Assembly: GCA_002269645.1 (NCBI GenBank)
Contig: NIVC01003499.1
Location: 1 to 64,000, forward strand
Length of the DNA stretch: 64,000 nucleotides
Reading direction: 5' to 3'
Source of the DNA: Macrostomum lignano
Taxonomy: Eukaryota
The position numbers and the translations under genes are program-made. The notes under the pieces were generated by a model that was not told where the DNA came from, made no database searches, and saw only the letters and a list, made by a program, of their open reading frames with translations. This document shows positions 1-64,000 of the stretch, piece by piece. The first letter of the stretch is position 1. Each line of letters opens with the position of its first letter.

Positions 1-3000
1 ACCTCGGAGCTCGACAGGCGACAGGCGCACGAGGCAGCTGTGGCGCTACAGGCAGGTCATCTCCGTGGAGCACGCGGTGCAGACCTTCCGCGGAGCTGGG
101 CGTCGAGGAACAGAGGCGGCACGCCCTCATCGAGGCCGTCACTCGCTGGGAGTTCGCGCTGAGGCACCTGCGGTCTCTGCCGGCTCTGCTGCAGCTGTGA
201 AGGACGTGTGCCGCTTGGAAGCTGAATTTGAGCATGGATAAAGCTAAGCAGCAATTCCTGCGTGTGGTTGGCAGGAATGAGAGTAGGCATTGTCTGCTGT
301 TGCGACTTTCTAGTCATGGACTCATGTCTTAGTTCATCTGGGGCCTGTGCTATAGTAAATTTATATTAAACTCCTAAATAAGAGTAATTCTAGTCGTAAT
401 TCAAAAACAACAAGTTTTATTACCCTGTGAAAGAGGCTGGCGTGAGATACGAGCGCGTAAGCAATAAAACCATTTTAGGCTACAAGCCTACGAATTTAAT
501 TAAGTTGATAGACAAGTCAATAGAAAATGGTTTAACTGCTATCGTAGTTAATTGCTCCCATTTGATATAAACAACTAACACTCGTATAAGAAATATCGTG
601 TAGGAAGGGTCTGCTTGATTCTCATTGATCCGAAATTGTGATAGTACGAAATTCTTCGAAAAAGCTTGTCCTTTGCTTAAATTGCCTGTATATCTTTAGA
701 CACGCACTCCTAAAATTCACTCGTAAACGGCAACTCTTAGCTTCTAGCTCCTACTCCCCGCTTCTTATTCTATAGCACGCGACAAACCTTAATGAGGTCT
801 CCTAAATTCACCAAGGAGTCCTCCTACGTGCTTAAAAGGAGCCTCCTAGCTCTTAAAATTTACTCTTGATTCTATAGCACAGAAAAGCCATCTAGGAGCA
901 GGAGCTAGGACTTAGGACACTTCTTAAGGATAGACGAGTATTCTATAGTACGCGGCACTACTAAGGATTCCGTAAGTGTTGATTTTGGAGGTGAGGTGGT
1001 GTCAACCCTCCTCGCCTCTCATTGGCTGGCGCCCCGATCACTAGGTGATCGATACCCGTATCGATATCGGCGCTCGGCGCGCGCGCGCGCGCCGCAGGCG
1101 CAAGCGCCGCAGGCGACCCTCCCAGCCGCAGGCGCACCTACCGATATTAGATCCCAATAAATCAATCAGATCCCAAATCAATCAGATCCCAAATCAATCA
1201 GATCCCAAGCGCACCCACCGAGCCGCAGGCGCCCATGCAGCAGGCGCCCCTCCCCGCCGCACGCGCCCTCCCCCGACATGTATGCCGCAGGCGCCCCCCG
1301 TCTCAGGCGCCCCTCCCGATATGTATGCGCACTCTCCCTATATGTACACCGATATGTATGCAGCAGGCGCCCGAGTGTACACTCCCCGATATGTGTGTAC
1401 ACCGATATGTAGTCATCGATACGGGCCTTTTCCCTCTCTCACCTACATCTCAACTAGCGAAATCGAACCCAGGTCCGCCCATACTAGGACACTACACGGT
1501 TGGGGTATAGGGAGCGAGAAGTTTCAACCCTAACGCTGACGCAGCCCTGTACAGTGAGAGTGTACGGGCAGAGAGGGTGGCGCGGACAGAGAACCAGCCA
1601 CTAGTTGTTATACTGTTGAAGCATAGGGAGCGAGAAGTTTTAACCCGATGCTGACGCAGCCCTGTACACTGAGCGTGTACGGGCAGAGGGTGGGTGGAAA
1701 GAGATGTGAATAACACAGCCTGCTGCAGGAGCCGGATAGAGAGGCGCATGCTAGGACAGAGAGGTAGTGTGAGTCACACACACACCCCACAGAGAAAGCC
1801 ATACAGAGGATAGAGAGCTCCCCCCAGTTGCAGGGGACAGAGAGGCAGGCTGGGTATGCAGGGGCATGCGAACCGTCAAGGGCCACGCGAGGATAGAGTG
1901 GAGGAGCAGAGATGTGTTTGGACAGAGAGCCAGCCACGTGTGCGTAGTGTGAGGAACAGAAACATATGGAGCAGGAGGGAGATAGGAAGCAAACGCGCAG
2001 GGTAAGGGAGCCACACAGGGCGGTACAGTGAGACACGGGCAGGGGTGGAGCCGTGCGTGGACAGAGCTGAACGGCACGGTCAGCTGCAGGAATAGGATGA
2101 TAGAGAGGCGCGGAGGGGGACAGAGAGCAGTGTGCAGGGTAGGCAGCCACGCAGGCTGGGGAACAGAGAGGCGCGTGTCAGCCAGTTGCAGCCCGGGACA
2201 GAGAAGTATGAAGGGGCCTGGGACAGAGTTCCGAGCAAGGCACAGAGGTAGGGTCCTGTAGCTATGTATAGGCAGGGAGCCACGCGAGGGCAGGACAGGG
2301 GAGCAGACATGCAAGTTGCATGCAAGGCCAGAGAGGTGTGCGCGGAGGGAGACAGAGAGCAGTGTGTAGGGGTAGGTAACAGCAAACTTTAGTAGCGGCG
2401 CGTGCGGGACGGAGAAACCAGTCAGAGCATACAGAGACGTTACAGAGAGGTACACAAGCAGAGACCAAAGCGAGCAGAGCACATGTGTAGGGACAGAGAC
2501 GTGAGGGAGAATCGACCAAAACACGCTATGTATTTTCAAAAGTTGGTTTTAGTGCAACATGTTTAATAGTGGGTAGTATAATAGTATGTACATAGTAGGT
2601 ATAATAGTAGTAATAATAGTAAGCATATTAGCCCAAAAGGTAGACTAAAACAGGCTAAACTGTGTGTACGCATCCTCATCACCCCACAAGCCCCCTCTCC
2701 CGCCAGACTCACTCTACCAAACCCTCCTGTATTGCTGCATGAAGGAAAATATAGTGTAAAAATACAGATCTTAACCGTCAGACCGCTGAAATCAGGGCAC
2801 ACTAGAGGGGTTTCGGGGTCTGCATGCTCTATGTAAGCTGCTTGAGGAGGTTCCAAGGGCGTTGTGAGGGTTTCCATTATGTTTTGAAAAAAACTAGAGG
2901 CTTAAATACAACGTTTTATTCAAAAGTAGGTTATTTTAATGAAATAGCTGACACAATCATTGTCGAGAGTAGAAATTTTTATAAGAAACCAGGCATTTTA

Positions 3001-6000
3001 GCAAAAATAAACCTTCAAACCACATAAAATTGAATAAAAAGCAGACATTTTCAATTATAAACCGCAAGTATTTTAATAGAAAAGTAAGCAAACAAGGCAC
3101 AAAACCAGCAAATTTTACCTTTTTATTTTAATGTTACTGATAAGGTAGAGAGTAGAAACTTGTGAGCTGTACGGAGTTAGAAAGTATTAACCATTATGTA
3201 TCGTATGAATTATTAGTTCAGTACCAGCCATTGGTCAAGCGAGCATTTATGAAGTTATTACGAGTGATGAAGGGATAGAGAGCTATATACAGGAAGACAG
3301 TATCCTTCTAAACCACACGAACAGATTGCTAATAGAGATAAGCTTTGTCTGTGTGCAGTATGAGTAAGCGAAGGCGGGGCAAATACTTTTCCACATGCCG
3401 GACAGAACAGTATTGTGCTAGGATTTCTCTCGAAATCGCGGTACGTTACTAGTTTTTATCACACCATCCAGATGCGTCAACTAGTCAGCAGTAGTCATTT
3501 ATATGTTATTAGAACTTACAAACCCAGGTCAAGTAAATATTACAAAGAGTATATTACGTACACACGCCAACTCGAATACCAAGCCATACTAGTCTACTTG
3601 CAGTGCTCCTGGAGGGAAGGGACGGCGGGGTGTACATCCGGCAGGGTGGGCGTCCAGCGAGTGTACATCTGACAGGATGGGTGTTCAGCAAGTGTACATC
3701 TGACAGGGTGGGCGTTCAGCAAGTGTACCTTCAGCGTCGAGTAGGTGTACACCCGTCAGTGGGAACTCAGCCCCTCCCACCAATGTCGTGTGCATGCGGT
3801 TAGTCAGTATAGTGGTGGGGTAGACGGTGCAGGAAGGAAACCCAGATGCTGACGCTGCCCTGTACAGCGAGCAACCAGCCCTCCTGTAGCAGGAGGGGGA
3901 CAGAGAGTGCGTGGAGGCAGTAGGAGATAGAGGACGCTACCCGGCATGTCGCAGCACGCGGCGCGGGACAGAGAGGCAGTGTGTAAGTCACCCCCGCGAG
4001 GACAGAGAGCTCCCTGGCAGGAGGCGCGGGACAGAGAGGCGGTGAATCACACCCCACGGAGAGAGCCGTACAACGAGCTTCCCCACCCGAGTCCGGTAAA
4101 TATTACAGAGTATTACGTGCACACGCCAGCCCTGAATACCAAGCCATACTAGTCTACCTGCAGTGCTCCCAGAGGGAAGGGATGGTCAGGAGTTACACAC
4201 CAAGAATGCATTCATACAAAGAGTACACAACTCGAGCCAGACACCAAGTCACAGTCTACTTACAGTAGAGATGGTAGATTAATAGCAAGATTATATTACA
4301 ATTAGACCTCCCTAGCACATGAGGAGTGAAATTCAATAATAATTGAATTCAATAATAATACAACATTTAGACGTAGTAATTTAATTACAAAATACCACTA
4401 ACACTGAGCCAACGAATTGTAGGTTACAAAGGAGTTGCCACTCATATGGAAAGCCAGTATAATGCAGGTGTATATTATTAAAACATAGACAAAAACGATG
4501 CAGACGTATATACACACTATTGATTTTGTACATGTACATTTCGGCATATTACCACACATCGCAGGCACATATTATATATCGGGGATAGGTTAAAATACAC
4601 ACATCGTAGATGTAGAAGCAGACACAATGCAGGAAAATTATGATACGAGTGTACATATTAGTGCGTAAAAGTATCATATTATGACACCCTGTAGCACATA
4701 TTGACATAATGCAGGGGAAAATATTGACAGAAATAGTACACAATTGTAGAGGTAACAACCCGCCAACTAGTAAGGACATCCAGCACTTGTTCAGGTTTTT
4801 ATTATTTCGAGACGAGTGTCATGCCCCCGCAAGAGATCTTATCAGAAATTTGTTGAACTCCACTGCAACTCTCCCCAGAGCCTCCAAATGTGAGTTTTTA
4901 ACCCAGGGTCGAGTACAAAGGACCCGCCCACTCTTAACCCCAAGGGGTGATCGTAGCGGAGACCAAGTACAGTGCGGACGGAGAGGGGTAACAGAAAGCG
5001 CTGCATCAGACCGCAGGGCTGCATTCCTCCCCCGAGGTAGGCGCGTCAGCTCCCACTCCTCATTTAACCATCAAGTAAACTAAAGAAGTCAAGCAGAAAG
5101 CCTTACAATCACCCGCAACCAGCACAAGTAAGAGTACTTTCCACTAGAGAGCCATAGTGCAAGATTCGCGAGCCAAGTTGAAGAAGCACACCAAATTACA
5201 CTAAAGACATATGTATTAAAAAGCATACCGGCACCTCTACAAAAACACAGTATGTACCGATTAAAGTTGCTTTTGGTGCAGTGTATTTAATAAAAAGCAG
5301 GTACCTAACACAAAAGTAGGCATCAATGCAGTGCACGGGCTAAACTGTATTTACAAACGCAGGGCAACGAACTACACACAATGTAGCGCATAGACATAAT
5401 TGTACGCATAAATGTACGCAATTTCCGGTATATAGGACCAAATGTACACAATGTACACAAACACACACACACACACACACTCAGGCGCATCCTGCAGCGC
5501 ATCCTGCAGCACCGATCGCCGCAGGCGATGGCGCCATCGGCAGGAAGCTCTTGCTGTGAATACGCCTGAGTGTGTGTGTGTGTGTTTGTGTACATTGTGT
5601 ACATTTGGTCCTATATACCGGAAATTGCGTACATTTATGCGTACAATTATGTCTATGCGCTACATTGTGTGTAGTTCGTTGCCCTGCGTTTGTAAATACA
5701 GTTTAGCCCGTGCACTGCATTGATGCCTACTTTTGTGTTAGGTACCTGCTTTTTATTAAATACACTGCACCAAAAGCAACTTTAATCGGTACATACTGTG
5801 TTTTTGTAGAGGTGCCGGTATGCTTTTTAATACATATGTCTTTAGTGTAATTTGGTGTGCTTCTTCAACTTGGCTCGCGAATCTTGCACTATGGCTCTCT
5901 AGTGGAAAGTACTCTTACTTGTGCTGGTTGCGGGTGATTGTAAGGCTTTCTGCTTGACTTCTTTAGTTTACTTGATGGTTAAATGAGGAGTGGGAGCTGA

Positions 6001-9000
6001 CGCGCCTACCTCGGGGGAGGAATGCAGCCCTGCGGTCTGATGCAGCGCTTTCTGTTACCCCTCTCCGTCCGCACTGTACTTGGTCTCCGCTACGATCACC
6101 CTTGGGTTAAGAGTGGGCGGGTCCTTTGTACTCGACCCTGGGTTAAAAACTCACATTTGGAGGCTCTGGGGAGAGTTGCAGTGGAGTTCAACAAATTTCT
6201 GATAAGATCTCTTGCGGGGGCATGACACTCGTCTCGAAATAATAAAAACCTGAACAAGTGCTGGATGTCCTTACTAGTTGGCGGGTTGTTACCTCTACAA
6301 TTGTGTACTATTTCTGTCAATATTTTCCCCTGCATTATGTCAATATGTGCTACAGGGTGTCATAATATGATACTTTTACGCACTAATATGTACACTCGTA
6401 TCATAATTTTCCTGCATTGTGTCTGCTTCTACATCTACGATGTGTGTATTTTAACCTATCCCCCGATATATAATATGTGCCTGCGATGTGTGGTAATATG
6501 CCGAAATGTACATGTACAAAATCAATAGTGTGTATATACGTCTGCATCGTTTTTGTCTATGTTTTAATAATATACACCTGCATTATACTGACTTTCCATA
6601 TGAGTGACAACTCCTTTGTAACCTACAATTCGTTGGCTCAGTGTTAGTGGTATTTTGTAATTAAATTACTACGTCTAAATGTTGTATTATTATTGAATTC
6701 AATTATTATTGAATTTCACTCCTCATGTGCTAGGGAGGTCTAATTGTAATATAATCTTGCTATTAATCTACCATCTCTACTGTAAGTAGACTGTGACTTG
6801 GTGTCTGGCTCGAGTTGTGTACTCTTTGTATGAATGCATTCTTGGTGTGTAACTCCTGACCATCCCTTCCCTCTGGGAGCACTGCAGGTAGACTAGTATG
6901 GCTTGGTATTCAGGGCTGGCGTGTGCACGTAATACTCTGTAATATTTACCGGACTCGGGTGGGGAAGCTCGTTGTACGGCTCTCTCCGTGGGGTGTGATT
7001 CACCGCCTCTCTGTCCCGCGCCTCCTGCCAGGGTAGCTCTCTGTCCCTCCGCGGGGGTGACTTACACACTGCCTCTCTGTCCCGCGCCGCGTGCTGCGAC
7101 ATGCCGGGTAGCGTCCTCTATCTCCTACTGCCTCCACGCACTCTCTGTCCCCCTCCTGCTACAGGAGGGCTGGTTGCTCGCTGTACAGGGCAGCGTCAGC
7201 ATCTGGGTTTCCTTCCTGCACCGTCTACCCCACCACTATACTGACTAACCGCATGCACACGACATTGGTGGGAGGGGCTGAGTTCCCACTGACGGGTGTA
7301 CACCTACTCGACGCTGAAGGTACACTTGCTGAACGCCCACCCTGTCAGATGTACACTTGCTGAACACCCATCCTGTCAGATGTACACTCGCTGGACGCCC
7401 ACCCTGCCGGATGTACACCCCGCCGTCCCTTCCCTCCAGGAGCACTGCAAGTAGACTAGTATGGCTTGGTATTCGGAGTTGGCGTGTGTACGTAATATAC
7501 TCTTTGTAATATTTACTTGACCTGGGTTTGTAAGTTCTAATAACATATAAATGACTACTGCTGACTAGTTGACGCATCTGGATGGTGTGATAAAAACTAG
7601 TAACGTACCGCGATTTCGAGAGAAATCCTAGCACAATACTGTTCTGTCCGGCATGTGGAAAAGTATTTGCCCCGCCTTCGCTTACTCATACTGCACACAG
7701 ACAAAGCTTATCTCTATTAGCAATCTGTTCGTGGTGGTTTAGAAGGATACTGTCTTCCTGTATATAGCTCTCTATCCCTTCATCACTCGTAATAACTTCA
7801 TAAATGCTCGCTTGACCAATGGCTGGTACTGAACTAATAATTCATACGATACATAATGGTTAATACTTTCTAACTCCGTACAGCTCACAAGTTTCTACTC
7901 TCTACCTTATCAGTAACATTAAAATAAAAAGGTAAAATTTGCTGGTTTTGTGCCTTGTTTGCTTACTTTTCTATTAAAATACTTGCGGTTTATAATTGAA
8001 AATGTCTGCTTTTTATTCAATTTTATGTGGTTTGAAGGTTTATTTTTGCTAAAATGCCTGGTTTCTTATAAAAATTTCTACTCTCGACAATGATTGTGTC
8101 AGCTATTTCATTAAAATAACCTACTTTTGAATAAAACGTTGTATTTAAGCCTCTAGTTTTTTTTTCAAAACATAATGGAAACCCTCACAACGCCCTTGGA
8201 ACCTCCTCAAGCAGCTTACATAGAGCATGCAGACCCCGAAACCCCCTCTAGTGTGCCCTGATTTCAGCGGTCTGACGGTTAAGATCTGTATTTTTACACT
8301 ATATTTTCCTTCATGCAGCAATACAGGAGGGTTTGGTAGAGTGAGTCTGGCGGGAGAGGGGGCTTGTGGGGTGATGAGGATGCGTACACACAGTTTAGCC
8401 TGTTTTAGTCTACCTTTTGGGCTAATATGCTTACTATTATTACTACTATTATACCTACTATGTACATACTATTATACTACCCACTATTAAACATGTTGCA
8501 CTAAAACCAACTTTTGAAAATACATAGCGTGTTTTGGTCGATTCTCCCTCACGTCTCTGTCCCTACACATGTGCTCTGCTCGCTTTGGTCTCTGCTTGTG
8601 TACCTCTCTGTAACGTCTCTGTATGCTCTGACTGGTTTCTCCGTCCCCGCACGCGCCGCTACTAAAGTTTGCTGTTACCTACCCCTACACACTGCTCTCT
8701 GTCTCCCTCCGCGCACACCTCTCTGGCCTTGCATGCAACTTGCATGTCTGCTCCCCTGTCCTGCCCTCGCGTGGCTCCCTGCCTATACATAGCTACAGGA
8801 CCCTACCTCTGTGCCTTGCTCGGAACTCTGTCCCAGGCCCCCCTTCATACTTCTCTGTCCCGGGCTGCAACTGGCTGACACGCGCCTCTCTGTTCCCCAG
8901 CCTGCGTGGCTGCCTACCCCTGCACACTGCTCTCTGTCCCCCTCCGCGCCTCTCTATCATCCTATTCCTGCAGCTGACCGTGCCGTTCAGCTCTGTCCAC

Positions 9001-12000
9001 GCACGGCTCCACCCCTGCCCGTGTCTCACTGTACCGCCCTGTGTGGCTCCCTTACCCTGCGCGTTTGCTTCCTATCTCCCTCCTGCTCCATATGTTTCTG
9101 TTCCCTCACACTACGCACACGTGGCTGGCTCTCTGTCCAAACACATCTCTGCTCCTCCACTCTATCCTCGCGTGGCCCCTTGACGGTTCGCATGCCCCTG
9201 CATACCCAGCCTGCCTCTCTGTCCCCTGCAACTGGGGAGGGAGCTCTCTATCCTCTGTATGGCTTTCTCTGTGGGGTGTGTGTGTGACTCACACTACCTC
9301 TCTGTCCTAGCATGCGCCTCTCTATCCGGCTCCTGCAGCAGGCTGTGTTATTCACATCTCTTTCCACCCACCCTCTGCCCGTACACGCTCAGTGTACAGG
9401 GCTGCGTCAGCATCGGGGTTAAAACTTCTCGCTCCCTATGCTTCAACAGTATAACAACCTAGTGGCTGGTTCTCTGTCCGCGCCACCCCTCTCTGCCCGT
9501 ACACTCTCACTGTACAGGGCTGCGTCAGCGTTAGGGTTGAAACTTCTCGCTCCCTATACCCCACAACCGTGTAGTGTCCTAGTATGGGCGCGACCTGGGT
9601 TCGATTTCGCTAGTTGAGATGTAGGTGAGAGAGGGAAAGAGGCCCGTATCGATGACTACATATCGGTGTACACACATATCGGGGAGTGTACACTCGGGCG
9701 CCTGCTGCATACATATCGGTGTACATATAGGGAGAGTGCGCATACATATCGGGAGGGGCGCCTGAGACGGGGAGGGCGCCTGCGGCATACATGTCGGGGG
9801 AGGGCGCGTGCGGCGGGGAGGGGCGCCTGCTGCATGGGCGCCTGCGGCTCGGGTGGGTGCGCTTGGGATCTGATTGATTTGGGATCTGATTGATTTGGGA
9901 TCTGATTGATTTATTGGGATCTAATATCGGTAGGTGCGCCTGCGGCTGGGAGGGTCGCCTGCGGCGCTTGGCGCCTGCGGCGCGCGCGCGCGCGCCGAGC
10001 GCCGATATCGATACGGGTATCGATCACCTAGTGATCGGGGCGCCAGCCAATGAGAGGCGAGGAGGGTTGACACCCACCTCACCTCCAAAATCAACACTTA
10101 CGGAATCCCTTAGTAGTACGGGCCCCTGCACCAGTGGCGTAGCCAGGGCCCCCCCCCCCCAATCGCCTGGGGTGGGGTTGGGCGCGCGGGTACCAAAAAC
10201 CATGAGGCAATTGAGTGCCTGCGGCGCCAAAATGAGTGCCTGCGGCGCCAAAATGAGTGCCTGCGGCGCCAAAATGAGTGCCTGCGGCGCCAAAATGAGT
10301 GCCTACGGCGCCAAAAGTGAATGCCTGCGGCGCAAAACGAGTGCCTGCGGCGCCAAAATGAGTGCCTGCGGTGCCAAAATGAGTGCCTGCGGCGCCAAAA
10401 CGAGTGCCTGCGGCGCCAAAATGAGTGCCTGCGGTGCCAAAATGAGTGCCTGCGGCGCCAAAATGAGTGCCTGCGGTGCCAAAATGAGTGCCTGCGGCGC
10501 CAAAATGAGTGCCAATGGCAATGGTGGCAATGGCGTAAGGCATGGCCAGCCAGGCCAACCCGCCCCCCCCAATTGATATTCCTGGCTACGCCACTGCCCT
10601 GGGGCCCGTGCTATAGAATACTCTTAACTCCTAAATCCTTAAGAGTGTCCTAACTCCTTGCTCCTAGCTGGCTTTTCTGTGCTATAGAATCAAGAGTAAA
10701 TTTTAAGAGCTAGGAGGCTCCTTAAGGACGTTAGGAGACTCCTGGGTGAATTTAGGAGAACTCATTAAGGTCCGTGGCATGCTATAGAATTAGGAGAGGA
10801 AGTCTAGGAGCTAGGAGCTAGGAGCTGGCTTTTAGGAGTCATTCTAGGAGCGTGTGTCCTATAGAATGAGAAAATTTCGCTCCTAACTCTTGACTCCTAA
10901 GCAAGAGTTCAAGGGCCAATTTTCACTCTTAGACAAGCTAGGATTATAATGTTTTCGGACAGCGAATCGGATTCTGATGAGGAAGGAGTCAATGATAGAC
11001 GCCGTCGACAATTTAAGGCAAGAATTAATATTTTTGAAGAAGATCCAGCCGAGAGTGCTATGCGTTTTAGACTTAACGATATCCAGCTTTCAAGCCTAAC
11101 AGATAGAATTCGACACAGAATCGAACATCCAACATCAGTGTGTCCTAACAAATTCCAACATTCCAATATCACGTCTTGCCACATAGCAATCTTCGCATTC
11201 TTAGTTATGGTTGTACTAAACGCACCAAAGAGAACCTCTTTGCGTGCAGCGACGGCTCTCACAAATGATTTTTTTTGAGCAATTTGCATTTTCACTCCTG
11301 AGATTCAATCCTTAAGGACCGTAAATTTAGGATTGTGATATAGCACACAATTCTCTATCATCCTTAAACAATTGCGCAACACTCCTTGAACACACCCCCA
11401 CTCCTAGGCTGCACTCCTTGCAAGAACTCCTAGCTCCTAACTCTTAACTCCTGAAATCTATAGCACACAAAATTCAATCACTCCTTGTCAAGAGTACTCT
11501 TGTGTCCTAGCTCCTAACTCCTGATTCTATAGCACGGGCCCCTGCACTTGTCTCTGTTTTCTCTCCTCTGTCTAGCCCAGTCTTGCTATTCTTATCTCTC
11601 TCTCCCTCGCTGCCTTCTGATTGGCTCTTCTCTCTCGCCTCTTTCCTTCGTCGCGCACTCCGCCCTTCATTGTCTTATCTACACCCACCCCCCACTAATT
11701 ATATGCCTTAAATATACTCCCTTGGGCCCGGCACCCCCACTGGGAGACACGCACTCGTGCACACGCTCACACAGGCTGTACAGCAGCTTTTTGACTTTTT
11801 AATCGTCAGGCAGTGTACACTCTCTGTGCCTTGGGGTTGGCACTCATTAATTTGAATGGGACAACAAGCCCCAAATGAAGTGGCTGCATACGGAATCGAA
11901 CCCACAGTCACAGCCAGGTATCATTTCCATTCAATCACCAGGTGGGAGGCCGGCATTCGCGAGTTTGTCGAGACCTGGCGTGCCCTCAGCGGCTACCTGG

Positions 12001-12236
12001 CCACCAGGGGTGCCAGGTTCCCCGACGCAATTTTCCCCATCACGCTGCACGCCCACCCGGCCGATGAGATGCGGCTGGCCGCGCTGCTACCTCACAACGG
12101 AGTCTGGGGCCGCTGCATCGTGGGCCTGGTGCAGCTGCTCATGGAGGCTCAGAACGCCGTGCTGGACGCTAGCGGGGTTCACTGCGACGAGATTGACATC
12201 TGCCAGGTGGGTGCCAGCTCGAAAGGACAGGCATGC

Positions 12237-12325
<89 letters not shown>

Positions 12326-13814
12326 TACAGACAGACAGACGGACAGATGGACAGTAAGACAGACATGCAGACAGACAGACAGACAGACAGACAGACACAG
12401 ACATTGGCTTGGATATATTATAGTCTATCCAATCACTACACTGCTATCAGTAGGCTAGTTGTGAGTTTTATCTCTATAATGAATCAATCTGTTTCCTAGG
12501 CTGACGCGGCCTCGATGATCTCGTACGACCCGGACTCGGACCTGCTGCCCGCCCTGCTGGCCAACAGCGCCTACTCCCTGCGGCCCGGCAGGGGCTGCCA
12601 GGTGGCCTACAACTTTGCCGGCCTGCAGCAGCAGCTCGCCGAGCTTCTGGTCCGGGGCAGACTGAGGCTGACTGGCCACCTGCCGCAGATGCTGTACAAG
12701 GAGGAGTTCAACTTGATGGAGCAGTTCCTGTTGCTCGACCAGGCATGTTGCTTTGATATATTTGGGGAAACTGGAGGCTTTTGGTGACAGCCAAATTACA
12801 GCTAGTTTTGATTATGTTTACAGCCAAATTACAGCTAGTTTTGATTATGTTTACAGCCAAATTACAGCTAGTTTGCATTATGTTTACAGCCAAATTACAG
12901 CTAGTTTGGATTCTGTTTACAGCCAAATTACAGCTAGTTTTGATTATGTTTACAGCCAAATTACAGCTAGTTTGCATTATGTTTACAGCCAAATTACAGC
13001 TAGTTTGGATTCTGTTTACAGCCAAATTACAGCTAGTTTGGATTCTGTTTACAGCCAAATTACAGCTAGTTTTCATTCTGTTTACAGCCAAATTACAGCT
13101 AGTTTGGATTCTGTTTACAGCCAGATTACAGCTAGTTTGGATTCTGTTTACAGCCAGATTACAGCTAGTTTACAATCAGCCACACTCTCGCCCTCAAAAT
13201 CACGTCCTCAGGCGGTGCCGCAGTGCCGCTCTCCCAGCAGCTCCATGGTGAGCCACGCGCTGAGCTCCGAGCTGCCCAGCAGCCCGCCCGTCATCACGTC
13301 ACTGCTGGAGGAGCTGCTGCCACCAGCCGTGAGCTTCCTGACCTCGCTGGCACCGAAGGAGCCGTCGCAGCTGCTGCACGACTTCATGACGAAGTCGCTG
13401 CGAATGCCGCAGGGGCTGCCAGAGCCGCTCAACCGCTGCGTCACCATCGACCACGTCCGCCTGCTGTGGCTGTCGCTGGACCGCCTGCGCTGCCAGCAGC
13501 TCGCCGACGACGGCTTCGAGCCGTTCCGCGACTGCCGCGGCCTCGAGGCCGCACCGCTAGAGGAGCCGCTCCGCGAGCTGCTGCTCCCGCGTGACCTCCG
13601 CAACCGGCGCAGCCTCCTGCTGGAGAAGCTGCACAGCCTGATGAGGCTAGAGCTGGCGAGCCGGCCGAATCTGCTGGACTTGCCACTGTCGGAGGTTGGC
13701 ATCGTGTACACCGACTATGATGGCGTCTTCGACGGCTGGGACGAGCGACTGTTGTGCAAGCACTCGGCCGCCATCTGGATGGCCGTCTTCGCGCTGGAGG
13801 GCTCGCGGGCCTGA
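1..13814 (+). CDS. RNF213: RNF213 (mysterin)-like E3 ligase, C-terminal exons only; 5' part lies outside the window
   Basis: Four segments are collinear with the RNF213 C-terminus as recalled. ~1-196 reads LWRYRQVISVEH...LRHLRSLPALLQL (cf. IWSCRKRITVEY...LRLVKFLPEILAL), with a frameshift near 90. 11942-12206 reads WEAGIREFVETW...LLPHNGVWGRCIVGLVQLLMEAQN. 12500-12742 reads ISYDPDSDLLPALLANSAYSLRPG (cf. ISYEVERDLTPLILSNCQY). 13212-13814 ends LLCKHSAAIW...stop. Phases of the last three exons agree (AG/GT, one GC donor). The junction after 196 is uncertain. Confidence 0.8.
341..10125 (-). mobile_element. PIF/Harbinger-type non-autonomous element (copy 1, ~620 bp of its own sequence), right TIR split by the giant palindrome
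   Basis: Left TIR GGGCCTGTGCTATAG at 341. Right TIR is split into TTCTATAGTACG (941-952) and CGGGCCC (10119-10125). 3-bp TSD CTG at 338-340 and 10126-10128. Sequence 700-952 aligns with the reverse complement of 10602-10870 (copy 2). Confidence 0.85.
956..10118. mobile_element. 9.16-kb giant palindrome / foldback element with CACTA-like termini
   Basis: 957-5487 is the reverse complement of 5563-10117 wherever compared, and the ORF track is mirrored (e.g. 3415-3672+ vs 7245-7634-). Spacer is 75 bp (5488-5562). Termini are CACTACTAAGG and CCTTAGTAGTA, each flanked by CGG (953-955, 10119-10121). Subterminal GCCGCAGGCG repeats are present. No recognisable transposase. The palindrome is certain; the CACTA class is an inference. 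Confidence 0.9.
10132..10596. mobile_element. hAT-type MITE with an internal 21-bp tandem repeat
   Basis: 16-bp TIRs CAGTGGCGTAGCCAGG / CCTGGCTACGCCACTG. 8-bp TSD CCCTGCAC at 10124-10131; the right copy is restored (CC CTG + CAC) once the Harbinger at 10602-11541 and its CTG duplication are removed. Interior is ~15 copies of AAAATGAGTGCCTGCGGCGCC. Confidence 0.85.
10602..11541 (+). mobile_element. PIF/Harbinger deletion derivative (copy 2, 940 bp)
   Basis: Perfect 18-bp TIR GGGCCCGTGCTATAGAAT. CTG TSD at 10599-10601 and 11542-11544. Several subterminal CTATAGCAC/GTGCTATAG repeats. Carries a transposase N-terminal remnant. Confidence 0.9.
10949..11278 (+). pseudogene. Harbinger transposase N-terminal fragment (HARBI1-like)
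   Basis: MFSDSESDSDEEG..RRRRQFKARINIF..AMRFRLNDIQLSSLTDRIRHRIEHPT matches the typical Harbinger N-terminus (RR..F..R.N.F...F..RFRL....L...I...L.HPT). It then degenerates, and the DDE core is absent. Confidence 0.7.
11735..11941 (-). mobile_element. tRNA-derived SINE-like repeat (copy with B-box)
   Basis: Reverse strand has a perfect B-box GGTTCGATTCC (11892-11902) and an A-box-like TGATTGAATGG ~25 nt upstream. Body core ATCGT..GGCA(G)TGTACAC..CTGTGCCTTGGGG(G)TT is shared with the copies at ~20.3, 37.5 and 52.0 kb. Confidence 0.6.
12236..12400. repeat. (GACA)n microsatellite in an RNF213-like intron
   Basis: Direct inspection. Confidence 0.95.
12783..13175. repeat. 33-bp minisatellite (CAGCCAAATTACAGCTAGTTTTGATTATGTTTA), ~12 copies, intronic
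   Basis: Direct inspection; lies in intron 12743-13211. Confidence 0.95.
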
Positions 13815-15744
13815 ACTAGCCGCGATTTTTACTACTGACTGGGGACTAGCAGCAGTAGTGTGATGCAAATGTTTTTAACGCTTTAATTGCTACTTATCTA
13901 TTGCCTAAATGCTCGTAGTAGTCCGATGCGGACTTTCTCGATTTTTTGTTTTCTATTTATCCAGCTCTTGACTAGTTCCGTTGAAAACGTTACCGTGACA
14001 AAGAGTCACTGCAAACAGCTCCGGTGGAGTTGCAGAATCTTAGAAGAGTCACTAAAATGTCATCCAGGAGTCGTGTTGGCTCTTTACTTTCTACTGACTC
14101 AATCAAGTAAACTAATAGAGTTGTTATGAATGTGAAATGCGATTCTGATTCATAGTGACGCAGGTGCGCTTTAGATGCAACTCATTGATTCTACAGCGAC
14201 TCTGGCAGGCCTCAGATAGGACTCAACGGCCCCGGAGTCGACAGTAAAAACCCACAAATTGACTCTTTTGGTGACTAGCATTGCGATGACATCTGATCGT
14301 TTTAGAGTCGTCTAGAGTGACTTCTTTGCTATTTTACCTGACTCTGCAACCACTGGGCGCTTTTTGGCCTAGATAACGTTTTCATCGGGAATAGTCTGTT
14401 GGGAACATTATCTGACGCTTTGATTACTACTTATCCAGAGCTTAACTAGTAGCCTGACGCGAAAATGCTTTCTGACCGGCTATTTGACTGTAATTGCTTA
14501 TTTTACTATTACCTAAGAAGAATTATTGTAAAAAAATATGGCTCCAAAATTAACAATTGGCTAGTTTTACGCGTTTTCAAAAGAACATTGGTCAGTATCA
14601 AAGCTCGTAAATCTTAAAAAAAACATTGATTAGAATCTTCTAAACAATTTATAAATTCAGCTATGCAAAACCAGACAAGCTATAAGTAGTATAGCCGGAG
14701 TTTTCCTGTCTAATATTTACTCCAAGCCACAGATTATAAAATAACTAGATAGGCCATTCAGGCATATATACTTAGTAAACCAGCTTTCTACTTCCAGTTC
14801 AGTAGCAAAGAAAAGTAAATGAGCTATTTTTTTTTAAATAAAGGCAGCTGAATTGACTTTGATAAGTTTAGAAGCCCAAAGCTCGCAGGCGTGAACAACT
14901 TTGCTAATTGGTTCAGCAATAATGTACATTAGCCAGTCCACTGAAATGTACATGGCAGCTTTAGGCTGAAATTCCGAGAAAGGCAATAAAAATTGGGGCG
15001 GAGCGCGGGGGTAGAGTGGAAAGGCGCGGTTGAAGGGTTTAAGCTGGGGACCAATGAATGAGCCTTGGCTTAAAAAATACGTTAAAATGCTTCTGTTTAA
15101 CTTTCTACTGAACTGAAAGTAGTTTACACGCAAATGTGCTGAGTGGCCCATCTAGTTATTCTAGTATCTGTGCTCTATTTTTATAAAGTTTTTTGTTTCT
15201 CTATTATAATATCAAATTCTACTTTCATATCATTCTAATTACAAGTATAAGTCTGGCTTTTTTATTACTATATTACTTATTTATTTCGTTTATGATTTTT
15301 TTTATTTTACAATCTCCTGTTACGGCTTGTCAATCATCGTTAATATCGATTGATTGATTTGTTTATTTTTGTGTTTAACTATTTGTCTGTACTTTAAATT
15401 GCACTTTTAAAGTGGCCAGCTTCTTATTTTTGCAGTAAATTTTCTGTAATCTGTGAACGGGTCAATTTTGATCTACAATTTCTATTCTGCGCCCTGAATA
15501 ATCTCCCTACCCCAATTTCATTATGTAGAGTTCAAAGTTCCGGTGTGTTGTTTGACGAGTTCCAAAGACTAATCTTCCACCTGTTGCGAAATATGAAATA
15601 AATTTAACTAAACACTTTTAAACCCTTGTTGCTTTTCCCACATTCTGTAATACGTTTTGTAAATGTTTTGTTTTTTGCAAACTTCACTGGCTTTTGTTTT
15701 TTCTTGTGTTTTTTATCTCTGTTTGAATCAGGGCCTTAACTCTC

Positions 15745-16557
15745 CCCCACTCATCTGACCCCACTCCCCCACTCCCCTGTCCGCACTCTCCCCCACTCCC
15801 CTGTCCGCACTCTCCCACTCCCCTGTCCCCACTCTCCCACTCCCCTGTCCCCACTCTCCCACACTCCCCTATCCCCACTCTCCCACACTCCCCTGTCCCC
15901 ACTCTCCCACTCCCCTGTCCCCACTCTCCCACACTCCCCTGTCCCCACTCTCCCACTCCCCTGTCCCCACTCTCCCACACTCCCCTATCCCCACTCTCCC
16001 ACACTCCCCTGTCCCCACTCTCCCACTCCCCTGTCCCCACTCTCCCACACTCCCCTGTCCCCACTCTCCCACTCCCCTGTCCCCACTCTCCCACACTCCC
16101 CTGTCCCCACTCTCCCACTCCCCTGTCCCCACTCTCCCACACTCCACTGTCCCCACTCTCCCACACTCCCCTGTCCCCACTCTCCCACACTCCCCTGTCC
16201 CCACTCTCTCACACTCCCCTGTCCCTACTCTCCCACACTCCCCTGTCCCCACTCTCCCACACTCCACTGTCCCCACTCTCCCACACTCCCCTGTCCCCAC
16301 TCTCCCACACTCCCGTGTCCCCACTCTCCCACACTCCCGTGTCCCCACTCTCTCACACTCCCGTGTCCCCACTCTCCCACACTCCCTGTCCCCACTCTCC
16401 CACACTCCCCTGTCCTCACTCTCCCACACTCCCGTGTCCCCACTCTCTCACACTCCCGTGTCCCCACTCTCTCACACTCCCCTGTCCCCACTCTCCCACA
16501 CTCCCGTGTCCCCACTCTCCCACACTCCCCTGTCCCTACTCTCCCACAGTCCCCTGT
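15745..16557. repeat. 22/24-bp C-rich minisatellite (CCCCACTCTCCCACACTCCCCTGT)
   Basis: Direct inspection. Confidence 0.95.
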
Positions 16558-16897
16558 CAAACAAACGGATTGACAATAGACAAAGAAAAGGCACCATCAG
16601 AACGAGTGTCTAGTAATGTGAACTACGCACGTATTTAGAGTTTGGGTTTGGGTTTCGTCGTTCTTAACCTTATGGTTGGAATGTTTCGAAATGCTGCGCG
16701 CATTATATGTCAATTAGTTTACCTTAGTCTGTACTAATGCATCAAGGAAGGAATGTATAAACAAACTCTGATGTTCGAACTTTGGCATCATATAGGTAAA
16801 TCACAAATGTTTATATTATACTAGCCATACAATGTGTCTGGTGTTTGTACAAGCACATGAATAAACTCGCAGAGGCATTGTCACGAGTTGTCAGCTC

Positions 16898-17329
16898 TCA
16901 GTAGTGAAATACCCCGAATGCCACCGCCACGCAGAACAGGCTGTCGTTCATGAAGATGTCCTGAACATAGTTGTCGCTGTCGCTGTCCCACAGACACCGG
17001 CAGGCCATCTTGACTCCCTGGCCCCTCTGCTCGCCAATGGCCACTTGGACAACGAATTTGTACCGCTCGAATCCGTTGGCCCTCAGCCGGGCCTTGATCT
17101 CGTCTGTGAGCTCCTTGCACAGTCCGCTTGTGGCCTCCTTATCGTAGGCCTTGTCCGTTAGCCGCTCCACGAGCGCTTCGTGAATGACTGGCTTGGCCAA
17201 CAGCGGACGGAATTTGCTCTCGAAGTTGGGCCGAATCACGTAGGTGTTTGCAACCTCCTCGCCTTCCTTCTGCTGTTGCTGTTGCTGCTGCTGCTGAGGC
17301 TGCTCTGTGGCCACTGGCTCGTCCTGCAT
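16898..17329 (-). CDS. TCTEX1D2: Tctex1 domain-containing protein 2 (dynein-2 light chain, DYNLT2B), intronless, 143 aa
   Basis: NTYVIRP.F..KFRP...FERYKFVVQVAIGEQRGQGVKMACRCLWDSDSDNY..DIFMNDSLFCVAVAFGVFHY closely matches TCTEX1D2 as recalled. Confidence 0.92.
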   Translation of the reverse strand: MQDEPVATEQPQQQQQQQQQKEGEEVANTYVIRPNFESKFRPLLAKPVIHEALVERLTDKAYDKEATSGLCKELTDEIKARLRANGFERYKFVVQVAIGEQRGQGVKMACRCLWDSDSDNYVQDIFMNDSLFCVAVAFGVFHY

Positions 17330-17848
17330 CTTGCCGAAGTCTCTTTAGCTGCGTGTTGAGTCTGTGATGTGGCAAGAGCTTCGCTTCTGTGGAATGCGAA
17401 ACTTTTAGCAGCTATGCGCTCATTATATTATCGCCTGTCTCTAGCTTGCATTTCTACTCCTGCTCCGCTGCGCATTCAAGCTTTTGGGCAGGGGCTGTAC
17501 TGACACCGCGTACACTTGGCTTTTAGTTGTCATGGTTGCAGTTGGGGAGAGACTGGCGGAGCGAAGGCTAGAGAGAGAAAGAGAGAGAAAAAACGGAGTA
17601 ATGGAGTGAGAGACGCGAGGTACACTCAGAAGAATGTACGAGGGAGAGAGACAGACTGCGTTGCTAAGGGCGCCCCAACCTCTGTCTCAAAGTTACTGTT
17701 CTCTGGGCCACAACGTTCAGTTCAGTTGGCTGAGCGGCTTTTAAATAAGCCGTTCTATTTGAACGTTTTCGGCTCAATCTAGCGAAGCTTTTATCATCTT
17801 GAGCCGAGTTCTGAACGCCGAAGTCAAGCCAGCAGCTGAACAGTCCAG
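17330..17848. promoter_or_regulatory. Putative bidirectional promoter between TCTEX1D2 and ENO4 with imperfect RFX X-box-like sites
   Basis: 519 bp separate the divergent ATGs. X-box-like GTTGTCATGGTTGC at 17526-17539 and GTTGCTAAGGGCGC at 17660-17673; only one half-site matches well in each. Confidence 0.45.
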
Positions 17849-20070
17849 ATGGAGGACGCCAAAGTTCAAGCGATGCGCGCCCACCAGCTGCACCAGCTGA
17901 AGAAGGAGGCCATTGTCTATTATCAATCCAACGGTGTCCCGTTGAAAATGGAGGACGCGCTCAACCAGATGTTCCGCGACCGGCCCGACTGCGTGTTCGG
18001 CTACCTGTCTAATTACTTTGAGCAGCTCGCTCTGCCGCCGGTGCTGAGCGGTGTCCGCTGTCACAAGAGCTTCGACGCTCGCGGCTGGGAGACCCTGGCC
18101 GCCGAGGTGACCTGCCGGCACCGGAACGAAGACCGAGTCGCCGGTAGAAGTCGTGCCTCGCTCCAGGTGACCGTCGGCGAGCACGACAAGCCGGAGGAGC
18201 GCGAAAGGGAAGCTCAGGAGCTTCGCCACCACGTGGAGGCCGCGCTGACTCTGGTGAACGAAGGCCCGTTGAAGCAGTTCGCCGAGCAGGGATTCGATCC
18301 GAGAGATCAGCGCGCCATCGACGAGTTCCTTCTGATGCAGCTGCAGGCCGAGGAGGACCGCGTCAAGGCGGAGCTGCAGCGCGAGCTGGACGAAGCCGGC
18401 GCGGCCTCCGGAGCGGAGGGTTCGGGCGCTGACGAGAACGCGTCGCCGCAGCATCAGCCGGCGGCTGCGGCTGGCGGCAAAGCCGGTGGCAGCGCGAAGA
18501 AACGCGGAGGCGGCAAAGGGGGCAAAGAGGTTCGGATGGGATGCTGGTTTAGGGATATTTTTCCCTGGGACATTTTCAGCTGTGTATAGCAGCGGTAGGG
18601 TAGCCACAGGTAGCGGAAGCTCTCAGTGGTAGTGTAGGGTAGCGGAAGCTTGAGTAGGTAGAGTAGGTAGCGGAAGCTTTGAGTAGGTAGAGTAGGTAGC
18701 GGAAGCTTTGAGTAGGTAGGGTAGGTAGCGGAAGCTTTGAGTAGGTAAAGTAGGAAGCGGAAGTCCAACCTACATGTAAACTCAATCGTCATCCCATACT
18801 CGTACGCTGGTACCAGATCGTCATCGTGCCCGACGAGCCCCGCGAAGGCCTCTTCCCGGGCTGCCTGGCGCTCAGTTGCCTCTCCGCAGCCTGCGCCGCC
18901 GCTGGCGCCAGCGCTGCCGGAGTGCCACTCTATCGACACCTTCGTCAGCAGCTGCTGGCTGACGAGTCCCACAAAGACTGCGCGGACAAAGACTGGCGCC
19001 TGCCGCTGCCGATGCTGACCATTCTGAGCGGCGGCAAGGCCAGCCCCGGCAAGAGCAACTGCGTCAAGGAGTACATGATCGTGCCCAGGCCGGGACTGCC
19101 CTTCGACCGGGTGCTTCGCGACTCGGTCGCCGTCTACCAGCAGGTGGCCAAGACGCTGAGCGTCAAAGGCGGCCCGGCGGCTCGGTTCACCAACGATGCT
19201 GGCGCGTTGAACACCGTCATTGACCGGCCGGAAGCCGGGTTCGACCTCATCAATGACGCGCTGAAGGAGCTGGAACTGACGGACTCGTTCGATCTGGCAG
19301 CGAACATCGCCGGGCACGAGCTGTTCGACTACGAGAAGGGAAAATATGACCTGGCTCAGGGCGCGCAGAAGTCGCCGGACGAGACTGCCGACTTTCTGGA
19401 CGACCTCAGCGCTAAGCAGGCCTCGCTGGTGGCGCTGATCGATCCGTTGAGACGCGTCGAGCGCGACGCCTGGCTGCGGCTGTGCCAGAAGGCCTCGCAA
19501 CGGTGTCTCATCGTTGGTGACGCGACTCAGCATCGGCCGGGAAGGCTGCTAGCTGAGCTGCAGCAGATGGAGGCGGAGGAGGCTGAGACTGAGCAGCCGC
19601 CGGCTGAGGAAGGCACTCAGCAGCAGCAGCAGCAGCAGCAGCCGCTTCTGACCTCTGCCTGGGTCGCTCGGCTGCAGCAGAGGAACACCGTCACGGAGCT
19701 GTTCGACTGCGCCAAGCGGATGCGCAGCTCCGGCCAGGTTGTCGTGGTCGCCGTCGGACCGAGCGACAATGGCGACACGACAATTGTCGATCTGGCGGTT
19801 GCCATGGGCGCCAGGTACCTGAAGCTGGGCGCGCCGGTTCGAGCCGAGCGCATCGACAAGCTGCAGCGGCTGGCGGAGATCGGCGAGGAGCTGCGGGCTG
19901 CCGACCTGCTGAGCCAGTGGGAGCAGCTCAGTCCGCCTCTGGTCAGGCCGCGCGGCTCCGAGACGCCCGAAGGTGAGCAGCAGCCGCCGCAGCAGCAGCA
20001 GCCAGCCTCCGAGCATCAACCTTCGACTACCAAGAGTCGCAAGGGCTCATCGACTGCGTCCAAAGCTTAA
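17849..20070 (+). CDS. ENO4: Enolase 4 (enolase-like, cilia/flagella-associated), 2 exons: 17849-18529, 18817-20070
   Basis: LKKEAIVYYQSNGVPLKMEDALNQMF..P.CVFGYLSNYF, GKASPGKSN, AGHELFDYEKGKYDL, LIDPLRR and DLAVAMGARYLKLGAPVRAERIDK follow ENO4. Phase-0 intron GAG|GTTCGG...TACCAG|ATC. Confidence 0.9.
18590..18765. repeat. ~29-bp minisatellite in the ENO4 intron (GAGTAGGTAGAGTAGGTAGCGGAAGCTTT)
   Basis: Direct inspection. Confidence 0.85.
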
Positions 20071-20199
20071 AGTACAATACGTCGTACTTACAGTATGCAC
20101 ATGTAGTGAACGATGGCTGGAAAACTGACAATACATATAATTAAAGAATGCTTGTTTCCGAACTGTTTATTAGAGACATGAGACTGTGTGCACTTTAAG

Positions 20200-20450
20200 C
20201 GACATTGTCACACAAACCGGCGAGAGGCATTACTGAGCATTCCGCCGACTCCCCTGAGCAGGCACACAAGCGCAAGGATACGTACGCAGTCACACGCACA
20301 GGCACACACTCACGCAGGAGTGTACAGCGGCCCTAACTTTATTTATCGTTAGGCATGTACACCTCACTGTGCCCGGGGGGTGGGGGGTTGGCCCTCAAAG
20401 GCGTTAATTGTACCAAGTTAAATTTCCAATTTAGCCCCATATTAATGAGA
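20200..20450 (-). mobile_element. SINE-like repeat, copy lacking a recognisable tRNA head
   Basis: Shares GCCCTAACTTTA.TTATCGTT.GGCATGTACAC.TCACTGTGCC...TTTAGCCCCA.ATTAATG and CTTTAAGCGACATTG with the 37.5-kb copy. Confidence 0.6.
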
Positions 20451-21194
20451 CGAAATGTGTAAAACATCTTTAAAACCCTCGCGTAAGCACAATTTTTTTC
20501 AGTCTCGCTAAAAAATAGTGCCTATGCTCTTCAAGTCTACTGAACTTTGACTCGGCTCAGTAGCAGCGCTGACCTGTTGTCTTTTCCGTCCACTTTGTTT
20601 CTCAAAATGATCATTTTTGCGTGCGACATGTAGCTTTTTTATTAATAATAAACCAGGCCAGACTGTGATGCTAATTAATATTGTCTTGCACCCGAACAAA
20701 ACTAAAAAATACAGAAGCCTAACGCAAACTAACGCAACAGTAGCCAAAGTTGGTTAACTTGCGCAGTTGGAAAACTGATCGTCTTGGATGTACACCCAGG
20801 CTACGTACATTCTACCCCCGTCCGTATTCGGTTCATTGATCGAAGTGGGGCGAAGATGGTGGAAAAACTTTACTGATAGGAGCTTCTGGTGGTCCGCGTT
20901 TCGTTCAACTTCTGTCTACGAAAACACCTACGCTTCCTCGACTAGGATGCCAATATTGGGATGAAACTCCTCTGGGCGGATTAGTCACACTGAGGACGTA
21001 GCTACGAGTGCAAGTAAAAGCGAAATGCCATTCATGGCGATGCGCCACTGGAAACATTACCTATGTACAGTGCCGCGGCTCCCAAGATCGTAAAAACGGT
21101 TCTATTCCAACCCTTCATCGTGGCTGGGCTTAAGGAGTTCTAAATTCAGATTCTGGATTTGCGCAACTTTTTTTGTCAAACAAATGCATTATTT

Positions 21195-21620
21195 TAGCGG
21201 ACCTCTGACTCTCATTTTAGCGGCCACTGACTGTCACTTTAGCGGCCTCTGACTGTCACTTTAGCGGCCTCTGACTCGCATTTTAGCGGCCACTGACTTT
21301 CACTTCAGCGGCCTCTGACTCTCACTTCAGCGGCCTCTGACTCTCACTTCAGCGGCCTCTGACTCTCACTTCAGCGGCCTCTGACTCTCACTTCAGCGGC
21401 CTCTGACTCTCACTTTAGCGGCCTCTGACTCTCACTTCAGCGGCCTCTGACTCTCACTTTAGCGGGTCTCAGACTTTTACATTAGCGGGTCTCAGACTCT
21501 CACTTTAGCGGGTTCCAGACTCTCACTTTAGCGACCTCTGACTCTCACTTTAGCGGATCTCAGACTCTCACTTTAGTGGCCTCTGACTCTCATTTTAGCG
21601 GCCTCTGACTCTCATTTTAC
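21195..21620. repeat. 22-bp minisatellite (GACTCTCACTTCAGCGGCCTCT)
   Basis: Direct inspection. Confidence 0.95.
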
Positions 21621-22022
21621 CAAATTAATGCTCTAAATTAGAAGCTTTTCATAGAGCAATGCTTACGTTCGAGAATTTAGCAAGCATACAAACGCAATTG
21701 CATTCCAAACTCCAGCTTCTATAATTTAGTACTCCTTCTGCCCCCTACGTCCCACGTCGCGCGCATCCGTCAGTACAGGGACAACCCCCCTCTCCATGGT
21801 CGATTGCGGGAAGGAAGGGAAAGGCTGCACAAGGCCAGGGTTCTGGGAAAGAAGTAAGAGGAGAGGGAGAGAGAGAGGAGCGCCAACTAATTTTTCTTTC
21901 CCAGAGTCAACCCCTTCCTCTCTGGGTCATGGTAGCTCTTATAAGCACCCACTGCCGCTGCTATAACAAACGAAGAAACGCAGACCAAAGCTAGAGAAAC
22001 AGTTATTAAACTTATCGCCATT

Positions 22023-25000
22023 ATGGCTTCCACTAGTAAACTGTTGCTGCTAAGCTTAGCGCTAGCCTCCACTCTGACAATCTTCAATCCGGGATGCTCG
22101 GCTCAAGGTCAAAAAGCCGACGCGCCGCTCTATCCCGTGCTGTGCGACCCGGCACGCGAGGGCTGCATCAAGTCTCCGTTGAATTGTCGCAGCGTCTATC
22201 GCGGCGTCGGCTCTTCAACTATCGACGAGCAGCAGTGCAATTACGTGGCCGCTTGGCGCTACGTCGGCGGCGACCTCGAGGTAGAAATCAGCGGCCAAAT
22301 TGGACTGAACGGCGGCTTCGTCGCTCTCGGATTCTCGCCCGATAAGAAGGCCAGCAGCGGCCTGGCTTTGGCCTGCTTCAAATCCTCCAAGAGTTCCAAC
22401 GTTGCGGTTCAGCTGGCCGCTTACCGATCTGGCGACCTGACTGAGCTTCTCGCGCTGCCCAGCGTCCTGACCGAGGCGGACAGCGTGCCGCACTTTGAGC
22501 CTGATCAACCGCAGGTGGGCGGCTTCTACTACGCCCTGCCCAAGCTGGGCTACTCAGTTATCGAGTGCCGGGCTCGGCTGCGACTGTCGGCGTCGTCTGA
22601 TGCCCGGTTGAACTTTCTGAAACGGCCGAGGGATCCTTCGGTTTGTTTGTTTGTTTTGTTTTTTGTGACAGGCAATGGTATTTGCCGGTCAACTTTGTCC
22701 AAAATTTCCTGCTAAATGTGTTGTTCTTTGGTCCTTATTTCCCAGTTTCTGTTTTCATATTTTTGTCCCTATCCCTGCTACCTGGTAACGGTCCCTGTTG
22801 CCTGTCCTCTCCCCTGTTCCACGTCCCTGCTGCCTGTTCTGTCACATGTTCTCTATCCCTGCTCCCTGTTCCCCGTCCCTGATGCCTGTCCTGTCACATG
22901 TTCTCTATCCCTGCTCCCTGTTCCCCGTCCCTGATGCCTGTCCTGTCACATGTTCTCTATCCCTGCTCCCTGTTCCCCGTCCCTGTTGCCTGCCCTTTCC
23001 AATGTTCCCTATCCCTGCTCCCTGTTCCCTTGTCCCGGTTTCAATTGCTTGTCCCCTGTTTGTTATCCTGCTCACTTGCTCCCTGAACATTGTCTCTGTT
23101 TTATCTACCTGTTTTTTTGTTCCCTGTCTTTATTCCATTACTATAAAAGCCACCTCTAATCGTGCTCAAGGTGTACATGACGGCATCGCTGGGCACGGAG
23201 CCGCCTTCCCCCTCTGGCGAGGGTCTGGACAAGCCGACGTGGACCTACACCACCCCGGCCAGGAAGCTTTCGGTCGTTGGCGTCCGAGCCAGTCAGCCAA
23301 GAAGCGGATTGGCCAAAGCGCACGGCTGTTTCATGATCCTGGCCTGGGTCCTGTGCGCCTCTATCGGCACTTTGATAGCCAGGTACTTGGCGTGCGACTG
23401 ACAGTAGAGCTTCATTGTTTTAAGTAGTGTTTTGCATTATTATGCCTCAGCAGTGGAAGGTCCTATGTCCTTGACCCAAGTCCTACATCCTTGACCCAAG
23501 TCCTACATCCTTGACCCAAGTCTTACCTCCTTGACCCAAGTCCTACATCCTCGACCCAAGTCCTACATCCTTGATCCAGGTCCTACATCCTTGACACAAG
23601 TCCTAAATCCTTGACCAAAGTCCTACATCCTTGACCCAGGTCCTACATCCTTGACCTAAGTCCTACATCCTTGACCCAAGTCCTACATCCTTGACCCAAG
23701 TCCTACATCCTTGATCCAGGTCCTACATCCTTGACACAAGTCCTAAATCCTTGACCAAAGTCCTACATCCTTGACCCAGGTCCTACATCCTTGACCCAAG
23801 TCCTACATCCTTGACCCAAGTCCTACATCCTTGACCCAAGTCCTACATCTTTGACCCAAGTCCTACATCCTTGATCCAAGTCCTAAATCCTTGACCCAAG
23901 TCCTAATCCCTGACCCAAGTCCTGAATCCTTGACCCAAGTCCTAATCCCTGAGACAAGTCCTGAATCCTTTACCCAAGTCCTACATCCTTGATCCCTAGA
24001 CCCAATGCCTACTTCATTAATTTTAAGTCCTACGTTTTCGATGCAAGTCATAAGCTTTTGATCCAAGAACTACGTCCTTGACCCAAGTCCTACGTCCTTG
24101 ATACATGTCCTAGGTCCTTGATATAATTCTTACGTCCTTGATACATGTCATACGTCCTTGATACAATTCCTATGTCCTTGATACAAGTCCTACGTCCTTG
24201 ATACAAGTCCTACGTCCTTGATCCCGATGTATAAATGTATTATAGGCTTATTTATAGCAATTTTTTAATACTATAAATAAAACTGCCAATATAAGTGCCT
24301 GATTTACAAACTTTTTCAATTGGTTTTAGTATCTATTGATTAAAACTGTCCTAATGTTGAATTCCCCCTCCAACCCGAACCCGCAGGTACTACAAGCTGC
24401 AGTGGCCTGGCCGGCTGCTCGGTCGCGAGGCCTTCTGGTTCCAGCTTCACCGCATTCTCATGGGCTTCACCTGCTGCCTGACGCTGCTCAGCTTCATTTT
24501 AATCTTCATCGACCTGCGCGGCTACAGCGGATTAGACAGTTTCCCTGAGCTGCTGCATCCGATCCTCGGCATCATTGTCACGATTCTGACCTTCATGAAC
24601 CCGCTGATCGCTCTGTGCCGCTGCGACCCGAGCCACGAGAACCGGCCCTGCTTCAACTGGATCCACTGGCTAGTGGGCACCATCGCCTACGTGCTCGCCG
24701 TGCTGAATCTCTTCCTTGGCCTCCGACTCGAACGTGCTGGCGATCTCAGCAGCATCAATTATCACATCTGGCTGCTCATCTTCTTTGTGCTCTTCCAGTT
24801 TATTGTCGAAATCATACTGGAAATCCACACCCTGTACCATTGGAAGCGAAACAAGAAGTTGTGGCAGGCCTACAGACTCGAGCTGGAAGAGTACAATACC
24901 GCTAAGACCAACCCGGTGTCGCTGCAGCCTCGGTCTCGACCGCTCGAGCCGCTGCCACGAGGGCGATGCCTTAGGGTGTTCCTGATGTCGCTGCATGGTG

Positions 25001-25053
25001 TTGTAGCCGCAGCCGTGGCCTGCATCCTCTGCATTGTGGTGCTGGCCTACTGA
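22023..25053 (+). CDS. DOMON + cytochrome b561 protein (ferric-chelate reductase FRRS1-like), 3 exons: 22023-22640, 23171-23382, 24387-25053
   Basis: Hydrophobic signal peptide and DOMON-like GFVALGFSPD. The b561 domain has four conserved His (AHGCFM, FQLHRIL, LHPILG, FNWIHWLVG). Splice phases 0 and 2 are consistent. Confidence 0.88.
22790..23060. repeat. ~52-bp pyrimidine-rich tandem repeat in FRRS1-like intron 1
   Basis: Repeated CCTGTTCCCCGTCCCTGATGCCTGTCCTGTCACATGTTCTCTATCCCTGCTC. Confidence 0.8.
23462..24230. repeat. 20-bp minisatellite (TCCTACATCCTTGACCCAAG) in FRRS1-like intron 2
   Basis: Direct inspection. Confidence 0.95.
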
Positions 25054-25104
25054 CGGGCGACCTCGGGACGTTCTGACAAGTGATTGAGCCTGAGGAGTCT
25101 GATA

Positions 25105-25412
25105 GGGAACCTGAGGTGGAGTCTGACAGGTAGCCTGAGGTGGAGTCTGACAGGTAGCCTGAGGTGAAGTCTGACAGGTAGCCTGAGGTGGAGTCTGACA
25201 GGTAGCCTGAGGTGGAGTCTGACAGGTAGCCTGAGGTGGAGTCTGACAGGTAGCCTGAGGTGGAGTCTGACAGGTAGCCTGAGGTGGAGTCTGACAGGTA
25301 GCCTGAGGTGGAGTCTGACAGGGAACCTGAGGTGGAGTCTGACAGGGAACCTGAGGTGGAGTCTGACAGGTAGCCTGAGGTGGAGTCTGACAGGAAGCTT
25401 GAGGTGGGGTCT
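25105..25412. repeat. 24-bp minisatellite (CCTGAGGTGGAGTCTGACAGGTAG)
   Basis: Direct inspection; starts ~50 bp after the FRRS1-like stop codon. Confidence 0.95.
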
Positions 25413-26144
25413 GAAAGTTTGCTTAATCTATTGTAAAAATGAAATTCATTAAAATACCTAGCTAATTAATTAATTACCTTTTCCGACCATTTACAAGCAA
25501 ACTACAAGTTAAAATGTTTTAAATTTTCATTGCAACGGAACCAAAAATGTATTAAAGTACATCTGGAATATTTTTAACAAAATCACTGTAAATTGACAGG
25601 CTTCTGGTTTCTAAAAATGGACTTTACAAGCGTACTTTTCGTTTTTAATTAATGAAATTATTTTATCGAAAAATTTTCATATCAAACTTATTTTCTAATC
25701 GAAAGGACAAAAACTTTTTTAGATACTGCGTTGAATTGCTTCAACTAATTGTTTTTTTGTATTTGCTTTTTTTGCTTTTACGAGTATTTAGAATGTTTTC
25801 GCTTCTCGAATGCCTTACGGAAAGCATTGCTATGTTAGCAGTTTTATACATGATATTTATTTCTTTTATATATCGAACTGTACTGATTCTGGCTTGAGTA
25901 GCCATTGAGAACCAACTGGAATGAGAACAGCGATAGAATTTTGGTACTCATTATCCAGTCCAGTTTTAAACTGTGCTTCTATGCGTTAAAACAAAATATA
26001 TAAACACTTGAACACTTAAGGCAAATATTATTTCGCTCCGTTAAAAAAATACATTGGACGATGTTTAAGCTTCTCTCTAAGAGAATCACATTTATTCACA
26101 CCAGAGAGTCTCAACCTACAAGCGTAGATTCCAAACTCAGATTC

Positions 26145-26950
26145 TCATATTAGATTTCCACCTGAGAGTCTGATCTAAGATTTCCACCTGAGAGTCTCAT
26201 CTTAGATTCCCACCTGAGAGTCTCATCTAAGATTTCCACCTGAGAGTCTCATCTTAGATTCCCACCTGAGAGTCTGATCTAAGATTTCCACCTGAGAGTC
26301 TCATCTTAGATTCCCACCTGAGAGTCTCAACTTAGATTCCCACCTGAGAGTCTCATCTTAGATTCCCACCTGAGAGTCTCATCTTAGATTCCCACCTGAG
26401 AGTCTCATCTTAGATTCCCAACTGAGAGTCTCATCTTAAATTCCCACCTGAGAGTCTCATCTTAGATTCCCAACTGAGAGTCTCATCTTAGATTTCCACC
26501 TGAGAGTCTCATCTTAGATTCCCAACTGAGAGTCTCATCTTAGATTTCCACCTGAGAGTCTCATCTTAGATTCCCAACTGAGAGTCTCAACTTAGATTCC
26601 CACCCGAGAGTCTCATCTTAGATTCCCACCCGAGAGTCTCATCTTAGATTCCCACCCGAGAGTCTCATCTTAGATTCCAACCTGAGAGTCTCATCTTAGA
26701 TTCCCAATTGAGAGTCTTATCTTAGATTCCCACCTGAGAGTCTCAACTTAGATTCCCACCCGAGAGTCTCATCTTAGATTCCAACCTGAGAGTCTCATCT
26801 TAGATTCCCAACTGAGAGTCTCATCTTAGATTCCCACCTGAGAGTCTCATCTTAGATTCCCAACTGAGAGTCTCATCTTAGATTCCCAACTGAGAGTCTC
26901 ATCTTAGATTCCCACCTGAGAGTCTCATCTTAGATTCCCACCTGAGAGTT
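26145..26950. repeat. 26-bp minisatellite (GATTCCCACCTGAGAGTCTCATCTTA)
   Basis: Direct inspection. Confidence 0.95.
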
Positions 26951-27165
26951 TTATTTCAAAGCCCTACAATTAGCAGCTGAGAATCTCATCTATTAAATCT
27001 ATTATTTTTCCTATCCAAGTCTCACGAAAGAGTACCAGTTAGTATTATAAAGTCATTCCTGAGTAATAAGGATAGTTTACATCATAAGATCTAGCTCGTG
27101 TTATACTAGAAATGATACTTATAGCCAATATGGAAAGCGTAGCAATATTTCTTTTCAAATCGAAG

Positions 27166-30100
27166 TCACAACTCCTGTTTGTCCTTTGATGCCTCAGGCT
27201 TTTGATCATGGGCAAAGTTTTGCTCAAACAGCGCCTTCGATTTTCGAGCCAACTCTTGCAATCGGAAGGGTCGCAAATGGTTTGTGAGTTCAACAAACTT
27301 CTCTGTGTCCGTTTGAATCTCCAAAACGCTGACCTGTAAAAAATGATATAGGTTGTTTAGAGGTTTTTTTCATTATTTAAGCTTAGGAAAATCAGCTGTG
27401 ACCATTTTTGGGTTGTTGATGCTCTCCTCTAAGCATTCTGTGGGTTGCTGTTACTCTCCTCTGATCATTCTGTGGGTTGCTGTTACTCTCCTCTGAGCAT
27501 TCTGTGGGTTGCTGTTACTCTTCTCTGATCATTCTGTGGGCTGCTGCTACTCTAATCTGAGCATTCTGTGGGTTGCTGCTACTCTAATCTGATCATTCTG
27601 TGGGTTGCTGTTTCTCTCCTCTGATCATTCTGTGGGCTGCTGCTGCTCTAATCTGAGCATTCTGTGGGCTGCTGCTACTCTAATCTGAGCATTCTGTGGG
27701 TTGCTGCTACTCTAATCTGATCATTCTGTGGGCTGCTGCTACTCTAATCTGAGCATTCTGTGGGCTGCTGTTTCTCTCCTCTGATCATTCTGTGGGCTGC
27801 TGCTACTCTAATCTGAGCATTCTGTGGGTTGCTGCTACTCTAATCTGAGCATTCTGTGGGTTGCTGCTACTCTAATCTGAGCATTCTGTGGGTTGCTGCT
27901 ACTCTAATCTGAGCATTCTGTGGGTTGCTGCTACTCTAATCTGAGCATTCTGTGGGTTGCTGCTACTCTAATCTGAGCATTCTGTGGGCTGCTGCTACTC
28001 TAATCTGAGCATTCTGTGCTACCCGCCTTAAATTGAACAATTCACCAAAACATTTTCACCTGTAATTTGTTGTGCTTTTCCATGGAGAACGTGATCCAAA
28101 GATCGGGCTTCTTCGTTGGTGTTATCTCTGTCACAACTCTTTCAATAAAGAAGTGCTTCTCTTTTCCGTCCAGAACGTACTCTTCATAGACGTCGACAGC
28201 GAACTTAGTAACCTCCCTGTCAGTGCTTTGCACCAAAGCGGCTCTCGAATTCGTGCTCACAACCGGCTCCCCCTGTTCAAGCATCGCCACAAATCCGCTG
28301 TTAGAAGTCCAGTAGCCGAAGGTGCCAGGGCAGAGTGTCACCACAGCAGGTGCGCTGTCTCCAGACATGAGGTAACTGGCCTGTACAGCAGCCCCCATCA
28401 CTGCCCACAAGCCAGCATCCGTGTCTAAGCTGCTGACTTCCGAATCGCTGATCAGACTTTGGCTCAGCTCTCGAACTTCCGGGATGTTAGCAACTGATCC
28501 AAGAATCACCGCCTGACTGATCTTACCGCCCTTTATGACGGGATCATTCTGAACTGTCTGAATTAGTTTTTGCAATCTTAGAAGTTGTGCGGCAATCGCG
28601 GTCTTAAACTGAGACCGAGTTATAAGCTCGTTGAAGTCCTGGTCGTTGTAAATTGACTCGATCTCAACCTGTGCTTCATCGCGTGAGGACAGAGTCCCAA
28701 TTGCCCTCTCAACTTCTCTGCGCAGCTTCTCCATGGCGGATGCATCTTGATGAAGCATTTTCACAAACCGTTTGCCCAATTTTTTCTCTATAGAATTCAG
28801 CAGGTGCTCGACTAGCGACTGGTGAATCTCGTCACCGCCAGCCTCGGTTGAGCAGCTTTGCGCCATCATGCTCACATCACCTTTGCTTGAGAATTCAACT
28901 GCTCCAACTCCAACTGAGGCATCGCCAGCGTTAATCACCAGAATTTGCTTATTCCTTGCCCCGGTAAGAAATTGGTAGGCAACTCCTGCAGCTACAGTGG
29001 CTTCAATGACGACCACTTCGTCTGTGAAACCGGCTATTCTACCTGCGTCTCGAATAGCTCGGAGTCGCGCGTAACCAAGGCAACTCGGTACGCTGATCAC
29101 GGCGCTGGTCACTTTCTCGCCCAGAGTTTCTTCAACCAGCTGGCGTTGTCTTCTCAGCAGCAGTGCCAGAATTTCAACTGGCAACAAAGACTTTTTAAAA
29201 CTGTCAGATTGAAACGTCACCACTGTATCGTTGCTGTCGTTGCGCATCTCGCGGAGCACCGCGTATGGGACGCGTTGAATCTGCCGCTGCACCGGTTCGC
29301 TGTCAAAATTGACGCTGTCCAGCAGTGGTAGTATCGAGTACGCGGTGCCTGTAGGGTTGGCGACTGTCTGGCATTTGGCATCGTCCCCGATCAGCATGCG
29401 ACCATCGGCAGTGAAGGCGACGTAGGCGGGCGTGCGGTGGCTACCCTGGTCGTTCTTCAACAGTTCTACTGTGCCGTTGCGAATGAAGGCGGCTCTGGAA
29501 TCGGTGACGAAGAGAAGAGTAGGGAACTGTAAGGAACTGTAAGAAACTGTAAGGAACTGTAAGGAACTGCAAGGAACTGTAAGGAACTGTAAGAAACTGT
29601 AAGAAACTGTAAGAAACTGTAAGAAACTGTAAGAAACTGTAAGAAACTGTAAGAAACTGTAAGAAACTGTAAGGAACTGTAAGGAACTGTAAGGAACTGT
29701 AAGAAACTGTAAGGAACTGTAAGGAACTGTAAGGAACTGTAAGAAACTGTAAGAAACTGTAAGGAACTGTAAGAAACTGTAAGGAACTGTAAGGAACTGT
29801 AAGGAACTGTAAGGAACTGTAAGGAACTGTAAGGAACTGTAAGGAACTGTAAGGAACTGTAAGGAACTGTAAGGAACTGTAAGGAACTGTAAGAAACTGT
29901 AAGGAACTGTAAGGAACTGTAAGAAACTGTAAGGAACTGTAAGGAACTGTAAGGAACTGTAAGGAACTGTAAGGAACTGTAAGGAACTGTAAGGAACTGC
30001 AAGGAACTGTAAGAAACTGTAAGGAACTGTAAGGAACTGTAAGGAACTGTAAGGAACTGTAAGGAACTGCAAGGAACTGTAAGAAACTGTAAGGAACTGT

Positions 30101-30579
30101 AAGGAACTGTAAGGAACTGTAAGGAACTGTAAGAAACTGTAAAAACTGTAAGGAACTGCCGTTCGCTGAAGTCCGAGTACAGCACTATTGTGGTAAAGAG
30201 CTTTTTTTAGGTACAGTTGCAATTTTTACATCCGGGATAGCCAAGCTCCTCAAGCACCCACACCATCATCAAAGCATCAAACTAAGATATGAAAGTTTCG
30301 AGAGCTCGAAATCAGACAATGAGTACTTTTTTGAGCTTTAGATTCATGTGAGTAACAGATATATCGCTTGCTAAAATTTCAATCCGTTAAAGTGATTAAA
30401 GTGTTAAACGCATTAAAATATTGAAGGTTCAAAACCTACACTTTGACTTACCTTAAATTGGACGCGTCAATGTCAATGCCAACGACAACTTTTTTGACAG
30501 GTTCTGCTGTCACAAAATTGCTTGGGTAGTTGAATGGCAGCAGTGTGATTATGAGAATAACTTCTCCGAGCGGTCTCAT
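27166..30579 (-). CDS. Atypical ER-luminal Hsp70 (BiP-related, probably ATPase-impaired), 576 aa, 3 exons: 30579-30452, 29494-28060, 27333-27166
   Basis: Exon 1 reads MRPLGEVILIITLLPF...VVVGIDIDASNL and ends AG|GTAAGT. Exon 2 reads [41 protein letters not shown] (BiP-like). Exon 3 reads VSVLEIQT...DKQEL-stop. Phases 2 and 0 are consistent, with canonical GT-AG. Confidence 0.88.
27425..28020. repeat. 32-bp minisatellite in Hsp70-like intron 2 (GAGCATTCTGTGGGTTGCTGCTACTCTAATCT)
   Basis: Direct inspection. Confidence 0.95.
29520..30158. repeat. 10-bp satellite (AAGGAACTGT/AAGAAACTGT), ~63 copies, in Hsp70-like intron 1
   Basis: Direct inspection. Confidence 0.95.
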
Positions 30580-30897
30580 CTTTGGTATCTTTCTAAGAAA
30601 TGTCTAAAAGGTCCTAACAAAAGACAGTCGCCGTTCTCCAACTACAATTTCAAGTGTAAGTCCTGCTTTTTTATAATAGTCTCAGAAGCATAGTGCAAAA
30701 ATCTTGGTACCTAGTTAGTTTGTTCGTTCTGTCTTATTATGAACACATACCGTAGCCTGTACATCACTATACAGCTGTGTCAGTGACGCACACATTCTAT
30801 GAATTGACTACAGGCTTTAGCCTCGCTACGTTGCCCTTTTGTTACCTTCTATGCAATAATCTTAAGTTAGTTGATGCAGGTATTTGTGCAGAAAGGC

Positions 30898-31320
30898 TTC
30901 TGACACAAATCGGAGGTCGGGTTCTGACACAAATCCGAGGTTGGGAATTCTGACACAAATCCGAGGTTGGGAATTCTGACACAAATCCGAGGTTGGGAAT
31001 TCTGACACAAATCCGAGGTTGGGAATTCTGACACAAATCCGAAGTTGGGAATTCTGACACAAATCCGAGGTTGGGAATTCTGACACAAATCCGAGGTTGG
31101 GAATTCTGACACAAATCCGAGGTTGGGAATTCTGACACAAATCCGAAGTTGGGAATTCTGACACAAATCCGAGGTTGGGTTCTGACACAAATCCGAGGTT
31201 GGGTTCTGACACGAATCCAGGGTCGGGTTCTGACACAAATCCAAGGTCGGCTTCTGACACAAATTCAAGGTCGGGTTCTGACACAAATCCAAGGTTGGGA
31301 ATTCTGACACAAATCCGGGT
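30898..31320. repeat. 26-bp minisatellite (CTGACACAAATCCGAGGTTGGGAATT)
   Basis: Direct inspection. Confidence 0.95.
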
Positions 31321-31727
31321 CTCAGAGAATTCGCTAGCAGTGTTAAAATTGAATGTGGGCTGATTTTAAATTTTATAACACGACATTATTTAGTGTTTTG
31401 TATTTAATAAATTACTAAATAAATATTTAAGCTGTTTCAGTTACAAAAACGGCTATTTCAGCTTTTTGCGCTAAATTTTTGTAACAACATTATCGTAATT
31501 TTCATTAAAACTGACTGAAACAAAAAAAATGAAAATATAATGTCTGTAGAAAAACTGGTGCTTAAGGTGGCGGGGGAAATTTCTAAAATGAGAAAAATTA
31601 AACACAATAAAATAGAGATTTTTTAATAATAATTAAGCATTTCTAACAACAAAAAGCTCCGCCATGGACAATAGCGTAGGTATATAATATCATAGTAGTT
31701 ATATCAATTTCGGGGCAAATGCTTCTC

Positions 31728-31900
31728 AGAAGCTACTGACACCTGCCAGAAGCTACTGACACCTGCCAGAAGCTACTGACACCTGCCAGAAGCTACTGAC
31801 ACCTGCCAGAAGCTACTGACATCTGACAGAAGCTACTGACACCTGCCAGAAGCTACTGACACCTGCCAGAAGCTACTGACACCTGACAGAAGCTACTGAC
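31728..31900. repeat. 20-bp minisatellite (AGCTACTGACACCTGCCAGA)
   Basis: Direct inspection. Confidence 0.9.
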
Positions 31901-32180
31901 AGGAGAGACAGACGCTATTAGCAACTGACAACAGGAACTACTGACTACTACAGCTGGCTAAATTTACAATTGACAAAAAGTATTAAAATATTTACAACTG
32001 ACAGAAGCTGAACTAGATTATAGAACGTACCCCAAGTGACAACTGACAGAATTTTTAGCTCAAAAAACGCCTTCATCACTGCCCTAAAGAGTAACAAGAA
32101 TTAGTAAAGATGACATAGAAATCTTCTAATCCGTAGTCTCAATGGTCCATGACAAATTGTCCATGACAAATTCAAGCAGT

Positions 32181-35100
32181 TCACAGCTGGCACACTGCCA
32201 GCATTGGCTGAGTCTCCTGCCGAACGTCCTGCCCAGCCAGGTGAGTCATGTGGACGCTGCTGCTGCCTTGGCAGTGTTCGAAGCTTCCAGCCACGAAGTT
32301 GCCTTCATCAATACCATCTCTGCCGATCGCCGGGACGCCACGAGCTCTTCCAGCAGCTGCAGCGCCGGACGGCAAAACCTGCAAGTCAACGTTCACCTCC
32401 TCAGCGCGACGTCTTCTGCCGCGAAGTTCACGGCCTTGCGTATCGTCGACGCCGCCTAGTCCGCGCCTGGCGCCACCGCCCAGGCCACTAGCGCTGGCGC
32501 CGCTATCGCCAGCGGCTCGCCAACAGCGGCAGCATCGGGACACCACCTGCAGGAAATGAGCTCGGAATCGCTTGCTGATGATGCACAGGGTGATCGGGTT
32601 GCTGGCTGAGTAGGCCGACGGCAGCAGCTTGGCGATCATCTTGATCCAGACAAATGCCTCGGTTACCTGCCGATGGTGATAATTAGGTTATAGATGCAAG
32701 AGTCCTAAGAAGGTACGTTCTAATAACTCGTACGTCCTATTGTATTTATCTTTGGTGACAAAATTCACCAACCTTCCCCACTCACCTGCTTGGACAGGAA
32801 GAAGTGCAGCATGGTTATGTAGTCGAGTGCCCAGGCGACAAAGAACACGGCAGCCAGGCACAGCACCAGCTTGGCCAGTTTTTTCCTACTCTCAATCTGA
32901 TTGGCGGCGGAAACGTTGGCTCGCTCGGAAGCGGCCGCGGCTCGCTCGTGAGCTCGGGCAGTTTTCATCAGCTTGCCAGCCATCAGGCCGTAGAACACGG
33001 CAATCAGAGCGCCTGGGAGCAGGTAGTAGAGAGCTAGCTTGAGCAGTACCATGGTTGTGCGATAGGTTGACCCCAGCTGGCTGGGAACGGGTAGCAATGC
33101 TTGATCAACAAGCAACGGTGTCGCTTCTCTTCAATGTCCGCGCTCACGGCGTAGGGTATGGCTAGGACCACTGCGATTGGTGGAAGGGTTTTGCGTCGTT
33201 GTGTAACATTTTGTACTGATTGTGCATTCTGTAACATTTGTATCATTTTTATCATTCTGTAACCATTTGTACCATTCTGTAACCAATTGTACCATTCTGT
33301 AACCAATTGTATCATTCTGTAACCAATTGTACCATTCTGTAACCAATTGTACCATTCTGTAACCAATTGTACCATTCTGTAACCAATTGTATCATTCTGT
33401 AACCAATTGTACCATTCTGTAACCAATTGTATCATTCTGTAACCAATTGTACCATTCTGTAACCAATTGTATCATTCTGTAACCAATTGTACCATTCTGT
33501 AACCAATTGTACCATTCTGTAACCAATTGTACCATTCTGTAACCATTTGTACCATTCTGTAACCAATTGTATCATTCTGTAACCAATTGTACCATTCTGT
33601 AACCAATTGTACCATTCTGTAACCAATTGTACCATTCTGTAACCAATTGTACCATTCTGTAACCAATTGTATCATTCTGTAACCAATTGTACCATTCTGT
33701 AACCAATTGTACCATTCTGTAACCAATTGTACCATTCTGTAACCAATTGTATCATTCTGTAACCAATTGTACCATTCTGTAACCAATTGTACCATTCTGT
33801 AACCAATTGTACCATTCTGTAACCAATTGTACCATTCTGTAACCAATTGTACCATTCTGTAACTATTTGCACCGTTCTGTAACCATTTTACCATTTTATA
33901 AGCATTTGAACTATTCTGTAACAGGTTGTACCTTTATGTAACGTTTGTACCACAGAATACAGTGCATTCTGTGGTTTGTACCTTTGTATATTACGCTTTT
34001 ATCTAAAACTCTTTCTCACTATGCTGTCGCCACTCACCAGCAGCAATCCAGATGATCCCAAGGCCCAGTTTGGTAACAAAACCTGGCCTCGAAGATTTCA
34101 AATTCGACATCGGCCTGGTGATGGCAAGGCACCTGTACAGCAGTTTGGGTGAGTTTGTATTCGTTAGTAATTACTGAAGTGAGTAGTGCAACCCAAAATC
34201 ATATGTACTGAAAGTGCATCACTGAGCGCTATCATAAGTTGTTGCTTACGTTCTGAAAACTAACAAAGAAAAGAAAGTTTCCAGACAGTGTCCTGCATTT
34301 CATGATTGATTGCTTCAATATTTGCTTCTAGAAAGTGACTTTCCCTCAGATCCCGCAAAGCAAACAGCAGAAGCCAAGAGGAGGAGTGTCTTGGGCAGCT
34401 GTCGTGAGAATTCGTCACTCCTCGGAGATTCGGGAAAAGTGAACTCCAAAGCTCATAATAATTTGATAGCCAAATAGGAAACAATTTTCTTCGGCAGCAG
34501 CTCTGGAGCAACAGTCGTGAGGGCGGAAATTGAAGACCCTGTGTTTTCAAGAGCAGATGCTCCTTCCACCTTGGACTGCAGAAGAAGTTAATCAGGCGCA
34601 CGAGCGCGGGATCTAGATCAGCTTTTTCCACCTGGCTGACCCTTATTTTCCGGCAGAACTAGTTTAAATAACATGCGTTGGTTTGTTTGGCTTCATCCGG
34701 TTCACCCCGCCAGTTCGCATCACTCTATTTCACTGTTCAGCGAGGTTTCAGGGTGGGTAATTCAAACGGATATTCAATTTGACAAATTGGCTCAACGGTA
34801 ATGAGCATACTGTGCGCCACAAAAGGCTTCACCAATTCAAACCTAATTATACGCCAGCTTAAGGCTGAATTCTACTTTGCAGATAAGTCTTTACTTATCT
34901 GCTACATCTCTCTGCGTCAGGGAGACGTTGTCAGGTTATTCATTGAGTGGCTAAGATTTGACTTGGTATCTTACAATAAAATCATTTCCTTTTTTCATTA
35001 TCAGTTCCCTGTCAGACTCTACAGTTGAATTGGTATGATCTGTTTCATATTTCAAAAACGTGTCAGCAATTGAATCGAAGCGCAAACCTGTCGATCGACA

Positions 35101-35503
35101 GAGCAACCAGGGTGTATACGGAGACTCCCACGGTTAGAAACCGGCAGAAATAGATCGTCTTGCACAGGAAGACCGGCAGCTGGACGCCAAATTTGCTAAT
35201 TATATCGCACGGAATGAACAGCATCAGGTAGACGCAGTCAGCCGCGGCTAAATTTGTTATAAACAGATTCGGCGTGGTTCTCAAACGCTTGTTACTGGCA
35301 ATGATGAAGATGAGAATGAGATTGCCGCTCAGGCCTAGCAGAAACACTGTGCACTGCAGGCTGATGTGCGTCTTGTCCATGGCTCCTATTTCCGGTTGGT
35401 ACATGGAGTAGTTGAAGCATTCAGGCTTGGAGGCATTGATGTCATTGACTGCCTCCGTAGCTGACCCGTCTTCTACTGACGAGTTCAGGTTTGTTGTCGA
35501 CAT
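32181..35503 (-). CDS. Class A neuropeptide GPCR of the CCHamide/bombesin/endothelin receptor clade, 4 exons: 35503-35088, 34132-34038, 33170-32786, 32666-32181
   Basis: GN in TM1, PNLFITNLAAAD, TVGVSVYTLVALSIDR(C), CYPFPASWG.TY..TMVLLK..LYYLLP..IAVFY (CCHamide-receptor-like ECL2/TM5), Q..SRKKLAKLVL and NPITL. Splice phases are consistent. A 1-bp frameshift lies in the C4 run at 33071-33074. Confidence 0.85.
33225..33895. repeat. 20-bp minisatellite (ACCATTCTGTAACCAATTGT) in GPCR intron 2
   Basis: Direct inspection. Confidence 0.95.
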
Positions 35504-36684
35504 CCCGTTGGTCTTGGCCTGGCGTTAAAACTCTGCGAAAAAAACAGGATAATCTACTTGACAAAAATTATACTAAATGATTATAAATTAATTACAATGC
35601 TGCCGTTTTCGTCAGTTTCGTTTCTGACCACTCCACCACTCCATGTACTTCAGGCGCAACAGACAAAGTTTCCTATCCAGCGTTGATATGCAAATGCTGT
35701 GTTTACATAGGATTCCCCTATTGCAATGTGTCCCAAACCGGTACCCAGTCACATAGCGGCAGACTGAGAGGCAGCGCGTTGAATCGAATTGCCATGCCAC
35801 AGTGGCTATGCGGCCGCCTTAATCCCCAGATACACAGTTGGTGACAGTGAATTTTGTTTAGTTGCTATGCCGAGAGAGCGATCCTAGCAACTGATGGGAA
35901 TGCTAAGTGGCAGCAGTTCGGTAAATCATGACGGGAATGCAGCTTTTCGCAGCCCCTGAATGCAGGCACAAATGCTTGCTTATGCAGCAGAGGCAGAAGT
36001 CAAAACCAATACGAGATCTTTTATCTAAAAACTGGATAAATATTTTCATTTCACTGACCGACATTTGACAGTCGGAAGTTCAGCTAGTGCAGATGCATTC
36101 CTGAGTCGATGATGACTCAGTGACTGAGAAGTGCTCACTAACTCACTACAACAATTTTTATAATTTCGCTGAATGAATACTTACCAGACGGTAAGAGCCG
36201 GTCGCTGCCTACCTGTTTTTTTGTGGAGCTTCTGGTTACCTGAGTGAAATCTAGAGCTATTTAAAGGAGAAATTTTTCAACGCCGAAACTGGTAGACTGA
36301 TAATGGGAAGGAAAAGCGAGGGCTCCTATAGCCCCAGAATCCGTTGGGATTTTATAGCCAGCTACAACCCACGCAGGTTTCCCACTCTGTCTCCCTCCTC
36401 CCCAGCCGAGTGCCACTCCAGCCAATGACTATTGCCATCTATAGGTTTTGGCGTTCGCTTTAGAGGTCCTAGTTTTCTCTGAGTCAGTCTCGATCCGCTT
36501 CATTCATCCTATGCTCAGAAGGCCCCTGCATTCCACCCAGTTTCGCTAAAAAATATTTACCCTTTTTTGTTGTGCTCTACTGAATGCTTAACTGCATCGA
36601 TTGACAATTTGTCTGACTGGGATCTTGAAACAGGTGCATTAATTGGATTCCGTGCGTGACAACAAAATGCACCATGCTGGGACC

Positions 36685-37279
36685 TGACGTCGGCGACGAC
36701 CTAGCGAGACGGCGCTGCAAGGCCTGGGCTGCCTTCCGATCTGTGCGGGCGGTGCTGCTCTCCGAGGCCTTGTCCGACGGCGCCAGGTCCCAGCTGTTCC
36801 AGGCGGTTGTTGAGACCGCCCTGCTGTACAATGCTGAGACGTGGACGCTGACCGGGGCGCTTGAGGCGCAGCTCGACGCGGTGCATGCGGCCCTAGTCCA
36901 CGCCGCTTTCGGCGCCCGCCGCGGCCTTGGTAGCGAGACAATCGAGTCCCTGTACAAGCGCACAGGCCTGACGCGGCCTTCTGCCCTGCTGAGTCAGCGG
37001 CTTGCCGAACATGTCATCCGGGCCGAAGCCTACTGCCCAGAGCCGCTGCAGGACGTCCTGCTGTGGACCCCGCAGGAACCGCGCAGGCGTGGCCAGGGAC
37101 GATCAGCCCGCTACGTCGACCGCCTTTTTGAAGACGCGCGAGCACCCAGCCAGGCGGCCGGTGTGAAGCACGTTAGAGACCTAGCTCTGAAACGCGCGAT
37201 TTGACGCTCCCCCCTCTTGGCCACTCCCGTGGCTGGCGTGGGGCGTAAATATATTATTATTATTATTATTATTATTATT
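36685..37279 (+). mobile_element. 5'-truncated RTE-clade non-LTR retrotransposon (ORF C-terminus, 3' UTR, (ATT)n tail)
   Basis: D.ARRRCKAWAAFR...LFQAVVETALLYNAETWTLT...RRRGQGRSARYVD.L is an RTE-type post-RT region. Stop at 37202-37204 and (ATT)n tail ~37251-37279. 11-bp TSD ATGCTGGGACC at 36674-36684 and 37280-37290. Confidence 0.9.
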
Positions 37280-37459
37280 ATGCTGGGACCGCGATGTTTG
37301 TCGCGCTATTCACGAAGCCTGTCACGAAGGCGGAATGCTTTCACAGACCGTGAATTTCACATTCCATCATCCACACCCCTGTGCCTGTACGTACGTACCC
37401 TGTACGTTTGCATGCTCCGCAGCGGTCAGCAAACCTACATGCAAATTTAGTAGAGGCAA

Positions 37460-37730
37460 AGGCCTGTGTGCACCCTGGCGCGCTTTAAGCGACATTGCGC
37501 AGTCATACGCACAACTGATCCTAAAGTGGCCCTAACTTTACTTATCGTTGGGCATGTACACTTCACTGTGCCTTGGGGGTTGACCTTCAAGCGCGTTAAT
37601 TGCACGAGCAGAGCCAAGCCGAGATTCCAGTTTAGCCCCAAAATTAATGTGACTGCAATTGGAATCGAGCCTGGGCCGCTGGCACACCAGAGCGCCGCGC
37701 TGGACCTCTGGGACTCACTAACTAACCCAC
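37460..37730 (-). mobile_element. tRNA-derived SINE-like repeat (copy with B-box-like GGCTCGATTCC)
   Basis: GGAATCGAGCC at 37661-37671 plus the body core shared with the 11.8, 20.3 and 52.0 kb copies. Confidence 0.6.
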
Positions 37731-38984
37731 TGAATAATATCGAATTCAATTTTGTCACTACAGTATAACTGCTTTGATTAATGATTCGTTTTTGACGACA
37801 CTGAGCAGTGCAGCCTGTTCAAATCTCTTCAAAATAGTGGCTAATTGGCTTACGAGTCTCTAGCAAGTGTAGATGCTTAACTTATGCTGGATTTATAATC
37901 ATGTGACTCTCATCTGGTTCAGGTCCGGTTTCGCTTTTGCCAGGCACTTCCGTCTTGCCTCCTGTTTCACTGAAAACGCGCTCAAATCAATACGAGATGC
38001 GGTTAAGGATGCGATTCGAGAAGGAAGAAACCTTAACGGAACCGGAAACTTGATGGATGTAAACTGGGCCTTAGTGAAAATAAAAATATGATAAACTAAG
38101 CAGGAATATTAGCCCAGGTGTCATGTACTCTTGTACTTTACATGCACCTGGCTAATTATACTCAGGTGTCACCAGGAGTTCAGGTTGTCTTCCTGTGACA
38201 AGTACAACACGTCGTCCATTAAATCAAGCTTTGATGATTTCCTTTTCGAATTTTTAAGGTCTCCCAAAGGTGACTGTTATATGGCTGCAGTGACTGCTAA
38301 GCATTCAAACATGAGTTCATGTATTATTCGTATACACGTTTAAAACAAAATTAAAAGATTTTTTGATCCGAAATCAAAACGTATAGTTTTTTGTGTCCTA
38401 AAAATGGAGCGATATTGAGCTGAAACAAGCTGTTTAGTGCAGCAGACAGACAGCTGGCTGAAGTCAAACTCATCTGGCATTCCAGTTATGACGCTGCTAG
38501 GGAAGCCACCTAGTTTATGAGATAAAAAATCCCAGCCTTCACTCAATTTGTCATTGGCAGCTGGCTGATTCAGACTGCATAGAAAAGCGCCGGGGAATGT
38601 TATTATTTTCCATTCAGATGTCCTGAATAGTGCTGGGACACTCGGCTGCACATCTCTCACTAGTTGACATCCGAGACAACCTAGGCAACAGATGTATTCA
38701 TGACTTGAATACATTAAATGAGTAGCGGTCATAACGCCTTAATACCTTCCAAATGAAGCGAGCTTGTTTTCTTCCAACAAATTCCTGCGAATCTCTTTAT
38801 CAGTGTTCAGGCTCAGTACTAATTCTATACTGCAACGAACTCAGCTTTTGTTGAAGTAAACTGATCGAGTCGAACGCCTATTTAACCTTTTTTGCCTTGC
38901 ACGTTGTAAGGACTGCGGGGCATAAAAGCAGGGATAGCTACAGTATTAATCATGTTTGATGGAACAAGTCAGTTCAGTAGTGTA

Positions 38985-39715
38985 TATTATGGCGCCTCTC
39001 TAGTGTATATTGTGGCGCCTCTCTAGCGTATATTGTGGCGCCTCTCTAGTGTATGTTATGACACCCTTCTAGTGCATATTGTGGCGCCCCTGTCGTGTAT
39101 ATTGTGGCGCCCCTCTTGTGTATATTGTGGCGCCCCTCTCGTGTATATTGTGGTGCCCCTCTAGTGTATATTGTGGTGCCCCTCTAGTGTATATTGTGGT
39201 GCCCCTCTAGTGTATATTGTGGTGCCCCTCTCGTGTATATTGTGGTGCCCCTCTCGTGTATATTGTGGTGCCCCTCTCGTGTATATTGTGGTGCCCCTCT
39301 CGTGTATATTGTGGCGCCCCTGTCGTGTATATTGTGGCGCCCCTCTTGTGTATATTGTGGCGCCCCTCTCGTGTATATTGTGGTGCCCCTCTAGTGTATA
39401 TTGTGGTGCCCCTCTAGTGTATATTGTGGTGCCCCTCTAGTGTATATTGTGGTGCCCCTCTCGTGTATATTGTGGTGCCCCTCTCGTGTATATTGTGGTG
39501 CCCCTCTCGTGTATATTGTGGTGCCCCTCTCGTGTATATTGTGGTGCCCCTCTAGTGTATATTGTGGCGCTTCTCTAGTGTATATTATGGCACCCTTTTA
39601 GTGTATATTGTGGCGCTTCTATCTAGTGTAAAGTGTGGCGCCCCTCTCGTGTATATTGTGGCGCCCCACTCGTGTATAGTGTGGCGCCCCACTCGTGTAT
39701 AGTGTGACGCCCCCA
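38985..39715. repeat. 23-bp minisatellite (TAGTGTATATTGTGGTGCCCCTC)
   Basis: Direct inspection. Confidence 0.95.
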
Positions 39716-40494
39716 TTCTAATGGTTGAAATCAGCCTCTGTTTACAACAGCATCACTGTACGTTACAACAAAAAGCGTGATTTCTCTCAAAAAAGCTGAT
39801 TTGCTGTTATAATATCACAACATCGCAACTTCAGTTGGCGTAGAGACCAATGACAATCATGCTGTGCTCGTGAAGTCGGTTAATAAAAAACAGTTGACCT
39901 TTTCTGGACAGGAGAGCTGAAGGGTTAATGAGATTGAAAAAACAATTATCTGACAGAGAATGCAAAACCATTGCTGTGAATCATAACTTGTCATTCTGTG
40001 GGGCACTCAAATGAACTCATTATTCTTTCTCATAAGAGTACAGCTACGGGGGCTATTTGGGTGCATAGATCCGTTAGTTATCTGTTAATTTTATTACAAA
40101 AAATCTTCCCTCGATTCTATAAGTTTTCCGCTGCAAAAGATCACCTTTAACCCTGAGCAGCAACAGCCCAAATGCGAAGTAATTTATTTATTCATCAGTC
40201 TCGTCGCGAAGATGACGCAATGCTTGAGAGACTAGCTGAGGACTAGCAATCCAGTCCCCCCTTCAGGGCACCCAATAAGCAAGGAGCAAAACTTATTCAT
40301 GCAAATCCATTAAAAGTGCACATTTTCTGAAGAACCGATTCCTTCTTCAGTTTTATAAATCACCTTATTCCAGTAAAATTGTCACGGACAGAGATTCTTC
40401 ATACGAATCTCTTGATTCGAAAAGTAACAAGAGGACACAACAAAAAGCCCTCAAAAAGATAACAGGCATTCCCCCCAAAATTGAAAGAATCCCC

Positions 40495-40862
40495 CAGACC
40501 GCAAGCATCCCCCAAATGGCAAGCATCCCCCAGATAGCAAGCATCCCCCAGATAGCAAGCATCCCCCAGATAGCAAGCATCCCCCAGATAGCAAGCATCC
40601 CCCAGATAGCAAGCATCCCCCAGATAGCAAGCATCCCCAGATAGCAAGCATCCCCCAGATAGCAAGCATCCCCCAGATAGCAAGCATCCCCCAGATAGCA
40701 AGCATCCCCAGATAGCAAGCATCCCCCAGATAGCAAGCATCCCCAGATAGCAAGCATCCCCCAGATAGCAAGCATCCCCAGATAGCAAGCATCCCCAGAT
40801 AGCAAGCATCCCCCAGATAGCAAGCATCCCCCAGATAGCAAGCATCCCCCAGATAGCAAGCA
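40495..40862. repeat. 17/18-bp minisatellite (AGATAGCAAGCATCCCCC)
   Basis: Direct inspection. Confidence 0.95.
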
Positions 40863-40885
40863 TTTAGCCGTTGAGGTTTGCCCAC

Positions 40886-41470
40886 AGTCAAGGCTTGATG
40901 AGCGAAACTGGAGAAATTTGCCATACGCTCGTAGGGAGTTCGTAATGAGCTGGTACCACCTGTTGAATGTGCGTCTGGGTGAAGGCCAGTGACCAACGAA
41001 GTCTGAGCTAATATAGACTCGTGTGGTCGACGCGCTGATGAAATTTAGAGGCTTGGCAAGGCTCCGCAAGGCCCTGAGGCACTTGAGTTGATCCTTGTTA
41101 ATCCTTGGTCTTCGTCGGTATTGATAAAAGTGTTCGACTGTCTGGGTTCAATTTTAACAGGCTGAAATTCCTTCAGGTGAAACAATTCACTCCACTTTGC
41201 AGTGACAACAGCACTGCTGCTGCCAGTGTAGAAAAGTGAGGATTTATTTTGCGTGGGAAAACAATGAGACCAACCTGTCAAGCGCTGCATCCTCTTACCG
41301 TTCTGCATTTCAGCTCAGCTCCACCGTCGCTAGGGCACTTCACGATTCTCTCTCCTCTCTGCGACAGGTGAAATGCATATTACAAGTGAATAGCTTCATT
41401 TTTAATCTGTTTAAAACACGAGAGAAAAACTCAAATTTTACATTTTTTCTATCGCTGTTGTCCAGGGCGC
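40886..41470 (-). CDS. Three in-phase candidate exons of an unidentified gene (41470-41442, 41358-41299, 41141-40886)
   Basis: CTACAG|...AAT|GTAAAA, TCGCAG|...ACG|GTAAGA and CCCAG|ACA... splice in frame to GALDNSDRKN RGERIVKCPSDGGAELKCRT TVEHFYQYRRRPRINKDQLKCLRALRSL... No family recognised; start and end not found. Confidence 0.4.
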
Positions 41471-41894
41471 CTGTAGCAAAGATGAGCAGGTTATTGCTTC
41501 CTGCTTCCGTAGCTCTCCTGCGAGATTGAGATTAAGGGAACTGACACGTTGATTTCTAAATTGTTTGTCCAAAACTTGATATTGGAGTGTAAAGCAAGGC
41601 AAAAAATTATCGCGACTTTATAATCGTTGTAGAAATGTCCGTCGTCGCTACTGAAAGTAGGATATGCTAAAAAGCTCTCAGGGATTTCCTCGAAAAGAAC
41701 TCTTATGCGCTGGCCATAGACGAGAGTTGGGCCTGCATTTTTTGGCCATGAAGCATGATGGTAATAATAATTGATTAAACCACTTTAAAGCTCACTTTCA
41801 GGGAGGTTATTGACATAGATTTTATTTTGCGGGATTTAATCGATCACTTTCCCGGATATATTGCAAGGATTAATTGTATGTGTCTAAATAAGCG

Positions 41895-42145
41895 AACTTA
41901 TCTCTGCGGGGCATCCCCGGGATGAGGCGTCGTAAAAAGTCCTGGGGAAGCTGCTTCCAAACGTTTTCAATGGCATGACGCAGCTCCGCAACATTCTGTG
42001 GTGGATTCTCTTTTCGAATGCTGCGTTGTAGGAAGTCCCAGACATGCTCAATGGGATTCATGCCTGGGGACCGGGAAGCCCAGCGCAGAGTGCGCAGCTG
42101 TAGCTGTTCTTCCACAAGTGGCAGTAAGCTTCGCGCATGCTGTAA
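41895..42145 (-). pseudogene. Tc1/mariner transposase C-terminal fragment
   Basis: WASRSPGMNPIEHVWDFLQRSIRKENPPQNVAELRHAIENVWKQLPQDFLRRLIPGMPRR matches WP..SPDLNPIE..W...W..IP...LI.SM.RR. The D of SPDLN is replaced, and no TIRs were found. Confidence 0.8.
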
Positions 42146-42934
42146 GTTGTGTCACCCGCAATAAGTGAGAAAAATTCATCTCGTTTGAAGGGTGGAACTT
42201 TTGACTGTTGCTGAGTATATCTGAAAAAATGAACGCCAATCTGCATATCTACTCATACAGCACAGCCAGTGCACACAGCAAACAGCCAGAGGAAACACGT
42301 GTCTGTTTTGTCACATGGCTGCATATCCAGTGTCGGAACACATAGAAAAGAACACAAAAAGGAAGAGAGGAGAAAAAAAATCCAGCTGAATTAAAATACA
42401 CTTTTCTTACTATGCTTCTCAAGTGTCTTTTCTTGCCTCTATCCATCAAAATTCTGCATAATTTACCCACCAGGGGACGCGGGTGCACCCCGTCCACCCA
42501 CCCCCAAGAGTGAGCTATTTTTTAGCGTACCCAGTGCGTACAGCCATGCTATTGTACATTCGGATACAGAGAGAGAGAGGGGGGCAGAGAAGGAAGGCAG
42601 GAGGGAGAAGGGAGCAGCTGCGAGGGTGTGCTTTAGGCAAAGCAGCTGCAACCGCCACATCGTTGGAAGCGCGCCGTCAGCGTCCAGCAAGAAGCTCGAC
42701 TGTGAATCTGACCTGGTGTGTGCACTTGGCAGTGACCGACTGCGCTGCGACGTAGTTATTGACAAATTTGGAATCACAAACACTTGAGTAGGATAAGTAA
42801 GTAAAATTGTGTGAAAATTAATACCGCTCAGTACATGGATAGTTGATATGCCTGTGCAGAATGCTCAAGATTCTTGCTCAAAATCCGGCTATATTCAAGT
42901 TTATTTTCTTGCTATGCCTCTAACACTCTGAGCC

Positions 42935-43790
42935 ACTGTCACCCCCTGTCTCTCACTGTAGCACTCTCTGTCTGTACCACTGTCACCCCTGTCTCTCACT
43001 GTAGCACTCTCTGTCTGTACCACTGTCACCCCTGTCTCTCTCACTGTAGCACTCTCTGTCTGTACCACTGTCACCCCTGTCTCTCTCACTGTAGCACTCT
43101 CTGTCTGTACCACTGTCACCCCCTGTCTCTCTCACTGTAGCACTCTCTGTCTGTACCACTGTCACCCCCTGTCTCTCTCACTGTAGCACTCTCTGTCTGT
43201 ACCACTGTCACCCCTGTCTCTCACTGTAGCACTCCATGTCTGTACCACTGTCACCCCCTGTCTCTCTCACTGTAGCACTCTCTGTCTGTACCACTGTCAC
43301 CCCTGTCTCTCTCACTGTAGCACTCTCTGTCTGTACCACTGTCACCCCTGTCTCTCACTGTAGCACTCCATGTCTGTACCACTGTCACCCCCGTCTCTCA
43401 CTGTAGCACTCCATGTCTGTACCACTGTCACCCCCTGTCTCTCTCACTGTAGCACTCTCTGTCTGTACCACTGTCACCCCTGTCTCTCACTGTAGCACTC
43501 TCTGTCTGTACCACTGTCACCGCCTGTCTCTCTCACTGTAGCACTCTCTGTCTGTACCACTGTCACCCCTGTCTCTCACTGTAGCACTCTCTGTCTGTAC
43601 CGCTGTCACCCCTGTCTCTCACTGTAGCACTCTCTGTCTGTACCACTGTCACCCCCTGTCTCTCTCACTGTAGCACTCTCTGTCTGTACCACTGTCACCC
43701 CCTGTCTCTCACTGTAGCACTCTCTTTCTGTACCACTGTCACCCCTGTCTCTCACTGTAGCACTCTCTGTCTGTACCACTGTAACCCCCT
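42935..43790. repeat. ~43-45-bp minisatellite (CACTGTCACCCCTGTCTCTCACTGTAGCACTCTCTGTCTGTAC)
   Basis: Direct inspection; grades into the 24-bp array. Confidence 0.92.
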
Positions 43791-46700
43791 GTCTCTATCA
43801 CTGCCCAACTCCCTGTCTCTTTCACTGTCACCCCTCTGTCTCTTTCACTGCCCAACTCCCTGTCTCTATCACTGTCACCCTCCCTGTCTGTTTCACTGTC
43901 ACCCTCCCTGTCTCTCTCACTGTCACCCTCCCTGTCTCTATCACTGTCACCCTCCCTGTCTCTATCACTGTCACCCTCCCTGTCTCTTTCACTGTCACCC
44001 TCTCTGTCTCTTTCACTGTCACCCTCCCTATCTCTATCACTGTCACCCTCCCTGTCTCTATCACTGTCATCCTCCCTGTTTCTATCACTGTCACCCTCCC
44101 TGTTTCTATCACTGTCACCCTCCCTGTCTCTATCACTGTCACCCTCCCTGTTTCTATCACTGTCACCCTCCCTGTCTCTATCACTGTCACCCTCCCTGTT
44201 TCTATCAATGTCACCCTCCCTGTCTCTATCACTGTCACCCTCCCTGTCTCTATCACTGTCACCCTCCCTGTTTCTATCACTGTCACCCTCCCTGTCTCTA
44301 TCACTGTCACCCTCCCTGTCTCTATCACTGTCACCCTCCCTGTTTCTATCAATGTCACCCTCCCTATCTCTATCACTGTCACCCTCCCTGTCTCTATCAC
44401 TGTCACCCTCCCTGTTTCTATCAATGTCACCCTCCCTGTCTCTATCACTGTCACCCTCCCTGTCTCTATCACTGTCACCCTCCCTGTTTCTATCACTGTC
44501 ACCCTCCCTGTCTCTATCACTGTCACCCTCCCTGTTTCTATCAATGTCACCCTCCCTGTCTCTATCACTGTCACCCTCTCTGTCTCTATCACTGTCACCC
44601 TCCCTGTCTCTATCACTGTCACCCTCCCTGTTTCTATCACTGTCACCCTCTCTGTCTCTTTCGCTGTCACCCTCTGTCTCTTTCACTGTCACCCTCTCTG
44701 TCTCTTTCGCTGTCACCCTCCCTGTCTCTATCACTGTCACCCTCCCTGTCTCTTTCACTGTCACCCTCCCTGTCTCTTTCACTGTCACCCTCCCTGTTTC
44801 TATCACTGTCACCCTCCCTGTCTCTATCACTGTCACCCTCCCTGTCTCTATCAATGTCACCCTCCCTGTCTCTTTCACTGTCACCCTCCCTGTCTCTATC
44901 AATGTCACCCTCACTGTCTCTATCACTGTCACCCTCCCTGTCTCTTTCACTGTCACCCTCCCTGTCTCTTTCACTGTCACCCTCCCTGTTTCTATCACTG
45001 TCACCCTCCCTGTCTCTATCACTGTCACCCTCCCTGTCTCTATCACTGTCACCCTCCCTGTTTCTATCACTGTCACCCTCTCTGTCTCTTTCGCTGTCAC
45101 CCTCTGTCTCTTTCACTGTCACCCTCTCTGTCTCTTTCGCTGTCACCCTCCCTATCTCTATCACTGTCACCCTCCCTGTCTCTATCACTGTCACCCTCCC
45201 TGTCTCTATCACTGTCACCCTCCCTGTTTCTATCACTGTCACCCTCCCTGTCTCTATCACTGTCACCCTCCCTGTCTCTTTCACTGTCACCCTCCCTGTC
45301 TCTTTCACTGTCACCCTCCCTGTCTCTATCAATGTCACCCTCCCTGTCTCTATCACTGTCACCCTCCCTGTCTCTTTCACTGTCACCCTCCCTGTCTCTT
45401 TCACTGTCACCCTCCCTGTCTCTATCAATCTCACCCTCACTGTCTCTATCACTGTCACCCTCACTGTCTCTATCACTGTCACCCTCCCTGTTTCTATCAC
45501 TGTCACCCTCCCTGTCTCTATCACTGTCACCCTCCCTGTCTCTATCACTGTCACCCTCCCTGTCTCTTTCACTGTCACCCTCCCTGTCTCTTTCACTGTC
45601 ACCCTCCCTGTCTCTATCACTGTCACCCTCCCTGTCTCTATCACTGTCATCCTCCCTGTTTCTATCACTGTCACCCTCCCTGTCTCTATCACTGTCACCC
45701 TCCCTGTCTCTATCCTGTCACCCTCCCTGTCTCTATCACTGTCACCCTCCCTGTTTCTATCACTGTCACCCTCCCTGTCTCTATCACTGTCACCCTCCCT
45801 GTCTCTATCACTGTCACCCTCCCTGTCTCTATCACTGTCACCCTCCCTGTTTCTATCACTGTCACCCTCTCTGTCTCTTTCGCTGTCACCCTCTGTCTCT
45901 TTCACTGTCACCCTCCCTGTTTCTATCAATGTCACCCTCACTGTCTCTATCACTGTCACCCTCCCTGTCTCTATCACTGTCACCCTCCCTGTTTCTATCA
46001 CTGTCACCCTCCCTATCTCTATCACTGTCACCCTCCCTGTCTTTATCACTGTCACCCTCCCTGTTTCTATCAATGTCACCCTCCCTGTCTCTATCACTGT
46101 CACCCTCCCTGTCTCTATCACTGTCACCCTCCCTGTCTCTATCACTGTCACCCTCCCTATCTCTATCACTGTCACCCTCCCTGTCTCTATCACTGTCACC
46201 CTCCCTGTCTCTATCACTGTCACCCTCCCTGTTTCTATCAATGTCACCCTCCCTGTCTCTATCACTGTCACCCTCCCTGTCTCTATCACTGTCACCCTCC
46301 CTGTCTCTATCACTGTCACCCTCCCTGTTTCTATCACTGTCACCCTCTCTGTCTCTTTCGCTGTCACCCTCTGTCTCTTTCACTGTCACCCTCTCTGTCT
46401 CTTTCGCTGTCACCCTATCTGTCTCTATCACTGTCACCCTCCCTGTCTCTTTCACTGTCACCCTCCCTGTCTCTATCACTGTCACCCTCCCTGTTTCTAT
46501 CACTGTCCTCCTCCCTGTCTCTATCACTGTCACCCTCCCTGTCTCTTTCACTGTCACCCTCCCTGTCTCTTTCACTGTCACCCTCCCTGTCTCTTTCACT
46601 GTCACCCTCCCTGTTTCTATCACTGTCACCCTCCCTGTCTCTTTCGCTGTCACCCTCTGTCTCTTTCACTGTCACCCTCCCTGTTTCTATCAATGTCACC

Positions 46701-47835
46701 CTCCCTGTCTCTATCACTGTCACCCTCACTGTCTCTATCACTGTCACCCTCCCTGTCTCTTTCACTGTCACCCTCCCTGTCTCTATCACTGTCACCCTCC
46801 CTGTCTCTATCACTGTCATCCTCCCTGTTTCTATCACTGTCACCCTCCCTGTCTCTATCACTGTCACCCTCCCTGTTTCTATCACTGTCACCCTCCCTGT
46901 CTCTATCACTGTCACCCTCCCTGTCTCTATCACTGTCACCCTCCCTGTTTCTATCAATGTCACCCTCCCTATCTCTATCACTGTCACCCTCCCTGTCTCT
47001 ATCACTGTCACCCTCCCTGTTTCTATCAATGTCACCCTCCCTGTCTCTATCACTGTCACCCTCCCTGTTTCTATCACTGTCACCCTCCCTGTCTCTATCA
47101 ATGTCACCCTCCCTATCTCTATCACTGTCACCCTCCCTGTCTCTATCACTGTCACCCTCCCTGTCTCTATCACTGTCACCCTCCCTGTTTCTATCAATGT
47201 CACCCTCCCTGTCTCTATCACTGTCACCCTCCCTGTCTCTATCACTGTCACCCTCCCTGTCTCTATCACTGTCACCCTCCCTGTTTCTATCACTGTCACC
47301 CTCTCTGTCTCTTTCGCTGTCACCCTCTGTCTCTTTCACTGTCACCCTCTCTGTCTCTTTCGCTGTCACCCTCCCTGTCTCTATCACTGTCACCCTCCCT
47401 GTCTCTTTTACTGTCACCCTCCCTGTCTCTTTCACTGTCACCCTCCCTGTTTCTATCACTGTCACCCTCCCTGTATCTATCACTGTCACCCTCCCTGTCT
47501 CTTTCACTGTCACCCTCCCTGTCTCTTTCACTGTCACCCTCCCTGTCTCTATCAATGTCACCCTCACTGTCTCTATCACTGTCACCCTCCCTGTCTCTTT
47601 CACTGTCACCCTCCCTGTCTCTTTCACTGTCACCCTCCCTGTTTCTATCACTGTCACCCTCCCTGTCTCTATCACTGTCACCCTCCCTGTCTCTATCACT
47701 GTCACCCTCCCTGTTTCTATCACTGTCACCCTCTCTGTCTCTTTCGCTGTCACCCTCTGTCTCTTTCACTGTCACCCTCCCTGTCTCTATCACTGTCACC
47801 CTCCCTGTCTCTATCACTGTCACCCTCCCTGTCTC
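43790..47835. repeat. ~4-kb 24-bp satellite (CACTGTCACCCTCCCTGTCTCTAT) with higher-order repeats
   Basis: Roughly 165-170 monomers. The diagnostic TTTCGC variant recurs at 44661/45091 and 47314/47744, both pairs 430 bp apart. Confidence 0.95.
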
Positions 47836-48654
47836 CCTTTGTCGCTTTCTCTGTCTCTTGCCAGGCGTATCTCATATACTTCCAAATCTCAGTGATCATC
47901 CATCTTTTTGCCTTTATCTCAAGCAAACTTTTTAACATTCGTTTAAGGACTTATTTCAACTGAAACTTTGAAACGTCCATAACACTGTTGATTTTGCGTT
48001 CTGCACTTTGTAAACTGAACAAATGCCCAGTGCTTGCTCGAATTTCTTATGCATACATCCTGCCCCTGACTTCTCTCCTGTCATTCCCTTCCAGTGCAAA
48101 ACCAGTCTCCCTATTTCCTATCTTTTACCCTCCATCGATTTCCCTTCCCAAAAACCGGGATAGGTGACACCTCATTGGTGGCAAGCCTCTGGGATCCTGC
48201 CATTGCCAGACGTGAGAAGGGTGAGAAATTATCTGGGCCATCCATAAAAAGCAGCCTTTGCTCAAGCCAAACTGAAAGCACAGCTCTCTTGTGCTTTCAG
48301 GGTAACATCTGGAAAAACTCTGGAAACTCCTATTCTACTGCTGTGCTTAAAAGTAAGTCGTCAGTGTCATTTTGTTAAGAACTTACGCATGTTCCTATTT
48401 TTAACAGAAACAAGCTCTTGTATATCTTACGATACATGTTGCTACACTGGCTGTGCGTTCTCTCAATAGTTTCTCAAATCGAATCGAATATGCTTTGTAT
48501 GGACACTGTAGGCACTTTATACTCTTCAAAGTGAAGCTAAATAAACACGCAGACAGAGATACACGTCGTAGCTACACTTTGTTCCAATAGCAACCGATTC
48601 ACTCACTCTTGAACTTATATTTGACGCGCAGACCTTTGCCAGACTCTCAAACTA

Positions 48655-51600
48655 ATGGAGCCTGCGACATCGAATGCTTCAGCTGGGGAGAAGAGTCAAC
48701 ACGTGGCAGGTAAGAACCTTGTCTATGACGTAGGTATTGTCACTTTTTGTCAAAGGCGTCGTCACTACGTTGGAAAGCTTTTCTGTCAGGAACTGTATGG
48801 GCAAAGGTATTGTCACCCTTAGTTACTATCGCCTTTCAATGGCCAGTGGAATCGAACTTGTACCAAGTCATGATTCGGTCATCACCACCTTGTCGAATTA
48901 CCAAACCTCACGGTTTATAATTCTTTCATCATCGTCAGCAGTGGAGTAGGCCTCATCAAATTTCTATCTTTCCAGTATCGCTTCAGCAGGCGGACCAGAC
49001 TGCCTCTTCATCGCTGGTGGCCGCAGAAGACTCCGAGAGCCGCATTCAGCAGCGACGTCAGCAGCGCAAACGTCGTCAAAATCGCGGCGGTTCCTCAAGT
49101 CACCGGCCGCTGCTCTCAAGCGGCGGCGACGCAGCTGGCGCAGTTTTTGAAGGCGGCCGCGACGAAGATCTGCTGAACGACTTCAATGAAAGCAGCAGCT
49201 CGGACAGCGACGTGGACACGGAGCGGAGTTTCCGAGTCATCCGGCCGGTGTACACTCAGCAGCAGTTCGACGAGAAGCACGGCGGTCGATTAGTCCGGAG
49301 ACCACTGCTGGCCAGACTGCGGGACAGCGCCAAGAAGTTGGTGACGTGCGGCGCCGGCTCCGGCCGTAGCGATGATGGAGATGGCGAAAGTGGCCACAAT
49401 TGCAGCAGAGCAAAGACGCAGCTTCTAGGCTTTCTGCCATTTATCGGCATTCTCAAGCGCTACAACATCCGGGATTGGCTGCTGGCTGACTTCATCTCTG
49501 GTAAGATAAAGTTTGGATGAGCATTTTTCTGTTCGTCTGTACTTTAGATTTTGCGTTTTTTTGCGTCTGACGCAATTTGGCACCTATGACACCCAATTGT
49601 CTTAATGCGAAGCCTGATTGATCACCTCTGACACTCGATTGTCCTAATGCGGGGCCTTATTGATCACCTCTGACACCCAGTTGTCCTGATGGTGGCATGA
49701 CTGATCACCTCTGACACCCGATTGTTCTAATGCGAGGCATGACTGATCACCTCTGACACTCGATTGTCCTAATGCGAGGCATGACTGATCACCTCTGACA
49801 CCCGATTGTCCTGATGCGTGGCATGACTGATCACCTCTGACACCCGATTGTCCTAATGCGAGGCCTGATTGATAACCTCTGACACCCGATTGTCCTAATG
49901 CGAGGCCTGATTGATAACCTCTGACACCCGATTGTCCTAATGCGAGGCCTGATTGATAACCTCTGACACCCGATTGTCCTAATGCGAGGCCTGATTGATA
50001 AGCTCTGACACCCGATTGTCCTAATGCGAGGCCTGATTGATAACCTCTGACACCCGATTGTCCTAATGCGAGGCCTGATTGATAAGCTCTGACACCCGAT
50101 TGTCCTAATGCGAAGCCTGATTGATAACCTCTGACACCCGATTGTCCTAATGCGAGGCCTGATTGATAACCTCTGACACCCAATTGTCCTAATGCGAAGC
50201 CTGATTGATAACCTCTGACACCCAATTGTCCTAATGCGAGGCCTGATTGATCAACCTCTGACACCCGATTGTCCTAATGCGAGGCCTGATTGATCAACCT
50301 CTGATACCCAATTTAGCACTGCTGCACTGTTGACACCCGGTTTTAACGCCCCAGATATTCATAATATCTTATGCCTAAAAAATTTATTGAAACAAAATAC
50401 GAGTTACGCTTGTAAAAAGGGGTTTAGTCAGGCATACAAACCTTGAAGCCTGATGCTCTTCGATCTCCAACCCGGTGTTCTCTGTTGTTTACCAAGAGAC
50501 TTTCTTCCCACCGAAAAATCTTATAGGGGCTCAAAATTCGATTACCCGGTTAATTTTCTTCCCATCCTTGGCTCTAAAGTATACCATGTACTTCGTTCAG
50601 TCTAATCTGCCAAATCCATACCGATCCAAGATCTATTTTTAGTGACACCTACTTAACCGCATCTGGCAAATGATAGATTTAATAATGAGATCTCGTATCG
50701 ATTAGGAATTTCTTGACTCTCTCGTCGAACAATCTGAATTTGTCAGATCGAGAATGATTGATTTTGCCCGAGGGCCAGATGCGAATTCTCGGGACGTCGA
50801 TGGGCCTTGGGATTTTTCTAGACGACTTTTTTACTGATTGATTTTCTGTTCTCGCAAAGAACACGCGCCGACCCGTCAGTTTCTGACTGCCGAGCTTCGA
50901 CACGAAATGGGGTCGATTGGATTCGAAATTAAAAATCGTGCTGACCAAAACATTTTTCGGATTTATTGGCAATCTTTTTTATCGGTTTCAATTAAAAAAT
51001 GAATACTGATTCAATAGCTAAATTCCAAGCTCAAACTGCGCACTGAGGTTCCGACAGACCGTAAGGCTTACTAAACGAAACAAGAGGTCCATTTGAGTCG
51101 TTACTGAGTCAAGTGCTCGGCATTTTCGCACCTGGATAATATTAAAGATTGAAATTGTTTACAGACTCCTTTGAACAAGTTAAAAGGGATGAAAACTGCT
51201 AAGGGAAGATTTTTGTCATTATAAATATTTTGTTATAATCTTTAATTAATACCTCACTAAAATTCCCACACAGGCCTGACAGTCGGCATCATGCACATAC
51301 CCCAGGGCATGGCCTACGCTTTCCTAGCAGAGCTGCCACCCTACATCGGACTCTACACGTCGTTTTTTCCGCCGCTGATCTACTTCTTCTTTGGCACATC
51401 ACGCCAGGTATCCATGGGCACGGTGGCCATCATCTCTCTGCTGGTTGGCGGTCTGGTTAGCAAGAATTTCCCAGCTACGCTCGGCTCAGCAGTTGGGAGC
51501 TTTGACAATGAGACAACCACCGCCATAGCCAGTCAGCAGTTGACGCTTGATTTGAATGGCAACGATAGCACGGTGGGGTCCGGCTCACCGTTCCAGTGGA

Positions 51601-54600
51601 GCTCCGACCCCGTCAGCAGGAATCGGGTTGCGCTGGCTTGCGTTACCTGCCTGTGCGTTGGCCTCATCCAGGTGATTATAAAATGTATGATGTTCAAGGT
51701 ATTGAAGTTTCGTCTGGCTGGCATCTAATAGAATCTGGAAATGGGAGAAATCCAACGCTTTTCGGTATAATCCAATCTTGCCGAATGCGTTGTCGACGCC
51801 TCATCTCGAAGCTAATTTTCCCCGCAGATATTTCGATTTGGTAAGAAGTAAAACCCTGTCGCTAAATAAGACACCGGTCGACTCGCAGACAGGGAGGAGT
51901 CAAGCAGTCATGCCCCTTCCACTGAGCCCTGAGCACAACACGCACACGAATAGAATATGTACACTGCAGCCACGCATTCACACAGTGTGTACAGGGTGAC
52001 TTTTTCGTCGTCAGCCATGTACACTCTGTCTGCCTTGGGGGTTAGCCCTCATGCACTTTAATCACACAACAAGCCCCTAATGAACCTCAAATTTTCGAAC
52101 CTTTAAAGCCTCAGTTTGTTGCTAGTTTAATTTACTTGTACATGCATAAAATGCCCGCATATTTTATTAATCATTTTCCCAGCTTGCGATGGGTGTCCTG
52201 CGGCTCGGATTTCTAACGCGCTACCTCAGCGACCCGCTGATCTCCGGCTTCACAATGGGCGTCGCGATTCACGTGTTCTCCAGCCAGATCAAATACGTTC
52301 TTGGAATTGAAGTGCCCAGGCGAAACGGCGTGTTCAGCCTGCCTCTGGTGAGCTGGGATCTTTCTTGTCATCAATCAACTTAGTCCAATGCTCTCAAGCT
52401 GAAGCAGCAATCAGTTTCCTCTCCTGGGGACCAAAGTGCAGGCCAGCTAAGCAGATGTGTAAATCCAACTTTCTCTCCCCATCTGGCTGCCCTTATCTGC
52501 CCGGAAAATCCCAGTTCTAACTCAGGGCGCCGTTTCGCATCCAGAGATGCACGAGTTATGAAGTTAATGGAAGTTCTCCATCATCGCATACCCGCCGGGA
52601 TTGGAGTCTGGACAAAATTAGACCCGGATCTGAGAGGTTCGCCTCACCCAGTAATGCATTGCCTGTCGTGCAATAACAGCAGAAACCTAAATAAGATTTT
52701 ATTAAGATGATTACATACACCTAATGGTCTCGAGTAGTGCAACGGTGTTAATAACAGTGAATCAGTCGGACGTGTTCTCGAGTACTCTTCAATGTGATAA
52801 CTTTCTTCCAAAAAAATTGCAGCACTATTTTGATCTGCTGCGCAACATCACGGAGACAAACTTCGTTACGGTGGGCATAGCAGTTGTCTCCATAGTGATC
52901 CTGTACGTCACCAAGGAGCTCGTGAATCCCAAGGTTAGGAAACGGATCAAAGCGCCTCTACCAATCGAACTGCTCATTGTGAGTACCATTTAAAAAAATT
53001 ATATCTACTCCATAACAATGTCAGTCAAGTGAGCCATTGTCATTCAAATTTTTCATTTTAGGTTAGCCTTGGCACCATTCTTTCCTACTTCCTGGATTTA
53101 AAGAAAAATTACAATGTCAAGATTGTCGGCACAATACCCACTGGGTGAGTTGCAGGCCTTCCACGCGTCTTTTAGGGGAGTTCAATGAAGTCCTACCGCC
53201 TGGGCATGGATCGTAATTGATTTATTCTATATAGTGTAGAACTGTTGAATGAAGTCTGCTGTTACAGTAGCCTACTGCTCCTTTTCCCTTCAGCGACTGT
53301 TGCCCCTCCTCTCAGATCCTTCAGTGCCTGCTGCCCTCCCTCAGATCCTTCAGTGCCTGCAGCCCCTCCTCTCAGATCCTTCAGTGCCTGCTGCCCTCCC
53401 TCAGATCCTTCAGTGCCTGCTGCCCCTCCCTTCAGATCCTTCAGTGCCTGCTGCCCCTCCCCTCAGATCCTTCAGTGCCTGCTGCCCCTCCTTTCAGATC
53501 CTTCAGTGCCTGCTGCCCCTCCCCTCAGATTCTTCAGTGCCTGCTGCCCCTCCCCTCAGATCCTTCAGTGGCTGCCGCCCCTCCCTTCAGATCCTTCAGT
53601 GCCTGCTGCCCCTCCCTTCAGATCCTTCAGTGCCTGCTGCCCCTCCCCTCAGATCCTTCAGTGGCTGCTTCCAATCCCCTCAGATCCTTCAGTGCCTGCT
53701 GCCCCTCCCCTCAGATCCTTCAGTGGCCCCTCCCCTCAGATCCTTCTGTGGCTGCTGCCCCTCCCCTCAGATCCTTCAGTGGCTGCTGCTCCTCCCCTCA
53801 GATCCTTCAGTGGCTGCTGCCCCTCCCCTCAGATCCTTCAGTGGCTGCTGCCCCTCCCCTCAGATCCTTCAGTGGCTGCTGCCCCTCCCCTCAGATCCTT
53901 CAGTGGCTGCTGCTCCTCCCCTCAGATCCTTCAGTGGCTGCTGCCCCTCCCCTCAGATCCTTCAGTGGCTGCTGCTCCTCCCCTCAGATCCTTCAGTGGC
54001 TGCTGCCCCTCCCCTCAGATCCTTCAGTGGCTGCTGCCCCTCCCCTCAGATCCTTCAGTGGCTGCTGCCCCTCCCCTTCAGATCCTTCAGTGGCTGCTGC
54101 CCCTCCCTTCAGAGCTTTCAGTTGCTGCTGTAACTTCACCAAGCATATGTAATAAAGGCCATCACCTACTGTACCTCGCAGCCAGCATTTTCAACTATTC
54201 ATATTAGTTCCTGCAATCATTTATTTAATTATGTGCCCCAAATAGAATTCCACCACCAGAGCTGCCGGACTTCAGCATCCTTCGAGCCTCAATGGCCATT
54301 GAAATTGTCACCATCGCCATCATAGCCTTCTCAGTTTGCGTCTCGCTAGCTAAGATATTCGGCAAGAAGCACAATTATGAAGTTGCGCCAAGTCAGGTAA
54401 GACTAAATTTAGTTTTAATACTACGTGATAGTGATTTAGAATTCAGCCAGCAGAATACCAAGTTAAACCAAAACTTACTTGCATCGGAGTCTAAATTGAC
54501 TTTCCAGTTGCACAAGTAAAAAGCAGTTTTCCTTAATTCAACAGGAGCTCATTGCCTACGGAATCTGCAACACGGTCGGCTCCTTCTTCCATTGCTGGCC

Positions 54601-56937
54601 AGCTGGCACCTCATTGTCGCGTTCGGCTGTTCAAGACAGCATGGGCGGCAAGACCCAGGTGGCGGCCCTGTTCTCGTCCACATTGCTGCTTCTAGTGCTG
54701 CTCTTTATTGGGAAATATTTCGAATCGGTACCGAACTGTTGCCTTTCCGCCATCATCATTGTTGCGATCAAAGGGATGCTGGAACAGGCCAAGGAGGCGC
54801 CAGTACTCTGGCGCCTGTCACCCTACGATTTCTGGACCTGGATTGTGGCCTGTCTGGGCGTCGTTTTCCTAGCAGTGGATTACGGCCTAATCCTCGGGCT
54901 GGCCTTCTCTGTCTGCAGCATCATTGTTAGAACTCAGTCGCCCACTTCTTCTATGCTGGGTCGCATACCGGACACGGATCTGTACAAGAACGTCCTAGCA
55001 TACGATGACGTGAGCAAAGGGTGTTTGGGTAGGCCTGCTAAGATAATAGCTGAAGGAGTGAAGATTAGGTGCTTCAGTTTTTAAGCGTTGTTTTTGTTTC
55101 TGGTTTAGTCAATGATGTGACTCACAGATAAGACTTATACACAGTTTGTGCGAAGCCCGTGAGCCGTGTGGAGTTTCTAACGCTGAAATTTTGGTTCATT
55201 GGTGGACGTCTGCGTTCCAGAGAGTCGATCAGATAGTCTAAGTTCTAGTCATCAACTTTTCTGATATTCTGTTCATTCCTGATGACGGACAGTATCTGGC
55301 ATTTAGATTGTTGAATAGAGTTAACAGTAAGCCATAAACAGTTAGGGTCGAAGTCATACGGATGAGGTGTTAGGTAATATTGAGGGAATTTGGGGTTGTT
55401 TAGCTACAGTTTTTGCATTATGTACCTTGCTGCATTTTTTTTCAATTACATCCTAACAATTTGCCTCCCCAACAAAGATCGAATTGGTCGACGGCGTTAA
55501 AATCTTTCGCTACGAGGGCTCGTTGTACTTTGCTTGCGCCGAGAACTTTCGCGACAGTCTGTACCACAAGAGCGGCGTGCATCCGCGCAAGATGCTGCTG
55601 GCCAGACGCAAACTCACAGAAAAGTACGCTAAACTAGCGGCTAAGAAGCTGCAAAAATCGCCGGAGGTGTTGAAGAAAGAATTTTCTAAACTGACCGACT
55701 CTGAACGATCCGAGGCTCTGAAAGAATTTGGCCTTCAGTGGCCTCCAGTGCCGGTGGATCACGTGATTTTGGACGCCTCCACCTGGGGCTACATTGACTA
55801 CGTCGGCGTGCGAGCTTTGAATCAGACAATTCAGGAATACAAGGAGGTCGGCATTCGAGTGTACTTGGCGAATCCGAAATGTGAGATTTTTCTAGAAATA
55901 TGAGTTTTTCAATGACTAGCCTAGGATATTGAAGACGTATCAGGCTTGACTATGCTAAAAAAGAATTATCACCAAATTCTCGATCCTTAACCGTAATTTT
56001 TTAGCCCTTGTCGGTCACGCCATCTACACTGTAGACGTCAAATTGAAATTAACCCAAAATCTATTCAATTGAATCACATTGTGTTGTTCGCGTGCGGTCA
56101 TCTAGTATTCAATTCTATTGTAGAACGCGTTTGCTTTATTATAATACTGACTCCAGCTCGTTGACTTCTGCTTTGAATATTCTTTTTGAGATAGAGTCAC
56201 GCCCGTATCCTGTTGGCCTAATTCAAGGATATAAAAATTGTTAAACTCCTGGTGCTCCTGCAGCGATCCATTCCCAGAAGACAGGCAACGAAACTCACAA
56301 GTCCTCTCCTGCTATCCTTGCCACCTAGATGCACCTACAAGCTCGTTATAGTAGGCATGTTATCGGATGAGCGTACTTACACTTACATGAGCGTACTGTC
56401 TGTGAATCCTCGGCCTTGACTTTCTCATTGGCAGACAGTATTGATTGCACGAACCCATAACAAGTAAACATCATGCAAAAGCAGACAGACGCACCGCAGA
56501 ACCGGAAACTTTGGTGCCAAGATCAGATCAGATCAGGAGGGGCTATCGTTCTGTCTACCTGACCTACCTGATGACTATCATGAACAACCGTAGACATACA
56601 TGTACGGTAGTCATTTATTGCAGCTCTTGCTCAAGTGTGTAAAAAATGCCATTTACCGAATTAACCAATCATCACAGGCGGCATTCGAGCCTGTCTGCAG
56701 CGCTCCGATTTCTACGAGAAGAACGAACCGGACATCATCTACGTCTCCGTGCACGACGCTGTCCTTGCCGCGCAGTGTGAACAGAGGGAGGCCGCCGCCA
56801 AAGGCGGTGACACTCGCGCCGTCGCTGCTGTACAAGCCGCCAACTTGCCTGTCAATCAACCGGCTGCTGATGACGATGGCGCCCGTGAAGCTGCAATCGA
56901 AACTAGTGCAGAAGATAACGCTGATTTAAAGGCATAA
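48655..56937 (+). CDS. SLC26/SulP anion transporter (prestin/SLC26A5-A6-like) with STAS domain, 10 exons: 48655-48709, 48976-49500, 51274-51671, 52183-52347, 52823-52978, 53062-53144, 54246-54396, 54545-55009, 55478-55880, 56678-56937
   Basis: [95 protein letters not shown].S..IDYVG and VSVHDAV. All nine introns are GT-AG with matching phases. Confidence 0.93.
49570..50310. repeat. 42-bp minisatellite in SLC26 intron 2 (GATTGATAACCTCTGACACCCGATTGTCCTAATGCGAGGCCT)
   Basis: Direct inspection. Confidence 0.95.
51860..52090 (-). mobile_element. SINE-like repeat, truncated copy in SLC26 intron 3
   Basis: GTCGTCAGCCATGTACACTCTGTCTGCCTTGGGGGTTAGCCCTC...ACAACAAGCCCCTAATGAA matches the 11.8-kb copy. 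Confidence 0.55.
53290..54115. repeat. ~31-bp minisatellite in SLC26 intron 6 (CTCAGATCCTTCAGTGGCTGCTGCCCCTCCC)
   Basis: Direct inspection. Confidence 0.95.
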
Positions 56938-57009
56938 ATGAAACTGCTTCTGTGTGAACTGTGGCGTGCGTAGGAATTTGTCTTGCCAAGGGGATGAAAC
57001 CCTTTGGTG

Positions 57010-57700
57010 TCTTAGGTACGAGCCTATCCCTTAGGTGGGCTTCAATCTCTCTTAGGTGGACTCTACTGTCTCTTAGATGGAAGCCACTGTCTTTTAGGTG
57101 AAAGCCATTGTCTCTTAGGTGGGTTCCACTTGCTCTTAGGTGGACTCGCCTGTCTCTTAAGTGGGCTCCACTGTCTCTTAGGCGGGAGCCACTGTCTCTT
57201 AGGTGGGCTCTACTATCTCTTAGATGGAAGCCACTGTCTTTTAGGTGAAAGCCATTGTCTCTTAGGTGGGTTCCACTTGCTCTTAGGTGGACTCGCCTGT
57301 CTCTTAAGTGGGCTCCACTGTCTCTTAGGCGGGAGCCACTGTCTCTTAGGTGGAAGCCACTGTCTTTTAGGTGGGAGCCACTGTCTCTTAGGTGGGAGCC
57401 ACTGTCTTTTAGGTGGGAGCCACTGTCTTTTAGGTGGGAGCCACTGTCTCTTAGGTGGAAGCCACTGTCTCTTAGGTGGGAGCCACTGTCTCTTAGCGGG
57501 GGCGCCTATCTCTTAGGTGGGAGCCACTGTCTCTTAGGTGGGAGCTACTGTCTCTTAGGTGGGAGCCACTGTCTCTTAGGTGGGAGCCACTGTCTCTTAG
57601 GTGGAAGCCACTGTCTCTTAGGTGGGAGCCACTGTGTTTTAGTTTGGAGCCACTGTCTCTTAGGTGGGAGCCACTGTGTTTTAGTTTGGAGCCACTGTCT
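57010..57700. repeat. 21-bp minisatellite (CTCTTAGGTGGGAGCCACTGT)
   Basis: Direct inspection; starts ~70 bp after the SLC26 stop codon. Confidence 0.95.
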
Positions 57701-58689
57701 CTTCATCATAAGTACCGTATGTAGAAGCCGTGTCCAAGAGGTGGCTATCGTGGAGCTCCCATCATTCACCGAGGTTGTTGGCCTCATTAGAAAAGACACA
57801 CTTTTATGGAACGTGCCTATGATTTTTTGGTGGATTGGAGGGATCATGGACCCCGGCCTCACCGCGTACAGCGTGTACACCACTGTGTGTGAATAAGTCT
57901 GCGTTTCAGAGCCAGGTAACTTTTTCCAAGAAATAAGGGACTTAGAGGAATACAACGGTGGAGGGAACACCTTGCAATACCTGTGAACCCATGTACCCAC
58001 AGCTGACAAATCTTCGGTAAAGGTATGAAAACATTCATGGTTTTAGGTCGCAAGATTCCAAAGGATTCTACAAACTGCTTTACTTGCTGGATTATTTTTT
58101 CTCTCAATTTTTTCTTCTCAATCACAGCTCTGCAATTATTTTATCTCGCATCATCAACTCAAATGCAACTTTATTTAGACGTCATAAAACATTTTATAAA
58201 AACTGGATTGGTAAAAACTTTATCGCTTACTACTAGTAATACATAAAGAATCCTTTTTGGAAATTATCCTTAGCTGAGGCCACTTACTTTATCAGCAGTT
58301 AATGCTTTTAAATCAAATTATGCTCTTTATACATTTCTTTTCAACCTAAATAATACAATAATGAGTTTTTTTGAGCTGTCTTAGATATACTGTTTAGTTC
58401 CTTAGATGCGTTCCATTTTTCTGTTTATTAAATATCCGAAAATCTATAATAATGCATAATCATAAACTGCAATTTTTTTGTTTCTTTTATTACTGTGCAA
58501 CTGTAATTCCAGTTTTTCTTGGAAATGGTGTTGTTTAGACTGTCATAACTGCAACCGCAATGTACACGTGTATTATGCATGACAATATTGCTGCAATCGT
58601 AGATATTTGTCTAAGAATTTCTCTCAAACTTGAGAGCCTGGGAATCATCACTTTGCGCCATAGTGACACTGGCGTATTCGCTGACCTCT

Positions 58690-59085
58690 CGTGACCCCCT
58701 TATGACCCTTAAAGATCTCCCCTAATGACTCTTTTAATGACCCCACTTAATGACCCGCTCATGACTCCTTTAACGACATCTTAATGACCCCTTAGTAGCC
58801 CCTAATGACCCTCTAATGGTTCTTTATAAAGAGTCTAACGACCCACTAATGACATTTTCATGACTCCTATAATGACCCTCTTAATGACCCCCTAATGAAT
58901 TTCTCACGACTCTTTTAATGACCCCCTAATGACTCTCTTAATGACCCCCAAATTACCCTCTTAATGACCCTCTCATGACACTTTTAACGATATCCTAATG
59001 AAACTTTAGTTAGTGACCCCCTAATGACCCTTTTAATAACCCTCTCATGATCTAATTTATGACCCTCTAATGACCCCTTTCCAAG
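58690..59085. repeat. Degenerate short-unit repeat built on (T)AATGACCC
   Basis: Direct inspection; unit length is irregular. Confidence 0.75.
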
Positions 59086-59429
59086 AGTGCAACAGTACAA
59101 GTACACAAATTTAACTACATCAAAATTCACAAAGTTACATGTATATCTCACTAATTGCATCTACTGTCCATCCGAATTGTATCTGAATATATTGATAACA
59201 GGAATATTTATCACTGCTTCATTTCCGGCAAATGGGAAATATAGATGTGTACTACAAAGTCCCTTATGAAATGCATAATATATAGCAAATAAATATATAT
59301 CATTTTAATTGGCAATGCATATACAAAATTCCGTTCAATACGTTTTATCATCTGCAAACAGGTCACTGCAAAAGATTTTTAACAACGCTTTTGTTCATTT
59401 CCGTCTATAATTGATTTTTGACAGTTTTC

Positions 59430-61170
59430 TAGTGGCGCCCCTGTCCCTAAGGGTGGGCACACCTGTCCCAAATGGTGGCGCCCCTGTCCCTAATGGTGGC
59501 GCCCCTGTTCCTAACGGTGGTTCCCTATCCCTAATGGTGGCGCCCCTGTCCCTAATAGAGGCGCCCCTGTTCCTAATGTTGGCTCCCCTGTCCCTAATTT
59601 TGGCTCCCCTGTCCCTAATAGTGGCGCCCCTGTTCCTAATGTTGGCTCCCCTGTCCCTAATTTTGGCTCCCCTGTCCCTAATAGTGGCGCCCCTGTTCCT
59701 AATGTTGGCTCCCCTGTCCCTAATGTTGGCTCCCCTGTCCCTAATAGTGGCGCCCCTGTCCCTAATAGAGGCACCCCTGTCCCAATGGTGGTCCCAATGA
59801 TGGTGCAGGCGCCCCTGTCCCTAATAGAGGCGCCCCTGTCTCTAATGGTGGGGCTCCTGTCTCGAATGCATGGTGAGCACCCCTGTTCCTAATGGTGGCG
59901 CCCCTGTTCCTAATGGTGGCGCCCCTGTCCCTAATGGTGGCGCCTCTGTCCCTAATGGTGACGCCCCTGTCCCTAATGGTGGCGCCTCTGTCCCTAATGC
60001 TGACGCCCCTGTCCCCAATGGTGGCGCCCCTGTTCCTAATGTTGGCTCCCCTGTCCCTAATTTTGGCTCCCCTGTCCCTAATAGTGGCGCCCCTGTTCCT
60101 AATGTTGGCTCCCCTGTCCCTAATAGTGGCGCCCCTGTCCCTAATAGAGGCACCCCTGTCCCAATGGTGGTCCCAATGATGGTGCAGGCGCCCCTGTCCC
60201 TAATAGAGGCGCCCCTGTCTCTAATGGTGGGGCTCCTGTCTCGAATGCATGGTGAGCACCCCTGTTCCTAATGGTGGCGCCCCTGTTCCTAATGGTGGCG
60301 CCCCTGTCCCTAATGGTGGCGCCTCTGTCCCTAATGGTGACGCCCCTGTCCCTAATGGTGGCGCCTCTGTCCCTAATGGTGACGCCCCTGTCCCTAATGG
60401 TGGCGCCCCTGTCCCCGATGGTGGCGCCCCTGTCCCAATGGTGGCGCCCCTGTCCCCAATGGTGGCGCCCCTGTCCCAATGGTGGCGCCCCTGTCCCAAT
60501 GGTGGCGCCCCTGTCCCTAATGTTGGCGCCCCTGTTCCTAATGTCGGCTCCCCTGTCCCTAATAGAGGCGCCCCTGTTCCTAATGTTAGCTCCCCTGTCC
60601 CTAATAGAGGCGCCCCTGTTCCTAATGTTGGCTCCCCTGTCCCTAATGTTGGCTCCCCTGTCCCTAATGGTGGCGCCCCTGTCCCTAATAGTGGCGCCCC
60701 TGTCCCTAATGGTGCAGGCGCCCCTGTCCCTAATAGAGGCACCCCTGTCTCTAATGGTGGGGCTCCTGTCCCGAATGCATGGTGAGCACCCCTGTCCCTA
60801 ATGGTGGCGCCCCTGTTCCTAATGGTGGCGCCCCTGTCCCTAATGGTGGCGCCTCTGTCCCTAATGCTGACGCCCCTGTCCCTAATGGTGGCGCCCCTGT
60901 TCCTAATGGTGGCGCCCCTGTCCCTAATGGTGGCGCCTCTGTCACTAATGGTGACGCCCCTGTCCCTAATGGTGGCGCCTCTGTCCCTAATGCTGACGCC
61001 CCTGTCCCAATGGTGGCGCCCCTGTCCCAATGGTGGCGCCCCTGTCCCAATGGTGGCGCCCCTGTTCCTAATGGTGGCGCCCCTGTCCCAATGGTGGCGC
61101 CCCTGTCCCAATGGTGGCGCCCCTGTCCCAATGGTGGCGCCCCTGTTCCTAATGGTGACACCCCTGTCGC
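59430..61170. repeat. 21-bp minisatellite (CCCTAATGGTGGCGCCCCTGT) with block duplications
   Basis: Landmark CGAATGCATGGTGAGCACC recurs at ~59862, 60241 and 60771. Confidence 0.95.
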
Positions 61171-61518
61171 TAAACTGAGTTTCAAAAGGCCAGATTTTGC
61201 CGCCCTCACGGTCTAAACTAGAAATTGACAAGTAACATCAGTCAGTCGAAATTTTACATCAAAGAATGAAGAGTTTCAATATATTGTTTACATATTCAAG
61301 ACATACTTGAGATTCAAATGCCAGCTACAGTTGAAATTATATTATTTATTGTAATTTGTTACCATATAGGAGCAAACATAGGATTATAAACTAACAAATA
61401 GAAAGGAAATTTGCTTGAGTTGCGAAGCCTAGACTGGTTTTAGTTCTATTCGAAGTTGAACGATTAAAATGCAAGTCAGGCATGAAAGTTAAACTTTGCC
61501 TGCATTTCAATTATCTCT

Positions 61519-61520
<2 letters not shown>

Positions 61521-61553
<33 letters not shown>
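61521..61553. repeat. (AT)n microsatellite
   Basis: Direct inspection. Confidence 0.95.
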
Positions 61554-61555
<2 letters not shown>

Positions 61556-61764
61556 GATTGTATACATGGGGCTTTGGCCTATTAATTAATGCGAAGATTC
61601 AGCTAACCTGCTAAGAATTCAAAGCATATCATATTTTCGATTATGATCTTTTTTACACTGTACTTGCATCTTGCATGCACGTCTGGTAAAATCAAGAGTA
61701 AGGAAATGCGAGATTGGAATTTCAAGACAGAAGATTTAAAAATACAAGCAGGAACAAAAGAAGG

Positions 61765-62110
61765 GAATCTCAGGGACTCACAGGGATCCACGGGGGGAGG
61801 GAATCACAGGGACTCACAGAGAGGGAATCACAGGGACTCACATGGAGGGAATCACAGAGATTCACAGGAAGGGAATCACAGAGATTCACAGGAAGAGAAT
61901 CAGTGAATCACAGAGATTCACAGGGAGGAAATCACAGATTCACAGGAATCACCAGGTAGGGAATCACAGGGACTCACAGGGAGGGAATCATATAAAGTCA
62001 CAAGGAGGGAATCACAGAGATTCACAGGAAGGAACTCACAGAGACTCTCTGGGAAGGACTCACAAGGACTCACAAGGACTCTCAGGGAATCACAGTGATT
62101 CACATGGATT
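61765..62110. repeat. ~23-bp degenerate minisatellite (GGGAATCACAGAGATTCACAGGA)
   Basis: Direct inspection. Confidence 0.85.
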
Positions 62111-63559
62111 CATAGGAAGAGGGTGATGATCTTAAATCATAAATGCAGCATGCTATAGTCTGCACTGTCAGTGCAATATTTGCTCACTGCATAGTACATG
62201 TGAATAGAGACTTTCCCTTGTAGTTGTATGGTCAAGGCTCATTCACACTGCCATTAAAGGAGCTATAAAATCACGCGCCCAATGTACAAAGGAATCAAAT
62301 GTGATGTGATGTACAAATTGTGTGATCACCATGGTCACACATTGCAACTCACATAATATATTCACATAGACCATGACTCAGCACTCAGCAGTCGCCAGTG
62401 TCTGCTCAAGTTTCTATATTTTTTCTAGAGCACGCTAAAGTGGGTAGAAGTTGGACTCGGGCTTTTGCTGCAATTTGCTGCAACAGCTAGTCTAGAATTA
62501 GAACGGAAAAACTTCCAACTGAGAGTGTAGAGAGAATTAAAATGAAAGACAAACCATATCTTTCATTTCTTGCTCTAATTTTTTTTCAGTTTCGAGCGTC
62601 ATTGGAGACGGAGAGAAACAGAGCTAGCATTAAAATTGCATTGGAATTGGAAATAGGTAAAATGGAAATGGAAAAATGGAAAAGAAATAAAAAGAAATTT
62701 CTTTACTTGGCCTGTGGCCTGTGGCTGGCAACGCATGCAGATGCAATGCATTCTTTTTAGTTTACAACTCCAAGCCCAGGAGCGTTCTAGCTTCTATTGT
62801 GCTACAAGTGAGGCATTGGCAAGCAAGAGAGAGGGAGAGGGAGAGACGGGACGGGAACCATGGCAACGGCCCCACTTGAGTTATAGCCTCAAGGCTCACT
62901 CCCTCTCCAGCTAAGGGGGCTGCTAGAGTCTGGCAAGCGGGCAGAATTATTGGGCTATGCTATGGCCATGGGGGTAATTGCTGTAGCATACTGCCCGCCT
63001 ACTGCACAGCCGAAGTCCCATGCATGCATGCAGTGTGAGCGTGGAGGGAGTGACGAGACGAGTGAGTAAGCGAGCGAGTGGGCTGAGTCTGAGGGCAATC
63101 CACTGAATCCAGTGCAAGGCGCGCCGGCGTCGCATGGGTGGGTCTCTTAGGGGGTTTGGGGAGGGTGGGGTGCTAGAGAAATCTAGCAAGGGCTGGCTAC
63201 GCCCTCAATACCAATACAGCAGGGCCTAACAGACAGCAAGCATAGACTGGGGTAGAGAAAATCCTTCCTTCCCTTCACACTGGGGGGCCAGGCAGGGTTG
63301 GGTTGGAAATGAAATTTAGGGGGGGGGGGTTGAAGCCTGAGGGTGAGTCACATCGCGTGGCTTCAGCCCCCTCAGCCCTTCACTGCCCAAAATTATCGAT
63401 TTTTCCTACCCCTACTAGGAGTGAAAGCCAGCGCAAACAATTGAGGTACGGGACAGGGGGTTTGTATTTGATCTAAAATCTACAACTAGCGTACACTGAT
63501 ATAGTGTACATGACTGAAAAAACCCCGCCCAACGCCTTCCGACCCATTTTCCGTCCCCA

Positions 63560-63650
63560 CACATCGCTATTGGCAACGCGGGCTTTACAGCATAATGGCC
63601 AGATACCATGTTGCCGTTGGTTACGCCGGGCCAACTCTATAAAATAGAGA
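63560..63650 (+). promoter_or_regulatory. Alpha-tubulin promoter: TATA box and RFX X-box-like motifs
   Basis: TATAAAA at 63638-63644. GTTGCCGTTGGTTAC at 63610-63624 and a TTGGCAAC half-site at ~63570-63577. A further GGAACCATGGCAAC at 62854-62867. Confidence 0.55.
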
Positions 63651-63760
63651 ATTCTGAGCCCGCTCCGAGACGCCTCATCGCCAGCTCTACAGCTAACTTC
63701 AAGCTCGTCAAAGCGTTTTGTCTTCTACAGTCTCCACGCCTCTTTCTAGGCTAATCAACC

Positions 63761-64000
<240 letters not shown>

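What the first reader, a model, noticed from the sequence alone, without database searches (positions are those of the whole stretch)
956..10118. 9.16-kb giant palindrome: two ~4.5-kb near-identical inverted arms around a 75-bp spacer, inserted as one mobile unit
Seen: 957-5487 is the reverse complement of 5563-10117, and symmetry stops exactly at the two host junctions. Removing the element rejoins a split Harbinger TIR and leaves coherent TSDs of neighbouring elements. Established: long near-perfect palindromes with short spacers are unstable (cruciform/hairpin cleavage), and known foldback elements usually have shorter arms or a long central loop. Inference: this is a foldback transposon that is essentially all TIR, possibly an undescribed family moved in trans.
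Basis: partly seen in the sequence, partly recalled or inferred. Interest (0 to 1): 0.9.

Follow-up and report, generated by a model that had tools for sequence, protein, structure and literature searches.

The report
Giant palindromic insertion in flatworm DNA
A 9.2-kb DNA palindrome with no protein-coding capacity (two almost identical 4.5-kb inverted arms around a 75-bp centre) is a clean insertion in one of the three genome copies of the flatworm Macrostomum lignano. It looks like a very large foldback-type mobile element, but it lies at the low-quality end of a PacBio contig and no second copy was found, so raw-read confirmation is needed.

Summary
Window 957-5487 is the reverse complement of 5563-10117: 2 substitutions in 4,525 aligned bases, plus 28 one- to four-base length differences, nearly all in homopolymers.

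The window is the first 64 kb of Macrostomum lignano contig NIVC01003499.1 (Mlig_3_7: Canu on PacBio CLR, Pilon polish). Two homeologous contigs carry the uninterrupted empty site (tatagTACGGGCcc). The palindrome is therefore an insertion, with a short target duplication: ACG/TACG plus a 4-nt filler, or 6-bp ACGGGC with one extra base.

The arms encode nothing recognisable. Their outer 450 bp carry ordered short repeats, including GCCGCAGGCG five times per arm. The same 9-mer occurs elsewhere only in the tandem array of the host element.

Best reading (about 0.55): a non-autonomous foldback-type DNA transposon, made by fold-back dimerisation of one transposon end and moved in trans.

Caveats: it lies 956 bp from a contig end, the outer left arm and left flank look like unpolished, thinly covered consensus, and no second copy could be searched for. 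One-off break-repair capture (0.2) and a partly artefactual interior (0.17) remain open. The 'Harbinger' label for the host element is not supported. Moderate interest.

The parts
957..5487 (+). Left arm of the palindrome (4,531 nt). The outer tip reads ACTACTAAGGATTCCG. Consensus quality is lower than in the right arm.
   Evidence: It lacks 30 nt relative to the right arm at 25 homopolymer sites. The deletion rate per GC run falls from 0.28 at the outer end to 0 within about 800 nt of the centre.
5488..5562 (.). 75-nt centre ('spacer'). It is asymmetric but a degenerate palindrome, contains one GCCGCAGGCG, a 12-nt x2 repeat and the perfect 14-nt palindrome CGATGGCGCCATCG, and is flanked by (AC)n/(GT)n.
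   Evidence: No similarity to the SMRTbell adapter. Self-complementarity is reached by 2 of 1000 shuffles.
5563..10117 (-). Right arm (4,555 nt), the reverse complement of the left arm and the better-quality copy.
   Evidence: No Pfam domain in any of six frames at E<=1 apart from one chance-level hit (FeoB_C, E=0.33). No protein homologue for any open frame of 75 aa or more.
950..956 (+). Left copy of the target duplication. Either ACG (950-952) plus a 4-nt filler CGGC (953-956), or ACGcGGC, meaning 6-bp ACGGGC with one extra C.
   Evidence: Comparison with the empty sites of L001 and L002. The left flank carries an excess of 1-2-nt indels relative to the homeologs.
10118..10123 (+). Right copy of the target duplication (ACG, or ACGGGC). 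The last 4 nt of the palindrome (TAGT) also match the target just upstream.
1091..1293 (+). Subterminal array of five GCCGCAGGCG motifs, all in one orientation, 135-340 nt from the left tip.
   Evidence: 11 matches in the window against 0.08 expected, all inside the palindrome.
9777..9981 (-). Mirror subterminal array of five GCCGCAGGCG motifs in the right arm.
1149..1382 (+). Further subterminal short tandem repeats (16 nt x3.5, 43 nt x2, 33 nt x2). Their mirror lies at 9740-9912.
697..956 (+). Left part of the host element: a long-TIR, MITE-like element present in all three homeologous loci and split by the palindrome.
10118..10868 (+). Right part of the host element. Inner termini are GGGCCCC..AGTGGCGTAGCCAGG. 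A 21-nt tandem array x14.4 (10212-10513) carries the 9-mer GCCGCAGGC ten times.

Best explanation
The feature is a non-autonomous, foldback-type DNA transposon in Macrostomum lignano. It is 9,161 bp long and consists almost entirely of two identical 4.5-kb inverted arms.

Proposed origin (inferred): one end of a parent transposon, with about 4.5 kb of adjacent non-coding sequence, folded back on itself at a short imperfect inverted repeat. That repeat is now the 75-nt centre. The strand was then copied back to its own tip, either during break or gap repair or by replication of a hairpin. The product is a head-to-head dimer with two identical, transposase-competent termini.

Proposed movement (inferred): a transposase encoded elsewhere binds the tips (ACTACTAAGGGATTCCG...) and the ordered subterminal GCCGCAGGCG and 16-nt repeats, and integrates the unit.

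Shown: it is an insertion into the inner terminus of an older long-TIR element in one of the three subgenomes, with a short target duplication. It is very recent, because the arms differ by 0.04% or less while the subgenomes differ by about 2-5%.
For: - The palindrome and its exact ends are confirmed.
- Two homeologous contigs of the same assembly hold the precise empty site.
- The flanks are collinear and in the same orientation across the site.
- A target duplication is present: ACG/TACG, or ACGGGC with one indel.
- No coding capacity.
- The termini look like a transposon's. GCCGCAGGCG occurs five times per arm in one orientation within 340 nt of each tip, against 0.08 expected in the whole window, alongside 16-, 33- and 43-nt subterminal repeats.
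- The 9-mer GCCGCAGGC occurs elsewhere in 64 kb only in the tandem array of the host element. This hints at a shared transposase or a targeting relationship.
- The centre is not a sequencing adapter and is a degenerate palindrome. That fits palindrome formation nucleated by a short inverted repeat, followed by stabilisation of the centre.
- Left-arm error density falls to zero near the centre, which suggests several reads cross the centre.
- The window has no N and therefore no scaffold join.
- Long insertions are the main difference between M. lignano subgenomes (PMC10733133).
Against: - Only one copy is known. No other arm, tip or host-element copy occurs in the window or in two 20-kb homeologous loci.
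- No transposase was identified, so the superfamily is unassigned.
- The target duplication is not clean. It needs either a 4-nt filler or a 1-nt indel, and the palindrome's last 4 nt match the target. Those features also fit end-joining.
- The element starts 956 bp from a contig end, in an assembly that was not polished with long reads.
- The left flank and outer left arm have an indel-rich, low-coverage-like consensus.
- No raw reads could be examined.
- Most of each arm is complex sequence, not the tandem subrepeats typical of classical FB elements.
Confidence: 0.55

Rival explanations
1. One-off break-repair product, not a transposon family. A linear DNA fragment with a hairpin-capped end, formed by fold-back at a short inverted repeat next to a double-strand break, was replicated into a palindromic dimer. 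That dimer was captured by end-joining at a staggered break in the host element.
For: The junctions look like end-joining. There is a 3-4-bp duplication, a 4-nt filler (CGGC) at the left junction, and 4 nt of microhomology (TAGT) at the right junction. A fold-back dimer automatically has two identical ends, so the exact symmetry at 957/10117 is expected. The centre is an asymmetric loop inside a degenerate short inverted repeat, which is the known signature of palindrome formation nucleated by a short inverted repeat (Tetrahymena rDNA, yeast and mammalian models; own knowledge). No second copy was found.
Against: Both ends are intact to the nucleotide, whereas end-joining usually nibbles ends. 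The outer 450 bp carry ordered subterminal repeat arrays typical of transposon ends. The GCCGCAGGC motif is shared with the host element, which would be a coincidence under random capture. The left junction lies in error-prone consensus, so the 'filler' may be a 1-nt error in a 6-bp duplication.
Confidence: 0.2
2. Partly an assembly artefact. A real transposon with long (about 1 kb or more) identical terminal inverted repeats is inserted here, but the assembled interior is wrong. A snap-back or chimeric PacBio read at the contig end mirrored the right arm, and a true left-junction read was joined to it through the identical repeat. The real middle of the element would then be missing.
For: The palindrome lies 956 bp from the contig end. 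The assembly is Canu 1.4 on CLR reads polished only with Illumina and RNA-seq short reads (Pilon), i.e. without a long-read polishing step, and 36% of the assembly length is in chimeric scaffolds. The left arm carries 25 homopolymer deletions against 3 for the right arm. The left flank has an indel-to-substitution ratio of 1.45 against 0.17 on the right side. Both point to very thin read support.
Against: The centre has no adapter sequence and is a 75-nt degenerate palindrome, not a tight turn. Error density in the left arm is zero within about 800 nt of the centre and rises outwards; a single mirrored read should be uniformly poor from the centre out. Two C/T substitutions and an (AC)2 length difference distinguish the arms. 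Mirror symmetry does not run to the contig end, as it does in typical missed-adapter contig ends. Canu trims palindromic reads, which by itself explains thin coverage and a contig break next to a real palindrome (own knowledge).
Confidence: 0.17
3. Wholly artefactual: nothing is inserted at this site in the animal, and the block is a chimeric read or a missed-adapter product.
For: Contig-end position and error-rich consensus.
Against: Both junctions join the same terminal sequence, in opposite orientations, to the two sides of one target site, with a target duplication. The flanks match the homeologs collinearly. A snap-back read would instead mirror the right flank. There is no adapter in the centre.
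Confidence: 0.03

Closest known systems
Tc4 of Caenorhabditis elegans (fold-back element: two 774-bp near-perfect arms and a 57-bp loop; own knowledge, Yuan et al. 1991)
   Same: The architecture is the same. The element is nearly all inverted arms of complex, non-tandem sequence with a very short loop. It is non-coding, moved in trans, and makes a short (3-bp TNA) target duplication, which is compatible with the ACG reading here.
   Different: The arms here are about six times longer (4.5 kb). There is no sequence similarity or shared tip. Tc4 is a multi-copy family with a known transposase-bearing variant, whereas only one copy is seen here and no transposase.
Drosophila FB / Tetris / Galileo-type foldback elements (PMC4079207)
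   Same: Long TIRs form most of the element, the middle domain is small and non-coding, the elements are non-autonomous, and internal repeats in the TIRs are thought to add transposase-binding sites.
   Different: FB-type TIRs are built largely of tandem subrepeats, and Tetris reaches 1,735 bp. Here only short arrays occur in the outer 450 bp and the rest is complex sequence. FB and Tetris make 8-10-bp duplications, whereas here 3-4 bp or 6 bp is most likely. Superfamily (Mutator or P) is unknown here.
Large palindromes nucleated by a short inverted repeat (Tetrahymena rDNA minichromosome; yeast and mammalian amplification palindromes; own knowledge)
   Same: Giant, near-perfect arms surround a short non-palindromic centre that lies within a short inverted repeat. 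This is the proposed way the dimer arose.
   Different: Those are chromosome-end or amplification structures, not discrete insertions with a target duplication at an otherwise intact locus.
Palindromic chimeric long reads (PacBio missed adapter or snap-back) that produce inverted duplications at contig ends
   Same: Position next to a contig end, thin and error-rich consensus on the outer arm, near-identical arms.
   Different: No adapter in the centre. Symmetry stops before the contig end at a junction that, together with the other junction, reconstitutes an empty site seen in two homeologs.

Membership tests
Foldback (FB-like) DNA transposons | Very long terminal inverted repeats that make up most of the element, with a short or absent middle domain | tested here: met
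   Arms are 4,531 and 4,555 nt and the centre is 75 nt.
Foldback (FB-like) DNA transposons | TIRs built of, or containing, tandem subrepeat domains | tested here: inconclusive
   Only short arrays are present (16 nt x3.5, 43 nt x2, 33 nt x2, 31 nt x3.2), together with dispersed GCCGCAGGCG and CTCTCTGTCC motifs. Most of each arm is complex sequence.
Foldback (FB-like) DNA transposons | Target-site duplication of 8-10 bp (9 bp for FB; Mutator superfamily) | tested here: inconclusive
   The empty-site comparison allows ACG/TACG plus filler, or ACGGGC (6 bp) with one indel. Up to 10 bp is possible only if the element's tips are asymmetric.
Foldback (FB-like) DNA transposons | Several copies at different loci, each with its own flanks | not testable with these tools
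   None in the 64-kb window or in two 20-kb homeologous loci. No DNA search of the M. lignano genome was available. Protein-level and metagenome searches were empty.
Foldback (FB-like) DNA transposons | Cognate transposase encoded by an autonomous relative | not testable with these tools
   No transposase domain in the arms. The rest of the genome could not be searched.
   The sequences flanking the GGGCCCC termini are TAC and GTG, which continue an inverted repeat running about 260 bp outwards. The only candidate flanking repeat is the palindromic hexamer CTATAG.
CACTA / CMC superfamily | CACTA...TAGTG termini with a 3-bp duplication | tested here: not met
   The left junction reads C|ACTACTAAGG, but the right end is CCTTAGTAGT|A with no terminal G. 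A 3-bp ACG duplication is possible but needs a 4-nt filler.
Missed-adapter / snap-back long-read artefact | Adapter or a tight turn at the centre, with mirror symmetry running to the contig or read end | tested here: not met
   No adapter similarity. The centre is a 75-nt degenerate palindrome. Symmetry stops at 957, and positions 1-956 match the homeologs' left flank.
Missed-adapter / snap-back long-read artefact | Located at a contig end with thin, error-rich support | tested here: met
   Window coordinates equal contig coordinates, so the palindrome starts at nt 957 of NIVC01003499.1. There is an excess of homopolymer deletions and small indels.

The most novel reading that the evidence does not exclude
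M. lignano carries an undescribed family of giant 'all-arm' foldback elements. Each is made by fold-back dimerisation of one transposon end together with kilobases of adjacent DNA. The family is still mobile in the laboratory DV1 lineage, is tolerated in the germ line despite arms that are essentially perfect 4.5-kb repeats, and may share its transposase with the GCCGCAGGC-bearing long-TIR element it inserted into. If so, an endogenous active DNA transposon system exists in this transgenesis model.
Probability: 0.2. Interest if true: 0.6.

Novelty: new member of a known kind. Interest (0 to 1): 0.4.

Why it matters
- Stability: if real, this is one of the longest near-perfect, short-spacer palindromes carried as a discrete insertion in an animal genome. 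Such structures are expected to be fragile through hairpin or cruciform cleavage. Its persistence bears on how the flatworm germ line handles palindromes and on how foldback elements arise.
- Recent activity: arm divergence of 0.04% or less, and absence from two homeologs, point to recent DNA-transposon or break-repair activity in the DV1 line. That is relevant to subgenome divergence, which is dominated by long insertions, and to the search for an endogenous transposase useful for M. lignano transgenesis.
- RNA: if transcribed, it would give a 4.5-kb hairpin RNA and so could be a small-RNA source.
- Assembly quality: if it is partly an artefact, it is a useful flag for contig ends in Mlig_3_7.

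Tried and rejected
- Coding capacity of the arms. A six-frame Pfam scan at E<=1 found nothing real (the first attempt by reference failed on stop codons). Pfam on the longest arm ORFs found nothing. A composite of all open frames of 75 aa or more, searched against 5.8 billion proteins, gave no hit. Exact look-up of nine arm, centre and junction ORFs found none in the collection.
- Structured RNA. Rfam on the whole window gave no match.
- Other copies. BLAST of the arm and of the flanking element against the window and the homeologous loci found none. Tip and host-TIR pattern searches with up to 3 mismatches found only themselves. The JGI metagenome scan with the 23-nt tip gave 0 hits. No other long inverted repeat occurs in 10118-64000.
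- Organism identification through the HSP70-like ORF failed, with hits of at most 33% identity. It succeeded through the Tctex1 ORF.
- SMRTbell adapter in the spacer: rejected.
- CACTA and Harbinger assignments: rejected on termini and target duplication.
- Literature. No report of foldback or palindromic elements in M. lignano or other flatworms was found.
- Considered and rejected: Helitron (has neither TIRs nor a target duplication), L1 twin-priming (gives non-overlapping inverted segments, not a duplicated palindrome), and a viral or hairpin-telomere concatemer junction (the arms have no genes).


Full report

Yes. A minus-strand self-BLAST of window 1-14,000 gives a single HSP, 957-10117 against 10117-957. 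The seeded repeat finder breaks the same diagonal into collinear blocks of 97-100% complementarity (apart from two low-identity secondary matches).

A global alignment places the left arm at 957-5487 (4,531 nt), the right arm at 5563-10117 (4,555 nt) and a 75-nt centre at 5488-5562. Within 4,525 aligned columns there are only 2 substitutions. Both are C in the left arm against T in the reverse-complemented right arm, 16 nt apart.

The other 28 differences are 1-4-nt length differences. In 25 of them the left arm is the shorter one, almost always in a C or G run. This is the signature of long-read consensus error, not of divergence. The arms are therefore essentially identical in the underlying DNA (0.04% divergence or less).

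The window contains no N, so the structure lies inside a contig and not across a scaffold join.

**2. Source and context**

A 143-aa Tctex1-domain ORF (16898-17329, minus strand) is an exact match to a Macrostomum lignano protein. Its contig is NIVC01003499.1 of GCA_002269645.1 (Mlig_3_7), 94,736 nt long. Window coordinates equal contig coordinates, so the palindrome begins 956 nt from the contig end.

Mlig_3_7 was assembled with Canu 1.4 from PacBio CLR reads, polished only with Pilon on Bowtie2-mapped Illumina reads and STAR-mapped RNA-seq data, then scaffolded with SSPACE (PMC5730564). The DV1 line carries three subgenomes (S, L1, L2) with about 2% SNP divergence. Long insertions dominate their differences, and 36% of the assembly length lies in chimeric scaffolds (PMC10733133).

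**3. It is an insertion**

The two paralogous Tctex1 genes led to two homeologous loci, L001 (NIVC01002283.1) and L002 (NIVC01000679.1). Both align collinearly, and in one orientation, to the window on both sides of the palindrome. Identity is 97% for 615-956 and 95% for 10114-10337.

Both homeologs carry the uninterrupted sequence '...gagtattctatagTACGGGCccctgcaccagtggcg...'. The filled site reads 'tatagTACG-CGGC-[ACTACTAAGG...CCTTAGTAGT]-ACG-GGCccc'. The unit is flanked by a short duplication of the target, which can be read two ways:
- ACG or TACG, plus four extra bases (CGGC) on the left.
- The 6-bp ACGGGC, with one extra C in the left copy. In this reading the inserted unit is exactly the palindrome.

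The left flank shows an excess of small indels relative to the homeologs: 16 small indels against 11 substitutions, compared with 86 against 519 on the right side. A 1-nt error in the left copy is therefore plausible. The last four bases of the palindrome (TAGT) also match the target just upstream of ACG. This could be chance or junctional microhomology.

The host sequence is an older element present in all three loci. It has roughly 260-bp inverted repeats that are 85% identical (about 697-956 and 10604-10868), inner termini GGGCCCC..AGTGGCGTAGCCAGG, and a 21-nt tandem array. The flanks of those termini continue the inverted repeat instead of forming a TWA duplication, so the 'Harbinger' label is not supported.

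**4. What the inserted DNA is**

It has no recognisable gene. No Pfam domain appears in any of the six frames at E<=1, apart from one chance-level hit. A composite of all open frames found no homologue among 5.8 billion proteins. There is no Rfam match.

Each arm is a mosaic:
- a GC-rich, strand-skewed outer 1.5 kb
- an AT-rich 1 kb
- a GC-rich block with 31-nt repeats
- a 43%-GC inner 1.5 kb ending in (AC)n

The outer 450 bp look like a transposon end. There are several short hairpins, then five copies of GCCGCAGGCG in one orientation 135-340 nt from the tip. All 11 matches in the window lie inside the palindrome, against 0.08 expected. A 16-nt repeat x3.5 and 33- and 43-nt repeats follow. 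One more GCCGCAGGCG sits in the centre.

The 9-mer GCCGCAGGC occurs elsewhere in the 64 kb, and in the homeologous loci, only in the 21-nt tandem array of the host element. This suggests the two elements are related or served by the same protein. That link is inference only.

**5. Real or artefact?**

Arguments for caution:
- The contig-end position.
- The asymmetry of the homopolymer errors (25 against 3).
- The indel-rich left flank.
- An assembly known to be chimeric in places.

Arguments for reality:
- Both junctions attach the same tip, in opposite orientation, to the two halves of one target site, with a duplication. A snap-back read would instead mirror the right flank, which 1-956 does not do.
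- The centre has no SMRTbell adapter similarity. It is a 75-nt degenerate palindrome (2 of 1000 shuffles), not a tight turn.
- Left-arm deletions per GC run fall from 0.28 at the contig end to 0 of 18 within about 800 nt of the centre. This is the pattern expected if many reads cross the centre and progressively fewer reach the flank. A single mirrored read should be poor throughout.
- The arms differ by two transitions and one (AC)2 unit.

Canu deliberately trims palindromic reads (own knowledge). A true palindrome is therefore expected to end up thinly covered and next to a contig break.

I estimate about 0.8 that a palindromic insertion of this form exists in the sequenced DNA. I estimate about 0.17 that a real long-TIR insertion has an interior mis-built from a chimeric read.

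**6. Mechanism**

Best-supported reading (0.55): a non-autonomous foldback-type DNA transposon. The fold-back and trans-mobilisation steps are inferred as follows:
1. One end of a parent element, plus about 4.5 kb of adjacent sequence, folded back at a short imperfect inverted repeat, which is now the centre.
2. The strand was copied back to its own tip, producing a dimer with two identical ends.
3. A transposase encoded elsewhere recognised the tips and subterminal repeats and integrated the unit.

The insertion, the target duplication, the recency and the lack of coding capacity are shown.

The main biological rival (0.2) is a one-off capture of such a fold-back dimer by end-joining. It is favoured by the filler and the microhomology. 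It is disfavoured by the intact tips, the transposon-like subterminal arrays and the motif shared with the host element.

**7. Comparison with known elements**

Architecturally this is closest to C. elegans Tc4 (774-bp arms, 57-bp loop, 3-bp duplication; own knowledge). It also resembles the FB, Tetris and Galileo group: long TIRs, a small middle domain, non-autonomous, 8-10-bp duplication for Tetris, and Tetris TIRs up to 1,735 bp (PMC4079207).

It differs in three ways:
- arm length (4.5 kb)
- complex arm sequence in place of tandem-repeat arms
- an unresolved target-duplication length

Membership of any superfamily cannot be claimed. CACTA and Harbinger criteria failed. The Mutator/FB duplication length is not established. 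Copy number and transposase are untestable here. No foldback or palindromic element has been reported for M. lignano or other flatworms in the searchable literature.

**8. Verdict**

- The 'single inserted unit' reading is strongly supported by empty sites.
- The 'foldback transposon family' reading is plausible but unproven.
- The 'Harbinger' label is unsupported.
- Novelty: a new member of a known kind (foldback, long-TIR, non-autonomous element) at the extreme of arm length.
- Interest: moderate (0.4), limited by the single copy and the contig-end position.
- Read mapping and a whole-genome BLAST of one arm would settle both open questions quickly.

Noticed in passing
window 697-956 + 10118-10868 (also L001 ~16990-17620, L002 ~15655-16290): The host element is itself foldback-like. 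It has roughly 260-bp inverted repeats (85% identical) studded with repeated 'TTCTATAG|CAC' and 'CTAGGAGC' motifs, and a central 21-nt tandem array. The window has 14.4 copies of that unit and 10 exact copies of the 9-mer GCCGCAGGC it carries; each homeolog has 4 exact copies of the 9-mer. The recurring palindromic hexamer CTATAG at apparent internal junctions may mark nested insertions into a preferred target.
   Followed up: partly
window 28042-30222 (- strand): A 726-aa uninterrupted ORF has a clear HSP70 domain (Pfam E=1.7e-61). Its best hits in 5.8 billion proteins are only 24-33% identical, and no M. lignano protein matches it. It is apparently an unannotated, highly divergent Hsp70-like gene.
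   Followed up: partly
window 43007-47835: A 4.8-kb satellite of a 24-nt unit (CTCCCTGTCTCTATCACTGTCACC, about 204 copies). It explains the long overlapping ORFs in several frames here, including a spurious 1,251-aa ORF.
   Followed up: yes
window 15684-16560: Another 24-nt-period tandem array, translating as GEWGQGSV-like repeats. It aligns in many registers to the homeologs, so its length probably differs between subgenomes.
   Followed up: no
window ~354 and ~612: Relative to both homeologs, the window lacks about 185 bp after position 354 and about 150 bp after position 612. L001 and L002 are almost identical to each other here (0-2 private differences in about 1.3 kb), while the window copy is the diverged one. 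This fits two close subgenome copies plus one more distant copy.
   Followed up: partly
window 16898-25053: A conserved gene cluster is shared by all three loci: a Tctex1-domain protein, a divergent enolase-like gene (644 aa, ENO4-like) and a DOMON/cytochrome-b561 protein. It is useful as an anchor for subgenome comparison.
   Followed up: partly
window 10977-13814: An annotated 383-aa gene overlaps a (CAGA)40 microsatellite (12236-12397) and a 33-nt x11.7 tandem repeat (12787-13171). The gene model may be repeat-derived.
   Followed up: no
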